Positions 1 to 64,000 of a stretch of DNA of 64,000 nucleotides are shown piece by piece; within the stretch, counting starts at the first letter, position 1; each line of letters starts with the position of its first letter. This stretch comes from a virus (Duplodnaviria > Caudoviricetes), in the IMG/VR virus record IMGVR_UViG_3300042946_000581, positions 1 through 64,000 of that record. One strand, given 5' to 3'. The position numbers and the translations under genes are program-made. The notes beneath the pieces are model-generated. The model saw only the letters and a program-made list of their open reading frames with translations, was not told where the DNA came from and did not search any database.

Positions 1-97
1 TTATGGTGTAGGGGCACACCACCCATAACACGGTTCGAGTCCGTGGATTGTCTGGGCTGGGGGTGGAAGATTAAGGTTCGAATCCTTTTTAATCAAC
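1..97 (+). tRNA. tRNA-like element (5' end truncated by window) with a 36-nt insert in place of the anticodon loop
   Basis: D-arm GTG/CAC, stem CCACCC(19-24)/GGGTGG(61-66), T-arm AAGG-TTCGAAT-CCTT, 3' acceptor TAATCAA; no assignable anticodon. Confidence 0.55.
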
Positions 98-105
98 AAA
101 CATTA

Positions 106-177
106 TGCAAGGAAGGGCAACGGTCGTCCGCTAGGCTCATAACCTAGAAGCTGTGGGTTCGATTCCCACCCTTGCGT
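106..177 (+). tRNA. tRNA-Met (CAT; Met/fMet/Ile2 not resolved)
   Basis: Acceptor TGCAAGG/CCTTGCG, anticodon arm CTAGG-CTCATAA-CCTAG, T-arm GTGGG-TTCGATT-CCCAC. Confidence 0.9.
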
Positions 178-186
178 CAAACAAAT

Positions 187-261
187 TGCAAGATGGACTG
201 GAGGTGGTTCCAGCTCGGTCTCATAAGCCGTACCATGTGGGTTCGACTCCCACTCTTGCAA
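187..261 (+). tRNA. tRNA-Met (CAT), second copy
   Basis: Acceptor TGCAAGA/TCTTGCA, CGGT-CTCATAA-GCCG, T-arm GTGGG-TTCGACT-CCCAC. Confidence 0.85.
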
Positions 262-267
262 CTAAAA

Positions 268-352
268 GGGTGTCTATCCAAACGGTGAAGGAGGATGACT
301 GTAAATCATTTGCTATATGCTAAACTTGGGGGTTCGAATCCCTCGGCACCCA
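268..352 (+). tRNA. tRNA-Tyr (GTA)
   Basis: GGGTGTC/GGCACCC acceptor, GATGA-CTGTAAA-TCATT, long variable arm, GGTTCGAATCC T-loop. Confidence 0.92.
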
Positions 353-356
353 CAAA

Positions 357-559
357 AGAAATGAAACCTTACATAGGATGGATTAGCACCATTGAAAGAG
401 AACTTGTCTCTCAGAGGATCGCAACCTAAATCGAGAGTAATAATGACCCAAGTTGTTATGTAGGAGACCCTGCTCTACTGTGCACGGTATCAGGCTATGG
501 GGAACAAACCATCGTAAAACTCTTGCCCATATAATACTTATGGAAGGACTTTCATTTCT
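357..559 (+). ncRNA. Putative ~200-nt structured ncRNA of unknown family
   Basis: Terminal 10-bp stem AGAAATGAAA/TTTCATTTCT plus internal helices AACTTG/CAAGTT, CCTG/CAGG, TACTG-TGCA-CGGTA, TATGGG/CCCATA; richer in GC than its flanks, no credible ORF. Confidence 0.55.
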
Positions 560-626
560 AATTTGCAGTAATAGCTCAATGGATATGTTCACATTCCTTG
601 AGACCTAAACATAAACCATTAAAAAA

Positions 627-701
627 GCATCAATAGCTCAATGGTAGAGTTCTTGTCTTCCAAACAAGATGTTGCGAGTTCGAATCTCGCTTGATGCTCC
701 A
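627..701 (+). tRNA. tRNA-Gly (TCC), CCA encoded
   Basis: GCATCAA/TTGATGC acceptor, CTTGT-CTTCCAA-ACAAG, GCGAG-TTCGAAT-CTCGC, TCCA end. Confidence 0.93.
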
Positions 702-720
702 TAAAATCTTTTAATTCGTT

Positions 721-1398
721 ATGGGTGAAAAGAAATTTAATTTTATTTATATGACTACTTGTTTAATTACATCAAAATACTATATTGGTATGCACTCAAC
801 CAATAATTTAAATGATGGATATTTTGGAAGTGGTAAAATTTTATCAAATTCAATAAAATTTTATGGTAAAGAAAATCATAAAATTGAGATTTTAGAACAT
901 TTTGATAATAGATTAGAATTAAAAAATAGAGAAAAAGAAATTGTTAATGAGTCATTATTAAATGATGTTTTATGTATGAATTTAGTTTTAGGTGGTGAAG
1001 GTGGATTTATAAGTGAGGAAGGCGCTAAAAAGGGTAGAGGTAAATGTGATGAAATTTTGAAAGTAAAATATGGTGAAAATTTCAAAAGTATTATATCTAA
1101 AAATTACCATAACAATTTAAATCCTGAACAAAAAGAAATACATATTAACAAAATTAAAGTATCCCATATTGGGTTAGATAAGAAAAATTTTTTAGGTAAA
1201 AAACATAATCAAGAAACAAAAGATAAAATATCTAAATCAAATTCAATTAACCAACAAGGAAACAAAAATTCACAATATGGTACTTGTTGGATTACTAAAG
1301 ATGGTTTGAATAAAAAAATTAAAATAGATGAAATTGTAGAATTTGAAAAAGAGGGTTGGAGAAAAGGGAGAGTTTTAGATAATATAAAGATAACATAG
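721..1398 (+). mobile_element. Free-standing GIY-YIG homing endonuclease (Seg-like) with NUMOD3-like DNA-binding motif
   Basis: FIYMTTCLITSKYYIGMH...YFGSG N-terminus, NLVLGGEGG, GKKHNQETKDKIS; located inside the tRNA cluster like T4 segB. Confidence 0.85.
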
Positions 1399-1403
1399 TA
1401 TGA

Positions 1404-1640
1404 ATGAAAACTTTTGAGGAGCAAAAAAGGTTAACTGAGTTAAAATATCTTAGAACTGGGGATAAAATCCATATTAAGTCTCGTGATGGTTTATATACCT
1501 TCTTAAAAAAAGACTTTAGAACTGGTGAAATTCATATAACCTGTAAAAGGTGGCAGTATGAAGAAAATCCGATAAGAGTAACAAGTTTTGATGATTTCAA
1601 ATGTTTGGCTGGTGGAATATGGAGAATTATTAACAATTAA
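1404..1640 (+). CDS. Hypothetical protein
   Basis: ORF track, co-oriented with neighbours. Confidence 0.6.
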   Translation: MKTFEEQKRLTELKYLRTGDKIHIKSRDGLYTFLKKDFRTGEIHITCKRWQYEENPIRVTSFDDFKCLAGGIWRIINN

Positions 1641-1654
1641 TTTTTAAAAAGATT

Positions 1655-1873
1655 ATGAATAAGTCTGAAATAATTAAACAGATTAAAGATTTGAGTGGTT
1701 TTAATAGTTCTGATGCAACGATGGCTATAAATGTCGTGCAAGAAATTTTAACAACATCGTTATCAAAAGGTGAAAAAATAACCATTCCAAATTTTGGAAC
1801 ATTTGAAGTTGAGAACACAAAAATAATTTTTAAACCTAGTAAAAATTTGTTAAAGTCAATTAATAGCTTATAG
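1655..1873 (+). CDS. HU/IHF family DNA-binding protein (shortened arm)
   Basis: MNKSEIIKQI...LSKGEKITIPNFGTFEV...FKPSKNL matches the HU pattern; the RNP arm is missing. Confidence 0.85.
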   Translation: MNKSEIIKQIKDLSGFNSSDATMAINVVQEILTTSLSKGEKITIPNFGTFEVENTKIIFKPSKNLLKSINSL

Positions 1874-1900
1874 AGGAACTTGGGATATTAAATATAAAAA

Positions 1901-1974
1901 GGGGGATTAGCTCATTCAGCAAGAGCACTTGTTTTGCACACAAGAGGTGGTCGGAGCAAAGCCGACATCCTCCA
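1901..1974 (+). tRNA. tRNA-Ala (TGC) with atypical T-loop
   Basis: GGGGGAT/ATCCTCC acceptor with G3:U70, CTTGT-TTTGCAC-ACAAG, T-arm GTCGG-AGCAAAG-CCGAC. Confidence 0.85.
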
Positions 1975-2005
1975 CTAAACAATAAACATTTTTTAAAATA
2001 AATTT

Positions 2006-2605
2006 ATGAGAAAATTTTTAGTATTTTTAGTATTAGTAGTATTATTGACATCTTGGTCATATACACCCCCACGTAGGGTATTATTTATCGGTGATAGTTT
2101 AACCTGTGCAACTGGTGGGTGGCAAGACCAAGTTTCCAAACATTTTGGATATCAAAGGGTCAATTTATCTAAAGGTGGTGTTAGAACGGATTATATGAGG
2201 ACAACCCTAAATGCTTGTTTTAAAAACGATTCAGCTTTCTCACAAGTATTCATTTATGGTGGATGCAATGATGCTTTCTCTTATGTAAATCTCCAAGGTG
2301 CGGTTAATAACATTCAAATGATGGTTGATAGTTGTAATAGAAGAGGAATTGAACCAATTGTGATTGTGGGTTTTAATCCTGCTCAAGTAACAACAAAAAC
2401 TGTCTATGACGCAGAAACAACCAAGAGATGTGTTGGAAGATACATTGAGTTTCAAAAGTTGATGGTTCACGAGAAAACTGGTTTAAAAAATTGTAAGATA
2501 ATTCCAATGGATACAACAATGTTTTATAGTGATACTGGTGATGGAATTCATTTTGCAGCGAGTGGTCATAGAAAATTTGCTAATTGGGTTATAAAACATA
2601 TGTAA
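2006..2605 (+). CDS. Secreted SGNH/GDSL hydrolase (esterase)
   Basis: Signal peptide; FIGDSLT, NLSKGG, GGCND and DGIHF blocks. Confidence 0.85.
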   Translation: MRKFLVFLVLVVLLTSWSYTPPRRVLFIGDSLTCATGGWQDQVSKHFGYQRVNLSKGGVRTDYMRTTLNACFKNDSAFSQVFIYGGCNDAFSYVNLQGAVNNIQMMVDSCNRRGIEPIVIVGFNPAQVTTKTVYDAETTKRCVGRYIEFQKLMVHEKTGLKNCKIIPMDTTMFYSDTGDGIHFAASGHRKFANWVIKHM

Positions 2606-2859
2606 AAATGAAAAAAATATTTTGGTTTTCAATTTTAATCACTATCTTTGTATCCTGTAACAAACACCCCACAATAGAACCTGGTGATATTGTTAAGAAG
2701 TGTGTAATTGATACGATGTATATTACAGAATCAACATCCACAATTGAATTTGGTAAGAGATATAATTATAAAACCGATTGTGATGAATTGATATTGACAA
2801 GAAGAAGTGATGTATATAAAATAGGGGATACAATAACCTACGTTTATAAAAGAAGATAA
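2584..2859 (+). CDS. Putative lipoprotein (likely start MKKIFWF at 2608)
   Basis: Hydrophobic signal with FVSC lipobox. Confidence 0.65.
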   Translation: MGYKTYVKMKKIFWFSILITIFVSCNKHPTIEPGDIVKKCVIDTMYITESTSTIEFGKRYNYKTDCDELILTRRSDVYKIGDTITYVYKRR

Positions 2860-2866
2860 TATATTG

Positions 2867-2941
2867 GCTGGTAAAGCATAGGTGGTGATGCACTTGACTT
2901 GTAATCAAGATAATGGGGTTCGATTCCTCATACCAGCTCCA
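2867..2941 (+). tRNA. tRNA-Thr (TGT), CCA encoded
   Basis: GCTGGTA/TACCAGC, CTTGA-CTTGTAA-TCAAG, GGTTCGATTCC. Confidence 0.92.
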
Positions 2942-2955
2942 AAAATCCCAATTGA

Positions 2956-3080
2956 TGTAGATAGATTGGGTGGTTAGCAAGCCCAATTGCTCGTATTATG
3001 GTTAATATGTCACTATAACCAGGGTTGCCAAGACCAGATTGTTGGCAGTTTACACGAGATAGTCACTCGCATTTTCTACA
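2956..3080 (+). ncRNA. Putative multi-branch structured ncRNA
   Basis: TGTAGA/TCTACA closing stem with ATTGGG/CCCAAT, CTCGT/ACGAG, GGTTA/TAACC and TGCCAA/TTGGCA helices. Confidence 0.5.
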
Positions 3081-3246
3081 AAAGGCAAAAAACACTAGTC
3101 CGTTTCTACAGGATGATGGGGTATTGAAAAAGTGTAGCTAACTTGGAAGATACCCCAAAATTTTTTAAAAAAAACATAGGAAAAAATGAATAATTCAGGA
3201 AGAACAACTATCTTTGTCTTATTAATCACTGAAACACATAATCACA

Positions 3247-3477
3247 ATGGCTAAAGAGAAAAAAACAATCCAAGTTGAGTTATTAAAAGAATTCGCAAAC
3301 AACTATTTGGCTATTCCAATGGTTTCTATCCAAGAAAAAATGGGCATTATCACAATGATTGAAAAGGTTCTACATGAATCCAATGCTTATAAAGGCTATA
3401 TGTATTTGAAACTTGAAGAAAACAATACCCCACCAGCATTTGAAACTGAGGGGTGGGTAACAAGAAAATATTTTTAG
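3247..3477 (+). CDS. Hypothetical protein
   Basis: ORF track; preceded by TATCTTTG (-7 box-like). Confidence 0.65.
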   Translation: MAKEKKTIQVELLKEFANNYLAIPMVSIQEKMGIITMIEKVLHESNAYKGYMYLKLEENNTPPAFETEGWVTRKYF

Positions 3478-3574
3478 CGGTTGTGACACCTAATAATTCA
3501 CAAGTAGTGGTTGACACTTAGAATGTTACCTGACTTTATGGTTTGGAATAGAAAAACCGAAAACTTTTAAAACT

Positions 3575-3847
3575 TTGAATATTATGACACTTATTTATGT
3601 AATCTTGGATAGTAACGATAGAATTCCTATTCTAACTACAAGTAGTATTGAAAAAGCTGAATTACTTTTGAATCAATATATGGGTGTTGAAGGTCCTATA
3701 TTTGATGAAAGTGTTGAGTATATAGGTTTTGAACCGTTTGATGACAGAGGTTATTATACACCTTATGAAGGTGAATACAAATATAAAACTGAAGATGGTG
3801 AACAAAGATTCATAAGATATTGTATGGGATTAGATACTTTAAATTAA
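3575..3847 (+). CDS. Hypothetical protein
   Basis: ORF track. Confidence 0.6.
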   Translation: MNIMTLIYVILDSNDRIPILTTSSIEKAELLLNQYMGVEGPIFDESVEYIGFEPFDDRGYYTPYEGEYKYKTEDGEQRFIRYCMGLDTLN

Positions 3848-3852
3848 AATTT

Positions 3853-3924
3853 AGTCTTGTAGGCAAATTGGTAAGTCACGAATACTAATGTAGGGGTACG
3901 CAGGTTCGATTCCTGTCAGGACTA
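3853..3924 (+). pseudogene. Pseudo-tRNA / tRNA-like RNA with intact acceptor, D and T arms but a broken anticodon arm
   Basis: AGTCTTG/CAGGACT, GGC-AAATTGGTAA-GTC, GCAGG-TTCGATT-CCTGT; anticodon stem does not pair. Confidence 0.6.
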
Positions 3925-3930
3925 CAACAT

Positions 3931-4019
3931 TTAAAACATCAACTCGTAAAGAAAATGATGGCAAAGAGGTTCAGATTAAAGGTAACGGGCTCCTACCTAC
4001 CCTGAACAAGATGTTTTAA
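3931..4019 (+). ncRNA. Putative ~90-nt structured RNA
   Basis: 10-bp closing stem TTAAAACATC/GATGTTTTAA; inner GTTCAG/CTGAAC and AGGTA/TACCT. Confidence 0.45.
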
Positions 4020-4046
4020 TTAATATGGTCAAGTGGCGGAATATTT

Positions 4047-4119
4047 GCACCCATAGCTCAACTGGAAGAGCAAAAATTTTCTAAGTTTTCGGTTGTAGGT
4101 TCGAGTCCTACTGGGTGTA
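4047..4119 (+). tRNA. tRNA-Arg (TCT)
   Basis: GCACCCA/TGGGTGT, AAAAT-TTTCTAA-GTTTT, GTAGG-TTCGAGT-CCTAC. Confidence 0.9.
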
Positions 4120-4139
4120 CTAAAACAAATTATAAAATT

Positions 4140-4325
4140 ATGAAATTTAAAGTAGGAGACAAAGTTTACAAACCGAAAGGTTACAAATTCCCAGGTATAG
4201 TTGTTGCGGTATTCCAAACTACATCTGGTGAAACAAGAATTGTTGCAGAATTAATTGATAATGGTATGTTACACATATTTAGTGAAAGTCAGTTAGAACT
4301 TGATAATGATGAAAAAAATGATTAA
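4140..4325 (+). CDS. Small hypothetical protein (SH3/KOW-like beta barrel)
   Basis: MKFKVGDKV...GYKFPGIVVAVF pattern. Confidence 0.6.
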   Translation: MKFKVGDKVYKPKGYKFPGIVVAVFQTTSGETRIVAELIDNGMLHIFSESQLELDNDEKND

Positions 4326-4566
4326 TATGGAAAAAACTCCAATACAAAACGTTATAGACAGAGTTGAAAAACTTGTTAGAGAAGCTAAACAAAATACAGA
4401 GGAAAAAAGAAAATTAAATATAGTTATTTCTTATCTTTGGGATGAGTTACAAAATGAAAGATATGTAATGTCTGAAATTTATGAAAAAAGTAAAAAAGAA
4501 GATAATGAAGTAACTGGAAAAATGTGGATTGAAAAAAATTTTATAGACTATCAAAAATTTTTATAA
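4300..4566 (+). CDS. Hypothetical protein
   Basis: ORF track. Confidence 0.55.
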   Translation: MIMMKKMINMEKTPIQNVIDRVEKLVREAKQNTEEKRKLNIVISYLWDELQNERYVMSEIYEKSKKEDNEVTGKMWIEKNFIDYQKFL

Positions 4567-4694
4567 TGAAAGACGAAAATCAAGGTAAAACAAATGACCA
4601 AAGAGAATTTGCAATGTTTATGTTCTCTGGTTCAATGTTAGCACTAATTGTATTAGGATTGGTTTATCTCATTAAGGTGGGATTTAACCTTTAA
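4566..4694 (+). CDS. 42-aa single-pass membrane protein (not in ORF track)
   Basis: Manual translation MKDENQGKTNDQREFAMFMFSGSMLALIVLGLVYLIKVGFNL; TAATG coupling to the upstream stop. Confidence 0.6.
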   Translation: MKDENQGKTNDQREFAMFMFSGSMLALIVLGLVYLIKVGFNL

Positions 4695-4701
4695 AAGAAA
4701 T

Positions 4702-4785
4702 GCCTGAGTGGTGGAATGGTAGACACGTTTGGCTTAGACCCAAATTCCGTTTAAAGGAGTAAGAGTTCGAATCTCTTCTTAGGTA
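4702..4785 (+). tRNA. tRNA-Leu (TAG)
   Basis: GCCTGAG/CTTAGGT, TTTGG-CTTAGAC-CCAAA, long variable arm, AAGAG-TTCGAAT-CTCTT. Confidence 0.92.
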
Positions 4786-4808
4786 CTAACATTTTAAAAA
4801 AAGAAATT

Positions 4809-5057
4809 ATGGATTTATTATTTGGTTCAATTTTTATGGGTATTGGGGTTTTCACCTTTTTTTGTTCATTCTCTTTTGTAGACAATAGAGGCATTTATTT
4901 ATTTATTCTTGGGGTTGTATTATTCTTCATTGGTTTAATAATCATCCCAAAAACACCCCCAAAACCAATTGAGATTAAATCAAACAAGGTAATTAATGTT
5001 GATTCAATTTATTTGCAAGGTTATAAAGATGGGATAAAAGATTGTAATAAAAATTGA
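4809..5057 (+). CDS. Membrane protein (2 TM)
   Basis: Two hydrophobic helices. Confidence 0.6.
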   Translation: MDLLFGSIFMGIGVFTFFCSFSFVDNRGIYLFILGVVLFFIGLIIIPKTPPKPIEIKSNKVINVDSIYLQGYKDGIKDCNKN

Positions 5058-5287
5058 ATTGTTGGGAACATTTGATTGAGTTATTTGGTTATAATAAAAA
5101 CAACTTAAAACTTAATATTATGAAAACCAAGAATAAACTTAAAGTTACAATTGATGCCATTGGTAATGGTGCTAGATTGGTGTATTTGGAGAATAACCCA
5201 CATGGGTTTGTATCAGTAACTAAGGTACACAAAAGTTCAAAACAATATTCACGTAAAAATAAGAGTAAAAAAGAATTATGGTATTAA
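5054..5287 (+). CDS. Small basic hypothetical protein (likely start MKTKNK at 5120)
   Basis: ORF track; K-rich C-terminus. Confidence 0.5.
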   Translation: MNCWEHLIELFGYNKNNLKLNIMKTKNKLKVTIDAIGNGARLVYLENNPHGFVSVTKVHKSSKQYSRKNKSKKELWY

Positions 5288-5868
5288 CAGAACAACAAGA
5301 AAAATTTCTTGAGTTTGTCAAAGAACAGCATGGCACTCAAGTGAGAAAATATACGGGAGAACCTTACTGGACTCATCCATTAGCTGTTGCGGAATTAGTA
5401 AATAAATATAAATCAGATTCTTTTAGTAATGGTGAAGTATTTGCTATAGAAATATCGTTAGGTCATAATTTATTAGAAGATACTCCTTGTACTATTGAAG
5501 CTTTAAGAAAAAAATTAAGTGAGATTGGTTATCCCTATTTAAGTACTGAGATGATTGTTTCAGGTATTGGTCATTTAACCGACACCTATACCAAAGAAGC
5601 TTATCCTAAACTCAATAGAGCCAAAAGAAAAACTATGGAAGTTGAAAGGCTTGGTAGAATCCCTGCTTATTGTCAAACAGTTAAATATGCTGACTTGATT
5701 GATAACCTTTCATCTATTGTTGAGTATGATAAATCTTTCGCTGTTACTTATCTTCAAGAGAAAAAAGAGTTACTTGAGAATATGAGGGGTGGAAATTTTG
5801 ATCTTTACTTGAAAGCAATAGAAGTTTATCTGGAAGCTTTAAAAACTCTTGAGGGAAAAGGATTTTGA
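5278..5868 (+). CDS. HD-domain phosphohydrolase, SpoT/MESH1-like (small alarmone hydrolase family)
   Basis: HGTQVRKYTGEPYWTHP...HNLLEDT...VKYADLIDN. Confidence 0.85.
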   Translation: MVLTEQQEKFLEFVKEQHGTQVRKYTGEPYWTHPLAVAELVNKYKSDSFSNGEVFAIEISLGHNLLEDTPCTIEALRKKLSEIGYPYLSTEMIVSGIGHLTDTYTKEAYPKLNRAKRKTMEVERLGRIPAYCQTVKYADLIDNLSSIVEYDKSFAVTYLQEKKELLENMRGGNFDLYLKAIEVYLEALKTLEGKGF

Positions 5869-5921
5869 TGAAATTCCTTATTGTCTAAAGTAAAACCTTT
5901 CACCATTCAACATAAATAAAA

Positions 5922-6413
5922 ATGAACATTTTTTTCTTAGACTACGATGTTGTTAAATGTGCTAAATACCATTGCGACAAACACGCAATCAAGATGATTT
6001 TGGAATCAGCACAATTATTATGTGGTGCCCACCACGCAACAAATTCCAAATTGGATATTCCTTATAAATTATCCCACAAAAACCACCCCTGTTCAATATG
6101 GGTTAGAGAATCATTATCTAACTATTTATACTTATGTGAACTTGGGTTGGAATTGTGTAAGGAGTATACTTATAGGTATGGAAAACGTCATAAATCCCAG
6201 GATGTTATTGAGTGGTGTGTAACAAATTTTGTCAATATTTGTGACAAAGGTTTTACTGAACCACCCAAAGCAATGCCGGATGAATATAAGGTTAAAGACG
6301 TTATTCAATCTTATAGGAACTATTACATTGGTGCAAAAAAAGATTTTGTTTCTTGGAAAAATCGTGATGTTCCCTATTGGTTTTGTGAAGAAAATCACTT
6401 AGAATTGGTATAA
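5922..6413 (+). CDS. Pyrimidine-dimer DNA glycosylase / endonuclease V-like protein
   Basis: MNIFFLD...CAKYHCDKHAIKMILESAQLL...HKNHPCSIWVRES...YRYGKRH...AMPDEYK. Confidence 0.8.
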   Translation: MNIFFLDYDVVKCAKYHCDKHAIKMILESAQLLCGAHHATNSKLDIPYKLSHKNHPCSIWVRESLSNYLYLCELGLELCKEYTYRYGKRHKSQDVIEWCVTNFVNICDKGFTEPPKAMPDEYKVKDVIQSYRNYYIGAKKDFVSWKNRDVPYWFCEENHLELV

Positions 6414-6454
6414 AAATAAAACTATGTATATATTCAATAAAATAATAACAGGAA

Positions 6455-6483
6455 TTTGGTTTCTATTATTTCTTCTATTTTTG
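6455..6483 (+). promoter_or_regulatory. Bacteroidota-type sigma70 promoter (early/middle)
   Basis: TTTG-N17-TATTTTTG upstream of 6510. Confidence 0.55.
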
Positions 6484-6509
6484 TTTACATTTAGAAAAAG
6501 AAGGAAAGC

Positions 6510-6749
6510 ATGAAAGAAAAATTAACAAAGTTTCAAACTAAGGTTTGGCAAACAATTGAACCCATAATTAAAAAAGAATCTTATCAAGTTAATTTGACAT
6601 TTGATGACGAATTTGTAATAACCAGAGATTCTAAATTTACAATTAAAATTTTTCCCAAAAAAGAAGTTTCAATAACACAAGACAAGACAATAATTTTTGA
6701 GGAAAAAAATATAACTGAATTCGTAAAATTCTTGGAAAACTTAAATTAA
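6510..6749 (+). CDS. Hypothetical protein
   Basis: ORF track. Confidence 0.6.
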   Translation: MKEKLTKFQTKVWQTIEPIIKKESYQVNLTFDDEFVITRDSKFTIKIFPKKEVSITQDKTIIFEEKNITEFVKFLENLN

Positions 6750-6753
6750 AAAA

Positions 6754-7059
6754 ATGAACATTAATGAAGCGTATGAGTTTGTTATGAACAAACTTGAAAG
6801 ATTGAAAAATGAGGGGATTGATTACACAATGAATGAATCAATTAAAACTCCAATATTGATTGAGAAATATGATAAACCAAACAGATTACCAGTTGATAAG
6901 TGGATTAATATCGCATTCAACTTGGAAAATGAAAGTGATATAAAGAAAATTCACGATATGGAAAATCTGTGTAAAATGGTTGGGATTTATTTTGATACCA
7001 GATTTGGTAAAGTCCAACGAGACTGGGAAATAGATTGGTCATTTAGATTAAATTCTTAA
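6754..7059 (+). CDS. Hypothetical protein
   Basis: ORF track; GIYFDT...RDWEIDWS motif. Confidence 0.65.
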   Translation: MNINEAYEFVMNKLERLKNEGIDYTMNESIKTPILIEKYDKPNRLPVDKWINIAFNLENESDIKKIHDMENLCKMVGIYFDTRFGKVQRDWEIDWSFRLNS

Positions 7060-7076
7060 AAAAATCCCCATTTAAT

Positions 7077-7107
7077 TTTGATATTAGGTGGGGATTTCTT
7101 AATTTTG
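7077..7107 (+). promoter_or_regulatory. Bacteroidota-type sigma70 promoter overlapping a terminator-like hairpin
   Basis: TTTG-N19-TAATTTTG within and after AAATCCCCA...TGGGGATTT. Confidence 0.55.
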
Positions 7108-7132
7108 TGAAACAATTAAAACTAATAAAACA

Positions 7133-7621
7133 ATGGGCACAAACTACTACAGAATTCCAAGTGTGGAAGAAATGGAAAAAAGAAAACAAGAGTTGATTGA
7201 TACCATTAATTCTTTGGATATTCATCCATTTTCAATTCAAAGAAACTTTAGAACAATTAAAAAACAAATTGATTCTATTGATTATTACTCAATTTGGGAT
7301 TTATTTGTTGAAGACACAAACATTCATTTGGGTAAACGTAGTAGTGGTTGGAAGTTTTTATGGAATTTTAATGACAAAAAATTTTATTCAAATAAAGAAG
7401 AATTATTGAACTTTATAAGAATAGGTAGGGTTATAGATGAGTATGGTAATGAAATGGATGTAGAAGAGTTTATCACAATGGCGTTAGTATGGGGGCAACC
7501 TGATGGATATGATTTAAAACGTTATAGACAAGAACATCCAAGACAATACCACTACGATTTTGAAGTAAAAGAAGAATATATAGATGAATTAAGAATTTCA
7601 CCAAATAATGAATTTAGTTAA
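7133..7621 (+). CDS. Hypothetical phage protein
   Basis: MGTNYY...IHLGKRSSGWKF...IDEYG...EFS motif set. Confidence 0.7.
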   Translation: MGTNYYRIPSVEEMEKRKQELIDTINSLDIHPFSIQRNFRTIKKQIDSIDYYSIWDLFVEDTNIHLGKRSSGWKFLWNFNDKKFYSNKEELLNFIRIGRVIDEYGNEMDVEEFITMALVWGQPDGYDLKRYRQEHPRQYHYDFEVKEEYIDELRISPNNEFS

Positions 7622-7642
7622 CAATTTAAAAAATAAAATATT

Positions 7643-7921
7643 ATGGCTAAGAGACTTTCATATGAAGAAAAAAAGGAAAAATTGTTCGTTGACATCATAA
7701 ATAAGATGTTTGAAATCGCTGGTCACAAGGTTACCTTTGAGGATATCAAAGATCGTAAGGATGCTTGGTACAATGATTGGACAATGACTGAAGACCAATA
7801 TAACGAATGGAGAAAATGGGGGGGTAAAGAATTAAAGAAAAAATTGAAATTAACTGACACTTATGCTGATAGACAAATGGCAATGATTGGGTTAAATTGG
7901 GGTTTGAAATTTGATAAATAA
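7643..7921 (+). CDS. Hypothetical protein
   Basis: ORF track. Confidence 0.65.
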   Translation: MAKRLSYEEKKEKLFVDIINKMFEIAGHKVTFEDIKDRKDAWYNDWTMTEDQYNEWRKWGGKELKKKLKLTDTYADRQMAMIGLNWGLKFDK

Positions 7922-7944
7922 GATATTTATACTAAAAAAGAAGT

Positions 7945-8019
7945 ATGAAAAAATTTATTTGTAAATTTGTCCAAAAAATAACTTTTGGTAAAGTTTGTCT
8001 TGGGTGGTGTAAATTATAA
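7945..8019 (+). CDS. 24-aa cationic Cys-containing micropeptide (not in ORF track)
   Basis: MKKFICKFVQKITFGKVCLGWCKL; ATATTTATA late motif at 7923 and terminator at 8020-8046. Confidence 0.6.
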   Translation: MKKFICKFVQKITFGKVCLGWCKL

Positions 8020-8046
8020 AGTGTGAGGTAATCTCACACTTTTTTT
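8020..8046 (+). terminator. Intrinsic terminator
   Basis: AGTGTGAG-GTAAT-CTCACACT followed by T-run. Confidence 0.75.
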
Positions 8047-8087
8047 ATTTTTGTTAATATTTATATTTTAGTATAAAATAAATATAA

Positions 8088-8615
8088 ATGGCATATCCTT
8101 TAACAACTAATCTATCAAGTAAACCTAATGCAACTTTAACATCATTAAATGATACTTTGTTAGATGATAATTTTGCAAAAAGTTTAGAAACATTAATTAA
8201 TGGTTGGACACAAAATTCAACATATAAAATTACTTTAAGTAACACACCAGATAATAATAAGTTCGCAGTCCAATTTACTACTACAATTGGAAATGATTCA
8301 GGTGATTATAAGTTAAGAGATTATGTTAACGATAAAATTAATCCACCAATGTCTGATGGTCAATTAAATGTTGATATTTCTAGTAAAAAAATAACATATA
8401 CACAAAAAGCTGGAACAACTAAAACTGATGTCTCAACAACTAAAACAACGACACAAGCACCAAATACAAGTAAAGCAAGTACAATTAACACTTTGGCACA
8501 ACAAATAAAACAAAGTGGTGTGTTTGATAATCCTTTAGCTAAAGATGTCGCATATCAAGGATATGATAACCTTTCAGAAGAAATTCTTAGAGTTAAAAAA
8601 TTAATGAAATTATGA
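8088..8615 (+). CDS. Late, probably virion-internal protein
   Basis: ATATTTAT at 8057; C-terminal LSEEILRVKKLM motif. Confidence 0.6.
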   Translation: MAYPLTTNLSSKPNATLTSLNDTLLDDNFAKSLETLINGWTQNSTYKITLSNTPDNNKFAVQFTTTIGNDSGDYKLRDYVNDKINPPMSDGQLNVDISSKKITYTQKAGTTKTDVSTTKTTTQAPNTSKASTINTLAQQIKQSGVFDNPLAKDVAYQGYDNLSEEILRVKKLMKL

Positions 8616-9223
8616 AATTTATAGACCCTGTAAAATTTGGTAAAGTGAAAGAAAGAAAAGATAAAAAAATCATATATGAACCTGAGTCAGATGATTTTAT
8701 TATAGCACCATATGATGGTGTTATTGATGAGATACAAGAAGGATTAAGAGAAAATCGTAATGGGTTTATAAGAATAAAACATAGTGTTGATGGTGAGACA
8801 TATTATTCTGAAATAAGTGGACTCAAAGATATTACAACTCAAAGGGGTGTTGATGTTAGTCAAAAAGACAAGTTAAGTAGAACTGGTAACTATCTCGTGG
8901 AATATGAAATCAAAAATAAAAGTAAAGATAAAGTAAGTATTGGTCCTTTTTTTACGGGAGATATAGGTGGAAAAAGTTCAAAAGAATTAAAAAAATCTGA
9001 TAGTGGTAGTAGTAAAAGTAGAAACGATGATAATGATAGTTATAATGATTGGAATAAACCATACAGAAAAATAGAAAAAGTACCTGATATATTTACATCA
9101 TTATTCTTATCCCCAATAAATTTGGCATATAAAGCTTTAACTGATTTTTCAGGAAAAAAAGAAAACAAAGACGAAAAAGAATTAAATGAAGAAGTCAAAA
9201 GAATTAGACAACTATTAAAATAA
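8612..9223 (+). CDS. Degenerate peptidase M23 (LytM)-like fold protein
   Basis: IIAPYDGVI...GFIRIKH...YYSE; HxH zinc motif absent; C-terminal LNEEVKRIRQLLK. Confidence 0.55.
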   Translation: MKFIDPVKFGKVKERKDKKIIYEPESDDFIIAPYDGVIDEIQEGLRENRNGFIRIKHSVDGETYYSEISGLKDITTQRGVDVSQKDKLSRTGNYLVEYEIKNKSKDKVSIGPFFTGDIGGKSSKELKKSDSGSSKSRNDDNDSYNDWNKPYRKIEKVPDIFTSLFLSPINLAYKALTDFSGKKENKDEKELNEEVKRIRQLLK

Positions 9224-9280
9224 AAAAAATCCCCATTTCAATTAAGAGTGGGGATTTTAATTTTTAGTTAGAAATTAAAA

Positions 9281-9445
9281 TTATTTCTCAACTTTAACAG
9301 TGTCAACAGAAGGAGTTGTAACTGTTGTACCTTCAACTTTAGTTGAATCTTTAGTTGTTTTAGTTTCTTCAGTTTTTGTAGTTGTTCCACAAGATGTGAA
9401 AACCAAGCTCAAAGTTACAATTGCTCCAAAAAGTACGTTTTTCAT
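9281..9445 (-). CDS. 54-aa Thr-rich lipoprotein (not in ORF track)
   Basis: MKNVLFGAIVTLSLVFTSC|GTTTKTEETKTTKDSTKVEGTTVTTPSVDTVKVEK; lipobox FTSC. Confidence 0.75.
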   Translation of the reverse strand: MKNVLFGAIVTLSLVFTSCGTTTKTEETKTTKDSTKVEGTTVTTPSVDTVKVEK

Positions 9446-9572
9446 TTTTTTTCTTTGTTTTTAAAATTGATTTGTTATTTTTTATAGACAATAAATACAT
9501 AATAATTCCAAAGAAGTCAAATAGTTTTAACATTTTTTTAAAAAAAATATACTTATAAATAAAACATAATAT

Positions 9573-9929
9573 ATGAATTGGAAACACACCCTAATTATTG
9601 TGGTATCAATATTATTGATTGGAATGTTTTTGGGTTATTTGATAAGTTATAACGCAAAAGAAACAAGAAGTCTCCAACAACAAATTATAGATGCCGAAAG
9701 AAAAGCAATTGATTCCTTACATAAGGAATTGGTAACAATGAAATCTGATAGAGAAAAAATGGAATCTCAACTTGAATCACTAACTACGGGTATTAGTATT
9801 AGTGAATCAAACTTATCAACAAAAATAAACCAATTAAAAATTCAGAACAATGTTAAGATTGATGCTATTACTAGCAGTACTAATGACCAACTCCTTGATG
9901 GTTTACGCGCAAGATACAGTAAAAAATAA
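9573..9929 (+). CDS. Membrane-anchored coiled-coil protein (i-spanin-like architecture)
   Basis: N-terminal TM followed by long coiled coil; overlaps the next gene. Confidence 0.55.
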   Translation: MNWKHTLIIVVSILLIGMFLGYLISYNAKETRSLQQQIIDAERKAIDSLHKELVTMKSDREKMESQLESLTTGISISESNLSTKINQLKIQNNVKIDAITSSTNDQLLDGLRARYSKK

Positions 9930-10344
9930 TAAAGATTCTATTGAACCCAAAATTGATTTAATGATTATCAATGGTGACACATTGTTCACAATGAATAGAA
10001 AGTTCGCTGAAAGAATTGCAATCGAACATGACTCATTAGAAATAATGGTTGATAAATTCAAAGAATGTAATGATGTACTTTCAACAAGTTTGGAACTTAA
10101 AGACCAATATAAAGTAGCTTTGGATAAATCAGAACAAGTTTCAGATATGTTAAGGAAAGAAGGTGATAAAAAAGATAAAATCATCAAGGGATATCAAACA
10201 ATAGACGAGTCACAACAAAAGATTATTGGTGAATTACATAATGAATTCAAAAAAGCCAAAAATAGGAATAAATGGTTAACAGGATTAACCATAGGAGGTG
10301 TTTCGGTGGGGTTTACTTCAATTATCCTTTTACTTTTAAAGTAA
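9850..10344 (+). CDS. Secreted/membrane coiled-coil protein with C-terminal TM (possible lysis accessory)
   Basis: Signal peptide (VYA|Q), coiled coil, C-terminal hydrophobic helix. Confidence 0.55.
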   Translation: MLRLMLLLAVLMTNSLMVYAQDTVKNNKDSIEPKIDLMIINGDTLFTMNRKFAERIAIEHDSLEIMVDKFKECNDVLSTSLELKDQYKVALDKSEQVSDMLRKEGDKKDKIIKGYQTIDESQQKIIGELHNEFKKAKNRNKWLTGLTIGGVSVGFTSIILLLLK

Positions 10345-10398
10345 GTAATTTAAAATTATTATGTCTATATGACATAAAAAATTAAATAATTTATTATT

Positions 10399-10713
10399 AT
10401 GGGAATTACTTATTTCGCTTTAGGTATGCTCTCGATGGTGGCTCTAATATTTGTTGGAGTTATTGTTTGGGGTTTGGTTAAGGTACTAAGAATTGAAAGG
10501 CAGATTGTTGCCATAAAAGAAAAAGACAAATTTGAATTTGATAATGTTCAACGTCAATTTGATAATCTCTATAGGTCTATTGGTGACCATAAAGATAATT
10601 CAAATAAGGCTATGGACAACTTGTGGCGAGAGGTTACTATCAAGTTTGATGAATCAATACGTTATACTGACAAAAGAATTGACAAATCATTAAATCAAAA
10701 AGAAATTCAGTAA
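10399..10713 (+). CDS. Membrane-anchored coiled-coil protein
   Basis: N-terminal TM, helical tail. Confidence 0.6.
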   Translation: MGITYFALGMLSMVALIFVGVIVWGLVKVLRIERQIVAIKEKDKFEFDNVQRQFDNLYRSIGDHKDNSNKAMDNLWREVTIKFDESIRYTDKRIDKSLNQKEIQ

Positions 10714-10719
10714 AACAAA

Positions 10720-11104
10720 AAACCCCTTCTTAACGGAGGGGTTTTTTTATTTTATGTAATATTTATTATAAAAATTAAAAATATGAAAAAAATTATAAAA
10801 TTAACAGAATCAGATTTAATTAGATTAGTAAAGAAAGTTATTAAAGAAGAAGATGGTGAATATCTTAGAGGGGAACTTCACGCACTTGTTGGAAAAGTAA
10901 TGAAACTTGAAAAAAGAATGGAAATGCGTGGTAATCCTGACTGGATGGTGGAAGAATACGAGGAAGCTGAAAAGGAACTTAAAAAATTCCTTCAAAAACA
11001 TCCTTCTATGAATGATTATCTTGAAGAGGTTGAGAATCACTTTATTAAACGATTATACCAATAATTTAATTAAAAAAATAAACCCCTTCTTAACGGAGGG
11101 GTTT
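10720..11104 (+). repeat. 25-bp direct repeat of a terminator (10720-10744 and 11080-11104) bracketing gene 10783-11064
   Basis: AAACCCCTTCTTAACGGAGGGGTTT occurs twice. Confidence 0.85.
10783..11064 (+). CDS. Late small protein with putative head-targeting N-terminus
   Basis: MKKIIKLTESDLIRLVKKVIKE; ATATTTAT at 10759. Confidence 0.7.
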   Translation: MKKIIKLTESDLIRLVKKVIKEEDGEYLRGELHALVGKVMKLEKRMEMRGNPDWMVEEYEEAEKELKKFLQKHPSMNDYLEEVENHFIKRLYQ

Positions 11105-11114
11105 CTTTTTTAAA

Positions 11115-11494
11115 GGTGGAGGCATGGAGAGTCGAACTCCTTCCTGTCCATCTTAACTATTAAGGACTACATGTTTAGGACAACATTATTCGCAGTGTTC
11201 CGAACTATTTGATTTTCATACACCCAAAATCAACAAAATCGGTCAATTCATTTTTAGGGATGAGAATTGATTAGACAACCCTATAGCGCTCCTGTTCCTG
11301 AGTTAATGCACCCCGACTCGAAAGTAATACCCTATTAACTAGGCTACTACCGCTTCTTCAGCACGGATTAAACCTACTGCAGAAAGTTTGTTGATAACGT
11401 TGCCGTGTATCGTTTCAAACCAGTTTAACAGACTTAGTTTAGGTCTGACATGCCCCTAATAACTAACAACGTCAGTCAATTCCAGATTACCCCC
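11115..11494 (-). ncRNA. ssrA: tmRNA (one-piece); tag frame 11404-11339 encodes (A)GNVINKLSAVGLIRAEEAVVA*
   Basis: 5' GGGGGTAATCTGGAATTGAC, GCATGTCAG/pk1 region, 3' GGAGTTCGACTCTCC-ATGCCTCCACC with G3:U Ala identity pair. Confidence 0.92.
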
Positions 11495-11573
11495 TTTTGT
11501 AAAGTACTACAATGATAAATATAATGATTGATAATTCCAAGTTTTGATTATATTTATTTTAATAAAAAAATGT

Positions 11574-12950
11574 ATGGAATATTCTAATAACGATATATTG
11601 TTTGAAAATGAAAAATACTTGGCAATTAAATCTCCAAATATGGAAGAGGGTTTAAAAGTAGGTCCAGAATTCTTAACTACAACAAGACATGGTAAAGATG
11701 TCTATAATAATAGAACAGTATACTTTTTCATTAATAAAGAAGAAAAAGATACTAGATATGGAATTATAACTCTAACACTTGGAAAGTATGGTACTGAGTT
11801 ATATGATAACTATGGTGATGATGTTGAATTAAGAGATGCTTTTTATTATTTTCCAATTTTAGATAAAACAATTACAGACATAGTTGGTGATGTTGATTTA
11901 ATAACAACCTTAACATTAATTGAGAACGGGAAAGAATTTGATAGATGGAAATTACAGAGATTAGATTCTAATATCAAATATGTTCAATATAATCAAAAAA
12001 GACCTAAACTTAGTAAAATATATTTAACCTTTGATTCAAGTGAGGGGATTTTAGAATTTTTGGATTTCCCAGATGATGTTCAATATTACATTAAAACAGT
12101 TTTAAATCCATATGGTTATGGTGGTGATTTATGGGGTGACCATTATAGAATGACCGATGAATGGATTGAGGGTTATATGATACAATCATTTAATGATGAG
12201 AATAGAAAATTAGTTGACAAAATTGTTGAATTAATAAAACCAGAATTTTTTAATTGGAAAGAAGAAGAGGGAATAAGAGAAGAGTTATGTAAGTTATTGT
12301 ATGAAATGTTTGATAGTAGAATAAGGAATATTATAAGTGAATATGGCACAGTATATGAAAATGCTGGAAGTGAGGCTTTAAAAAAAGAATTAATTGATGA
12401 TTTTTGTAATCTATTTGTTGATAATAATTTTCAAATATTTGTGGTAAAGAATTATTGTTTTGATGAATATAGAACTTGGGTTAGTTATTTGAAAGAGCTT
12501 TTAATACAATATCGTGTTGATACTATTGAAGATTTAGTAAAAAGAATATCAGAAGACCATATTAACGCAGACTTAGGACATGAAATTAATGAATATCCAT
12601 ATCATGGTGATATTGACGAAGAATCTTTTAACAGAGAAGTTGAATCCGAACTTGAAAAAATAATTGACCAAATTGAAGAAAATCCTGAAAAGTACTCAAA
12701 GAATGCTAGTGAGAATGGAAAATTAGTTTTAATACTTAAAAAGTACCCTTTGAATAAACCATTCTCAATTGATGATGGAAGAGGTTTGGTTACTATCACA
12801 GGAATTAAAGATGGGAGACTTCTTGTAACTCATATTAAAACGAATGGTGAAAGAACAAATAAGAGTTTCAATTCTGAAGAATTTTATAATTTTATTGCAA
12901 TGGGTGAATTATTTGAAGATTTAGTTAGAAAATTAAAAAGAATGTTGTAA
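11574..12950 (+). CDS. Hypothetical protein
   Basis: Long ORF (track 11544-12950, ATG at 11574); C-terminal LFEDLVRKLKRML. Confidence 0.7.
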   Translation: MEYSNNDILFENEKYLAIKSPNMEEGLKVGPEFLTTTRHGKDVYNNRTVYFFINKEEKDTRYGIITLTLGKYGTELYDNYGDDVELRDAFYYFPILDKTITDIVGDVDLITTLTLIENGKEFDRWKLQRLDSNIKYVQYNQKRPKLSKIYLTFDSSEGILEFLDFPDDVQYYIKTVLNPYGYGGDLWGDHYRMTDEWIEGYMIQSFNDENRKLVDKIVELIKPEFFNWKEEEGIREELCKLLYEMFDSRIRNIISEYGTVYENAGSEALKKELIDDFCNLFVDNNFQIFVVKNYCFDEYRTWVSYLKELLIQYRVDTIEDLVKRISEDHINADLGHEINEYPYHGDIDEESFNREVESELEKIIDQIEENPEKYSKNASENGKLVLILKKYPLNKPFSIDDGRGLVTITGIKDGRLLVTHIKTNGERTNKSFNSEEFYNFIAMGELFEDLVRKLKRML

Positions 12951-12959
12951 TATTGTGTC

Positions 12960-13775
12960 ATGAAACACAATTACGATTTACTCAAAAAGGTTTTGTCCAT
13001 ACCTACCAAGACATACAAAGAGGACTTAATGATTCAATTCCTAGGTGAATGGTTAACAGAAAACAATATCCCTTATCAAGTTGATAAGATGGGTAATGTA
13101 TATGCAACCAAACAAACGGATGATATTGAATATTTTCCTTGTGTTGTTGCACATACCGACACAGTCCACGAATTGGATACAATCAACATTAAAGAAATGA
13201 TGTTACCCAATGACCAAAAAGAATTAAAACCAGCATTAAAAGCTTTTAATGATAAAGGAGAACCAACAGGTATTGGTGGGGATGACAAATGTGGTGTTTA
13301 TGTATGTTTGGAATTATTAAAAAATTTACCAAATGTGAAAGCCGCATTTTTTGTCTCAGAAGAAACTGGTTGTCACGGTTCAAAGAATGCAGATAAAGAG
13401 TTTTTCTCAAATGTTGGATATGTTATTCAATTTGACGCCCCAGGTAATTGGATGGTTAGTGAATATTGTATGGGGACAAAATTATTTGATAAGAAGTCTG
13501 AATTCTTCATCAAATGTGATAAGGTGTTAACTGAGGGATTTGATAACAGAAACAAGTACCAGTCACATCCTTATACTGATGTTTATGCTCTCAAAAATCA
13601 ATTTGATTTTTCTTGTATAAATTTCGCCGTAGGGTATTACAACTACCACACAAAACACGAATATGTGATTGTCGAGGATGTTTTTAATACATTGGAAATT
13701 GCAAAGAAAATGATTAATAATTTGGGGAATGTGAAATATTTTGAGGAAGTTAAATCAAGTAAATTTTTACTATAA
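12960..13775 (+). CDS. M20/M28-clan Zn-dependent peptidase/amidohydrolase
   Basis: AHTDTVH, GGDDKCG, EETGCHGS, FDAPG, YHT..E metal ligands. Confidence 0.85.
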   Translation: MKHNYDLLKKVLSIPTKTYKEDLMIQFLGEWLTENNIPYQVDKMGNVYATKQTDDIEYFPCVVAHTDTVHELDTINIKEMMLPNDQKELKPALKAFNDKGEPTGIGGDDKCGVYVCLELLKNLPNVKAAFFVSEETGCHGSKNADKEFFSNVGYVIQFDAPGNWMVSEYCMGTKLFDKKSEFFIKCDKVLTEGFDNRNKYQSHPYTDVYALKNQFDFSCINFAVGYYNYHTKHEYVIVEDVFNTLEIAKKMINNLGNVKYFEEVKSSKFLL

Positions 13776-13818
13776 AAAAAAACCAATTTTTGATAATATT
13801 TATTATAAAAATTTAAAA

Positions 13819-14844
13819 ATGAAAAAAATAATTTATTTGAATGAATCTGATTTATATCAGATAAGTAATAGAGTTATAGAAGAACAAGAACTTGATGAAA
13901 TTATGAGATTTAATTTACCAGTTGGGACTCAATTAGGTAATATATATCAAGGTATAAGAGGATTTACAAAAGGTGAAAGTTATAGTTACTTCAATTATTT
14001 GAGTAAAATTAAGAATAGAAGTAAAAGAGTAATGAATGAAATTGACCATATTGAAACTTTCGTAAAATACCTAATTGATTTAAGACCAAAGATTGAGAAA
14101 ATAAAAATAGCCCCAGAAAAAAAATTACGATTATTGAATTTATTAGATCGTGTAATTAATAAATGGCAACCATTTTTTCCTGAATTTAGTGACGCGATTA
14201 AAGAAGTAAATAAACTAAGTAGTGAAAAATTGAGTGGTAAAAGATTAGATGTCGTTCCAGGTCTTGACCCAAATGAAATAGGTAGTGATTTAATGGAACC
14301 TCAAGTTGCTCAAGTTAATTTAGGAGGGAATAATAATTCAAGTGGTTCTAAATCTACTGGTGGTAATCCTAATCCTATGGGTGGTTCTAAATCTACTGGT
14401 GGTAATTCTAATCCTACTGGAGGTGGTTCTAAATCTACTGGTGGTAATTCTAATCCTACTGGAGGTGGTTCTAAATCTACTGGTAATAATCCTAATCCTA
14501 CTGGTGGTGGTTCTAATCCTACTGGTAATAATCCAATGGGTGGTTCTAAAAATACAAATCCAATTGTGGATGACGATGATTTTATTGATTATGAAGAAGT
14601 TGATGATACGGATGAACCTTTTATGTTAAACCCACCAACAGAAAAAAAACCAACAACAGATGATTTATCATCAGTATCAAATCGTAGAAGAAAAGACCCT
14701 AACACAAAAGATAATTGGGGTAGTGGAAATAAACCTAAAAATGATATTGGTATAGACGATGATGATTTATCAGATGAAGAAAAGATGTTATTAGGTAAGA
14801 CAGTAACAGAAGAAATAGAAAGATTTAAAGAATTAATTAGATAA
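13819..14844 (+). CDS. Late, probably virion-internal protein with G/S/N/P/T tandem repeats
   Basis: ATATTTAT at 13796; MKKIIYLNESDL N-terminus; VTEEIERFKELIR C-terminus. Confidence 0.7.
   Translation: MKKIIYLNESDLYQISNRVIEEQELDEIMRFNLPVGTQLGNIYQGIRGFTKGESYSYFNYLSKIKNRSKRVMNEIDHIETFVKYLIDLRPKIEKIKIAPEKKLRLLNLLDRVINKWQPFFPEFSDAIKEVNKLSSEKLSGKRLDVVPGLDPNEIGSDLMEPQVAQVNLGGNNNSSGSKSTGGNPNPMGGSKSTGGNSNPTGGGSKSTGGNSNPTGGGSKSTGNNPNPTGGGSNPTGNNPMGGSKNTNPIVDDDDFIDYEEVDDTDEPFMLNPPTEKKPTTDDLSSVSNRRRKDPNTKDNWGSGNKPKNDIGIDDDDLSDEEKMLLGKTVTEEIERFKELIR
14342..14550 (+). repeat. In-frame ~39-42-nt tandem repeat (GGSKSTGGNSNPTG)n
   Basis: ggtggttctaaatctactggtggtaattctaatcctactgga repeated about 4-5 times. 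Confidence 0.9.
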
Positions 14845-14854
14845 AAAAAAGGGA

Positions 14855-16885
14855 CTATTCAGTCCCTTTTTTCTTTTTTGATTTTTTAACTTCTTTTTCT
14901 TTAAACACTATATTTTCTTCATTGGTTGTGAGCTCATAATTTTCATTCTCAACAACATTTCCGTTAAGTACTTCCTCGGATATGAAATCTTCAATTTTGT
15001 CTTGTATGGCTCGTTTTATTGGCCTTGCGCCATATGTTTCATCAAACCCAACTTTTGAAATCAAATCGTAAACAGATTCATCACAAGTTATATTATAATT
15101 TAATCCATTCAATCTATTAATTAATTTCTCAATTTCAAGTTTTACAATTTGTTTAACTTCTTCTTCTTTCAAAGTATTAAATACAATAATTTCATCAATA
15201 CGATTTAAGAACTCAGGAGCAAAAAACTTTTTAAGTTCTTTCTTTAGCATATCTCTTTTTTCTTCCTCTTCAATGTAAGAATTTGTACTTGTTTTAAATC
15301 CAACACCAGTTCCAAATTCTTGGAATTTTTTAACCCCAAGATTGGAGGTCATAATTATGATACAATTTTTGAAATTGATTTTTCTTCCCAATCCATCAGT
15401 AAGATGTCCATCATCCAACACTTGAAGTAATGTTGAGAATACATCTTTATTCGCCTTTTCAATTTCATCAAATAGAATAACTGAATATGGTTTATTTTTA
15501 ACTTGTTCAGTTAATTGTCCGCCTTCATCATAACCAACATAACCTGGGGGCGAACCTATCAATCTTGATATTGAATGTTTTTCTTGGTATTCTGACATAT
15601 CAACTCGGATAAGGTTTTCTTCACTACCAAAGATTTCTTTGGCCAATTGTTTTGCTAGATACGTTTTACCCACACCTGTTGAACCCAAGAAAATAAATGA
15701 ACCTATAGGTTTACTTGGGTCTTTAATACCAAGTCTATTTCTACGAATTGATTTGGCAATTTTGGATACCGCTTCAGATTGACCAATGACTTTAGATGAA
15801 AGATTATCCGCCAATGATGAAAGTTTATTCGTTTCATCTGAGTTCATTTTTGATACAGGTATTTTGGTCATATTAGATACAACTTCATAAACCAATTCAA
15901 ATGAAATATCTTTTTTCTTGGTTAATAAATCAGATTCAAATTTTTTCTTTTCTGATTCTAATTTATCCAATATTTTTGTTTCTTTATCTCGTAAATCTGC
16001 AGCTTGTTCATAATTTTGACTTTTAACAACCTCAATCTTTTGTTGTTTAATATCCAACGCTTGAAGTTTCAAGTCTTCAATGATTTGGGGCATCTTAGTG
16101 TCAACTTGACTTCTTGCCCCAACTTCATCAATGATATCAAAAGCCTTATCAGGGAATTCTCTATCTGTGATATATCTTTCTGCCAAATCAACACAAAGTT
16201 TTAGAATCTCATCACTATAACTTACTTTATGATAATTTTCATATTTGTCTTTAACATTAATTAAAATCTGTAAGGTTTCTTCTTTTGTTGAGGGGTCAAC
16301 AATTACTTTTTGGAAACGTCTTTCTAATGCCCCATCTTTTTCAAAATTCTTTCTATATTCATCTAAGGTTGTTGCGCCAATACATTGTATTTCACCCCTT
16401 GCCAAAGCTGGTTTAAAAATGTTTGACGCATCCAATGAACCTGATGAATTCCCGGCACCAACTATTTGGTGTATTTCATCAATGAAAAGAATTATATTTG
16501 GGGCAGATTGTAGTTCTTCAATAATAACTTTCATTCTTTCTTCAAATTGTCCACGATATTTTGTTCCCGCAACAATTGATGTCATATCCAAGGACATAAT
16601 TCTTTTATCCATTAGATTTCTTGGACATTCCCCATTCAATATTTTTAATGCTAAACCTTCTACTATTGCGGTTTTTCCACAACCAGGTTCACCAATTATA
16701 ATTGGATTATTCTTTTTTCTTCTTGATAATATTTGGGCGATTCTTGTTATTTCTCTATCTCTACCAACCACGGGGTCTAATTTCCCTTCTTCGGCAAGTT
16801 TGATTAAATCCTTTGCGAAGTTATTTAATACTGGGGTATCACCTTTACCTTTTGTTGAGTAATCTCCATCTTTTGATTCTATCAT
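14855..16885 (-). CDS. clpC: ClpC-type AAA+ unfoldase lacking the N-terminal Clp-repeat domain
   Basis: Two AAA modules (GEPGCGKT, GSTGVGKT), UVR M-domain (QNYEQAADLRD), GSPPGYVGY pore loop, VGF ClpP-docking loop. Confidence 0.93.
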   Translation of the reverse strand: MIESKDGDYSTKGKGDTPVLNNFAKDLIKLAEEGKLDPVVGRDREITRIAQILSRRKKNNPIIIGEPGCGKTAIVEGLALKILNGECPRNLMDKRIMSLDMTSIVAGTKYRGQFEERMKVIIEELQSAPNIILFIDEIHQIVGAGNSSGSLDASNIFKPALARGEIQCIGATTLDEYRKNFEKDGALERRFQKVIVDPSTKEETLQILINVKDKYENYHKVSYSDEILKLCVDLAERYITDREFPDKAFDIIDEVGARSQVDTKMPQIIEDLKLQALDIKQQKIEVVKSQNYEQAADLRDKETKILDKLESEKKKFESDLLTKKKDISFELVYEVVSNMTKIPVSKMNSDETNKLSSLADNLSSKVIGQSEAVSKIAKSIRRNRLGIKDPSKPIGSFIFLGSTGVGKTYLAKQLAKEIFGSEENLIRVDMSEYQEKHSISRLIGSPPGYVGYDEGGQLTEQVKNKPYSVILFDEIEKANKDVFSTLLQVLDDGHLTDGLGRKINFKNCIIIMTSNLGVKKFQEFGTGVGFKTSTNSYIEEEEKRDMLKKELKKFFAPEFLNRIDEIIVFNTLKEEEVKQIVKLEIEKLINRLNGLNYNITCDESVYDLISKVGFDETYGARPIKRAIQDKIEDFISEEVLNGNVVENENYELTTNEENIVFKEKEVKKSKKKKGTE

Positions 16886-16939
16886 ATTTTTGTTTTTAAC
16901 TAATTATAATATTTATTTTCACATTTTCAACTATGGTAA

Positions 16940-16956
16940 ACTGACAAATTGTCAGT
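16940..16956. promoter_or_regulatory. Palindromic operator-like site in the divergent clpC/UVR promoter
   Basis: ACTGACA-AAT-TGTCAGT. Confidence 0.5.
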
Positions 16957-17040
16957 ATTTTTTTATTGTTGACTAGTTAATTTAATTGGTATATAATTGG
17001 ATTATAAAAATGAAAATAAACTTATAAAAAATATATTATT

Positions 17041-17475
17041 ATGAACAGCAAAGATTTTTATAAAAAATTTGAAGAAATTTTAAATGAAATTTTCAGTCAA
17101 GACAATCAAAAATTTAATGCCCCTATGGATGGATTTTTCAAAGGGTTAAAATCTGAGGACATTTCAAAAGAAATAAAAAAATACAGAAATTCTGTTAGAA
17201 AATCTAGTGATGGATTATTTACAACTATTAGTTTCATATTTACTAATCCACCATTTAGTGATAAGAGTGAAATTAATGAATTGAAATCTAAATTAGAGGA
17301 ATGCGTATCAAATCAAGATTTTGAGGAAGCTGCAAAATTAAGAGATAAAATTAAAGAACTTGAGAATAACACATCTAAGGTTAAAGATTTAAAAAAAGAG
17401 TTGGACATTGCGATTAAAGAACAAAATTTTGAAAGAGCAATTGAAATCCGAGATGAATTAAAAAAAATAAACTAA
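17041..17475 (+). CDS. Tandem UVR (UvrB/C motif) protein, McsA-like C-terminus
   Basis: LEECVSNQDFEEAAKLRDKIKEL and LDIAIKEQNFERAIEIRDELKKI. Confidence 0.85.
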   Translation: MNSKDFYKKFEEILNEIFSQDNQKFNAPMDGFFKGLKSEDISKEIKKYRNSVRKSSDGLFTTISFIFTNPPFSDKSEINELKSKLEECVSNQDFEEAAKLRDKIKELENNTSKVKDLKKELDIAIKEQNFERAIEIRDELKKIN

Positions 17476-17517
17476 TCATAACCCCTCGTAATTGAGGGGT
17501 TTTTAAATTTAAAAATT

Positions 17518-17760
17518 ATGGCAATATTAAGAGAAGAAATCAGAGGTACAAAAATTATTAATGAAATTCAGTCGAGTAATATTAGAAAGACAGAATTTGA
17601 TACGGAATCAAAAGAGTTAATTGTGGAATTTAACAACGGACTAAGATATTTGTATGAAAATGTCCCACATCAGTTATATACTCAATTTAGGATGTCGGAA
17701 TCTCAGGGTAAGTTTTTCAATTCCAAAATAGCAAAATCATATCAATACAAAAGGTTGTGA
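17518..17760 (+). CDS. KTSC domain protein
   Basis: SSNIRKTEFD...LIVEFNNGLRYLYENVP...SQGKFFNSKI. Confidence 0.88.
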   Translation: MAILREEIRGTKIINEIQSSNIRKTEFDTESKELIVEFNNGLRYLYENVPHQLYTQFRMSESQGKFFNSKIAKSYQYKRL

Positions 17761-17792
17761 TAATTATAGTGATACACTAATATTTATCATTT

Positions 17793-18536
17793 ATGGAAAG
17801 TTTAAATAAAGTCATATCTAGTTTTAAATTGAATTCAACATTACAACCAAAAATTTGGATTGATGGGGGTTCGACAATGAATCCAAATGTTAGAAAAAAT
17901 TTACTAGAAATTGCCTATCAATTCATTGATTCCTTTGGGGTTGATGTGATTGTGTCAGATATAATTGTTGTTGGTTCAATCGCCAATTATAATTGGTCGG
18001 AATATTCTGATGTTGATTTACACATACTTGTTGAGTATAATCAATTTTCAAATAAATTAAAAGATATGTATGTTGAATATTTTGATTTAAAAAAAATAGT
18101 GTTTAATCAAAAAAGAGACATAAAAATGTTTGGTTATGATGTTGAGGTTTTTGTTGAAGATGCGGATATGAAAGGTGTTAGTGGTGGTGTTTATTCTATC
18201 TTAAATGATGAATGGATTACAAAACCAACCAAAGAAAAAATGAAAGTTAGTGATGAAGAAATTACGAATAATGCAAAAAAATGGATGCGAATTATTGATA
18301 ATTTAATTAAACATTTGGAGGGTGAAAGTATTGAGGAAATTAATAATAATATTAAGGTAATCAAAAATAAATTAAAAAAATATAGAGTAAGTGGTTTAAA
18401 TAAATCTGGTGAATTAGGATTAGAAAATTTAGTCTTTAAAGTTTTGAGACGTAATGGTTATATTGAGAAATTATATAATATCCCAACAAAAGTTATTGAC
18501 AAAAAACTTTCTTTAGCAGAAAAAGAAAAGAATTGA
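17793..18536 (+). CDS. Pol-beta superfamily nucleotidyltransferase
   Basis: GSIANYNWSEYSDVDLH, DVEVFVED; late motif at 17780. Confidence 0.8.
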   Translation: MESLNKVISSFKLNSTLQPKIWIDGGSTMNPNVRKNLLEIAYQFIDSFGVDVIVSDIIVVGSIANYNWSEYSDVDLHILVEYNQFSNKLKDMYVEYFDLKKIVFNQKRDIKMFGYDVEVFVEDADMKGVSGGVYSILNDEWITKPTKEKMKVSDEEITNNAKKWMRIIDNLIKHLEGESIEEINNNIKVIKNKLKKYRVSGLNKSGELGLENLVFKVLRRNGYIEKLYNIPTKVIDKKLSLAEKEKN

Positions 18537-18574
18537 TTATTTCAATATATTTATATTATAAAAACAAAAAAATT

Positions 18575-19780
18575 ATGGGAAAATTAAGACCTATTGGTAG
18601 TGAAAAATTAGAAGGAATGGATAAAATAAGAAGAATGATTGAGATATCTCAATATAATCTTATTACACCAAAACCTATTAATGAAGTATCATCTAATGAA
18701 TATAGAAAGACCTTGGCAGATGGGAATACATATCATATTGTTAAAGAAAAAACTGGATATGTAATTAAAAAAGGCCTTTATGAATCAACAGCAGAATATA
18801 TTGAACCAATCAAAAATAGAAGATTTTATCCTTCATATTCTCAAGCATTGAAACGTTTAAATTTTATTACAAAAGAAGTAAACTTAAATGAGGGTCAAAC
18901 AAAAAATATTTCATTATTTGTTGAAAGTGATGAAGATATGGAATATTATTTAGAGATGGATGAACAAGCTCCGGCGCCAGCACCAGCACCAGTACCTCCT
19001 ACCCCCGCACCAGAACTAGCACCTCCAACTGATATGCCTCCAGCACCTGAAGGTGATATGCCACCTATGCCAGAAGAACCAATGCCTGAACCTGAAGAGC
19101 CAATGGATATGGAAGATAATGATGAGGGTGATGAAGAAGAAGTTACCTTTAAAACAATTCAAAAAACAACTGGGAGATTGGCACAAAAAATTAGAGAATT
19201 CTTATCTAATGAAGAAAATGAAATGACATCAGAAAATACAAAATATGTTATTAATTCAGTTCTATCCGCATTAGATTTAGAATCATTGGATGATGATGAT
19301 TTGGATGAAATTATGTCTAAATTTGAGGGTGGTGAAGATGAAGAAATGCCTGATATGGGTGGTGAAGAAATGCCTGATATGGGTGGTGAAGAAGGGGCTA
19401 TGCCTCCACCTCCAATACCTGGTGAAAGTATGACACCTCCTCCACCTCCACCAAGTGGTGAAATGGCAGAATATCGCATACACGGAGCTAGAAAAAATAA
19501 ACATCAATCTATAGAAGATGTTTTTGAGGAAGTTTTTTCTGAATCTAAGGTAGATAAAGTTTTGAGTAAATATTTTGGTGTAAAACAACAATACAAACCA
19601 AATAATTTAATTTCAAAAATTCAAAAACTATCAGAATCATTTAGACAAGAAACTCAATCAATTAAATTTATTAATGAAAATAATGATTTTAAACTTTTGG
19701 GTAAAAACAAACAAGGGTATTTAGTTTTTGAAAATGAATATGAAAGAGTAAGAGTAAGTCCAAAGGGTAATGTAATATGA
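18575..19780 (+). CDS. Acidic, Pro-rich putative prohead core/internal protein
   Basis: Late motif at 18547; many (I/L)-x-E sites; P/E/D/M-rich linkers. Confidence 0.6.
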   Translation: MGKLRPIGSEKLEGMDKIRRMIEISQYNLITPKPINEVSSNEYRKTLADGNTYHIVKEKTGYVIKKGLYESTAEYIEPIKNRRFYPSYSQALKRLNFITKEVNLNEGQTKNISLFVESDEDMEYYLEMDEQAPAPAPAPVPPTPAPELAPPTDMPPAPEGDMPPMPEEPMPEPEEPMDMEDNDEGDEEEVTFKTIQKTTGRLAQKIREFLSNEENEMTSENTKYVINSVLSALDLESLDDDDLDEIMSKFEGGEDEEMPDMGGEEMPDMGGEEGAMPPPPIPGESMTPPPPPPSGEMAEYRIHGARKNKHQSIEDVFEEVFSESKVDKVLSKYFGVKQQYKPNNLISKIQKLSESFRQETQSIKFINENNDFKLLGKNKQGYLVFENEYERVRVSPKGNVI

Positions 19781-20184
19781 GTTTATTGATTTATGTAAAT
19801 AAGTTAGGTTCAAATTATAAAGGTGAGAATTTATACGAATTTATTTTTTCTAATAGTATTAAAGATATTTGGGGTGAATCTTGGGATAGTACACCTGCGA
19901 ATGGTTATCCATCTCCACCAAATATAGAATTTGTTACCAAAGTTGGAGTATTGAAAAATGTTTTAGATTTTGAAGTCTTACAAAATTCTGATATATTTTC
20001 AATAATAGATGGAATGGATGATGTTATTGCCTTGGCTTGGGAAAACGAATCGGAACAAGTTAATTTTGATATTCAAAAAAGATTAGTTTTTAGATTTGGT
20101 GATACCATTGAAAGCGTTAAAAATAAACTATACGAAAGAGATATCGTTTTAGAGTTTGAAAAAAAAGTTCAATATGAATCTTAA
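19777..20184 (+). CDS. Hypothetical protein
   Basis: ORF track, translationally coupled. Confidence 0.7.
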   Translation: MSLLIYVNKLGSNYKGENLYEFIFSNSIKDIWGESWDSTPANGYPSPPNIEFVTKVGVLKNVLDFEVLQNSDIFSIIDGMDDVIALAWENESEQVNFDIQKRLVFRFGDTIESVKNKLYERDIVLEFEKKVQYES

Positions 20185-21286
20185 TAAAAAAATTGGCATG
20201 TTGTTAGATAATGGGTTTAAACCTGAGTTTATTTCATCATTGACTGAAAGTAAAATTAATTTTCTTTTTGAGAAAATGTCAAAGAGAAAAGAGACGAAAG
20301 AACAAGCAGCATCTACTAATGTACAAAAAGTAACTATACCAGCAACAACAGCTTATAAAGTACCTGCTGGGGGTGAAGTAGATATCAATAAGGTAAAAAT
20401 TACCAATCAAGATGGTATTGCGACAGTTACACCTATGGAATCTGAAATAAAAGAGGATGACACATTAAATGTTGTTAATGATCCTGATGCAACTGCGGAT
20501 GGTATGGGGATGTTTGAAACTGATTTAACTGAAAAATTTGAATCTAAAGCTCAACAAGGATTATTTTGGGCACGTTGTAACAAATGTAAAAGTGATGATT
20601 GTAAGTGGTGTAAAATGGCAAAAGAATTTTCAAAGAGTACGTCAAAGAAACAATATGAAAAAATGCCAAAAAAAAAACATCCTGAAAAGACTGTAAAATA
20701 CAAAAAGAAAAAAACAAACGAGGAGTTTACAATGGCAAATTATTTTGATAAACTATCAAGTGTTTATGCTAATAATGTAATGGGTAAAACAATTGGTAAT
20801 TTAACAAAAGAAAATATTGAAAATATAATTGAAAAAAATTTAAAACCAACTATGAAAAAAAGAGATTTATTAAAACTAATTGAGTCTGAAATCAAACGTA
20901 AAAAAGGTTTGAATGAAGATTTTTATATGGAAGAAATGGATGAAGACTTTGATTTAGACTTTATGTCTGATGATGATATGGATATGGATATGGATAGACC
21001 AATGAAGTCAAGAGGTAAGATGGGTAGATTAAGGATGGGTGGCATTGATGCCCCAACAATTGAACCCGGTATTAGAGAACCAAAAATTAAACCAAAAGAA
21101 CCTGACACAACACCAGAATGGACACCTGATGAGGATGAACCAATTATACCTAGTCCTGATGTGAATCCAGAACCACAAGCAAAAAGAAAAAAAGATTTTT
21201 TAAATAGATTTAAACACGATTTTGATAGAAAAATGAGTCGTATGGACAAATCAACATACAAACCAATCAATTATAGAAAATTTTAA
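20174..21286 (+). CDS. Putative internal head protein with KFESKAQQ/CxxC-CxxC module
   Basis: EKFESKAQQGLFWARCNKCKSDDCKWCKMAKEFS; many L-x-E sites. Confidence 0.6.
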   Translation: MNLNKKIGMLLDNGFKPEFISSLTESKINFLFEKMSKRKETKEQAASTNVQKVTIPATTAYKVPAGGEVDINKVKITNQDGIATVTPMESEIKEDDTLNVVNDPDATADGMGMFETDLTEKFESKAQQGLFWARCNKCKSDDCKWCKMAKEFSKSTSKKQYEKMPKKKHPEKTVKYKKKKTNEEFTMANYFDKLSSVYANNVMGKTIGNLTKENIENIIEKNLKPTMKKRDLLKLIESEIKRKKGLNEDFYMEEMDEDFDLDFMSDDDMDMDMDRPMKSRGKMGRLRMGGIDAPTIEPGIREPKIKPKEPDTTPEWTPDEDEPIIPSPDVNPEPQAKRKKDFLNRFKHDFDRKMSRMDKSTYKPINYRKF

Positions 21287-22440
21287 TGAAAAGATTATTA
21301 TATGAAGCCCCCGTTGATGATTTCTTAAGCCAAGAGGCAAAAGAAAAGATTTTAGGTGCTCAGAATAGAAAATATCAAAGAGCTAAGGAAGAAACTGGTG
21401 ATACTTGGTTAGGTGAGTTATTAAACTATTTACCTAATATTGAATCTGAACATTATGATAAGTTGTTAAAATTGGCTAAAGCTTTGTTTTTTTCTAGATT
21501 TCCAAAAATAAAAGAAAGAATTGATAATGGGACACTTTCATTAAATGTGAACTTTTCTACTCGTGTTAATCCAAGAACCACAACCCAAGCTATTACACCA
21601 CAATATATAGAAAAGGCGAAAGAAGTTGACCCTTTATTTGATGAAAGAGTTAAAGCAAGAAATTTTATTAACGCGACAACACAAGGAAGTGCTTGGGCTG
21701 AAGGGTTTAATATGTACAAAGAAGTTGAATCTCAATTAAATCAATTAGACCCTCAATTAGTGGAAAAATATAAAAAATTTGAGAATGCTGCTACAGTATA
21801 CTACAATGATAATTTAGATAGTTTGGAACAAATGGCAATGAGAGCAACAAATAGAGTGGCGTATGCTGATGTTATTCCAGACCAAAGTAATCCTGGTAGT
21901 TGGATTATTAATGTTGAAGCCCCAAATTTTCCTTTATTGATGCACGAATTATATAAAGCTGGAAGGTATTTTAATTCACTTCTTTATTTACCAAAAGATA
22001 AAGATGTGAATAACACTTTAACAAAAGTAACTGATATCCACAAACACGAAATTAGAAATATGATAACTGGTAGAGAAATCAGTTCAAAGTTAAGATTCTT
22101 ATGGGGTGAATTAATTGATGATTATGAAACTTGGATGGATAGTGCAATACAAACTCAATTTAATAAGTTGGCAAACGATAATCCAAAATTATTTAATGAA
22201 ATTATGTACGATGGGGTTTTAAGTGGTAAACCTGCCGCTATGTCTAAATTTGAAAAATTTTCTCAAATGATTGTTGATACTATTAAAAAAAATCCACCTA
22301 AAATTGAAAGACCTAACTATGATGAATTAATTAAGTCAGAAAAAAGAATAACTCCTCCAAGTTATGATGATGACGAAGATGAGGATGATGATATTCCAAC
22401 AGATTATGAAGATGATTTAAGTTGGTTAGATGAAGATTAA
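21286..22440 (+). CDS. Hypothetical late protein
   Basis: ORF track; FPLLMHELYK motif; acidic tail. Confidence 0.65.
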   Translation: MKRLLYEAPVDDFLSQEAKEKILGAQNRKYQRAKEETGDTWLGELLNYLPNIESEHYDKLLKLAKALFFSRFPKIKERIDNGTLSLNVNFSTRVNPRTTTQAITPQYIEKAKEVDPLFDERVKARNFINATTQGSAWAEGFNMYKEVESQLNQLDPQLVEKYKKFENAATVYYNDNLDSLEQMAMRATNRVAYADVIPDQSNPGSWIINVEAPNFPLLMHELYKAGRYFNSLLYLPKDKDVNNTLTKVTDIHKHEIRNMITGREISSKLRFLWGELIDDYETWMDSAIQTQFNKLANDNPKLFNEIMYDGVLSGKPAAMSKFEKFSQMIVDTIKKNPPKIERPNYDELIKSEKRITPPSYDDDEDEDDDIPTDYEDDLSWLDED

Positions 22441-22497
22441 ATAAAAACCCCCATTTAGAAATAAGTGGGGGTTTTTATATTTATATAAAAAGATTAT

Positions 22498-24267
22498 ATG
22501 AGTTTAACAAAAGAACAAGTAATGATTGAATATGTTAAGTGTATGAAAGATACCCCATACGCGTTAAGAACATATTTGGAAACCTATGACAATACTGTAT
22601 CAAAATATGTTCCATTAGAGTTATTTCCAGACCAAGTATCATTATTAAATGACTATGAAGAGGTTAATGAAAACATTGCATTAAAATACAGACAAGCTGG
22701 GGTATCAACAGTAACTGCTGCTTGGGTATCTAAAAAAATTGCTTTTGCAAAAAAAACAAAACCTGAAAAGATTCTAATCATTGCCAACAAATTGGATACA
22801 TCACAAGAGATGGCAAATAAAATAAGAATGTTTATTGGTCAATGGCCAAGTTGGGTCGGAATTGATTTTTCTGTTGATAAAAATTCACAAAAACATTACA
22901 AGACAAACAATGGATGTGAAGTAAAAGCTGTGGCGACCTCAAAGGATGCTCTACGTGGTTTTACACCAACAATCCTAGTATTTGACGAGGCAGCATTTAT
23001 TGACGCGGATTCAGACTTTTGGGCTGCTTGTATGGCTTCACTATCAACTGGGGGTAAAGTTATTGTGGTATCAACACCAAATGGTTATGACCCAATTTAT
23101 TATGAAATATATAATCAAGCAAATAGGGGAATGAATGACTTCAAAATATCTGAGATGTTTTGGTTTAGAGACCCAAGATATACAAAAGATTTATATTTAG
23201 TTAAAACCAAAGACATTATTCATTATCTATTAAATAAAACTGAATATCAAAAAGAGGATATTGTCAGTTGGGAAAATATATCATTTGAGGATAGAAATTA
23301 TGATGAACTTAAATTAATAATGAATTCAGGGTACAAACCTTGTTCATCTTGGTTTGAGGGAATGGTAAAGAAACTTAAATACGATAAACGAAAAGTTTCA
23401 CAAGAATTAGAGTGTAATTTTCTTGGGTCAGGTGATAATGTATTTGATTCTCTTTTAATGCAGAGAGTTAAAGAAAATATGATTAAAGAACCCCAAAATA
23501 AAATGATGGGTAATTCTTTATGGATATGGAAAGAACCTATTATGGGACATAAATACGTTATGGGTGTGGATGTCAGTAGAGGGGATAGTGAAGACTTTAG
23601 TTCTTTCCAAATTATTGATTTTGATACAAGAGAACAAGTTGCAGAATATGTTGGGAAATTACCTCCAGATACAATGGCTGAAATATGTTATAAGTGGGGT
23701 AATATGTATAATTGTTTTATTGTAATAGATATAACTGGTGGTATGGGAGTTTCAACATCAAGGAAGTTACAAGAGTTGGGTTATAAAAATTTATATGTTG
23801 ATGGGGTTGATTTAGCTAACAAATGGAAGTATGACCCTAAGGCATTGGATAAAATCCCTGGATTAAATTTCAATAACAAACGTGTTCAGATAATTGCATC
23901 ATTTGAGGAAGCAATGAGACATGAATTTAAGATACATAGCTCAAGGTTATTTGATGAGATGAACACCTTTGTTTATGTCAATGGAAGACCTGACCACCAA
24001 AAAGGACAACACGATGACTTAATAATGTCAATTGCAATGGCGACTTATGTTGCAGAATCATCTTTTAGCAGTTTAGAAAAAGTCACTGAACAAACAAAGG
24101 CAATGTTGGAATCTTGGGCTGTATCCAACAATGAAAATATGGGAAAACAATTGGACTTTAATCCAGTAATGCCATTTAATCACGATAGATTACAACAAAG
24201 GAATCAAAATGTTTCAAAGGATGATTATATGAAATACTCTTGGTTATTTGGAAACCAAAGAAGATAA
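22498..24267 (+). CDS. terL: Terminase large subunit (T4 gp17-like)
   Basis: KYRQAGVST Walker A, LVFDEAAF Walker B, STPNG, MGVDVSRG and HDDLIM nuclease motifs. Confidence 0.95.
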   Translation: MSLTKEQVMIEYVKCMKDTPYALRTYLETYDNTVSKYVPLELFPDQVSLLNDYEEVNENIALKYRQAGVSTVTAAWVSKKIAFAKKTKPEKILIIANKLDTSQEMANKIRMFIGQWPSWVGIDFSVDKNSQKHYKTNNGCEVKAVATSKDALRGFTPTILVFDEAAFIDADSDFWAACMASLSTGGKVIVVSTPNGYDPIYYEIYNQANRGMNDFKISEMFWFRDPRYTKDLYLVKTKDIIHYLLNKTEYQKEDIVSWENISFEDRNYDELKLIMNSGYKPCSSWFEGMVKKLKYDKRKVSQELECNFLGSGDNVFDSLLMQRVKENMIKEPQNKMMGNSLWIWKEPIMGHKYVMGVDVSRGDSEDFSSFQIIDFDTREQVAEYVGKLPPDTMAEICYKWGNMYNCFIVIDITGGMGVSTSRKLQELGYKNLYVDGVDLANKWKYDPKALDKIPGLNFNNKRVQIIASFEEAMRHEFKIHSSRLFDEMNTFVYVNGRPDHQKGQHDDLIMSIAMATYVAESSFSSLEKVTEQTKAMLESWAVSNNENMGKQLDFNPVMPFNHDRLQQRNQNVSKDDYMKYSWLFGNQRR

Positions 24268-24288
24268 TATTTATAAAATAAAAACATT

Positions 24289-24429
24289 ATGGGACTAGTT
24301 GACAGAAAAAAATCAGGTAAAATTATAGATTCAAAAGTATTAGTACCTAATCAAGGTATTATAACCTCTAAGATACAAATACCAGACAAATTAGAAATCA
24401 AAACTACCAAAATTAAAGGGAATAATTAA
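24289..24429 (+). CDS. 46-aa basic late protein (not in ORF track)
   Basis: MGLVDRKKSGKIIDSKVLVPNQGIITSKIQIPDKLEIKTTKIKGNN; own ATATTTAT at 24267. Confidence 0.55.
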   Translation: MGLVDRKKSGKIIDSKVLVPNQGIITSKIQIPDKLEIKTTKIKGNN

Positions 24430-24466
24430 CTCTTTAATTATCTCGCTAATCAATTAAATTAGATTT

Positions 24467-26257
24467 ATGGAACAAAATGATATGAATTTAACAGTATGGC
24501 AAAGGTTGTCTAAGGCCTTTGGGCCTAACGCATTATTAAATCAAGATTATCCGACATATAAGTTTGATAAGAAAGAATTATTACGTACAACATCAAAACA
24601 AGAGTACGAAAAAGAATTATTACAAGCTCAACAAACTTATTACCTAGGTAATCAGTGGACAAAGATTGAAAGTAATCTTTATACTCAAGCAATATATTAT
24701 GAACCAACTAGATTGGCTTCTTTCTATGATTATGAATCTATGGAGTTTACCCCAGAAATATCAACAGCTTTAGACATATATGGGGAAGAATCCACTACTG
24801 TAAATCAAGATGGGTTTATGTTACAAATCTATTCAGAATCAAAAAGGATAAAAGGTATTTTGGCTGATTTATTTAATAACTCATTGGATATAAATACTAA
24901 TTTACCAATGTGGACTAGAAATACTTGTAAGTATGGCGATAATTTTGTTTATCTTAAACTTGACCCTGATAAAGGGATTGTTGGTTGTATGCAATTGCCA
25001 AACATTGAAATTGAACGTTTTGAACGAGGTATACCCGCTCAAGCGACAAGACAAAATGTTGAAGAACCCTCAGAAAACAAAGGACTAAGATTTAAATGGA
25101 AAGTCAAAGATATGGAATTTAATTCTTGGGAGATTGCTCACTTTAGATTATTAGGAGATGATAGAAAGTTACCTTATGGTACATCAATGTTGGAGAAGGC
25201 AAGACGTATTTGGAAACAATTATTATTGGCTGAAGATGCAATGTTAATATATAGAACATCAAGAGCCCCTGAAAGAAGAGTATTTAAAGTATTTGTGGGT
25301 AATATGGACGATAAAGATGTTGAACCATATGTACAACGTGTTGCTAACAAATTTAAACGTAGTCAAGTAGTTGATTCTCAATCAGGTAATGTTGATATGA
25401 GGTTCAATCAAATGGCGGTAGACCAAGATTATTTTATTCCAGTTCGTGACCCTGCTCAAGCAAGTCCAATTGAAACATTGCCTGGTGGTACCAACTTAGG
25501 TGAAATTGCTGATATTGAATATATCCAAAAGAAACTATTAACGGCATTACGTGTGCCTAAAGCATTTTTAGGTTTTGAAGAACCAGTTGGTGATGGTAAG
25601 AATTTATCTTTAATTGATATTCGTTTTTCACGAACAATTAATAAGATTCAGAAGTCAATGATTGCCGAATTAAATAAAATTGCCATTATACATTTATTTT
25701 TGTTGGGATTTGAAGATGAGTTGAATAATTTTACATTAGGGTTAACAAATCCATCAAAACAAGCTGATTTATTGGGTATTGAGGTTTGGAAAGAAAAAAT
25801 TGCGGTATATAAAGAATCTGTTACGGCATTACAAGATGGTACCGCTCCAACATCACATACTTGGGCAAAGAAACATGTATTAGGTTTCTCTGAAGAGGAA
25901 ATTAAAAATGACTTATTACAACAACGTATTGAAAGAGCTGTTGGGGCCGAATTAAATAATACTGCAACGATTATTACTAAAACTGGTATATTTGATAATA
26001 TTGATAAATTATATACTCAAAAAAGTGGTAGTACAACATCAGCTGGCGGAGCTCCCCCTCCACCTGATGGAGGAGCACCACCACCACCTGATGGAGGAGC
26101 ACCAATGGGATTACCTGAAAATGAAAAGAAAGATAATTTGAAAATATTATTGGAATCTGATGGGTTATTAGATGATGAAACTTTCATTGATTTATCAAAA
26201 GGAAAAAATTTCTTAGGTGAAATGGAGGTTCATTTAAATAAACTTTTAAATGGGTAA
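24467..26257 (+). CDS. Portal protein (T4 gp20-like)
   Basis: YESMEFTPEI, EDAMLIYRTSRAPERRVF.V.VGN, DYFIPVR, IETLPGG, ALRVPKAFL. Confidence 0.95.
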   Translation: MEQNDMNLTVWQRLSKAFGPNALLNQDYPTYKFDKKELLRTTSKQEYEKELLQAQQTYYLGNQWTKIESNLYTQAIYYEPTRLASFYDYESMEFTPEISTALDIYGEESTTVNQDGFMLQIYSESKRIKGILADLFNNSLDINTNLPMWTRNTCKYGDNFVYLKLDPDKGIVGCMQLPNIEIERFERGIPAQATRQNVEEPSENKGLRFKWKVKDMEFNSWEIAHFRLLGDDRKLPYGTSMLEKARRIWKQLLLAEDAMLIYRTSRAPERRVFKVFVGNMDDKDVEPYVQRVANKFKRSQVVDSQSGNVDMRFNQMAVDQDYFIPVRDPAQASPIETLPGGTNLGEIADIEYIQKKLLTALRVPKAFLGFEEPVGDGKNLSLIDIRFSRTINKIQKSMIAELNKIAIIHLFLLGFEDELNNFTLGLTNPSKQADLLGIEVWKEKIAVYKESVTALQDGTAPTSHTWAKKHVLGFSEEEIKNDLLQQRIERAVGAELNNTATIITKTGIFDNIDKLYTQKSGSTTSAGGAPPPPDGGAPPPPDGGAPMGLPENEKKDNLKILLESDGLLDDETFIDLSKGKNFLGEMEVHLNKLLNG

Positions 26258-26272
26258 TATTTATAATAAAAA

Positions 26273-26992
26273 ATGAATATGAAATTTGGAATTATTAAAT
26301 CAAAAATAGATTACGTATTATCAGAATCATTCAAGAATGATGAACATTTTAAAGTGGAAATGAAATTCTTTAAAAAGAATATTTTGGAGAACAAAAACCT
26401 TAGTAAACTTTTTTATTTATATGATGAATTAACTACAAAAAGAAATATGGATAAAAACATTGTTGATGATTACATCAATCAATCAATTACTATATATGAA
26501 AATACTATCAATAAATTAAAACCAATTGACTATAAAAAGTTGGACTATTGGTTAAATGGTATTGAGACTGAAAACCAATATGAAAATATTGATAAATTGT
26601 TTTCAACCAATATCCTAACACTAGAAAATAAAGTTATCAATAAAAAAATAATTGCGGAATCATTAATTAAAAAAGAAGAAACTAAGGAGGTAATTAATTT
26701 ACCAATTAGTTCAATGATTAAATTAGCTAATAAATCTATTTTGTCTTATATTGAAAATTTAAATGAAAGTGATAAGAGTGAACTAGTAAGATTCTTGTCT
26801 CAAGATGAAAAGATTATGAAAGAGAGTTATGAATCAACAAAACTTGAAGTATTAACAAAATTAAATAACCATAAATTAGAATCGGATTCTGATACATCAA
26901 TAAGAATTGATGAAACCATATCAAAACTAAAAGAGGAGAAGTTTGATAAATTGACTTATTTCAAATTAAAAAATCTGAACGAAAGCCTTTAA
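26273..26992 (+). CDS. Hypothetical head-module protein
   Basis: Late motif at 26257; position between portal and protease. Confidence 0.65.
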   Translation: MNMKFGIIKSKIDYVLSESFKNDEHFKVEMKFFKKNILENKNLSKLFYLYDELTTKRNMDKNIVDDYINQSITIYENTINKLKPIDYKKLDYWLNGIETENQYENIDKLFSTNILTLENKVINKKIIAESLIKKEETKEVINLPISSMIKLANKSILSYIENLNESDKSELVRFLSQDEKIMKESYESTKLEVLTKLNNHKLESDSDTSIRIDETISKLKEEKFDKLTYFKLKNLNESL

Positions 26993-27177
26993 TCTTCTTT
27001 TTTTGTTTTTTGGGAATAAACCGCTTTTTTAACTTCGTCTCTACGTTTGATAGACTTTTTGGTATATTCTTTTCTCTGTTTCAATTCAGTCATTAATTTA
27101 GTTTTAATCACTTTACTCTTAAAGAGTTTAAGTGCTTTTTCAATTGGGGTTTTGTTGTCTATTTTTATAATTAACAT
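26989..27177 (-). CDS. rpsU: Ribosomal protein bS21 (Bacteroidota-like)
   Basis: MLIIKIDNKTPIEKALKLFKSKVIKTKLMTELKQRKEYTKKSIKRRDEVKKAVY matches the S21 pattern. Confidence 0.88.
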   Translation of the reverse strand: MLIIKIDNKTPIEKALKLFKSKVIKTKLMTELKQRKEYTKKSIKRRDEVKKAVYSQKTKKED

Positions 27178-27251
27178 AATTTGGTTTTTTTGACATTTAT
27201 TCAAATTTTACTTATTTTTTATTCAAAAATAAACAAAAAAATATTTTATGA

Positions 27252-27710
27252 ATGAAAAAAGGAAAAACTTCAAAAATCCAAGGATTTAAAACTGCAAAGA
27301 TTTTATACGGAACTGTTGATTCTATTGAACTTAAATCAATGTATCTCAACATACAAACTTGGGTTGAACCTCAACTTGAACTTGAAAATTGGAATCGTGT
27401 TACATTGAATTTATCAAGAAAAGTCAAACACACAATTTACAATAATATAAATACTGAATTATTTGAAAAAAATTTTATAGTCGATTTGGATTTAAGGTCT
27501 AGTGGATTGCAAATGGATAAAAAATCTTTTCTTAATCTTGAGATTAATTTTTTCTTAAATCAAAAAGATATAGATTTTAAGTCAAACAATGTTAAGGAAT
27601 TTTTAAAAAATTTAACAAAAAAAATTATCCAAGAAAATCTTACCAACAATTATTATTTCAGTTTTAGTCTAACTAAAAAGAGTGATGAGTTAATAAATAT
27701 AAAAACATAA
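27252..27710 (+). CDS. Hypothetical protein
   Basis: ORF track; MKKGK...YGTVD...IVDLDLRSSG. Confidence 0.7.
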   Translation: MKKGKTSKIQGFKTAKILYGTVDSIELKSMYLNIQTWVEPQLELENWNRVTLNLSRKVKHTIYNNINTELFEKNFIVDLDLRSSGLQMDKKSFLNLEINFFLNQKDIDFKSNNVKEFLKNLTKKIIQENLTNNYYFSFSLTKKSDELINIKT

Positions 27711-27734
27711 ATATTTATTAATAAAAATCACAAA

Positions 27735-28454
27735 ATGAACTTAAGAATTTTAAATCCAGGTGAATTAGGTAAAGGAATATTAATTGAGAATGATGGTTGG
27801 GTATCTCCAAGAACTGAACATAATTCATTTATATTAGAACAAAAATCTTATTTAGATTACTCCAAACCATTTGAATTTTATGCTGTATTACAAAAATACA
27901 ATACACCAAATAGGAATGGTAGAATCTATCCTGAGAGAATATTAAAAAGAGAAGCAGAGAATTATAAAAAGATGATTCAAAAAGGAACATCTTTATCCGA
28001 ATTAAACCACCCAGAATCATCTCTAATTGACCTAGATAGGGCTTCACATTTAATTACTGAGGTATGGTGGGAAGGACCAGTTTTAATGGGTAAATTAAAG
28101 TTATTAACAAGTCCAGGATTTCACGAGAGAGGAATTGTATCAACAAAAGGTGATATGGCGGCAAACTATCTAAGACAAGGTGTTACTCTTGGTATATCTT
28201 CTCGTGGAGTTGGTTCATTAAAAAAAGTTGGGGAACAAAACGAAGTTCAAGATGATTTTGAATTAATTTGTTTTGATTTGGTATCTTCGCCGTCTACACC
28301 TGGGGCATATCTTTTTTTAAATAAAGAAGATAGAGCAAGTTTAGATGAAAATTTAGATGATGATAAAAAAATGTCTGTTGAAAGAAACGTTGGTCAAACT
28401 GGTAATAAATCACTTGACTTAATGAAAAGATTAAACGATTATTTAGGACATTAA
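27735..28454 (+). CDS. Prohead core protease (T4 gp21-like)
   Basis: NRNGRIYP, ELNHP, GISSRGVGS, DLVSSPSTPGA. Confidence 0.93.
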   Translation: MNLRILNPGELGKGILIENDGWVSPRTEHNSFILEQKSYLDYSKPFEFYAVLQKYNTPNRNGRIYPERILKREAENYKKMIQKGTSLSELNHPESSLIDLDRASHLITEVWWEGPVLMGKLKLLTSPGFHERGIVSTKGDMAANYLRQGVTLGISSRGVGSLKKVGEQNEVQDDFELICFDLVSSPSTPGAYLFLNKEDRASLDENLDDDKKMSVERNVGQTGNKSLDLMKRLNDYLGH

Positions 28455-28481
28455 TTAATATTTAAAAAAAATTCTAGAATT

Positions 28482-28697
28482 ATGGAAGATGGACAAAAAT
28501 ATTTTGTTGCAAAAATCGCTGAAGATTTTGTTGATGATGAAACTGGTAAGGTTAAAAAAATCAAACTTGAAAAATTGGTTATGGGATATACCCCAACTGA
28601 TGTTGAAGCTAAAATAACCAAGATTTATGAACATTACACAACTGATTGGCGAATTACAGCAATTGTTGAAAGTAAAATTGATGAAGTAATAGAGTAA
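28482..28697 (+). CDS. DUF4494-like small protein
   Basis: YFVAKI...ETGKVKK...LV...TDVEAKI...ESKIDEV. Confidence 0.6.
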   Translation: MEDGQKYFVAKIAEDFVDDETGKVKKIKLEKLVMGYTPTDVEAKITKIYEHYTTDWRITAIVESKIDEVIE

Positions 28698-28864
28698 ATA
28701 ATTCATCAATAATTTTGATAAGGATAATCCAAAAAAATGGGTTATCCTTATTTTTTTTGTCAAAACATCATATTTATATTATATAAAATATATTTTTTTG
28801 TGTTGTATTATATACAAAAAAATTTTTTTTGAAAAATTAACATATTTATATAATAAAAAACGAA

Positions 28865-30322
28865 ATGGCAGAAAAGAAATCATTAGTTGAAGAAACAATC
28901 TTACAAATGAAAAATTTGGAAGATGTTGTAACTGAAAATGCAAAAGGAATACTTGCCTCTACTATGAGACAAGAAATCAAAGAATTGGTAAAAGAATCTC
29001 TCAAAGAACAAGACGATGAAGAGGTTGAAGATGATATGGGTATGGAGGATGACGATATGGAAATTGAGGATGATGATATGGACATAGAGGATGACGATAT
29101 GGACATAGAGGACGATATGGATATGTCAGAACCTGATATGGAGGTTGATACAATAGATCTCACAAAGCAACCAGCTTCAGAAGTATTAAGAGTTTTCAAA
29201 CTTTTGAGTCCTGAAGATGAGGTCGTTATCACCAAAGATACTGTGGGTAACATAAACTTAAAAGACCAAGAAACAAACAAAGAGTATATGATTGTTACCG
29301 AAGGTATGGATGAATACGATGAAATGGATATGATGGAAATGGAAGATGAAATGGACATGATGGAAATGGACGATGAAATGGACATGATGGAAATGGACGA
29401 TGAAATGGACATGATGGAAATGGACGATATGGGTTATGGTATGGATGAGGAAGAAGAAACTTTATACGAAATTGAAATGGATGATTATGATGTTGAATCA
29501 GCGTTTGAAGATGAATTCGGAGAAGGTTTTGACTTTGAAGATGAAGAAGGTTTTGAAGATGAATATATGATGGAATCAAAAAAATCAACAAAAAAACCAA
29601 AAGGTATGGGTTTTGGTTCAGCATCTAAATTCAAATATTCTAAAAAACCAAATCAAGAAGGTGGTTTTAAAGAAGATATGAAACAAGGCACTAAAGGCGT
29701 AGGCATGGGTTCTGCTAAAAAAGTAAATGTATACAAAGAAACGCCAGTTAAAGGTGACTTTAAAATCAAACCCAAACCCAAAAAAGAAACAAAAGAAAGT
29801 ATGACAATGATGCCTAAAAAAGTAGAAACAAAAGAGGCCGCACGTACTTTAGGAAACGGAAAATATTGGGGTAGAGAAGGACTTCCAAAACCAAAAGCAG
29901 CACCACGTCATATCAGAAAAGAATCTATTGACAATTCTGAACTTCTAATCCTTAGAGAAAAAAATGAAGAGTATAGAAAAGCATTAAATATTTTTAGAAA
30001 TAAACTTGATGAAGTTGCAATCTTTAATTCAAACTTAGCGTACGCAACTAGATTGTTTACTGAACATTCAACTTCAAAACAAGAAAAAATTAACATTCTA
30101 CAAAGATTTGATGGCGTTGAAACTCTTAAAGAATCTAAAAATTTGTATAAAAGTATTAAAGACGAACTTACGACAACTAAGACTAGTCAAATTACAGAAT
30201 CAATTGAAAGAACAATCGAAAAAACACCTTCAACAGGTTCGGCAATTAATTTAATTGAATCAAAAACATATGAAAATCCACAATTCTTAAGAATGAAGGA
30301 TTTAATGTCAAAATTAAAATAA
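28865..30322 (+). CDS. Prohead scaffolding/core protein (gp22 position)
   Basis: Highly acidic D/E/M repeats, coiled-coil C-terminus, immediately upstream of the major capsid gene; late motif at 28842. Confidence 0.75.
   Translation: MAEKKSLVEETILQMKNLEDVVTENAKGILASTMRQEIKELVKESLKEQDDEEVEDDMGMEDDDMEIEDDDMDIEDDDMDIEDDMDMSEPDMEVDTIDLTKQPASEVLRVFKLLSPEDEVVITKDTVGNINLKDQETNKEYMIVTEGMDEYDEMDMMEMEDEMDMMEMDDEMDMMEMDDEMDMMEMDDMGYGMDEEEETLYEIEMDDYDVESAFEDEFGEGFDFEDEEGFEDEYMMESKKSTKKPKGMGFGSASKFKYSKKPNQEGGFKEDMKQGTKGVGMGSAKKVNVYKETPVKGDFKIKPKPKKETKESMTMMPKKVETKEAARTLGNGKYWGREGLPKPKAAPRHIRKESIDNSELLILREKNEEYRKALNIFRNKLDEVAIFNSNLAYATRLFTEHSTSKQEKINILQRFDGVETLKESKNLYKSIKDELTTTKTSQITESIERTIEKTPSTGSAINLIESKTYENPQFLRMKDLMSKLK
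29318..29430 (+). repeat. 27-nt tandem repeat encoding (DEMDMMEMD)n
   Basis: gatgaaatggacatgatggaaatggac repeated about 4 times. Confidence 0.85.
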
Positions 30323-30352
30323 ACAATAAAACTAAAACAAAACAAATACAAA

Positions 30353-32221
30353 ATGGGAGCATTATTAGAAAGCGGTCTTGTTGGTAATATTGGTTTAAAA
30401 CACCTTAAAGTTATCAAAGAAGATACTATTAACAAATGGGATAGATTAGGATTCCTTGATGGCCTTAGAGGTCACCTAAAAGAAAACGTAGCTCAGTTAT
30501 ATGAAAACCAAGCTTCACACTTAATCAATGAGGCAACATCTGATGGAAGTTCTGGTTCATTCGAAACAGTTGTATTTCCAATCGTTAGACGTGTATTCTC
30601 TAAATTATTAGCGAATGATATCGTATCTGTACAAGCTATGAACTTACCTATTGGTAAATTGTTCTACTTCGTACCTAAAATCCAAGGATATACTGGTGCT
30701 ACTTATCCTGGTAGTGGTATTCCTAATGGTGATAGTGGTCAACACTACGCTCCTGTAGGAAGTCCTGGTAACTATCCTGGTGATCCAAGTGCGGGTTATG
30801 GTACAAGTAGTGGTGCTTTCACAAAAAATCTTTATGATTTATTCTACGAAGGAAATGAAGCAGGTTTAGATCCAGCTGGTCTTTTCGATTACTCTAAAGG
30901 TCGTTGGTCTGCTATTACAGAAGCCGCAACTGTTATGGTATGGAGTAATAGTGCAGTTGTTTCTGCAACTACACAATACCCAGCAACAACTAATGTTAGA
31001 AAGGTTCTTATTCAAATGTGTGGTTTCCAAGATAGTGGTGTAGGTAAATTAATCGCACCTGATGGAAGTGAAATAGACACTGAAGCATTCTTATCTGATT
31101 TAAGAATTTATGCTACAGATGCTCAGGCTTCATCACCCTTCAGTGCAACAACTCCTTGTAATTCAATTTATACTTCTATAGGTGTAAGAAATTCTCTTCT
31201 TTTCCGTGTAGTTACACAACAATATGGTAAAGGTATTGTTCAACCAACATCTACTAATACAAAAACAACTTGGCCTTCAAATGGTGGTGGTACTTACAAT
31301 GACATTTGTAATCAAAATGGTTGTATTTTATTAGAAGTTGATTTATCTTGTCCAGTTTGTGCTGATTGTGATGCAACATCTTTAGATGGTTACACAGGTA
31401 CTACATTGACTGGTGGACTTTCAGGTTCAGCATTTACTGCAGTATTCAGAAGATACGAAGAACTTGAATTTGAAGATAAAATTGGTGAAGTTTCTTTTGA
31501 CCTTGAATCAGTAACTGTTTCTGTAACTGAAAGAAAACTTAGAGCTCAATGGTCTCCTGAACTTGCTCAAGACGTTGCAGCATTCCATAACATTGATGCT
31601 GAGGCTGAATTAACTGCCCTTCTTTCTGAACAAGTTGCAGCTGAAATCGATAGAGAAATCCTACGTGACCTTAGAAAAGGTGCTGCTTGGAACTTGAGAT
31701 GGGACTACAACGGATGGAGAAGATTACAAAATAACACTTCTTATACTCAAAAAGATTGGAATCAAACGTTGATTACAGCTATCAACCAACTTTCAGCTCA
31801 AATCCACAAATCAACTCTTAGAGGTGGTGCTAACTGGATTGTTGTTTCTTCTGAGGTTTCTGCAATCTTTGATGACTTGGAATACTTCCACGTATCAAAT
31901 GCTTCTCCTGAGCAAGACCAATACAATATGGGTATTGAAAGAGTAGGTACATTAGCTGGTAGATACCAAGTATATCGTGACCCTTACTTCCCACCTAACC
32001 AAGTGTTAATCGGACATAAAGGTACTTCACTTCTTGATACTGGTTACATCTACGCTCCGTATGTTCCACTTCAATTAACTCCAACAATGTATAATCCATT
32101 CAACTTTACTCCTATCAAGGGTATTATGACTAGATACGCGAAAAAAATGGTGAACAACCGCTTTTATGCGAGAATTACAGTTGATGGTGTTAGAACATTT
32201 GACTTACAAGAATTGAGATAG
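30353..32221 (+). CDS. Major capsid protein (T4 gp23-like)
   Basis: VRRVF..LLANDIVSVQAMNLPIG, RKLRAQWSPELAQD, AEIDREI, GYIYAPYVPL, GIMTRYA. Confidence 0.96.
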   Translation: MGALLESGLVGNIGLKHLKVIKEDTINKWDRLGFLDGLRGHLKENVAQLYENQASHLINEATSDGSSGSFETVVFPIVRRVFSKLLANDIVSVQAMNLPIGKLFYFVPKIQGYTGATYPGSGIPNGDSGQHYAPVGSPGNYPGDPSAGYGTSSGAFTKNLYDLFYEGNEAGLDPAGLFDYSKGRWSAITEAATVMVWSNSAVVSATTQYPATTNVRKVLIQMCGFQDSGVGKLIAPDGSEIDTEAFLSDLRIYATDAQASSPFSATTPCNSIYTSIGVRNSLLFRVVTQQYGKGIVQPTSTNTKTTWPSNGGGTYNDICNQNGCILLEVDLSCPVCADCDATSLDGYTGTTLTGGLSGSAFTAVFRRYEELEFEDKIGEVSFDLESVTVSVTERKLRAQWSPELAQDVAAFHNIDAEAELTALLSEQVAAEIDREILRDLRKGAAWNLRWDYNGWRRLQNNTSYTQKDWNQTLITAINQLSAQIHKSTLRGGANWIVVSSEVSAIFDDLEYFHVSNASPEQDQYNMGIERVGTLAGRYQVYRDPYFPPNQVLIGHKGTSLLDTGYIYAPYVPLQLTPTMYNPFNFTPIKGIMTRYAKKMVNNRFYARITVDGVRTFDLQELR

Positions 32222-32242
32222 TAAATCTTAATAAAAAATGAC

Positions 32243-32275
32243 GAGAGGGACAAGTTTTTGTCCCTCTTTTTTTTT
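32243..32275 (+). terminator. Intrinsic terminator after the major capsid gene
   Basis: AGAGGGACAA-GTTT-TTGTCCCTCT followed by T-run. Confidence 0.8.
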
Positions 32276-32328
32276 ATTTTAAATTTAAATAATTGACTTT
32301 ATGTTTGTATTATTTATATTTAAAATAT

Positions 32329-33009
32329 ATGAAACGAATAGAATTAGATAACGGAACGATTAATGAAATCATTAGATTATACAACGATGAAATGTTGGGT
32401 AGTCCATCTATTTCTGATAAATTAGGTATAAAAAGACATATTGTTTTACGTGTATTAAAAGAAAACAATGTTAAAGTTGGAGTGTCTGGTCAAAAATTTA
32501 AAGGAGGTAAAAAAAATGCAAATAAAAAATACCTTATTAAAAATAAAGAAAGATTGACTGAGTACCATAAAGAATGGTCAAAAGAAAATAGAGACCGACT
32601 CAATGAATACCACAAAGAATGGAGGGGGAAGAACATTGACAAACATAGAGAAGTAAAACGTACCTATCAAAAGAACAAAAGACATACTGACCCAATTTAC
32701 AAACTTATATCAAATTTTAGAACTGCGATATACACTGTATTAAAGGAACATAATTTGGGTAAATACACCAATTATTTTAAAATGGTAGGTTATTTACCAC
32801 AGGATTTAAGAACTCATTTAGAGAAACAATTTACTAATGGAATGAGTTGGGAAAATTATGGTAAATGGCATGTTGATCATATTAAACCAATATCTTCATT
32901 TACATTTAATAGTAGTGAAGATGAAGAATTTAAAGAATGTTGGTCTTTAGATAATCTTCAGCCAATGTGGGGGATTGAAAATATTAAAAAAAGTAATAAA
33001 ATATTATGA
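32329..33009 (+). mobile_element. HNH homing endonuclease
   Basis: N-terminal HTH; GMSWENYGKWHVDHIKP...NLQPMWGIENIKKSN. Confidence 0.85.
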
Positions 33010-33104
33010 AAAAAGGAGTAAGTTTTTAACCCCTTTTTTTTATTTAGGGTTAAAATTAAATGGATTGACTTAGATATTTATTATAGTATAATTAAATAAA
33101 AACT

Positions 33105-34808
33105 ATGTCATTAACATTATCACAAATACAAAATATAATTCAGTTATACATAAATGAGGGTTACTCTACCCACAAATTAGCTGAACAATTTAAGGTAGGA
33201 CATAAGAAGATTAGTCAAATCCTTAAGGACAATAATATAGAAATTAAAAAGAGGGGTGGACAAATTAAGATTGGCAATAGTAGTGAATTAGAAAAATCCA
33301 AGATAAATAAATACATTTCTGAGGATAAGGAACTTACTGCTAAGTGTAAACAAACAAATATCATAATTAATGACCCCAACAATTTATCAGGAAAATTAAC
33401 AAAACATATAATTGATTTATATGGTGATATTAATATTCCAACAAACACATATCAAAGAAAGAAATACGAACAAATCAATGGTAAAAAATGGTTTGAGGAA
33501 TATTTTGATATAATAGAAATTGATAAAGATATAAAAAGAAAATGTGGGTTATGTGAATGGGAAACAACTGATATTAATAACAAATCTGGTTGTTTTACAA
33601 ATCATATACAAGATGTGCATAATATATCTCTTGATGACTATTTGATTCAATTCCCTAATGATATACAATATCACCAAAATTACATTAAAAAGACAGATAG
33701 AGATAAAGAATTATTATTACAAGAAAATTTCGTTATATGTCAATTGTGTAATAAAAAAATGAAATCCATTACTAATTCACATTTATTAAATAAACACAAT
33801 ATTACTGTTGAGGAATACAAACTTAAATTTCCAAATTCAAAAATTGTATCGGAATCAACATCAAATGTTCTAAGTGAACTTATTAAAGAAACAAATATAA
33901 ATTTTCAACCAACTTGGACATCAAAAGGTGAAACTGAAATTAAAGAGTTTATTGAAGGTTTGGGATTTGAAATTTATAAGGGGAAAAATAGAAAATTATT
34001 GGAGGGTAAGGAAATTGATTTAATTATACCAAAACTTAAAATAGCTATTGAATATAATGGATTATATTTTCATACTGAAGAAATGGGTAAAAATTCAATA
34101 TACCATTTGAATAAAACATTGGCTTGTAATCAATTGGGGTTTAAACTAATTCACGTTTTTGAAGATGAGTGGATGGCAAATAGAGAATTGGTTAAATCAA
34201 AACTAAAACATATTCTTGGCGTTAGTGATGGAATTAAAGTTGGTGCAAGAAAAACAATTATTAAAGAAATCATTAAAGAAGATAAGTCATATTTTTTAGA
34301 TGAGTTTCATATTCAAGGAAATGATAAATCAGATATTTTTTATGGTGCTTATTATGATAATATTTTGGTTGGGGTTATGACATTCAATAGTCAAAGAAAT
34401 ATGACAAAAAATAATGATGGGGAATATGAATTAAGTAGATTTTCTACAAGACAAGGATATGTTATAAGTGGATTGGGTTCTAAAATGATGAAACAATTCA
34501 TAACTGATTATTCTCCTAAAAGTATAATAAGTTTTGCTGATAGAAGATGGACTACAGATGGAAACAATAATATGTATATAAATTTGGGATTTGAACTTGT
34601 ATCAATATTAAAACCTACTTATTTCTATTATAGTTCAAAGATTAATCGATATAAGAGGTATCATAAGTTTTCTTTTGGTAAAAACAATTTAAAAAAGAAA
34701 TATACTAATTTGGATTTTAATAAAAGTGAATCTGAGTTAACCAAAGAATTGGGATTTTCCAAAATATGGGATTGTGGATTATTTAAATATAAGATTAATT
34801 TTTTTTAA
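33105..34808 (+). mobile_element. Multi-domain putative homing endonuclease: HTH, C2H2-like zinc fingers, PD-(D/E)xK nuclease and GNAT-like C-terminus
   Basis: CGLC..H...H, CQLC..H...H, EIDLIIPKLKIAIEYNGLYFH, ELSRF...GLGSK...SFADRRW...YINLGF. Confidence 0.75.
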
Positions 34809-34841
34809 TAATTATGATATTTATAAAATAAAAGATTACTT

Positions 34842-36008
34842 ATGAGGTCTAACAATGATATAAGAATTAGAGCTATTTCCTACAATTTAAAATATTTTTT
34901 TACAAATAAAGGTATTGTACAAATAGATAATAGGTTAAATGAAAACATTATTAAATATAATGCCAGTAATTTAAGTTATGGGATTAATATGTTGAGAGAA
35001 AATATGCAAGTTAAATTTAATTTGGGTTTAATTTCAATGGAAGATTATTTGTTTTCATCAAGAAAGTTTTTATACGAAATGATGAATAAAATAAATTCAA
35101 AAAATGGAACTAGTATATTAACAGAATGGGAAAGAAAATATAGTTCAGATACAAGAATTATTACTGAAAATTTTAATCCTAAAGATATAGTTAAAAGTTA
35201 TAATTTAGGTTGGTATGGTGTTGAGACATTGTACCAAGAAAGAATTAATAATTTAATTATTAAAGAAGACATATTGGGTAATATATGGGGTGGTATTAAA
35301 TCTTTTGCTGAATGGGGTTGGAATAACATTAAAGACACAATTACTAAGGCAATGACGTGTACTTCAGGTCAGGGGGCTATTGAATGTTTTATGGAAGGGT
35401 TAAGAACTGTTGCAACGTCATTATTGGGTGTTGGTGTGTTAACTGGTGTGTCATTTATTTCTCCGATAGGACAAATTCCAAATCTTATTATATTTGGGGC
35501 TTTATTAATTTATGATATATGGAAAATGATGACAGGTAAAGAATATAAAGTCGTTGATATTGTTGTTGATATTGTTTCATTATTAACACCATTAATCGCC
35601 AAAGGATTGGGGTCATTACTTAAAGGTGTTTCTAATTTTGTTGGTTTGGGTAAATTGGCGGCAACTAGTGGGGGTGTTTTGAGTAAATTCCTTCCAACTT
35701 TGATGAAAGGATTAGGTAGTTTATCTGGTATTATTAGTAAAGTTGTAAGTTTTTTTTCCATCAAATTGGGTATAAAATGGATTGCGGATATGTCAAGTAC
35801 AACAACACAAGGTTTGGAAAAAATTACTGATGAAGTACAAGAAGGAATAGATTCTGAAAAAGAAAAATTAAAAGGTAGTGACGATTTAGGTGACTTAGAT
35901 GATATGGACGATTTAGACGATTTGGAGGATGAAAATATTGATGGTTTTGGTGATGAGGAAGAAGATATTGATGGTGATTTAAATATGCCTAATGATAAAC
36001 CAATGTAG
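34842..36008 (+). CDS. Late virion-associated protein with hydrophobic/Gly-rich helices
   Basis: Late motif at 34817; L-x-E sites followed by TM-like segments. Confidence 0.6.
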   Translation: MRSNNDIRIRAISYNLKYFFTNKGIVQIDNRLNENIIKYNASNLSYGINMLRENMQVKFNLGLISMEDYLFSSRKFLYEMMNKINSKNGTSILTEWERKYSSDTRIITENFNPKDIVKSYNLGWYGVETLYQERINNLIIKEDILGNIWGGIKSFAEWGWNNIKDTITKAMTCTSGQGAIECFMEGLRTVATSLLGVGVLTGVSFISPIGQIPNLIIFGALLIYDIWKMMTGKEYKVVDIVVDIVSLLTPLIAKGLGSLLKGVSNFVGLGKLAATSGGVLSKFLPTLMKGLGSLSGIISKVVSFFSIKLGIKWIADMSSTTTQGLEKITDEVQEGIDSEKEKLKGSDDLGDLDDMDDLDDLEDENIDGFGDEEEDIDGDLNMPNDKPM

Positions 36009-36075
36009 TCAAAAAAAAAATAAAATAACCTATAATTTTTAAAGAAATTAACATATTTATATTAAAACAATTATT

Positions 36076-37479
36076 ATGAAAAAACTATATTTTTTAAACG
36101 AAGAAGAAAAACAAAGAATCTTAAAATTACATAAAAGCCGTCAAGTTGGTAAATTTTGGTTAAATGAACAAGCTTTAGATAATCCAGATGAAACTATGGA
36201 AACGGGATTACCTAGAGGTACTTGGACAAAAGAGCAAGCTTCAATGTTTGATTTGGTTATTAATAATTATAAAAAGATGAGTGCTGGAGAAAGAGATAGA
36301 TTCATAAATGGTATAAAAAGTTTTTGTGCTGACAATGTTTTTGGTAGTCCAACTATGAGTACTACCGCTTTAAAAGCTAATGGTAAGGCTTTTGAAATTT
36401 TGATGAAAAGAAACGCATACACAATTGCTATTTTTAGTGGAGGTAGAGGGTTTGCCAATCCTAAAGAATTAGTCCCTTATTTTCAAGAATTAAAGAATAT
36501 ACCAAATTTTTGTTGGTCTGTAAAAAACATTACAGATTTAAGGGGGGAAGAAACTATTATAGATATCGCTGATGAGATTTTTAATGAAACAGATTTTGTT
36601 GCTAATTTTATAAACCCAGTAAAAGCATTAGCCATAGCAACAAAAATTGCTACATATGATACTGAAGAAGGTGAAAAAATTAAAGCTAAAGGAGGTGTTG
36701 ATGATGCGGAATGGGAAAAAACGCAATTAGAGTTTTATAAAACATATCCTTGTTTGGCGGATGTTGCTGTTGCAAGTAAAGCTAAAAATGCTATAGTAGT
36801 TCAAAACCCAAGTGAACACGAACAAATCATTGACCAATCTCAAAGAAAACGAACAAATATTACTGACAAGACAACTTTTATGTCGGATGGTACTTATATT
36901 ACATATACTGATGCCAAGGCTAATGCTTTAAGTGGAAAATTTCAATGTTCACGTGATGGAGAATTAACACTATTGTATCCCGGTAAAGTTGGCATGGGTA
37001 GTGAAGGTGGTATATATTCTAAATGGCCTTGTTTAGGACAATCTAGAAAAGATGGAACTCCATATACTGAAATTGACTCTAGTGATAATAATCAAGCAAT
37101 TATGGCGGATGAGGAAAGAAAGACACATCCAATATTTAGTGGTTACCCAGAAGGTGATATCTACTTTAGTATTGATGGGACTTTCTTAACTGAAAATGAT
37201 TTTAATAATGACCTTGATAAATCAGGTAGATTTAAATGTAAATCAAAAGGTAGAATTTTTGCGGCACCATTTAAAGGTGTATCAACAGAACCAATCAAAC
37301 CTAATCCAATTGTAACAACAACCAATAGAGGAGGTAGTAAAACTGCAGGTGGTATGGGAACAGTTTCAGCATCTCCATCATACATTAGTGAAATATTAAA
37401 ATGTGCTAAGATTGGAGGTTCTACTTTAGACCAAAACGCATTAAATCAGTTATATGATTACATAAAAAATAATAAATAA
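36076..37479 (+). CDS. Putative internal head protein with two PC...C repeats
   Basis: MKKLYFLNEEEKQRILKLH; YPCL...GKFQC and WPCL...GRFKC. Confidence 0.6.
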   Translation: MKKLYFLNEEEKQRILKLHKSRQVGKFWLNEQALDNPDETMETGLPRGTWTKEQASMFDLVINNYKKMSAGERDRFINGIKSFCADNVFGSPTMSTTALKANGKAFEILMKRNAYTIAIFSGGRGFANPKELVPYFQELKNIPNFCWSVKNITDLRGEETIIDIADEIFNETDFVANFINPVKALAIATKIATYDTEEGEKIKAKGGVDDAEWEKTQLEFYKTYPCLADVAVASKAKNAIVVQNPSEHEQIIDQSQRKRTNITDKTTFMSDGTYITYTDAKANALSGKFQCSRDGELTLLYPGKVGMGSEGGIYSKWPCLGQSRKDGTPYTEIDSSDNNQAIMADEERKTHPIFSGYPEGDIYFSIDGTFLTENDFNNDLDKSGRFKCKSKGRIFAAPFKGVSTEPIKPNPIVTTTNRGGSKTAGGMGTVSASPSYISEILKCAKIGGSTLDQNALNQLYDYIKNNK

Positions 37480-37496
37480 TAATCAAACAAAGAAAT

Positions 37497-37811
37497 ATGA
37501 GACTATTAATAAGTGAAAGTGAAAAAAGTAGAATTTTAAATTTACATAGACCAAAATTCTTATTTGAGCAATCAACAAATATAACTATTAGTGATTTACA
37601 ATCATTGATTGGCGTAAGTATAGATAACAATCTAGGACCTCAAACCGCAAATAAATTATTAGAAGTATTAAAAAGTATTCCTGGTAATGGTTGTAGTGCT
37701 AATTTTGTTCCTCCAACAGGAGGAGGAGGTAGTGGGACAATTAAACCAATTGGGACTAATACGGGCGGTAGTTCTAACTTTATAAAAAGCCCAACTAATT
37801 ACGAAAAATAA
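37497..37811 (+). CDS. Putative internal head protein with peptidoglycan-binding-like motif
   Basis: MRLLISESEKSRILNLH; LQSLIGVSIDNNLGPQT. Confidence 0.6.
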   Translation: MRLLISESEKSRILNLHRPKFLFEQSTNITISDLQSLIGVSIDNNLGPQTANKLLEVLKSIPGNGCSANFVPPTGGGGSGTIKPIGTNTGGSSNFIKSPTNYEK

Positions 37812-37820
37812 ATTTTAATT

Positions 37821-38834
37821 ATGAATAGAAGTTATAGTAAAATAAGGAACATTAATAGTGTTAATTATTTATTGGAACAAAAATATCTTGAGGATAAACG
37901 AAATACTGATAGAGGTGTTTTGGTTGAACAACAACCTGAAGAAGATAATTGGTTTAATAATATGAATAGTTCTTATTTTGACAGATCAGCAAATAAGGAT
38001 TATAGTAAATTTCCTTGTGTCTCATCATTAAAAATTGCTAAAGGTAATCGATTAAGATTTGACGCAAATTATTACTATTTCCCAAATGGGAACTATGCAA
38101 CTATTGCTGATGTTAACAAATATTCTCAAGATTATGCTAATAATCCAAACACAACACTAAATTATGCTGGTACATATAGTTGTAAAGAAACTATAAATGA
38201 TATCACAAATCAAAAAACATCTTCAATACAAAGGTCAGAAAATCCAAAAAAAGAATTAGCTAGTTCAACAGAAACTATGGCAGCTGCAGCAGAAAGACAA
38301 AGAAAAGAACTAGGGTATGGAGAGGGTAAAGGTGATGAAGGTAATTGGAAAAATACAAGATGTGCTTTAACTATGGGAACTACATCTAAGACACCTACAA
38401 CTAGTCCAAATTACCCAGGTAAAGAACATATTTATTATGATGTAAAAGATGCTGACTTATCAATATTCAATGGATACCTTGAGGATGATGATGTTCATGA
38501 GGTATATTTATTTAATACTGGAGTGTTTTATGTGGGGTCAACACCATATCCTAAGTACCAACGAGGACCAAGTGATGAAAATAAATTTTATAAGTATACT
38601 TGTGTTGGTGGTAAAGTAAAACCAACAAAAGAAATTATTGGTATTGAGGGTAGTCAAGATAGAAATAGTACTCAGTCCACAACTAGTGGAGGTGGTTTTG
38701 GTACAGTATATCCTAATGTGTTCACACCAAATGTTGTTAGTACTATCAGAACAAAAATCGGTTCGGGTGAAACTTCACCAACTTTAACACAAACAGACAT
38801 AAATTTATTGTATACCGCAATAGAAAACGCTTAA
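37821..38834 (+). CDS. Putative internal head protein (repeats paralogous to 36076)
   Basis: FPCV...GTYSC; C-terminal LTQTDINLLY. Confidence 0.6.
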   Translation: MNRSYSKIRNINSVNYLLEQKYLEDKRNTDRGVLVEQQPEEDNWFNNMNSSYFDRSANKDYSKFPCVSSLKIAKGNRLRFDANYYYFPNGNYATIADVNKYSQDYANNPNTTLNYAGTYSCKETINDITNQKTSSIQRSENPKKELASSTETMAAAAERQRKELGYGEGKGDEGNWKNTRCALTMGTTSKTPTTSPNYPGKEHIYYDVKDADLSIFNGYLEDDDVHEVYLFNTGVFYVGSTPYPKYQRGPSDENKFYKYTCVGGKVKPTKEIIGIEGSQDRNSTQSTTSGGGFGTVYPNVFTPNVVSTIRTKIGSGETSPTLTQTDINLLYTAIENA

Positions 38835-38846
38835 TAAAAAATAATT

Positions 38847-39320
38847 ATGAAACAAAATATGATGATATTATCTGAACGTGAAATACAAAAATTGGTTAAA
38901 CAAATATTGTTAAAAGAACAATCAGGTGCTAATAGGACTATTACTGATATACAAAATTTATTAATACGTAAAGGACGTAGAGAAGTTGGTACTAGTGATG
39001 GAAAAGCTGGTCTAAATACATTAACAGCAATTAATAATGCTCTAAATTTAGGTCTTAATCTTTATAGACCACAAGCGGCTAAACAAAATACACAAACAAA
39101 TGTTCAACAAAATATCATGAAAAGTCCAAGTGCTGTAGATTTTGAAAAAATTAATCCCGCATCGAAAGATGGTAATTTACAGGGTGTTACTACGAATCAA
39201 GGGACTGAAATAACTCCGGCTAAACAAAATGATTATGCCGCTAATAATTTGACAGGTAAAAAAGAATATGTCGCACCTACTTTAACTGATCAAAGTAAAA
39301 TAGTGGGTTTAACTGATTAA
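38847..39320 (+). CDS. Putative internal head protein with peptidoglycan-binding-like motif
   Basis: ILSEREIQKLVKQILLKEQ; IQNLL...DGKAGLNTLTAI. Confidence 0.6.
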   Translation: MKQNMMILSEREIQKLVKQILLKEQSGANRTITDIQNLLIRKGRREVGTSDGKAGLNTLTAINNALNLGLNLYRPQAAKQNTQTNVQQNIMKSPSAVDFEKINPASKDGNLQGVTTNQGTEITPAKQNDYAANNLTGKKEYVAPTLTDQSKIVGLTD

Positions 39321-39333
39321 AATATAGGTGAAG

Positions 39334-39558
39334 TTAATCTTCACCTTTTTTATTTTCCGATAATATTCTAATACTTTTTGATATTATTTCAGATTCCCCA
39401 AGTGAGTACATTCCATTATGATAGGCATACTTAACCGCTTGTACGATTAAGAATATTGCTTGTTCTCTATCCATCACATCAATTAATGTTTGTAGATGGT
39501 TTTCTGTTAATAGAGGTACTGAATTAAATAATTTACCGTAAATTTTTTCTTGTTCCAT
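39334..39558 (-). CDS. Hypothetical protein
   Basis: ORF track. Confidence 0.6.
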   Translation of the reverse strand: MEQEKIYGKLFNSVPLLTENHLQTLIDVMDREQAIFLIVQAVKYAYHNGMYSLGESEIISKSIRILSENKKGED

Positions 39559-39587
39559 AGATATTTATATTTATAATTTCATTTGTA

Positions 39588-40478
39588 ATGATAGATAAAA
39601 TAAAAAATATAGTCAAAAAAATATTAACCGAGGCAACAAGTGAATCAGGTTCAAGAGGTTCATTTATCGCTCCTCTAAGAATGGGGAAGAGAATATTTAA
39701 AAAATCGGAATTAGGTCCATATAGTGAATCTGTATCAAAGTATTATAGTCAAGAATTGGCAACTGATAGTTATGATGGTAAGATGTCAACATCCAAGAAG
39801 GACATCAAAAAAATTGAATCTAAGGCAAAAAAGGCTTCAATCTATGCCAAGAATCATCCAATACAAAATGATGACGATGGGGAGGTAATTAACCCCTATC
39901 CAAAGGGTAAATCAAAAAAAATAAATGAAGCGACATTTGGATATGGTGGGGAATATAACGCACCACTTGAGATTGGAATGAAAAAATGGAAGAATCCTGA
40001 ATTACAACCATTTTCAGATTTTGTTGATACTGAAGCAAATATAAATAAAGTTAAGTCAACAACCAAAAACAATATAAGAAGAACTGTTGGAATGTGGGAG
40101 AAAGGGAAGGATGGTAGTTATAAAATTGATAAACATTATGTCCATACGGTTAATGAGTGGGATTATGAAGAAGCCCCAATATTAACTGAAGATTTGGCAG
40201 TATGGTTTGGAACAAAGAAAAAACCCAAGGGGTCATCACAACCAAAAGGACCTTGGGTTAATATTTGTAGAAAGGTAGATGGTAAACACCCACCTTGTGG
40301 AAGGAGTGAGGCTGATACCAAGAGTTATCCTAAATGTAGGGCGGCTGGTGTTGCTGGTAAGATGTCAGATTCTGAGAAGAAATCGGCTTGTGCTCAGAAA
40401 CGTAGAGCTGAAAAGAAAGACCCCAAAATTGGAACTGGTAACAAACCGACTATGACTTCTTATAAACCTAAGAAATAA
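39588..40478 (+). CDS. Basic putative head protein
   Basis: Late motif at 39567; LTEDLAVWF...WVNICRK...CGRS...YPKC. Confidence 0.6.
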   Translation: MIDKIKNIVKKILTEATSESGSRGSFIAPLRMGKRIFKKSELGPYSESVSKYYSQELATDSYDGKMSTSKKDIKKIESKAKKASIYAKNHPIQNDDDGEVINPYPKGKSKKINEATFGYGGEYNAPLEIGMKKWKNPELQPFSDFVDTEANINKVKSTTKNNIRRTVGMWEKGKDGSYKIDKHYVHTVNEWDYEEAPILTEDLAVWFGTKKKPKGSSQPKGPWVNICRKVDGKHPPCGRSEADTKSYPKCRAAGVAGKMSDSEKKSACAQKRRAEKKDPKIGTGNKPTMTSYKPKK

Positions 40479-40892
40479 TTATTGTCTTATTTTATTAAGT
40501 ATTACGTCCAAGGAGTGAACAATTTGTGACATAATTTCATCCTCATCTTTTTGACGTATTGTTTCAACTTTTTCATCATACATTTTAGTGAACCTATCAT
40601 AATTTCTATCACTTATAATAATATCATGATGATGAACGTGATTTGTTATACTCAATAATTTCCCATCCAATATTAAAAATAACCCCAAAGTTTTATTTAT
40701 GATATATCTCTTTTTGCTTAAGAAAGTAAGTCTAAAATGAGAATCTGGATGTAGAATCAATAGTCGTGCAATTGACATACATTTTTTTTGAGTCTCGGAG
40801 ACTTTGTCATAATCTGGGTTATTCATTTTTCTATTGAAAAGAACCCATTTAACGTAACTACGTTTTAAAAACCTTTTTATAAATTTTTTCAT
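40479..40892 (-). CDS. Hypothetical protein
   Basis: ORF track; Bacteroidota-type promoter TTTG-N20-TATATTTG upstream (minus strand, ~40917-40948). Confidence 0.65.
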   Translation of the reverse strand: MKKFIKRFLKRSYVKWVLFNRKMNNPDYDKVSETQKKCMSIARLLILHPDSHFRLTFLSKKRYIINKTLGLFLILDGKLLSITNHVHHHDIIISDRNYDRFTKMYDEKVETIRQKDEDEIMSQIVHSLDVILNKIRQ

Positions 40893-40997
40893 AAGATGTT
40901 ATTTTTTGATTCATCACAAATATAAAAAGGTTTTCTTATTAAAACAAAAAAAGGTAGAAAAATATTTCTACCTCTTTAAATATAAAAAAAATAGTAA

Positions 40998-41468
40998 TTA
41001 ACAATAAGGTGGTGAACATTTCTTTTTACCATCTAACCCAGGTTTTGTTCCTTTACAAACTTGAACTCCGTAACCATTACTATAAGCACTGGGGTAGACT
41101 TTAAATTTGGCTTTGGCTGCAGCTTTTCCTCTAGCACATAGTTTTGTTCCAGTTTTCTTTTTTCCTTCATTCATAACCATATTTCCTTCTTCATCATAGA
41201 ATTCATCCGCATATTGAGTTTCGTTCATAAGGAAGTCAAATACTTGGTCTAGGTTTTCTTTTGCTGTTGCGATATGGTCATCAGCCCAATCGTGACCACC
41301 TTGAAGTATTTTTTCTACTTGCATTGGGTCTAATTCTAATAACAATTGTGCTTGTCTTATCATTTGTTCAAGATTACTAAAAAACATATAGTTTTGTACT
41401 TTTCCATAATCTTTTTCGTTAACTATTTTTTTAACTAGATTGTTAAGTTGTGATTCTGTGATTCTCAT
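40998..41468 (-). CDS. Putative head protein with KFKVYPSAY basic module
   Basis: MRITESQLNNLVKKIVNE; LCARGKAAAKAKFKVYPSAYSNGY. Confidence 0.6.
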   Translation of the reverse strand: MRITESQLNNLVKKIVNEKDYGKVQNYMFFSNLEQMIRQAQLLLELDPMQVEKILQGGHDWADDHIATAKENLDQVFDFLMNETQYADEFYDEEGNMVMNEGKKKTGTKLCARGKAAAKAKFKVYPSAYSNGYGVQVCKGTKPGLDGKKKCSPPYC

Positions 41469-41473
41469 ATAAT

Positions 41474-43273
41474 TTAATTGTTTAAACCATTAGGACCACC
41501 TAATGTTATTGCGTTTAGTTGTACTACTGCTTGACCACTACCATTAGTCCAAGTTGGATGTGGTGGGTGAATTATTGTTGCGGTATATCCAGTACCATCC
41601 CAACAAACACTACAAATTGTTGCTTCTGTTCCTGCTGAAATAGTTGGTAATGGTGTTGGTGGGGCTGGTCTTGGATTGAATATTGTGCAAATATTACAAT
41701 TTAAATATTGTTGACTAACGGATAATAAATTACCAATTGGTGTTAATGGACAAACATCAACAATTGTTCTACAAAGTCCATTTGAGTCTAAGAAACAATC
41801 TGAATAAGAACCATTGAAACCTCCATAATTTGTTGTTTGAGTCCAAGCGGTATATGTTAAATCAACAACTTCTGATTCTAGGGTAAAACAATCTAGTGTT
41901 CTAATACCAATTGTTGTGTTGTAACAATCTTCACAAGTATTGAAATTTGTATTGGTGTGAAAATAAATGTTGGAACTAACTAATCCCGTGACATCTTGAA
42001 TTAATGTTGCACATAGGAAATTTGTTTCACCCCATAATGTTTGAACAGTATCTCCAGTTGTAAACGTCCCATCGGTTGTTGTTATATAAATAATAGTACC
42101 CAAATTACATATTTCCGCTTCCCAAACAAAATAACTTGGGTCTGATGTTAAACAATCTGTTTTAGTTAATAAACTATAGAAAGTATCGTAAAAAGTACTT
42201 GCCGTAATCGTATTTAATGTTACCGCAAATTCATCATAACTTGGGTGATAAAATGCTGTGTTCCCACTGATATATTCATATGATAATATTTCACCAACTT
42301 TAACAAGAGGGTCTGAACATAACGCGTATTCATAAAAAACACCATGACATTCCACACAGGCTTGACAATCTGGTTGGGGTTCAAAGTCTAAAAATAATGT
42401 TTGAGTTACCGCACTTGTAGTTGCACTAATAACTTCATAACATCCCCCACCTAATTGTAAATTAGATACTGCCCCATTTTGAAATAATTGAGAACCCCAA
42501 ACAACTTCTTGTATGTCTGAATTTACACAATTTTCTATTATAAACTTTTCATTTTTAACGTCCAAGCAAACATCACATATTGTATCTTCAGGAAATAAAC
42601 TTACAAACGTGTGTGTTGGTATTATTGATGGTGATACGCCCACTATGTTACCACAAAATTCATCAGTACCATTAGTATATGAAATTAATCGGTTAGTAAG
42701 ATTGGATGGGAGTTGTACGGTATCAAATGTTGTAGGTTCAGTACATCTTTCTACGATATAAATTAATGGACTATTACTTACACAATCTTCACACGAGGTA
42801 AATGCCGATACACTTAATACAGTGTTGGAAATTAAATTGTCTGTTTGTAGTATTTTATATTCCTCTTGGGTGAGTAATCCTATTTCTCCTTCAAAACAGC
42901 CAATAATAGGATTACCATCAAGGATGGAATCAATAAAATAAGTTCCTCTATTAACAAAATATGAAAAAAATGCTGGGGTAAAGGCACTTACATCAAAGTA
43001 AATACGACCTTCTCCGCCACAACTAAAAAAACTAAAAATACCGTAATTATTATTGTAACAATCATAACAAGTCGCGTATTCCGTTTGTAACAATGAGTTT
43101 GATCCTAGTTCATCAGTTAAACTTGTTATTTCAACACAACCTGTAAATTCTTCTTTGAAGAGGCCATTACTTTCCGTATACCAAATCTCACCAATGTTAA
43201 CTACATTACCATTAAAATTTAATCCGTAGGTATTACCTGTAATAAAACAATCAATAGCATTTATTGTCGCCAT
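41474..43273 (-). CDS. Cys-rich repeat virion protein (fibre/decoration-like)
   Basis: About six repeats ending in CxxC (CYDC, CEDC, CDVC, CQAC, CEDC, CNIC). Confidence 0.6.
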   Translation of the reverse strand: MATINAIDCFITGNTYGLNFNGNVVNIGEIWYTESNGLFKEEFTGCVEITSLTDELGSNSLLQTEYATCYDCYNNNYGIFSFFSCGGEGRIYFDVSAFTPAFFSYFVNRGTYFIDSILDGNPIIGCFEGEIGLLTQEEYKILQTDNLISNTVLSVSAFTSCEDCVSNSPLIYIVERCTEPTTFDTVQLPSNLTNRLISYTNGTDEFCGNIVGVSPSIIPTHTFVSLFPEDTICDVCLDVKNEKFIIENCVNSDIQEVVWGSQLFQNGAVSNLQLGGGCYEVISATTSAVTQTLFLDFEPQPDCQACVECHGVFYEYALCSDPLVKVGEILSYEYISGNTAFYHPSYDEFAVTLNTITASTFYDTFYSLLTKTDCLTSDPSYFVWEAEICNLGTIIYITTTDGTFTTGDTVQTLWGETNFLCATLIQDVTGLVSSNIYFHTNTNFNTCEDCYNTTIGIRTLDCFTLESEVVDLTYTAWTQTTNYGGFNGSYSDCFLDSNGLCRTIVDVCPLTPIGNLLSVSQQYLNCNICTIFNPRPAPPTPLPTISAGTEATICSVCWDGTGYTATIIHPPHPTWTNGSGQAVVQLNAITLGGPNGLNN

Positions 43274-43279
43274 TTTTTT

Positions 43280-43462
43280 TTAAGAATTTAAACCATTTAT
43301 TCCGCCCAATGTTACGGCATTTAATTGGATGACAACATTATTTTGTCCATCAGTCCAAATTGGATGAGGGGGAATTATTTCTTGTGTTGACCCACTACAA
43401 ATTTCACATATGATAACTTCAGTGTTGGCACTAGTACCTGTTGGATAAAAATAATCTGCCAT
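43280..43462 (-). CDS. 60-aa late protein homologous to the C-terminus of 41474-43273
   Basis: ICEIC...PPHPIWTDG...VIQLNAVTLGGINGLN; late motif at 43475-43482 (minus). Confidence 0.75.
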   Translation of the reverse strand: MADYFYPTGTSANTEVIICEICSGSTQEIIPPHPIWTDGQNNVVIQLNAVTLGGINGLNS

Positions 43463-43489
43463 AATTTTTTATTTATAAATATTAACTTA

Positions 43490-44953
43490 TTATTTATAGT
43501 TCACAATTTGGAACTTTATTTGTCTTTTATAGGTATTAACTTCCCCACTACTTTCAACTTTAATATCAACATAATATTCATTTGGAATTTTATCTCTTGT
43601 ATCAAAGATAAAATAGTATTCATTTGGAGTTCTATTAATTTGAGTCCAATCTTGAACTTGGACTTCGGTTTGACCTTCTCTTACATATACACGATAATAA
43701 GCACTTACTTTTGGTAATAATCTATTTGTTGTATAAGCTTGTTTAATAATAACCCCAACTTTTCTTATATCGGTATTAAATATTTTTTCATCTTGTTTAA
43801 TTCCATAATAATCAAATCCATATATTTTGGGGTTTTGAGAATTTGTACCAATTTGAATAGAATTCTTCATTGGTTGTAATGTAAAATCATTTGTGATTGG
43901 ATTAATTGGAAAACCATTAATACTTAGGTTATACCATTTATCTGAGAATGTACAAGGTGTTTTATACCCCATAAGTGGTGGAATTGTCACCTCATATACC
44001 CCTTGAGTTCTTTGACAGCCAGTTAAACCTGTTAATCCAGGTATTGGGTTACCGGAATTGTCAATGATATTAATTAATGGAAGAAAATCTAAATTGAGTG
44101 GATTACCATCTTCATAAAGATAAAGATATAATTTATTAACTTTACCTAGGGTAAATAAATTTCTATCATCTTCTATTAAATCATTATAAGATGTATCCAA
44201 ATGTGGTTCATAGAACGTTTGAGTATGTCTTGTAAAGAATTGAACTTCATATGTGTCAGTTAAACCTGAGAACAATTCAAGTTGGGGTTTGTAAGCTATA
44301 ACCCAACCTGTAACGCCAGATATTGTATTGTTTAATATACCATTTATTTCATTGGTCATATCAAATTCAATATTCTCATCACCGAACTCAAAATGTTGTT
44401 CTGCCACCAATGTTAATGCTGAGAATGGGACAGGAGATAAATTTCTATTGTTATAGATACCATTTTCTTCCCATACACCAATGGTTGTTGTTTCAAACCA
44501 ATTTGAAGGTCTTGTTGAATAATTTCTATCCGTTATTACATATTGATATTGTAAATCTGCGAAATCATAACCAACACCTTCGTCCCAAATTTGTGGTAAA
44601 CTTGGGTCAAAATTAATTGGAGGAATTCTTAATAATAATAAATCAAATGATGTTGCTCTTAATCTTCCTTGTGATGTGAATGTGTTTAATAATTCAATAT
44701 CAAAGTTAGAGGTATTTGTCATTCTCAACGTATGTTTCATTGTTGAACAAGTTGTTGATATAACGCCATTTGTTAGTTTGGCTATAAGAGAATCCAAATC
44801 TAAATCAAAAATGAATCTACTGTAACCTATTGGATATTGTGATATTGCTGTAGTTCCAAAAAATAGTTCTGTTACTGGGTTTCTGCCAGTATTGGTATAA
44901 CTATTGTATATTAATGTATTATTTCTACTGAAATATGATTTGTGGATTGACAT
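43490..44953 (-). CDS. Virion structural protein (tail/baseplate region)
   Basis: Late motif at 44969-44976 (minus); beta-rich composition; context. Confidence 0.6.
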   Translation of the reverse strand: MSIHKSYFSRNNTLIYNSYTNTGRNPVTELFFGTTAISQYPIGYSRFIFDLDLDSLIAKLTNGVISTTCSTMKHTLRMTNTSNFDIELLNTFTSQGRLRATSFDLLLLRIPPINFDPSLPQIWDEGVGYDFADLQYQYVITDRNYSTRPSNWFETTTIGVWEENGIYNNRNLSPVPFSALTLVAEQHFEFGDENIEFDMTNEINGILNNTISGVTGWVIAYKPQLELFSGLTDTYEVQFFTRHTQTFYEPHLDTSYNDLIEDDRNLFTLGKVNKLYLYLYEDGNPLNLDFLPLINIIDNSGNPIPGLTGLTGCQRTQGVYEVTIPPLMGYKTPCTFSDKWYNLSINGFPINPITNDFTLQPMKNSIQIGTNSQNPKIYGFDYYGIKQDEKIFNTDIRKVGVIIKQAYTTNRLLPKVSAYYRVYVREGQTEVQVQDWTQINRTPNEYYFIFDTRDKIPNEYYVDIKVESSGEVNTYKRQIKFQIVNYK

Positions 44954-44975
44954 TTATATTCTTTATACATAAATA

Positions 44976-46553
44976 TCAATTAATTCTAATATTTTGATTT
45001 AGGATTAAACTTTCAGCATTATTCAATAAAGTTTCAATATCTTCAAGTCTTTGTCCATTCCCACTTGCACGTTTAGCTGGTTTAATAATTGCAATTGGAT
45101 GAACGTGTCCTTCCAAGAAGGCATACATCTTTCTTAGTAGTTCAATAATTACTTCACCTCTAACGGTTGAATACGTTAGGTTTTGTAAGGATGTTTCACC
45201 CCTAACGAAGGAATTCTGTGGTATACCATAGATAGTGTCTTGTAAGTCAATTTTTTGTTTTGAACTAGTTGCATCTTGGGATAATAAATAAATCTTTTGT
45301 GCTCCCATAACACCATAACTTATTGGTTCGGATTTAAATGAAGTTGGGAATACTGTATCTGTTACTACATCATATTGAGTACCATATATTGGTCTTTCTC
45401 CATTTCTACCTGATACTAGAAAATAACCACTTTCTTTTGACCCGTAATCTAAAAGAATTTTAGAACTAAATTTTAAAAAATTTGTGGTTTCGGTATTTAA
45501 TGTTGTTGATGTAAAACTATTACCTAATTCGTATGTTAATTGTGATGGAGTAACAACAAATGGAAACGAGTTTTGGAAGGCTGTTTGATTTGGGGAAGAA
45601 TAACCACTATAAGTTAGAAACCCTTCAAACACACCTTTGATAAATGTGTTGATGATATAAACAGTTTCATCAAAAGTTTTTCCCGCTATATCAATTTTAG
45701 CATCAGTTGGTTTTAAGGTTGTACCAATGTTTAAATTTAATATTGTCTGAGGATTAAAATTTGATGTATCAAATCTTAAGTCTTCCTTGTTGTATGAATA
45801 TAATTGGACAAATCCGTTAAATACATTTTGTGTATTTTCAAGATTATCAATATGCCAAACAACAACCTTTTCAATTGATTTAATAACCTCCTTTAATGAG
45901 GTTGTTTTTTGTGGTGATTCTTTGGTTTCTTGAATTGGGAAATAAGATAATTGTAAGAATGCTCTGTTATTATTTGGTATTGGTAATTTACTATATTTTA
46001 ATTCTGGTGTTTTTCCAGCACGTAACAATACTTCATTTTCTTTCAATATTAAATCAGCCGTACCTCTACCTAAAATACCAACATCTTGTGGTTTTGGGAA
46101 TATACCTTCAACACTACCCCCACTTGAAGACAGATACGATCCATCAGGGTTACGAAGAGCTAAACCTTGTGAAATTCTAGTTCCGGTTGCCAAGAATTTT
46201 TTAGCTCCTTGGAAATTCTCAAATGGACTTAATAATGGGCTTGAGAATGGTCCTTGAATATAGAATTGATTTATTCTTTTATATTCTTTGTTCATATAGA
46301 TTATATGAACATATTCATTAATTTGAGGCACTTGACTAACAAAAAATGGTAATAATGGTAAAAAAACAATTGGGTCTTTAGTAGTCCATTTCATTTTTTC
46401 TTCATCCCAATCATTAATTGCTCCAATAATTGCCGTATAATCATCTGTTTCAGGAATAACACGAAGTCTTCCTAACATCATTGGGTCATTATTATCTAAT
46501 ACTCTACCCGCAAATATTATTTGATGTTCATTTTGTTTAGTTATTTCACTCAT
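44976..46553 (-). CDS. Baseplate hub/spike protein (gp5/gpV-like)
   Basis: N-terminal OB-fold GRVLDNNDPMMLGRLRV...P...E.V; C-terminal HVH metal-binding motif. Confidence 0.75.
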   Translation of the reverse strand: MSEITKQNEHQIIFAGRVLDNNDPMMLGRLRVIPETDDYTAIIGAINDWDEEKMKWTTKDPIVFLPLLPFFVSQVPQINEYVHIIYMNKEYKRINQFYIQGPFSSPLLSPFENFQGAKKFLATGTRISQGLALRNPDGSYLSSSGGSVEGIFPKPQDVGILGRGTADLILKENEVLLRAGKTPELKYSKLPIPNNNRAFLQLSYFPIQETKESPQKTTSLKEVIKSIEKVVVWHIDNLENTQNVFNGFVQLYSYNKEDLRFDTSNFNPQTILNLNIGTTLKPTDAKIDIAGKTFDETVYIINTFIKGVFEGFLTYSGYSSPNQTAFQNSFPFVVTPSQLTYELGNSFTSTTLNTETTNFLKFSSKILLDYGSKESGYFLVSGRNGERPIYGTQYDVVTDTVFPTSFKSEPISYGVMGAQKIYLLSQDATSSKQKIDLQDTIYGIPQNSFVRGETSLQNLTYSTVRGEVIIELLRKMYAFLEGHVHPIAIIKPAKRASGNGQRLEDIETLLNNAESLILNQNIRIN

Positions 46554-46762
46554 TTGTTAACTCTACTTTCGTATTCTTTTAAGATTGTGTTATATGTCAA
46601 TTCCAACTTATCTAAGTGTTCTGTTAATTTGATAAGAGTTTCTTTAGTGAATTTAAAATCTTCTTGGATAAAATCCATAGCAAATGTTAAATCTCTATTT
46701 GGTGAAGATTTGTAATCTTTAATTATTTTTAGTGCTTTTTCAGCTTGTTCTTTTTTATCCAT
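46550..46762 (-). CDS. Small coiled-coil protein
   Basis: ORF track. Confidence 0.6.
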   Translation of the reverse strand: MDKKEQAEKALKIIKDYKSSPNRDLTFAMDFIQEDFKFTKETLIKLTEHLDKLELTYNTILKEYESRVNK

Positions 46763-46766
46763 ATTT

Positions 46767-48887
46767 TTAAAGACCTAAACCAAATGCTACATTTGGAACA
46801 GTTAATCCAGCAGGTGTTACTGCTGTAGGTTTTAATGCAACCGAAACTTTACGATTTGTATTTTCTCTTTCAGTACCTTTTATGTTACCAAAAACTGATA
46901 GCACTGTTAAATTTGGTGAACCATCTGGCATTGGTCCTGTTGGGATTCCTAATTTCTGCATCTCCTCAATAGTATTAATAAATGCTCTTGACTCAGAAAA
47001 TCCATCCAAAAACTCAGAAGCAAATAATAATGGGAGTGGAATTTGATTTATTGCACCAGCTAAAGCACCTAAAACTCCACCTGAACTACCATTTGAGTTT
47101 TCTTCATCTTCATCACTACCATCACTTTTGGTTGTACTACCATCACGATTACCTTCTTTTTTACTAATACCATCAATGAAATTAGTTGTAGCATCTGTGG
47201 CGGTTTCAATACCTTTGGTTACTGCTTTTGCGGTTTTGCTTAACCCTTTTGCCACACCTGGAAATTCTAGTGTTAAACTAATTATTTTTAATAGTTCATC
47301 CACAACATTTTTACATTTTCTCCAATCGGTTATTAATTGTCCAACCAATAATAAAATTTGAATTAGTTTTAGAATTATTACATTCGTTTTTCTTTTCTTT
47401 TCATCTTCAATATCTTGTATAGTTGAGTCAATCAATTTTAATAAATCCTTTTTAATCTTATTATATAATGTTTCAATGAATTGAGCCCCAACTCTTGAAA
47501 TCAAATTAACCATAAATTTTTTGAATTTTTTTGTAAATTCAATAAGATTATCATTAAGATTAATATCTTGTTGCCCTAATGATAATAACATCGTATAAAA
47601 AGGTAATAAAACTTTTGGACTTAATAATGAGAAAACAACTCCTTGTCCCATTAATTTAATAAAGTTTGCGTCAACGGCCGCAACAATATTACCCCCAGGT
47701 ATATTAATATTCCAGTTTGGATTATTAGTTACAGATTGGGTTATTTGACTAGCAGCATTAACTTGGTCTTCATCAGGAACAAATCTTAAAGCATCCAATG
47801 CACCTACAATACTATCGACATCAACTGGTAATTCTACATTACCACAATCAACATATTGTACTACACCTTTTTTAATATTACTAATTCTGATTTCAATGTT
47901 TCTTAAATCAATTGCACTAAATTCAAAAAAAGAATCATCAATTGGGTCATCTTGAGGCACTTTTGCGACACCACTAACATCAATTTCTTTTCTATTGTCA
48001 AAACAAATCCCTAATATTCTTAGTAATAAAATTTGGAATTTAGAATTAACTTCAAGTTGATTAGAACCAGTATTTAATCCAATATCTAAAGCACCTGTTA
48101 ATATATTCATTATGTTTGCTATAATATTATTGAATTCAACAACTCTAATTGATTTATAATAATCAAGTAAAAATTGTACAACAGTTGTTGCGTTAGCAAA
48201 TCTTGGGGCTAATGTTATTTTAAACCAAGGCCCACCAATTGGGTTTGTTGGGTTTGTTTCGGTATATTCAATATCAAATAAATCTTGTCCTGATTGACCC
48301 TTGTATAATTGTCCTCCAGCTGTAAATGAATATGGCGTATTTGGTGTTTGTGTTAACGCATATAATTGTCTATTCATTGAAAACGGATTGTCCTGAATAA
48401 CAATTGGGTTTTTTTCATACAAAAATTTACCAATATCATCATTGGGGTCTATTTTTAATAAACCCAATAAATCCAATGCTGCTACTTTTATATAAATTAC
48501 TTGTCCTGGTTGATATCTTTGTTGTTGGTCGCAACCAATGGCTTTGACTGTCTCGTCAAATAATATTTCCGAAAGAATTGGTTCAATTTTTTTTATTACC
48601 TTTAAAAGTAATTTCTTAATAAATCCAATAGTACCTTTTTCGTTATTATTTGATAAAGTTGCAACACCTAATAATCTATCAAGTTGACCTTGTGTATCTT
48701 TTTCAAATTTTTTTACTTTACCTTTTAACTCAGATAATTTATTTGATGTTGATTCTTTTAAATCATCAAAACTTTCCCCAACACTTTTTGTTACACTATT
48801 GTATTCTTTCTTAAGTTCGTTATATGATTGTGTTGCGGAAACTTTATCTCTGAGTTGTTTATAATCTGATTTTAAATCTAAACCCAT
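46767..48887 (-). CDS. Large putative virion structural protein
   Basis: Long ORF upstream of the spike gene; C-terminal GIPTGPMPDGSPN. Confidence 0.6.
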   Translation of the reverse strand: MGLDLKSDYKQLRDKVSATQSYNELKKEYNSVTKSVGESFDDLKESTSNKLSELKGKVKKFEKDTQGQLDRLLGVATLSNNNEKGTIGFIKKLLLKVIKKIEPILSEILFDETVKAIGCDQQQRYQPGQVIYIKVAALDLLGLLKIDPNDDIGKFLYEKNPIVIQDNPFSMNRQLYALTQTPNTPYSFTAGGQLYKGQSGQDLFDIEYTETNPTNPIGGPWFKITLAPRFANATTVVQFLLDYYKSIRVVEFNNIIANIMNILTGALDIGLNTGSNQLEVNSKFQILLLRILGICFDNRKEIDVSGVAKVPQDDPIDDSFFEFSAIDLRNIEIRISNIKKGVVQYVDCGNVELPVDVDSIVGALDALRFVPDEDQVNAASQITQSVTNNPNWNINIPGGNIVAAVDANFIKLMGQGVVFSLLSPKVLLPFYTMLLSLGQQDINLNDNLIEFTKKFKKFMVNLISRVGAQFIETLYNKIKKDLLKLIDSTIQDIEDEKKRKTNVIILKLIQILLLVGQLITDWRKCKNVVDELLKIISLTLEFPGVAKGLSKTAKAVTKGIETATDATTNFIDGISKKEGNRDGSTTKSDGSDEDEENSNGSSGGVLGALAGAINQIPLPLLFASEFLDGFSESRAFINTIEEMQKLGIPTGPMPDGSPNLTVLSVFGNIKGTERENTNRKVSVALKPTAVTPAGLTVPNVAFGLGL

Positions 48888-49261
48888 TATTTTTTCATTT
48901 TGTATTGGTTGTCTGACTTAGTAATATCTCTCTCCATTAAATCTTTAATAATATCATCATCCATATTAATATCTGAAATAGAAAATGATTCTTTCGTAGA
49001 GTTTGTTTTTTCCCAAATTGAAGCTTGTAATTTAGAAAGAGATAATTTTTTTTCAACACAATCATTGATTATTTTTTGTTGTTTTTCAATAACAGGCCCT
49101 ATAAGAGTCATATCTTCAGGTTCTTTCATCATTGTCAACATTTTGTTTTGAATACGCATTGCGGTATTTCTCTGTTCTACAAGTTCATTGTAGATTTCCT
49201 GCATTAAGGATAAAATAGATTCCTTAGATAAATTAATTTCTTTTTTTAAAGGTCTTGCCAT
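48887..49261 (-). CDS. Hypothetical coiled-coil protein
   Basis: ORF track. Confidence 0.6.
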   Translation of the reverse strand: MARPLKKEINLSKESILSLMQEIYNELVEQRNTAMRIQNKMLTMMKEPEDMTLIGPVIEKQQKIINDCVEKKLSLSKLQASIWEKTNSTKESFSISDINMDDDIIKDLMERDITKSDNQYKMKK

Positions 49262-49273
49262 AATAGTAAATAT

Positions 49274-50026
49274 TTATCTAACCATTTTTTCAATCATATT
49301 AACATATAAAAATTTGAACTTTTTAAGTGATGAACGAATTTCTTTCGTACTCAAATTTGTCATTTCTCTTAATGATAATAAGATGATATTTTTATTGAAT
49401 TTATTATTTGATGTACTAATAAATATTTTATCATAGTTTTCAAATATTTCATATAGAGCTTCACCTAATTTAATTTCATTTTCATTAAGCGTATTCTGCT
49501 TGAACACCTCATCCAATTCTTTTAAAAATCTTTTAATAACATCATCCGCTTCTATGGATTCATTGTCAATACTGTATGAAAGGTTTTCATCGTTTTCCAA
49601 ATCAGATGAAATATCTTCATATGATACCTTTCTATTTGTTTCTTTTTGGTCTTTTTGAATCTGACCCATTAAATAATGTTTGCATATTGTTCCAAAATAG
49701 GAATATGCTTTCTTTTCTTTTGATGGTTTAAATTTATCAATTTTTGTCATCAAAAAGGAGTGGGTGTCATGGTGAATTTCTTCAAATTCAACGTCTTTAC
49801 GATATAGTTTGTAAGTCCTTATAATTGAGGAAATCATTTTATCTATTGGATGTCTTAAAAAATCATTATAGATTTTGTTTTTTTCCTCAAAAGAATCGGC
49901 AATTAAAAAATCTCTAACTGCCAATTCTTGTATTTCACCAAAATAAATTTTATCTTTCTTGGGTTTTCTCCCCTTCTTTTTTGACTCTAAACTTGTATCA
50001 TCGGACAAATTTTTTTCATCTGTCAT
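49274..50026 (-). CDS. Late-transcription sigma factor (T4 gp55-like)
   Basis: YFGE.QE.AV, KIDKFKPSKEKKAYSYFGTICKHYL (sigma region 2, gp55 AYFT-like). Confidence 0.78.
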   Translation of the reverse strand: MTDEKNLSDDTSLESKKKGRKPKKDKIYFGEIQELAVRDFLIADSFEEKNKIYNDFLRHPIDKMISSIIRTYKLYRKDVEFEEIHHDTHSFLMTKIDKFKPSKEKKAYSYFGTICKHYLMGQIQKDQKETNRKVSYEDISSDLENDENLSYSIDNESIEADDVIKRFLKELDEVFKQNTLNENEIKLGEALYEIFENYDKIFISTSNNKFNKNIILLSLREMTNLSTKEIRSSLKKFKFLYVNMIEKMVR

Positions 50027-50034
50027 TAGATTTT

Positions 50035-50829
50035 TTAAGATTGGTATTTTATTGCTCTATCTACAAGGAAAAAAGATTCTTTTTTGGCTGAGTCAATCCA
50101 AAATTGGATTTCTTCTTTACTAAGAACTTCATCCCCATTTTTATAATCCCAAAAGATAGAACCTTGTCTGAGATTGGTATGTTTATATCCAATTCTTGGA
50201 ATGGTCATAATATTCACAGAATTATGTGTTAGACGTAAAAATAATTCATAACCAAATGTGAGTTTAAACGAAGGTTTAAGTAGTCCAAAATCAACAAATG
50301 ATGACCTTTTAATGACCATACCAGACATTTGGAAATTCTGATAACTCAAAAGTGTTTCATTGGTTAATATACCTATTTCACTAGAAATATTTACAGCAAA
50401 TGTTGCCTCATTGGTAAATCCAGCAAATTGTCCATTCTCAGTTACATCAACAACAATTGGTAAGAAACAATTGGTGTCTTTATAGATTTTAGAATATTTG
50501 TCAACATTCTTAAACCAAATTTTAGAATACTCATCATCAAATTCAAAAATTGATATCCATTTTGATTTTGCAATTCTTGCTCCGTGATTTACTTGTTCAG
50601 CAAAACCAGGTTTTTTAGTCCACACTTCTCTAGTCACATTGATTCCACTAAAATCGTATGTATCTAAAAATTCAACCAATTTCGTTTCATCGGTATGAAC
50701 AAGAATTAATTCATTAATCTCAACTTCTTGGGTTTTGATTGATGTTATTGCTTTGTTAAAATAATCCTCAAACCAAGGGTGTGATGAAGATTTAAGTGGT
50801 AGTATTACTGATAAATCAAATTTTTCCAT
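50035..50829 (-). CDS. Glycosyltransferase family 2 (GT-A)
   Basis: LSVILP...QVNHG...FEFDDEY; ATG at 50829. Confidence 0.8.
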   Translation of the reverse strand: MEKFDLSVILPLKSSSHPWFEDYFNKAITSIKTQEVEINELILVHTDETKLVEFLDTYDFSGINVTREVWTKKPGFAEQVNHGARIAKSKWISIFEFDDEYSKIWFKNVDKYSKIYKDTNCFLPIVVDVTENGQFAGFTNEATFAVNISSEIGILTNETLLSYQNFQMSGMVIKRSSFVDFGLLKPSFKLTFGYELFLRLTHNSVNIMTIPRIGYKHTNLRQGSIFWDYKNGDEVLSKEEIQFWIDSAKKESFFLVDRAIKYQS

Positions 50830-50830
50830 A

Positions 50831-51889
50831 TTATTCAACGGTTTGTAATTTATTATATTGTTCCTCAAAGGATTTAAGTCTAACGTCCAAATATCCTTCA
50901 AATTTATTTAATACATTGTCTTTGAATGTTTCAGATGTTGGTAAATTTTCAACAACCTTTTTCATCTCATTTAACAAAGTATCACTAATATTATCTTCTA
51001 ACCAATTTTGTAAGAAATCGGCAACATAGTCAGATAAATCATTTTTATTACTAATCCATATTCCATTATCCTCAGACATCCATTGTGGAATCATTCTTGG
51101 TCCAATACCTAAACAAGGTACACCACATTTCATTGATTCTAATGGGAATGTACCATATGCACTTGTTTCATCAATCCAAACCGACATAAATGATTTCTGT
51201 AAAACATTTGCAAATTCTTTTTCACTAATTGCTCTCATATCTTTAAATGTAATCCATCTATATTGGGGGAATTTAAGATAAAAATTCTTAATCATATTTA
51301 AGGCTTCACGTTGTTCTCTGGCGTGAATTGCGATAATTGGATTTGCAGGGTATTCTGATGGTTTAAAATCATCTGAGATATATGGTTCAATAACGTCAAT
51401 TGATATATTTTTCATTATATTTGAAATATATTCCTTTTGTTGTTCTGAAGTTGTAATACATTTCATAAATCCAAGTTGTGCCCAAGATTGACCTGGTTGT
51501 AAAGTTTCCAATATGTGGTCATACGCTTGAGATAAAACAATTTTACCACAAGGTAAATTACTGATTTGACTCATTACAAAACCATATAGTTCTGGGATAA
51601 TAATGAAATCTTCTGGAGCAACTTGTAGTTTTTGGCCATCAATTGATTGATGTTGGAGTTCCATATATTTTGAATCCAACCAATTTGATACGCCAACATA
51701 ATCATTCTTCTCGTGTAACATAACAACATTATATCCACCCTCAGATAGAACATATGCCATACGATAAATGTAGGCAACGGATGCTTTTGCGTTACCTTTG
51801 GTGTCTTGAATTAAGAAATAGATAACTGATTTTTTACTTTTTAAATTTTCTATTGATTTTTCAATCTTTAAAATTTGTTCTGGTGTCAT
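50831..51889 (-). CDS. GT-B (GT4-like) glycosyltransferase
   Basis: IIIPELY; SAYGTFPLESMKCGVP. Confidence 0.75.
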   Translation of the reverse strand: MTPEQILKIEKSIENLKSKKSVIYFLIQDTKGNAKASVAYIYRMAYVLSEGGYNVVMLHEKNDYVGVSNWLDSKYMELQHQSIDGQKLQVAPEDFIIIPELYGFVMSQISNLPCGKIVLSQAYDHILETLQPGQSWAQLGFMKCITTSEQQKEYISNIMKNISIDVIEPYISDDFKPSEYPANPIIAIHAREQREALNMIKNFYLKFPQYRWITFKDMRAISEKEFANVLQKSFMSVWIDETSAYGTFPLESMKCGVPCLGIGPRMIPQWMSEDNGIWISNKNDLSDYVADFLQNWLEDNISDTLLNEMKKVVENLPTSETFKDNVLNKFEGYLDVRLKSFEEQYNKLQTVE

Positions 51890-51890
51890 A

Positions 51891-52160
51891 TTATATTTTG
51901 TTTATTAATTTTTTATATAGTAATGAATTGAAGGCTAATCTAAATGGCATTGATAATTCAGTACTTTTCATACCTAACGCTTCATCAGCTTCTTCATTTT
52001 CAACAATAAGTGTTTCTGTCATCATTTTAACCATTTCATATTTAACAACACTTATATGATTCTGTGGTATACCGGTATAGTTAGTTGGGGGTTCTACATT
52101 GATATATTTTTCAATTGCATCAATATCAAAGTAATAATTTTCACCTAATATTTTTAACAT
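51891..52160 (-). CDS. Hypothetical protein
   Basis: ORF track. Confidence 0.65.
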   Translation of the reverse strand: MLKILGENYYFDIDAIEKYINVEPPTNYTGIPQNHISVVKYEMVKMMTETLIVENEEADEALGMKSTELSMPFRLAFNSLLYKKLINKI

Positions 52161-52804
52161 TCTGTTATTTGTTTTAAAATTCCTTTTAAATCTTTAATTG
52201 AATTAATGGAATAATCTTTGTTTATATCCTTATTATATTCTGTTTCAAACTTTATCAAAATTTTTTCCTTTGGATGATTTAATAATAAGTTAGGGTTTGC
52301 CGTAAGTAAAACATCAAATTCATTCCATATTGAATTTATTGTGAAATTTGAATAAAAAATTACTTTCTCCAATTCACAACCAAACTTGGATAAAAAGAAA
52401 AGTGTTGCGGGTTTTGATTTTCCAATTTCATCTGATAATATCATAAAATCCCATTGTTTCCTATTCTTAACATAAATGTCATTTAAGTCATTAAATGTTG
52501 TCATTTCAGTTGATGGTGCATGTCCAAACAACTCCATACAATATTCTTCATACATAAATGAATAATATTCTTCCTCACTTTGAAAGGCAAAATGATTTTG
52601 TAAATCTAAAGTCGTTACTAGTGATAATATCTTATATTCGAATGGCTCAGATATTACTTCCAATTCAGTATTGCCTGATAAGTCAATTGTATAGGTTTGG
52701 GATGGTATATCTTGATAACTCTCTATTAAATGTTTTTCATATAAATGTGTGAATTTACCAATGGTGTCTCTTAATACACCATTTACATCAATAGCAATTC
52801 TCAT
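52154..52804 (-). CDS. HAD-superfamily 5'(3')-deoxyribonucleotidase-like protein (variant motif)
   Basis: MRIAIDVNGVLRD...ATLFFLSKFG...YNK. Confidence 0.7.
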   Translation of the reverse strand: MRIAIDVNGVLRDTIGKFTHLYEKHLIESYQDIPSQTYTIDLSGNTELEVISEPFEYKILSLVTTLDLQNHFAFQSEEEYYSFMYEEYCMELFGHAPSTEMTTFNDLNDIYVKNRKQWDFMILSDEIGKSKPATLFFLSKFGCELEKVIFYSNFTINSIWNEFDVLLTANPNLLLNHPKEKILIKFETEYNKDINKDYSINSIKDLKGILKQITEC

Positions 52805-53526
52805 TCTTCGTATCTTTTTAATATTTTTCCGATTAATGGATTTCTAACCACATCTTTATTATCAAATTCAAAAACTCCAACATCATCCAAACCTTTGAAC
52901 TTCTTGATTGCGTCATATAATCCTGAGTGTGTCTTATCTTTGTATCTGTCGGTTTGTTCTAAGTCACCACTGATAAAAAATTTACTATTGAATCCAATCC
53001 TTGTCAAGAGTAATTTCATTTGATTAGGAGTCGAATTTTGAGCTTCCTCAAATATAAGAATGGAGTTATCAATGTTCATACCTCTCATATAAGCCAAAGC
53101 GAAAACTTCAATAGCGTCAATGTCTTTTAATTTTTCTCTATTTTCTTTACCAATGATTTTATTCATTAAGTAATATGAGGGGAATATATAGGGGTCTAGT
53201 TTTTCTTCAACATTACCAGGTAGAGCACCTAATTTTTCTTCAGCTTCAACAGCAGGTCTAACAATAATAATTTTTTCGTAAGGTGTAGTTGGGTCTGATA
53301 AAATATCTAATGCGGCTTTCATCGCAATATATGATTTGCCAACACCAGCAGGGCCTGAACAAATTGTTATTTGATTTTTTTTCAACAAATCATAATATAA
53401 TTTTTGATTGTCAGATAAGAACTTTTCTTTGGATTTCTTTTTGATTATTTCACAAATAATTTCCTTTTTTGTTTTTTTTGTTTCCTCACTATTCTGAGGT
53501 TGTACTGGTTTTTTTCTTGTTGCCAT
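52801..53526 (-). CDS. phoH: PhoH-like ATPase
   Basis: GPAGVGKS, RPAVEAEEKLGALPG, AYMRG, EEAQN, GDLEQTD, VRNPLI. Confidence 0.92.
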   Translation of the reverse strand: MATRKKPVQPQNSEETKKTKKEIICEIIKKKSKEKFLSDNQKLYYDLLKKNQITICSGPAGVGKSYIAMKAALDILSDPTTPYEKIIIVRPAVEAEEKLGALPGNVEEKLDPYIFPSYYLMNKIIGKENREKLKDIDAIEVFALAYMRGMNIDNSILIFEEAQNSTPNQMKLLLTRIGFNSKFFISGDLEQTDRYKDKTHSGLYDAIKKFKGLDDVGVFEFDNKDVVRNPLIGKILKRYEE

Positions 53527-53580
53527 TTAATTTATATTTTTATAAAAATTAATCAAATATAAAAAAAATCAAGAGTTACT

Positions 53581-54438
53581 TTATGTTTGAAGTTCTTTAA
53601 TGAAATCACTTATTCTTTTTTCGTAAGTGTGATTATTTTTACTTTTTAAGTAACCATTGTTACTAATCAAATTTCTTTCAGTTTCATTTTCTAAATAAAA
53701 CTTGATTTTATCTATCAAATCGTCTTTAGTTTCATAAACGACAATATCTTGATTAATATTGAATAATAATTCCAATCCTTCTGTATAATTTGTCACCAAT
53801 AAAGTTTTACAACCTGTTGTTTCAAATGTCCTATAATTTATATCATTCGATATATTACGATTGAAATGAATTTTGTATGAGTTTATAGTTCTAACCATAT
53901 CCTCACCAATAACAAAAATATCTTTTTTTATATTAAAAATATTTAGATAATTTATCCATTCACCTCTATTATTAATATTACCACAAAAACCAACATCAAT
54001 ATTTTTCTCAATCTCCATCGGAGTTATTAATGTATCATCATAACAATTAGGAAACCACAAGGTATTACCACAATAGTCTTTAAAGTTAGGTAAATAAGAT
54101 TTAGTTGAGTTTAATAGAAAATCTGGTTTTATTTGTTTCACCAAATTAATATGTTGGTCTAACACACAATGAGAATCTATTGACCAAAATATTTTTATTT
54201 TTTTACTATTTTTAATCTTGTCCAATGGTAACCAAGTGGGGGTATAATTTTCTAATAAAAAAATAACGTCAGCCCAACTCTCTAACAAATTGAAATCATC
54301 ATTAAAATTATGATGACCCAAACCCCACACAATACATTCAAATCCGTTTTTTTCAAATGATCTTTTTAATGAAAAACATTCTCTATAATTTCTATTTTTT
54401 TCGTGTCTTCCGTTTTCTTGTATTATTAATAATTTCAT
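53581..54438 (-). CDS. GT-B glycosyltransferase (CgeB/Glyco_trans_1_2-like)
   Basis: DVGFCG, KIHFN...INYRTFE..GC, HTYEKR. Confidence 0.8.
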   Translation of the reverse strand: MKLLIIQENGRHEKNRNYRECFSLKRSFEKNGFECIVWGLGHHNFNDDFNLLESWADVIFLLENYTPTWLPLDKIKNSKKIKIFWSIDSHCVLDQHINLVKQIKPDFLLNSTKSYLPNFKDYCGNTLWFPNCYDDTLITPMEIEKNIDVGFCGNINNRGEWINYLNIFNIKKDIFVIGEDMVRTINSYKIHFNRNISNDINYRTFETTGCKTLLVTNYTEGLELLFNINQDIVVYETKDDLIDKIKFYLENETERNLISNNGYLKSKNNHTYEKRISDFIKELQT

Positions 54439-54443
54439 ATATA

Positions 54444-55004
54444 TTATTTATATAGGTAAATAGTAAAATCATTAGGTAGATAATCATGTCTAATGATAAA
54501 TTTATTAGTGAGTTTTTTAATTAAAGGCATAATTTCATGTATTTTTACAAATTTCATATCTTCATCTTTTTTACCATTTGATAAATCTGAAAGAAAATTT
54601 ATCGCAACTCCTTTGTTCGATAGACCCCACATTTGTTCAATTGTAATAAATGTTTGTTTTTTCCAATTTTTTTTGAAACAAAAAACACCAGAACTAATTA
54701 TCCAATCAAAATTTTTATTAATTTCTGAAATATCCATACAATCAAATTTTTTTGGGTACTTAGATTTAGCAATTTCTATTACATTTTCACGTATGTCTAT
54801 CCCATAATAATTTTCAATCCTTACTGATATGTCCCCAAATCCACAACCCACATCTAATACTGAATCATCACTTTTGTATCCAATATCTAACAAAATATCA
54901 AATCTAGTTTCTTGCGATTTGCAACTACTCCAACCCAATGAAATTAAATTATTTTCATTACCAAATTTTTCATTATATATTTTATTTATGTAGTTTCTAT
55001 ACAT
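54444..55004 (-). CDS. Class I SAM-dependent methyltransferase
   Basis: SLGW...SQETRF, VLDVGCGFG, SGVF, RHDY. Confidence 0.85.
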   Translation of the reverse strand: MYRNYINKIYNEKFGNENNLISLGWSSCKSQETRFDILLDIGYKSDDSVLDVGCGFGDISVRIENYYGIDIRENVIEIAKSKYPKKFDCMDISEINKNFDWIISSGVFCFKKNWKKQTFITIEQMWGLSNKGVAINFLSDLSNGKKDEDMKFVKIHEIMPLIKKLTNKFIIRHDYLPNDFTIYLYK

Positions 55005-55821
55005 TGATTAAAATTTCATTTTGTGATATATTCTCATTATCAAAAATAAATTTGACAATAGGTTCAATTTTTTTATAATTTTCTACAAAAGGTCTTAGGA
55101 AATTACAAATAACATAGTCATTATTTTTTAGTTTGTATTCGTCAATTTTCCACCACGATCTATCTATCCAATCTTTTTTTATATCAACATTTCTTTCTAT
55201 TTCACAGATATTATTGCCACTTGGTGAATAAGTATTTATTAATACTCTCATTAAAGATTCGTCCGAAAATTCATAATTTTTACCAAAAAAATTATTTACG
55301 GATTCTTTTTTGTCAAAAACATTAATATCAATCCAACTTTTAAACAATTCTTCATAATTCAAATTGTTTGGATTAAGTAACTTTTTAAAAATATAAGATT
55401 CAGCAGTTAAGTTGCTAGTTGGAAACTTTCCTTCATCTTTAGTACCTTTATAAACTTCAGAACCAACCCTTAATAACTCATTTTTTTTTCTAAAAGATAA
55501 AATCCGATTAATAAAATTAGTTTGTAATGGAATTGTGTCAATATCTTCAATCATACAAACATCATTATCAAATTGTCCAGCTAAAATATATCTATACATT
55601 TTCGCTTGGTTTGCCGTTGGAATATTTTTTTGTATCGGAAACAAATATACTTCCCCCCATTTTTTTAAATTTAAAACTAATGGATCATTTTCATCACGAT
55701 CGCTTACAAATGCCAAACAAGCTTTTTTATTTGGAAAAAATTTTTTCCATGATGTTGCGACTATTGGCCAAAAATCTTTGAAATGCGATTCATCCGAACT
55801 TACAATTACTCTATCAAACAT
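54997..55821 (-). CDS. Putative GT-A-like glycan-modifying protein
   Basis: DIDTIP DxD motif, FSDE; cluster context. Confidence 0.55.
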   Translation of the reverse strand: MFDRVIVSSDESHFKDFWPIVATSWKKFFPNKKACLAFVSDRDENDPLVLNLKKWGEVYLFPIQKNIPTANQAKMYRYILAGQFDNDVCMIEDIDTIPLQTNFINRILSFRKKNELLRVGSEVYKGTKDEGKFPTSNLTAESYIFKKLLNPNNLNYEELFKSWIDINVFDKKESVNNFFGKNYEFSDESLMRVLINTYSPSGNNICEIERNVDIKKDWIDRSWWKIDEYKLKNNDYVICNFLRPFVENYKKIEPIVKFIFDNENISQNEILINV

Positions 55822-56386
55822 TATTTTTTTCTTTTAAAATTTCTAAAATTGATTTTTTAATCATAAAGTTTTCATCTTGAAAGATTACTTTTATTCCTTT
55901 TTCTTTGAATTTATTCAAGTCCAAATAATTTCTACCTGATATTCCTGAAAGATATGTATCTGCTTTGTAATGTAAACAAATATCAACTATCCTATCAGTT
56001 GAGGTTAATTTTGTTGGATAGTCTAATAAAATCTCAGTTTTTATGTCTAAAATACCACATATTCTTTCAATAATTTTTGTATTTGATTCTACTAAATTAT
56101 CTTTTATTAAATCATCAAATTGACTTAGTACATCCGAATAGTTACTTAGATTACTTTTTATTCTATTCCAATCTTTTATTGGATTGATATATTTCTTTGT
56201 TGTGATAGGTTCTAATCCACTATTAACAGAAAGTGTATACCATTTATCATTAAAGTTAAAACGGTTTTGTAGATTGTTTTTTTGAAACTGAGCATTGTTT
56301 AAAAAAACAAATTTATCAGATGATTCAATTTTTTGAAAAAAAGGATACCAAGGAAAAAAATTAGGTTGATGTATAGTGATTATCAT
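55814..56386 (-). CDS. WbqC-like protein
   Basis: IHQPNFFPW...QNR...YLSGISGRNY. Confidence 0.85.
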   Translation of the reverse strand: MIITIHQPNFFPWYPFFQKIESSDKFVFLNNAQFQKNNLQNRFNFNDKWYTLSVNSGLEPITTKKYINPIKDWNRIKSNLSNYSDVLSQFDDLIKDNLVESNTKIIERICGILDIKTEILLDYPTKLTSTDRIVDICLHYKADTYLSGISGRNYLDLNKFKEKGIKVIFQDENFMIKKSILEILKEKNNV

Positions 56387-57336
56387 AAATTTGATTCTTC
56401 TAATTCATTAAAAAATTGTAAGTATGAATGAACTAAGTTTTTTAAATCAGTTTTTTCTCTTACTAAATTAATTTGTTCTAAAATATCATTCCATTTATTT
56501 GTTCCAAACCAACTTCTAGCCAACTCATATTTATTTTGAACATCTGATATATCATCACTTACATAAAGTGGATAATCTTCTAAAATTTCAACATTAGATT
56601 TATCTCTCGATAATATTATTGCTGATTCGGTTGCAGAGGCTGCTGCAAATTTCATTCCAGGTTTAAAATAAAACTCAACACTATTTGAAATTCTATGACT
56701 AAAATGACAATTACATTTTCTCATATTAGAGAATATGTTGGATTTATTTTCAACAAAATCATTTATAGGATTGTAAGTAAAATCTAAAAGTAACCAGTCA
56801 GGTTTTTGAGATTTCAAAAATATATTATCATATTCAGCTCCTAAATATTTAACATAAAAGTTACTATCCTTTGGTGAGGTAACGGAGTTAAATCTTATAT
56901 CATAATGTTGTGGTATAACAGCCGATAGTTTATTAATCCAATCTTTAAAATAAATTTTAGTATAATTATTTGTAAACAAAACACCATCAATATTTTTGTA
57001 TATTAAAAATTCTTCATTTTTTCTACTATAATTATCAATAAAAGCTAATTTATCAATTGGTTCTACTACAATGATATTTTTTTGATTGTGTAACCTATCT
57101 ATATCATTTTTTGTCAAATTAAATAAATCCGTAACCAATCCCATAAAAATGATTATACTATTATGTATATCAAAAATTTTATTTTTTTCTCCTTTTCTTA
57201 ATTCTAAGAATTTAGACTTTCTATATTTAGAAATTTCATTTGATCTATGAATTCCATTTAATATGACACTACCAGATGATACTGAATCCCCCACAATTAT
57301 AATTTCTTTCATAAAAACTATTTTTTTATTCCCCAA
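56383..57336 (-). CDS. Putative GT-B-like glycosyltransferase
   Basis: FKPGMKFAAA motif; cluster context. Confidence 0.5.
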   Translation of the reverse strand: MGNKKIVFMKEIIIVGDSVSSGSVILNGIHRSNEISKYRKSKFLELRKGEKNKIFDIHNSIIIFMGLVTDLFNLTKNDIDRLHNQKNIIVVEPIDKLAFIDNYSRKNEEFLIYKNIDGVLFTNNYTKIYFKDWINKLSAVIPQHYDIRFNSVTSPKDSNFYVKYLGAEYDNIFLKSQKPDWLLLDFTYNPINDFVENKSNIFSNMRKCNCHFSHRISNSVEFYFKPGMKFAAASATESAIILSRDKSNVEILEDYPLYVSDDISDVQNKYELARSWFGTNKWNDILEQINLVREKTDLKNLVHSYLQFFNELEESNL

Positions 57337-57911
57337 AAATACAAATCATGATGATTTGTCTCAATTTCAAATTCATAAGATGAAAAAATACCATCAACAT
57401 CTATACAAGATCTTATATCTTCTTCTGTTACATTTCTATAATAATCAGAATCCCAATCTTCTCTAAATACATTTGGCATAGTAATCCAATTATCTGAAGA
57501 ATTACCTTGTAATGTTAATCGTTTCTCTCTATCTATTTTATCTTGCGTTCTTGTTCCATGAACTGGTCTACCAGTTGTTGCACAAGTAAATATAAAATAA
57601 CCACCCGATTTTAACATCCTTACCGAATTTTGAATACTTTCTTTATAAAACGGATTATGCTCCCAACACTCACAAGATATTATAGTGTCAAATGATTCAT
57701 CAGGAGCATCATATTCATTTGCAGGACAAACAACATCAACTCCTTTTCCTGGCCCTATATCCAGTCCTATAAAATCACAATTATCAAACCACGGTTCTTC
57801 ATTTCCATTAACATCAAATGACCCAATGTCTAATACTTTACAGTTTGTAAATGCTGATGGATATTTTAATTTTAATTTATCTAAGTATGCTTTTTGTTCT
57901 TTATGTGCCAT
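57318..57911 (-). CDS. SAM-dependent methyltransferase (type 11-like)
   Basis: VLDIGSFDVNG, GLDIGPGKGVD, ISCECWEH. Confidence 0.85.
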   Translation of the reverse strand: MAHKEQKAYLDKLKLKYPSAFTNCKVLDIGSFDVNGNEEPWFDNCDFIGLDIGPGKGVDVVCPANEYDAPDESFDTIISCECWEHNPFYKESIQNSVRMLKSGGYFIFTCATTGRPVHGTRTQDKIDREKRLTLQGNSSDNWITMPNVFREDWDSDYYRNVTEEDIRSCIDVDGIFSSYEFEIETNHHDLYFWGIKK

Positions 57912-57912
57912 C

Positions 57913-58584
57913 TTATATTTTTATTTTTTTTATTATGTTAAAAGCTTCAGCTACTTTTAAACCACACTCAAAACCTCTATAATTAGCATGTGACCTTATT
58001 CCAACTTCACCTAGCTTATCTCTTTTAGTTGTTGTATATTGAAGAAGATAATTATCTTTAAATATCTTTATTTTCTCTTCTATTGTATCTTCTATGTCTT
58101 CATATAAATTGGGCTGAAATTTACTTGATGGATCTGACCATGTTGAAGTAGGTATTTCATATGAAATTATCTCTAAGATAAGTCCAACTCCTGTTGGTCT
58201 TACCGCTGAAATACAAGCATTATAAACATCTTTATGTTCTTGATGATAAGAAGGTTCTGGTATGTAAATTACATTTGGTTGGTATGTTCTAATTAAATCG
58301 TCTAACCATCTAACAATTTTATATTGTGGTATTTCTTCTAATCTTGTACCATTAGTTTCAAACTTAGATGGTTCTTCGGTTGAAATAAATTCGGCGACTT
58401 TTTTAAATTCCATCCATTGTTCTTCTTCAGTTATTGTTCTATTTAAATGGTGTAAAAATCTGTCAGAACATGACATAACAACTACTTTTATAGTGTCACC
58501 ATTTTTTTTTCTTTTCAATAATGTGCCACCAACTCCGAAAAGTTCATCATCAGTATGTGGCGAAATAACTAAAACTTTTGACAT
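57913..58584 (-). CDS. PIG-L/LmbE family N-deacetylase
   Basis: SPHTDDE..G.GG, HQEH, AEAF. Confidence 0.88.
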   Translation of the reverse strand: MSKVLVISPHTDDELFGVGGTLLKRKKNGDTIKVVVMSCSDRFLHHLNRTITEEEQWMEFKKVAEFISTEEPSKFETNGTRLEEIPQYKIVRWLDDLIRTYQPNVIYIPEPSYHQEHKDVYNACISAVRPTGVGLILEIISYEIPTSTWSDPSSKFQPNLYEDIEDTIEEKIKIFKDNYLLQYTTTKRDKLGEVGIRSHANYRGFECGLKVAEAFNIIKKIKI

Positions 58585-58586
58585 AA

Positions 58587-59246
58587 TTAAATTAATTTTG
58601 AATGTTTTTCATATAATATTTTATCATTTTCATCAAATGCTTGTCCGACAAATCTTCCTTTATTTCTGTTTGTTGGAAATTGTTTTTTATCTGAATTAAA
58701 ATTAAAAAATTCATCGTGAATTAAAGAATTATCTTTAACTAATGGGTAAATTTTTTCTCTTAAGAAGTTTTGGTCAACTTGCCAAAAACTACCTTTAATA
58801 TATTCATCTATTAATTTTATCATTTGCGGTAGTACTCCTTTTTTCGAACCCCACATACCACCTAAAATAGCTGTATTATGATAAGGATGGTCTCTCATTA
58901 TATGAAAACCTTTATCAGAATTTAACCATTCGTCAACCGCAAGTTTTTCTCTTTCAGAGAGTCTTGAATCGCAATCTCTAGATATCATAACATCCACATC
59001 TTCTTCTGAAGCCGGATAAAATCTCCAAAACATACCTGTCCAATCCCCATCAACATCCATCTCAACTACTTCAACATGTGAAAATTGTTTAAGTTGTTCA
59101 ATAACTTTATAATCAGTGCTTTTACCAATATAAAATCTACAAATCCAACCTGAATAAATTATTGGAGATAATTCAGCATTACGTATTGCCCCAATTGTAT
59201 ATATTGGGTTATTACCCCATAAAGAAAAACTTATTATTTTTTTCAT
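58587..59246 (-). CDS. Putative GT-A-like glycosyltransferase
   Basis: ISFSLWG, WRF, RDCDSR, RDHP.H, GGMWG, DQNFL. Confidence 0.65.
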   Translation of the reverse strand: MKKIISFSLWGNNPIYTIGAIRNAELSPIIYSGWICRFYIGKSTDYKVIEQLKQFSHVEVVEMDVDGDWTGMFWRFYPASEEDVDVMISRDCDSRLSEREKLAVDEWLNSDKGFHIMRDHPYHNTAILGGMWGSKKGVLPQMIKLIDEYIKGSFWQVDQNFLREKIYPLVKDNSLIHDEFFNFNSDKKQFPTNRNKGRFVGQAFDENDKILYEKHSKLI

Positions 59247-59902
59247 AGTTCAAAATTTATTTTTTCTCTTCTCTGAAAAACCATTCTGTCTTCTCTATTA
59301 TGAGTTGAATTCAAAGAGTGTATAATATCTCTACCACCATAACCCCAATCAGGATGTTGGTGATGGATAATTACTTTATCTATAAAAATTTGTTTTTTCA
59401 ATAAATTACCAACTGTCATAAATTCATTATCAGCCCAAAGTGATTTATAGTCAGGATGATAGATATATCCAAATCTTTCGTAATATTTTTTACCTAAAAT
59501 ACATAGAGTATTTAAATCTTTTCTATTTCCATCATTGAACCAAAGTATTCCATCTGTGTCAGGATAATTAATGGTCATATTGAATCTTATTTGTTCGTCA
59601 TATCCTTTTTCAATAGGAATCATATCATCAGAGGCAAGTAGAATAATATCCCAATCACCTAATTCAATGTCACGATTAACTGCATGTATTTTATTATTAC
59701 TTTTACCAAAAACAAATCTAAGATTTTCATATGATTTTAATTTATCAATGACTTCTTGGTTATTCATTGAGTCATCATCATAATCTAACGTTATCAAAAA
59801 CTCAATTTTTGATAAATCTGTTGCAAAGTCATAATACTTTTGAAGTACTTCAAAAAATTTATCTTTTCTGTTTCTTGTTGGGAATTTTATTAAAATTTTC
59901 AT
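59243..59902 (-). CDS. GT2-like glycosyltransferase
   Basis: FPTRNR, AVNRD, SDDM, YHPDY.SLWADNE. Confidence 0.75.
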   Translation of the reverse strand: MKILIKFPTRNRKDKFFEVLQKYYDFATDLSKIEFLITLDYDDDSMNNQEVIDKLKSYENLRFVFGKSNNKIHAVNRDIELGDWDIILLASDDMIPIEKGYDEQIRFNMTINYPDTDGILWFNDGNRKDLNTLCILGKKYYERFGYIYHPDYKSLWADNEFMTVGNLLKKQIFIDKVIIHHQHPDWGYGGRDIIHSLNSTHNREDRMVFQRREKINFEL

Positions 59903-59905
59903 ATT

Positions 59906-60472
59906 TTAATGTCTAACATTATACATTACTTCAGGAGTAATTACAAATTTATTTGATTGTTTTTTCAATTCCATCAGAAAATCAAAATCTTCTCCATCTC
60001 TGTTTTGAGAAAAAAACAACTCCTTAAAAATAGTTTTTTTGTAACAAAAAGAAATACCAACTGTTGCAAATTTTAATTCATTTAAATGAAATGGAGGTAA
60101 AACTAAACCATTTTCATATGTCATTCTCCAAACGACAAAATCATTATTACTATACTTTTCAAAAAGTGTTTTCACATAATCTTTATTGATGGTATCGTCA
60201 TCATCCAAGAAACCAATCCATTTAGTATCAACTAATTTTATACCTTCATTTCTAACCAATCCAGATTGTCCATTTTTAGGACCTACTAATCCTGTCTTAT
60301 CAATCTTAATTGTTTTGACTCTATTATCATCAAATGATTCACCATCAACACCATCATAAACAACTATGGCTTTCCAATTTGGTACAGATTGTTGTATCAA
60401 AGATTGTATAGTTCTTTTAAGTGTTGGTCTATTTAATGATGGTATTATAAATGTTATATTATTCTCAATCAT
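59906..60472 (-). CDS. Glycosyltransferase family 2
   Basis: FIIPS.NR, RNEG, FLDDDD, GEDF. Confidence 0.85.
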   Translation of the reverse strand: MIENNITFIIPSLNRPTLKRTIQSLIQQSVPNWKAIVVYDGVDGESFDDNRVKTIKIDKTGLVGPKNGQSGLVRNEGIKLVDTKWIGFLDDDDTINKDYVKTLFEKYSNNDFVVWRMTYENGLVLPPFHLNELKFATVGISFCYKKTIFKELFFSQNRDGEDFDFLMELKKQSNKFVITPEVMYNVRH

Positions 60473-60473
60473 A

Positions 60474-61985
60474 TTATTGTGTAAATAAAATTTTATCTTT
60501 TAATTTCATTAAATTTTTCTTAACAAATGGCGTTAAAGTTTGATTAAAGTCATATTCAATCACTTTCATATTACCCTCAACATATCTAGTTTTACTTTCA
60601 TAATGATATGCACTATGTGTTCCTACATTATAATTTTCAAAACCAACAAGTAATAATTTTAGATTTAATTCAACATCTTCAAAACAATCAATATATTCCT
60701 CGTTAAACATTCCAATTTGTTTGAATGTATTTGTATTAATCATCATCAGTCCTCCTGTATTACCAATAACATTTGTAATATCTTTGTTAAAGTTATAATA
60801 CGAACCTTTGTTTTTATTATCAGCAATAAGTGATTTATTTGATAATTTTAAATAAACTAAAATCCCATCGTGTTGAATTGTATTGTCTTCATAATGTAGT
60901 CTACAACCAACTGTTCCTACTTTAGGTTTAGTCTTAAATACATTTAACATACCTAATACTACATCTGAGTTTAATTTTATATCATTATTACAAAACAAAA
61001 TATATTGATGGTTTTTGGTTAAATGATTTTTAACCACATCATTATTTATCTTTGCAAAATTATAATAATTATATTTGATTAATTTTATATTATCTACACT
61101 ATTAACCAACTCTTCAATTATATTAATTTCTTCTTCACTTGAACCCGTATCTGCAATAAAAATATCAAATAACATAGGATTACAATGTTCATAAAAAGAA
61201 TCAATACATTGAATTAATAATTCTATATTACCTTTTGTTGGTATAATTACCCCAACTTTACCTTTCAATTTAACATCTTTAATTTTGACTTCAGGAGTAT
61301 AAATTGATGTTGGTTTTAAATCCAATGGTAATACATCTTTATATTTTTCAACAAACTTAATTTTACTATCAAAGAATTCTTGATTAGGTTGTCCTACAGA
61401 TTCGTGAGTTATTTCAAATGAAGATGTAACCCCAATTTTAATTCCATCCAAATAGTTTGGAACACAAAATCCGTGGTCATAAAAATGGAACTTACCAATT
61501 GTTTCATCAAATTTATGTTTAATCTTTGTCTTGTCAAAAGATATAAATAACCCATCAATAGTAACAACAGGAATTATAAATGGAAGCTTTGGTGAATAGT
61601 TATTAATCCACTTCTTTTGACCACTAGGATGATGCCAAACTTGTCCAACCATAGTTTGATTCATCCTCTCCCAATAAACCCCTGATTTGGGAAAATAACA
61701 AGAACCAGCCTTCCCAATTACCCCAAATTCGGAGTAATTGGAATAATCCTCCAATAATTTTTTACCCCAATCTTTTTCAAGTTTAATATCGTTATGACAA
61801 CAAACAATGATATCATATATTGATTCAGTTATCCCACTATTGTAAACTTCGGCCAAAGAATATTGATTATTGTTTTGATATTCCAATATCTGAACGTCAT
61901 TAAAACCCACACTATCTAATAGGTGAGTCTTAAATTTTTCATTATATTCTTTGTCCTTATGTGTTGAGTAAATTATTGTTATCAT
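60474..61985 (-). CDS. Two-domain GT2 glycosyltransferase
   Basis: YNSG..CHND..DGLF..FHFYD domain plus IIPT..FCNND..FEDVE..HYES domain. Confidence 0.85.
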   Translation of the reverse strand: MITIIYSTHKDKEYNEKFKTHLLDSVGFNDVQILEYQNNNQYSLAEVYNSGITESIYDIIVCCHNDIKLEKDWGKKLLEDYSNYSEFGVIGKAGSCYFPKSGVYWERMNQTMVGQVWHHPSGQKKWINNYSPKLPFIIPVVTIDGLFISFDKTKIKHKFDETIGKFHFYDHGFCVPNYLDGIKIGVTSSFEITHESVGQPNQEFFDSKIKFVEKYKDVLPLDLKPTSIYTPEVKIKDVKLKGKVGVIIPTKGNIELLIQCIDSFYEHCNPMLFDIFIADTGSSEEEINIIEELVNSVDNIKLIKYNYYNFAKINNDVVKNHLTKNHQYILFCNNDIKLNSDVVLGMLNVFKTKPKVGTVGCRLHYEDNTIQHDGILVYLKLSNKSLIADNKNKGSYYNFNKDITNVIGNTGGLMMINTNTFKQIGMFNEEYIDCFEDVELNLKLLLVGFENYNVGTHSAYHYESKTRYVEGNMKVIEYDFNQTLTPFVKKNLMKLKDKILFTQ

Positions 61986-62697
61986 TATACATAAAATTAA
62001 GTGCTGTTAAATCTTCAATCTCATTAAAATTGTGTGAGATGTGATGTTTAATATCAAGTGTTTGTTTTGAATTTGCTCTACCTCTATTAATTTTTTCATT
62101 AAACTCTTCAATTGTTTTTGAGAAATAATGATTAAGTTGAGCAATATCAATTGACGCATTTTTATTAAATGGTCCTTCATTTTTTAATTTGTTAGTATCA
62201 TACCATTTAGAATTAATACAATGTGGATTTATAAAATGAGAAGTATGATTAAGTTTTGTTATTGTTTTTATATGTTGATTTATTGAATTTTGTCTTTTAG
62301 TAAATCTTTGTAACAAAGAATAATTATTATTAACAACTTCAGTTAATCCATTATCACCAAATAATACCCAATTAATACCTAACGTTGGATAATCTTTATA
62401 ATCGAGTAAAAAATCTTTAATATTTTTATGTTTTTTTAAAACTAAAAACTCATCAACATCAAAAAAAGCAGCCCAATCATATTCAGATTTATACTTAGAC
62501 AAGAATTCATTATAACACTCAACTTGTCTGTGTTTACCATTATATGGTTTTTTTATTATTTTTTCGTTTTCATATTTACAAGTCCAGTCATTTTCAAAAA
62601 TGTATATTTTATCAAAACCTAATTTTAAATGATATTCTACCCATTCCTTTATATAATAGTCTTCATTTTTGGCTATACAAACTAAACAAACTCTCAT
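61957..62697 (-). CDS. GT92/GT2-like glycosyltransferase
   Basis: AKNE..YIKEW.EYH, FFDVDEF, LNHYFSK. Confidence 0.8.
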   Translation of the reverse strand: MRVCLVCIAKNEDYYIKEWVEYHLKLGFDKIYIFENDWTCKYENEKIIKKPYNGKHRQVECYNEFLSKYKSEYDWAAFFDVDEFLVLKKHKNIKDFLLDYKDYPTLGINWVLFGDNGLTEVVNNNYSLLQRFTKRQNSINQHIKTITKLNHTSHFINPHCINSKWYDTNKLKNEGPFNKNASIDIAQLNHYFSKTIEEFNEKINRGRANSKQTLDIKHHISHNFNEIEDLTALNFMYNDNNNLLNT

Positions 62698-63254
62698 TTT
62701 TTTAAAATTGCAATATTGATTAATCCATCTTGGAAATCACTTTTAGTGACTTCATAATTTTTATTTTCTAAAAACTCGTGTAGATATTTATTTTCTCCGT
62801 GAACAAATTCGTAATATATTGTATCAATTTTTATATTATCAAAATCAATACTTTTTATTATTTTATGGTCATAACTTTCAGCATCAACAAATAAAATATC
62901 TAAATGATTAATTGAATATTTTTTAAATATATCACTTATAGTCATACATTTCACATTTAACTCAATAATGTTAGTTTGAACTTTATGTTTTAAAATGTGA
63001 TTTTTATCAATTGATGATAATCTATGATATTTTTCAGATGTATAAAAAGTAATTGTTTTTTCATCAGGATTATCAGTTATAGCAATATTCTCAATAATGA
63101 AATTAAATTTTTGATAACATTTTTTAATACTTTCATTACAAAAATGTAATGGTTCAATAAATAAAAGAAATTCTATATTATTTGGTGGTATCACGTTTAA
63201 AATATCTGTAAGATTATCAAACCCCTTATTTGTACCAATTTGAATTATTTTCAT
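62694..63254 (-). CDS. FkbM-family methyltransferase
   Basis: IQIG.N.G, IEP, N.AI, VDAESYD..I. Confidence 0.8.
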   Translation of the reverse strand: MKIIQIGTNKGFDNLTDILNVIPPNNIEFLLFIEPLHFCNESIKKCYQKFNFIIENIAITDNPDEKTITFYTSEKYHRLSSIDKNHILKHKVQTNIIELNVKCMTISDIFKKYSINHLDILFVDAESYDHKIIKSIDFDNIKIDTIYYEFVHGENKYLHEFLENKNYEVTKSDFQDGLINIAILKK

Positions 63255-63853
63255 ATTCCAGTCGAGCCAAAACCTTTATCCGCTCTGTCAGTTTTATTTA
63301 TTTCTTTTTTATTTACCAAATTAACCCACTTTCCATTAACCACAGAAGTTAATACAGCTTGAGCAATCTTCATTCCTTTATTAACCACAAATTCGTGATT
63401 ATTAACATTGAATAGAATAACCTTAACTTCGCCAGTATAACTATTATCAACAGTACCTGGAGAGTTCAATACCATAAGACCTTGTTTTAATGCCAAACCA
63501 CTCTTTGACCTAACTTGAATTTCAAAACCATCTTGGATTTCAAATGCTAATCCTGTTGAAATTAATGCTCTACCAAATGGGGGTAGGACAACTTCTTCTG
63601 TTGAGTACAAATCAAACCCTGAATCACCATCATAATTATAAGATGGGTCAACTGCTTCAGGATTTAATTTAACGTAACCTAAATCCAATTTGGTTGTATG
63701 ATTTAACATATCATTCTCAAGTTCTTCAAGGTTCAATCCAAACTCTTCATATAATTTATTATAATCAATTTCTTCCCCATTCTCATTAGCTTCAAGTAAG
63801 TGTTGTAATTTTATCGCAAATTCACCAATGTTTTCTAAATTGTCTAAACTCAT
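63251..63853 (-). CDS. dut: dUTPase (trimeric) with acidic N-terminal extension
   Basis: SGFDL, RSKSGLA, GTVDNSYTGE, KIAQ, RADKGFGSTG. Confidence 0.93.
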   Translation of the reverse strand: MSLDNLENIGEFAIKLQHLLEANENGEEIDYNKLYEEFGLNLEELENDMLNHTTKLDLGYVKLNPEAVDPSYNYDGDSGFDLYSTEEVVLPPFGRALISTGLAFEIQDGFEIQVRSKSGLALKQGLMVLNSPGTVDNSYTGEVKVILFNVNNHEFVVNKGMKIAQAVLTSVVNGKWVNLVNKKEINKTDRADKGFGSTGI

Positions 63854-64000
63854 TTTAATTCTTTTAATTTTTTAATTATTTCTATTAATACATTTACATC
63901 TTTTTCACAATATTCTTTTATCCCTTCCAAGTTTTGTTTTTCCCAATATTCATTATGAACATTCTGACCAATTACTTCACCATTCTTTGGTGTCTCAACT
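63850..64000 (-). CDS. 3'-5' exonuclease (PolB exo-like), C-terminal fragment
   Basis: Manual translation ...PKNGEVIGQNVHNEYWEKQNLEGIKEYCEKDV with ExoIII YC..D motif. Confidence 0.7.
   Translation of the reverse strand, partial: VETPKNGEVIGQNVHNEYWEKQNLEGIKEYCEKDVNVLIEIIKKLKELK

Follow-up and report, generated by a model that had tools for sequence, protein, structure and literature searches.

This locus raises the question of whether a large phage carries its own route for tagging and degrading proteins. A preliminary description of the sequence had placed a tmRNA, a zinc peptidase, a ClpC unfoldase without its N-terminal domain and a small protein with two UVR motifs next to one another, and had read them as one tag-and-degradation module. 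All of these elements are found where that description put them, and the reading as one module is partly supported. The window analysed here is a stretch of 64,000 bases, part of a record of 98,690 bases (CheckV completeness 34%). The phage has a genome of about 300 kb, comes from a lake and has a host among the Bacteroidota. It is a member of the bS21 clade, a group of jumbo phages from fresh water; the bS21 gene that identifies the clade is present in five of five records and lies on the reverse strand inside the terminase-portal-protease-capsid region. The main text of Chen et al. 2022 (PMC9723584) describes genomes of the same kind, of up to about 320 kb, from lake water, and reports that such phages have chaperones, a 'Clp protease' and, as a family common to them, a 'chaperone ATPase'; tmRNA, SmpB, UVR and peptidase do not occur in that main text.

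The tmRNA gene (ssrA) lies on the reverse strand at 11114..11494. It encodes a one-piece tmRNA with a tRNA-like domain, which matches the full Rfam model RF00023 (positions 1-374) with 84.8 bits, the gathering score being 47 (E 1.9e-31). Read from the Rfam alignment, the acceptor stem is tRNA-Ala-like with a G3-U70 pair. A homologue is found at 61 of 78 related loci. Among 55 distinct tmRNAs pair 3 is G-U in 53, the other two having alignment gaps there, and pairs 4-7 of the acceptor stem show compensatory changes. More distant relatives of the tmRNA also score above the Rfam gathering threshold (six of the six tested, 66-118 bits). The gene reads ACCU at the 3' end, and CCA must therefore be completed post-transcriptionally. 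ARAGORN gave no call on this tmRNA and misses 45 of the 55 in the clade, phage tmRNAs are therefore under-counted by surveys that rely on this program.

The tag reading frame of the tmRNA occupies 11339..11404 on the reverse strand, with the resume codon GGC at 11404-11402, 21 codons and a TAG stop at 11341-11339. Its predicted product is Ala followed by GNVINKLSAVGLIRAEEAVVA. A tag frame with a stop and a conserved peptide is found in 55 of 55 distinct tmRNAs; the same frame gives a tag of 21-22 residues in 53 and also in the remaining two, which start with D. The entropy at the three codon positions is 0.81/0.51/1.16 across 33 distinct tag sequences, a periodicity of the coding type. These comparisons show an intact tmRNA whose tag is under selection at the peptide level. 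The claim that the phage has a long tag of its own stands as far as length and conservation go: clade tags have 21-22 codons and end in V-[VT]-V-A, whereas the tmRNAs of four Bacteroidota genomes have 9-codon tags ending in LAA or MAA. The phage tag is a conserved peptide that is distinct from these Bacteroidota tags.

The unfoldase gene is found at 14855..16885 on the reverse strand and encodes a ClpC-type double-ring AAA+ protein of 676 residues with no N-terminal Clp repeat domain. Its Pfam domains are AAA, AAA_lid_9, UVR (PF02151, residues 279-305, 21.3 bits and so just below the 21.5 cut-off), AAA_2 and ClpB_D2-small. The closest solved relative is Staphylococcus aureus ClpC (E ~1e-223), residues 14-662 of the phage protein align with residues 157-802 of that chain, so that the first 150 or so residues of ClpC have no counterpart. 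Apart from the missing N-domain the phage protein aligns over its full length with both S. aureus and Bacillus subtilis ClpC. The reading frame is closed upstream and the next gene is only 155 bp away. The Clp_N domain (PF02861) was detected in none of five records, this one and those of four relatives, three of which are complete, and ClpC lacks the N-domain in all phage relatives; 79 of 79 Bacteroidota homologues have 161-202 extra N-terminal residues. This supports loss of the N-domain as a derived trait that is specific to the phages. With Clp_N missing, the protein is classed as a ClpC-derived variant and not as a canonical ClpC.

The remaining parts of the enzyme are strictly conserved. 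The motifs of both AAA+ rings, comprising Walker A and B and the pore-loop Tyr, are invariant in 63 of 63 phage sequences. So is a putative ClpP-docking loop, F-G-x-G-[VIM]-G-F, which reads F-G-T-G-V528-G-F530 in this protein (VGF at residues 528-530) and recurs in this form in 77 Bacteroidota homologues. The tip of the short M-domain is Q-N-Y292-E-Q-A-A-D-L-R299-D300, and [YF]292, R299 and D300 are likewise invariant in the 63 sequences. The description of this protein as a ClpC with two rings, a UVR M-domain and a VGF loop but no N-domain is thus borne out by Pfam, by alignment to solved structures and by motifs. The phage protein derives from Bacteroidota ClpC, from which it has retained the two ATPase rings with their pore loops, the tip of the M-domain and the loop for ClpP. 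The deletion apparently happened once in a large phage lineage and has been kept under selection together with the tip and the loop.

Some features of the protein and its surroundings recall a disaggregase or chaperone of the ClpB, ClpG or ClpL kind, which would work with Hsp20 and independently of ClpP. The top partial scores against NCBIfam are those of ClpB, ClpK and ClpG models, all under their cut-offs, Hsp20 neighbours ClpC in some relatives, and ring dimers of the ClpL type are reported to assemble via their M-domains (PMC5699869; PMC12583610). The best solved relatives are, however, ClpC proteins over their full length, with a short M-domain of the ClpC type, and the F-G-x-G-[VIM]-G-F loop does not vary. 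We know of no ClpB with such a ClpP loop, and consider a ClpP-independent role very improbable.

ClpC is normally restrained by its N-domain and its M-domain, and drugs or mutations that abolish this control kill bacteria. An engineered protein, S. aureus deltaN-ClpC, offers the nearest comparison. The construct as described keeps the linker from residue 147, and in the phage protein 13 residues precede the position aligned to S. aureus residue 157, so the two boundaries lie near each other. The phage enzyme also has the aromatic/R/D tip and the ClpP loop: the reported M-domain contacts F436, R443 and D444 of S. aureus ClpC align with its Y292, R299 and D300. In the S. aureus work deltaN-ClpC is reported to bind ClpP without an adaptor and, when the M-domain contacts are broken by F436A, to degrade GFP-SsrA efficiently, much as the MecA-activated enzyme does, with the ClpC pore reading the SsrA tag. 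With the M-domain unmutated, the same work describes deltaN-ClpC as proteolytically inactive and forming rods with ClpP, so that loss of the N-domain alone does not guarantee activity (PMC5699869; PMC12583610). Unlike the construct, the phage enzyme is natural, has been selected in hundreds of phage contigs and is derived from Bacteroidota and not Firmicutes.

This comparison bears on the idea that a deregulated unfoldase seizes host ClpP and shreds host proteins regardless of any tag, for amino acids or to remove defences, with the peptidase finishing the products and neighbouring small proteins tuning the reaction. The N-domain of S. aureus ClpC is described as a selectivity barrier, and deltaN-ClpC-F436A as more toxic than ClpC-F436A, an effect for which ClpP is needed (PMC5699869; PMC12583610). 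The N-domain has been lost in all phage copies and in 0 of 79 bacterial ones, an aminopeptidase is always adjacent to ClpC, and the recycling of host proteins by phages is already a published idea for phage tmRNA. Against this, the tip that holds S. aureus deltaN-ClpC inactive is fully conserved, so the phage ClpC is probably still regulated, and the strong peptide conservation of the tag is left unexplained. We therefore regard unrestrained shredding as doubtful.

A candidate regulator is encoded on the other side of the clpC start. The double-UVR protein (17041..17475, forward strand, 144 residues) is transcribed divergently from clpC and matches PF02151 in two stretches (E 5.4e-21; 74.1 bits, cut-off 21.5). 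It consists of an N-terminal helix, an invariant D57-G58 and two UVR motifs, with F94/R101/D102 and F130/R137/D138. By alignment these two F/R/D triads correspond to Y292/R299/D300 of the phage ClpC and to the contact residues of the S. aureus enzyme. The model of the monomer is of low confidence (pLDDT 59) and predicts helices at residues 74-90, 94-126 and 130-143. Of 8000 candidates scored, at least 1316 belong to the family at E <= 0.001. The gene is optional: it is present in 33 of 73 loci, PF02151 is found in 26 of 41 distinct ORFs scanned from this slot, Hsp20 occupies the slot beside clpC in nine loci and other genes are found there elsewhere.

MecA and McsA/McsB are likewise small partners that act on the M-domain or N-domain of ClpC, and the best NCBIfam match of the double-UVR protein is to the C-terminal UVR-like motif of McsA. 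These partners use the ClpC N-domain, which the phage ClpC lacks. The match to McsA covers the C-terminal motif only and scores 43.7 bits (2.6e-11) against a cut-off of 210; the zinc-finger half is missing, with one Cys in 144 residues, and no McsB partner was seen. An identity as McsA was rejected, as were the automatic JGI names 'McsA' and 'UvrB' for the family, which rest on the UVR motif alone. The protein has no Pfam match to MecA. The earlier proposal that it replaces the missing N-domain does not hold in any demonstrable sense.

The strongest form of coupling between these parts would be a channel separate from that of the host. The tag would be a private degron poorly read by host ClpXP, the headless ClpC on host ClpP would be its reader, and the double-UVR protein would be an M-domain decoy, an on-switch that breaks inactive head-to-head pairs of ClpC rings. 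The conserved N-terminal half of the double-UVR protein might also hand over tagged chains, and sister lineages would use Hsp20 or the other slot genes as their switches instead. We think that a fully private channel is unlikely.

The peptidase (12960..13775, forward strand, 271 residues) is a putative dinuclear metallo-aminopeptidase of the MH clan, M42/M20/M28-like, consisting of the catalytic domain only. Its Pfam matches to M42 (26.5 bits, cut-off 23.2) and M28 (22.7 bits, cut-off 21.3) are both marginal, M20 scores 19.0 bits, under the cut-off of 24.6, and the match to phrog_4191 'peptidase' has an E-value of 3e-43. Alignment to PepT-like chains and to the Pyrococcus horikoshii TET chain places the H-x-D, DD, EE and H motifs, whose residues we take to be metal ligands in those proteins. 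The candidate ligands are H65, D108, E134-E135 and H230, and also D159, which is less sure as the alignment there is uncertain. The inserted dimerisation or lid domain is missing, about 105 residues of M42 insert lie between the first two motifs of the TET chain compared to about 35 in the phage protein.

The synteny that the preliminary description proposed to test is found for three of the four elements. A peptidase gene accompanies clpC in 76 of 78 loci, convergent with it in 67 and co-directional directly after it in nine, so the pair has outlasted a rearrangement. The tmRNA is present in 49 of the 49 loci whose flank extends for 7 kb or more. Wherever the flank suffices, the tmRNA, the peptidase and ClpC lie within about 1-4.5 kb, even after the change of orientation; the UVR gene, as above, does not share this constancy. 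All the parts are real, look functional and are conserved together in the clade. On the opposite side, KTSC, nucleotidyltransferase and two further genes are equally conserved, and the head genes then follow. The entire block is collinear beside these head genes, so its adjacency is weak evidence and may merely reflect a collinear core.

The same setting suggests that the parts could be unrelated neighbours. The tmRNA would then belong to a translation RNA island and serve rescue only, its tag being read by host proteases, and ClpC would help in the folding, assembly or maturation of the head, together with the peptidase and either Hsp20 or the UVR protein. The block lies between a tRNA island and the head genes, with those for terminase, portal, head protease and major head protein abutting it, and Hsp20 in nine slots would fit a folding role. 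In relatives the tmRNA is bordered by GOLLD RNA and tRNA genes, and may therefore belong to an RNA island. Within 12 kb of clpC in four more distant huge phages with an N-less ClpC, the tmRNA, peptidase and UVR gene were found in 0 of 4. A role for phage ClpA or ClpX in virion assembly has been suggested (Iyer et al. 2021), and the virion proteome of phage G is reported to hold ClpP and ClpX, with the tmRNA elsewhere in its genome. However, the tmRNA, peptidase and ClpC stay close together despite a change of orientation, the invariant ClpP loop points to degradation beyond folding alone, and head maturation has a separate protease gene (27735-28454). Overall we hold the view of unrelated neighbours to be possible but somewhat unlikely.

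No ClpP or SmpB gene had been seen in the window, and neither has a match across the whole record; with the record 34% complete, this absence holds for the record only and not for the whole phage. An SmpB gene is next to the tmRNA in 5 of 78 loci, and among eight relatives' records searched SmpB is found in one and ClpP in two. The description of the system as self-contained is not borne out.

We favour, with a probability of about 0.5, a conserved accessory block of bS21-clade phages with one task, to clear stalled translation and recycle protein to amino acids, using core parts of the host. The tmRNA would be charged by host AlaRS and delivered by host SmpB, or by phage SmpB in some relatives, and would add its 22-residue phage-specific tag to chains on stalled ribosomes. 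By analogy with S. aureus deltaN-ClpC, the N-less ClpC may bind ClpP without an adaptor, that of the host here and that of the phage in some relatives, and may take substrates straight through its pore, with SsrA-type tagged chains as the obvious candidates. The double-UVR protein would be an optional regulator, whose two motifs, resembling M-domain tips, may cap the M-domains of ClpC and control the head-to-head pairing of its rings. The aminopeptidase would trim the peptides released by Clp degradation. Among the points against such a coupled block are its four transcription units, with no single operon, and the M-domain tip of ClpC, which is unchanged whichever gene fills the neighbouring slot.

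Such a block resembles bacterial trans-translation and Clp proteolysis in its one-piece tmRNA, whose acceptor stem is of the Ala type and whose in-frame tag has hydrophobic residues and Ala at its end, and in the nearby unfoldase of the ClpP-docking type. It differs in the length and ending of the tag, in being phage-borne in a record with neither SmpB nor ClpP, and in using ClpC minus its N-domain in place of ClpX or ClpA. Among phages, tmRNAs have been reported in 402 of 18,146 genomes, and jumbo phages are reported to carry ClpP, ClpS, ClpA or ClpX (Iyer et al. 2021). Bacillus megaphage G encodes tmRNA, ClpP and ClpX, its published account places tmRNA and clpXP far apart, with a 13-residue tag and ClpX as the unfoldase, and this phage is not known to have an N-less ClpC, UVR partner or adjacent aminopeptidase. 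The N-less phage ClpC could show, in a natural setting, how an unfoldase without regulation is tamed or aimed; the double-UVR protein is a candidate small partner with a possible action on the M-domain, and the tmRNA contributes a long conserved tag. If the parts are coupled, they would form a private phage tag-and-destroy route that parasitises host ClpP, which would bear on how phages take over their hosts, on the recycling of amino acids in nutrient-poor lakes and on tools for degrading proteins.

Two further proteins are encoded in the block, both on the forward strand. A conserved but fast-evolving protein (11544..12950, divergent from the tmRNA) is listed with 468 residues; its likely start is the ATG at 11574, and the Atlas record begins at residue 11. 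It has no match in Pfam, PHROG or NCBIfam, the Atlas gave nothing usable, and a profile search found no solved relative. In most loci this place is taken by a homologue with 24-33% identity. A low-complexity protein with Gly/Ser/Thr/Asn-rich repeats (13741..14844) has no family match in Pfam or PHROG, and tblastn matches are found in a minority of loci, in only some relatives.

Pattern scans point to terminator-like hairpins that divide the transcription units, one at 11080..11104, between the end of an upstream forward-strand gene and the 3' end of the tmRNA (a consensus match only), and one at 14845..14872, between the convergent low-complexity gene and clpC. In the 155-bp divergent region between clpC and the UVR gene (16886..17040) the count of promoter-like sites is not above chance (47 vs 40.2 +/- 6.8), as measured with a sigma-70-like consensus from which Bacteroidota promoters deviate. 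The two best matches of the scan to this consensus lie in the region, 11/12 each, one per strand.

The tmRNA gene of this phage lies on the minus strand at 11114-11494 (Rfam). Beyond it the plus strand carries an ORF for a 468-aa protein without a family match (11544-12950), the gene for a 271-aa MH-clan peptidase (12960-13775, matched by Pfam and PHROG profiles) and an ORF for a low-complexity protein (13741-14844). The clpC gene encodes 676 aa on the minus strand (14855-16885), and the 144-aa double-UVR protein is encoded divergently on the plus strand (17041-17475), 155 bp away. The preliminary description had named a tmRNA, a peptidase, a ClpC without an N-terminal domain and a divergent double-UVR protein, and all of these parts are borne out by Rfam, Pfam, PHROG and ORF evidence. 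Profile searches with Pfam, PHROGs, NCBIfam, Atlas and PDB gave no lead for the 468-aa protein. In a pattern scan, terminator-like hairpins at 11080-11104 and 14845-14872 separate convergent units, the genes therefore form four transcription units and not one operon. The analysis partly supports the reading that this block is a real, conserved and phage-specific gene set for translation rescue and proteolysis, one that would depend on the ClpP and SmpB of the host.

The block was compared with that of related phages. We confirmed 594 relatives among 602 candidate stretches and kept the best 80, which gave 78 loci with a ClpC 70-99% identical to that of the phage. Within this selection 76 of 78 loci carry the peptidase gene, and the two without it offer no more than 146 bp of flanking sequence. 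The gene faces clpC convergently in 67 loci and follows it directly, in the same direction, in nine. In 61 of the 78 loci there is a tmRNA, which invariably shares the strand of clpC and lies 1.0-4.5 kb past the end of that gene. Where the flank reaches 7 kb or more it is never missing (49 of 49), and with a flank of 5 kb or more it is seen in 54 of 55. The genes that border the block at its other end (KTSC, nucleotidyltransferase-like and two more) are as conserved as the block, and the head module then follows. The KTSC-domain and nucleotidyltransferase-like (phrog_36119) proteins, encoded at 17518-18536, come after the UVR position in every locus with flank. This equal conservation is a caution against over-reading the co-conservation of the block.

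Further cautions come from other neighbours and from more distant phages. A GOLLD RNA (275-323 bits, Rfam) adjoins the tmRNA on the opposite strand in four of the six loci scanned (L012 16365-16758, L050 14847-15261, L061 17059-17464 and L072 14837-15241), and tRNA genes lie further along from the tmRNA in four of six. Rfam also places a GOLLD RNA a few kb from clpC in two phages of 630-640 kb (L108 9535-9940 and L109 6016-6422), and none in the window. In four more distant huge phages, the sequence up to 12 kb from clpC holds neither a tmRNA nor a peptidase or UVR gene.

The best solved relatives of the phage ClpC are the ClpC proteins of Staphylococcus aureus and Bacillus subtilis, with residues 10/14-662 of the query aligned to 153/157-802/804 of the chain. 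The Walker A and B motifs, both pore loops and the F-G-x-G-[VIM]-G-F loop are invariant in 63 of 63 phage ClpC sequences, and this form of the loop is also found in 77 Bacteroidota ClpC homologues. The proposal that the protein lacks the N-domain and retains the ClpP loop is upheld. The clpC ORF is closed upstream, and the Clp_N domain is absent from all five records searched (the one studied and four relatives, three of them complete). The uninterrupted phage relatives are mostly 669-719 aa, with one of 766 aa and one fused ORF of 1101 aa, and none could fit an N-domain ahead of the first ring. Among Bacteroidota homologues, the 79 not truncated at a contig end all have 161-202 extra N-terminal residues. 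In the four distant huge phages, whose ClpC is 46-58% identical, at most 54 open codons precede clpC. These too have no room for an N-domain, which makes the headless ClpC a trait that recurs among phages.

The clpC gene is broken in some relatives. In loci L018, L030 and L075 the match begins at residue 69, and about 2 kb with a same-strand ORF of 393-402 aa interrupts the gene right where the first Walker A motif lies. In L007 and L068 the gene is split at other points, and the 1101-aa fused ORF is at 9938-13243 of L069. These interruptions and the fused ORF may be introns, inteins or homing-endonuclease inserts.

The position between the clpC start and the KTSC gene, which here holds the double-UVR gene, is variable. 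Both flanking genes are present in 73 loci, which were not dereplicated. A double-UVR gene fills the slot in 33 of these and an Hsp20 gene in nine; 12 have no gene (59-176 bp), 13 a short ORF without a family match and six a larger insert. The expected synteny of ssrA, clpC, UVR and peptidase genes stands for the peptidase and the tmRNA; the UVR gene is optional. The short ORFs include one of 117 aa in locus L015 (9554-9907, minus strand) and others of 95 and 99 aa in two loci. Some relatives had appeared to have ORF-free gaps of 400 bp upstream of clpC; this was rejected, the 117-aa ORF without family match being found there. Among 41 distinct slot ORFs, 26 contain UVR motifs, nine are Hsp20 and six have no match.

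Of 8000 candidates scored, at least 1316 belong to the UVR family at E <= 0.001, and the automatically assigned 'UvrB' or 'McsA' are the only names they bear. Identity with McsA was rejected, since the score of 43.7 bits falls short of the cut-off of 210 and the zinc-finger half is absent. Descent from a remodelled Hsp20 is likewise unsupported, as the hhalign match covers only 19 N-terminal columns at a probability of 8%. When 28 members are aligned, an N-terminal helix, an invariant D-G and the two UVR motifs stand out; in the motifs F94, R101, D102, R137 and D138 are invariant and F130 nearly so. The monomer model is of low confidence (pLDDT 59). A ClpC M-domain tip that differs with the presence of the UVR protein was also considered and rejected, the tip being identical in genomes that have the UVR gene, an Hsp20 gene or neither of them. 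It follows that the UVR protein is either dispensable or one of several modulators.

The tmRNA is full-length in the Rfam model search, scoring 84.8 bits where the gathering score is 47, and ARAGORN reported no tmRNA in the window. Its acceptor stem pairs GGGGGUA with UGCCUCC, which creates a G3-U wobble, and the 3' end is encoded as ACCU. Compensatory changes are seen in the acceptor stem among the phage tmRNAs. In the alignment to the Rfam model the resume codon is GGC (11404-11402), and the tag frame has 21 codons (GNVINKLSAVGLIRAEEAVVA) up to the stop codon TAG at 11341-11339. The same frame is kept in all 55 distinct tmRNA sequences, with G as first residue in 53 and D in two. The tag follows the pattern G-N-[VTIL]-[LFI]-x-K-[ML]-x-x-x-G-L-[IVL]-[RKA]-x-x-x-x-x-V-A. 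In the 33 distinct 21-codon sequences G1, K6, G11 and L12 are invariant, A21 is present in 32, and variability at the three codon positions is 0.81, 0.51 and 1.16 bits, which on comparison of the sequences is the signature expected of a translated tag. ARAGORN gives Bacteroidota tags of nine residues that end in LAA or MAA in four of five genomes, and the phage tmRNA profile aligns with the tmRNAs of these genomes at the two ends only.

All six distant copies tested exceed the Rfam gathering score, and Rfam scores are above threshold in all seven tmRNAs tested. ARAGORN detected 10 of the 55 distinct tmRNAs of relatives, five with the full long tag, three with a truncated C-terminal part and two in another frame. 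Surveys based on ARAGORN would miss most of these tmRNAs. Phage tmRNAs as such are already known, in mycobacteriophages, in phage G and in huge phages, and the available part of one published account reports them in 402 of 18,146 phage genomes. Locus L031 has a group I intron match (71.4 bits, 14394-14624) directly adjoining the 3' end of its tmRNA match (14039-14401), and of the 381-base query no more than positions 11-333 were matched there in the sequence search. This tmRNA may be interrupted by an intron.

The peptidase has marginal matches to the M42 and M28 profiles and a strong match to phrog_4191. Alignment with a PepT-like chain and the Pyrococcus horikoshii TET aminopeptidase places H65 (in H-x-D), D108, E134-E135 and H230 on metal-site motifs; in the same alignments the placement of D159 is less certain. 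The phage protein lacks the inserted oligomerisation domain. Its family and position suggest that it would trim peptides released by ClpP.

Neither ClpP nor SmpB, which had been reported as missing from the window, is found in the whole 98,690-base IMG/VR record, rated 34% complete by CheckV, whose first 64 kb make up the window. Among the records of eight relatives searched, ClpP is present in two and SmpB in one. The ClpP of record G003, one of these relatives, is a full-length match to the Pfam CLP_protease family (195.7 bits, profile 5-181 of 182). By tblastn, SmpB lies within 1.3 kb of the tmRNA in five of 78 loci, and ClpP within 10 kb of clpC in none of 78. The lineage thus occasionally supplements the system with partner genes of its own, and we infer that it mostly relies on the ClpP and SmpB of its host. 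The self-contained system that had been suggested is not borne out.

Published biochemistry of S. aureus ClpC offers a model. The available text of an EMBO J 2025 article (PMC12583610) reports that deletion of the N-domain abolishes the resting state and allows ClpC to bind ClpP with no adaptor, after which the M-domains join deltaN-ClpC hexamers in head-to-head pairs and the resulting rods are inactive. With the further change F436A, deltaN-ClpC degrades GFP-SsrA as well as MecA-activated ClpC does and becomes more toxic. The SsrA tag is read by the pore and not by the N-domain. As far as the available text defines the boundary of that laboratory construct, the phage ClpC starts within a few residues of it. 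The M-domain contact residues F436, R443 and D444 (UVR aromatic, Arg and Asp) have their counterparts in Y292, R299 and D300 of the phage protein, and in triads in both motifs of the small UVR protein. The published behaviour of deltaN-ClpC, the matching boundary and the shared triads suggest a model for the phage protein. The headless ClpC would sit on ClpP, a partner capping the M-domain tips would free it from ring pairing, and its substrates would be tagged chains recognised by the pore. Both putative links, that of the tag with ClpC and that of the UVR protein with the M-domain, are well motivated by this biochemistry. The M-domain tip is the same with any of the slot contents, which weakens a strict capping model.

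The record matches published bS21 phages of freshwater Bacteroidetes, with the bS21 gene as marker. This gene (27013-27168, minus strand) lies inside the terminase, portal, head protease and major head protein region (22498-32221), in which the terminase gene is at 22498-24267. It is present in all five records searched, three of which are complete relatives (304-321 kb). The available text of Chen et al. 2022 (PMC9723584) describes such phages and names chaperones and Clp protease together with a 'chaperone ATPase' family that is shared; tmRNA, SmpB, UVR and peptidase do not occur in that main text. The block was not found in a literature search of partial coverage that took in the main text of the same article. 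Among cellular ClpC genes, the closest ones come overwhelmingly from Bacteroidota (80 loci, 54-62% identity). The phage collection searched holds no cultured relative; the closest ClpC in it, with 58.6% identity, belongs to an uncultured phage of 635 kb. All or part of the stretch is contained in 24 public sequencing runs, of which 20 are labelled lake water metagenome, two freshwater metagenome and two 'metagenome' only; no RNA run is listed among them.

Endonuclease-like ORFs and tRNA genes occur elsewhere in the window. ARAGORN finds an array of eight tRNA genes at 106-4786, Rfam adds a ninth weak match at 3853-3924, and an ORF resembling a homing endonuclease (721-1398) lies among them. 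Directly after the major head protein gene there are ORFs (33105-34808 and 32293-33009) resembling a homing or HNH endonuclease and endonuclease VII.
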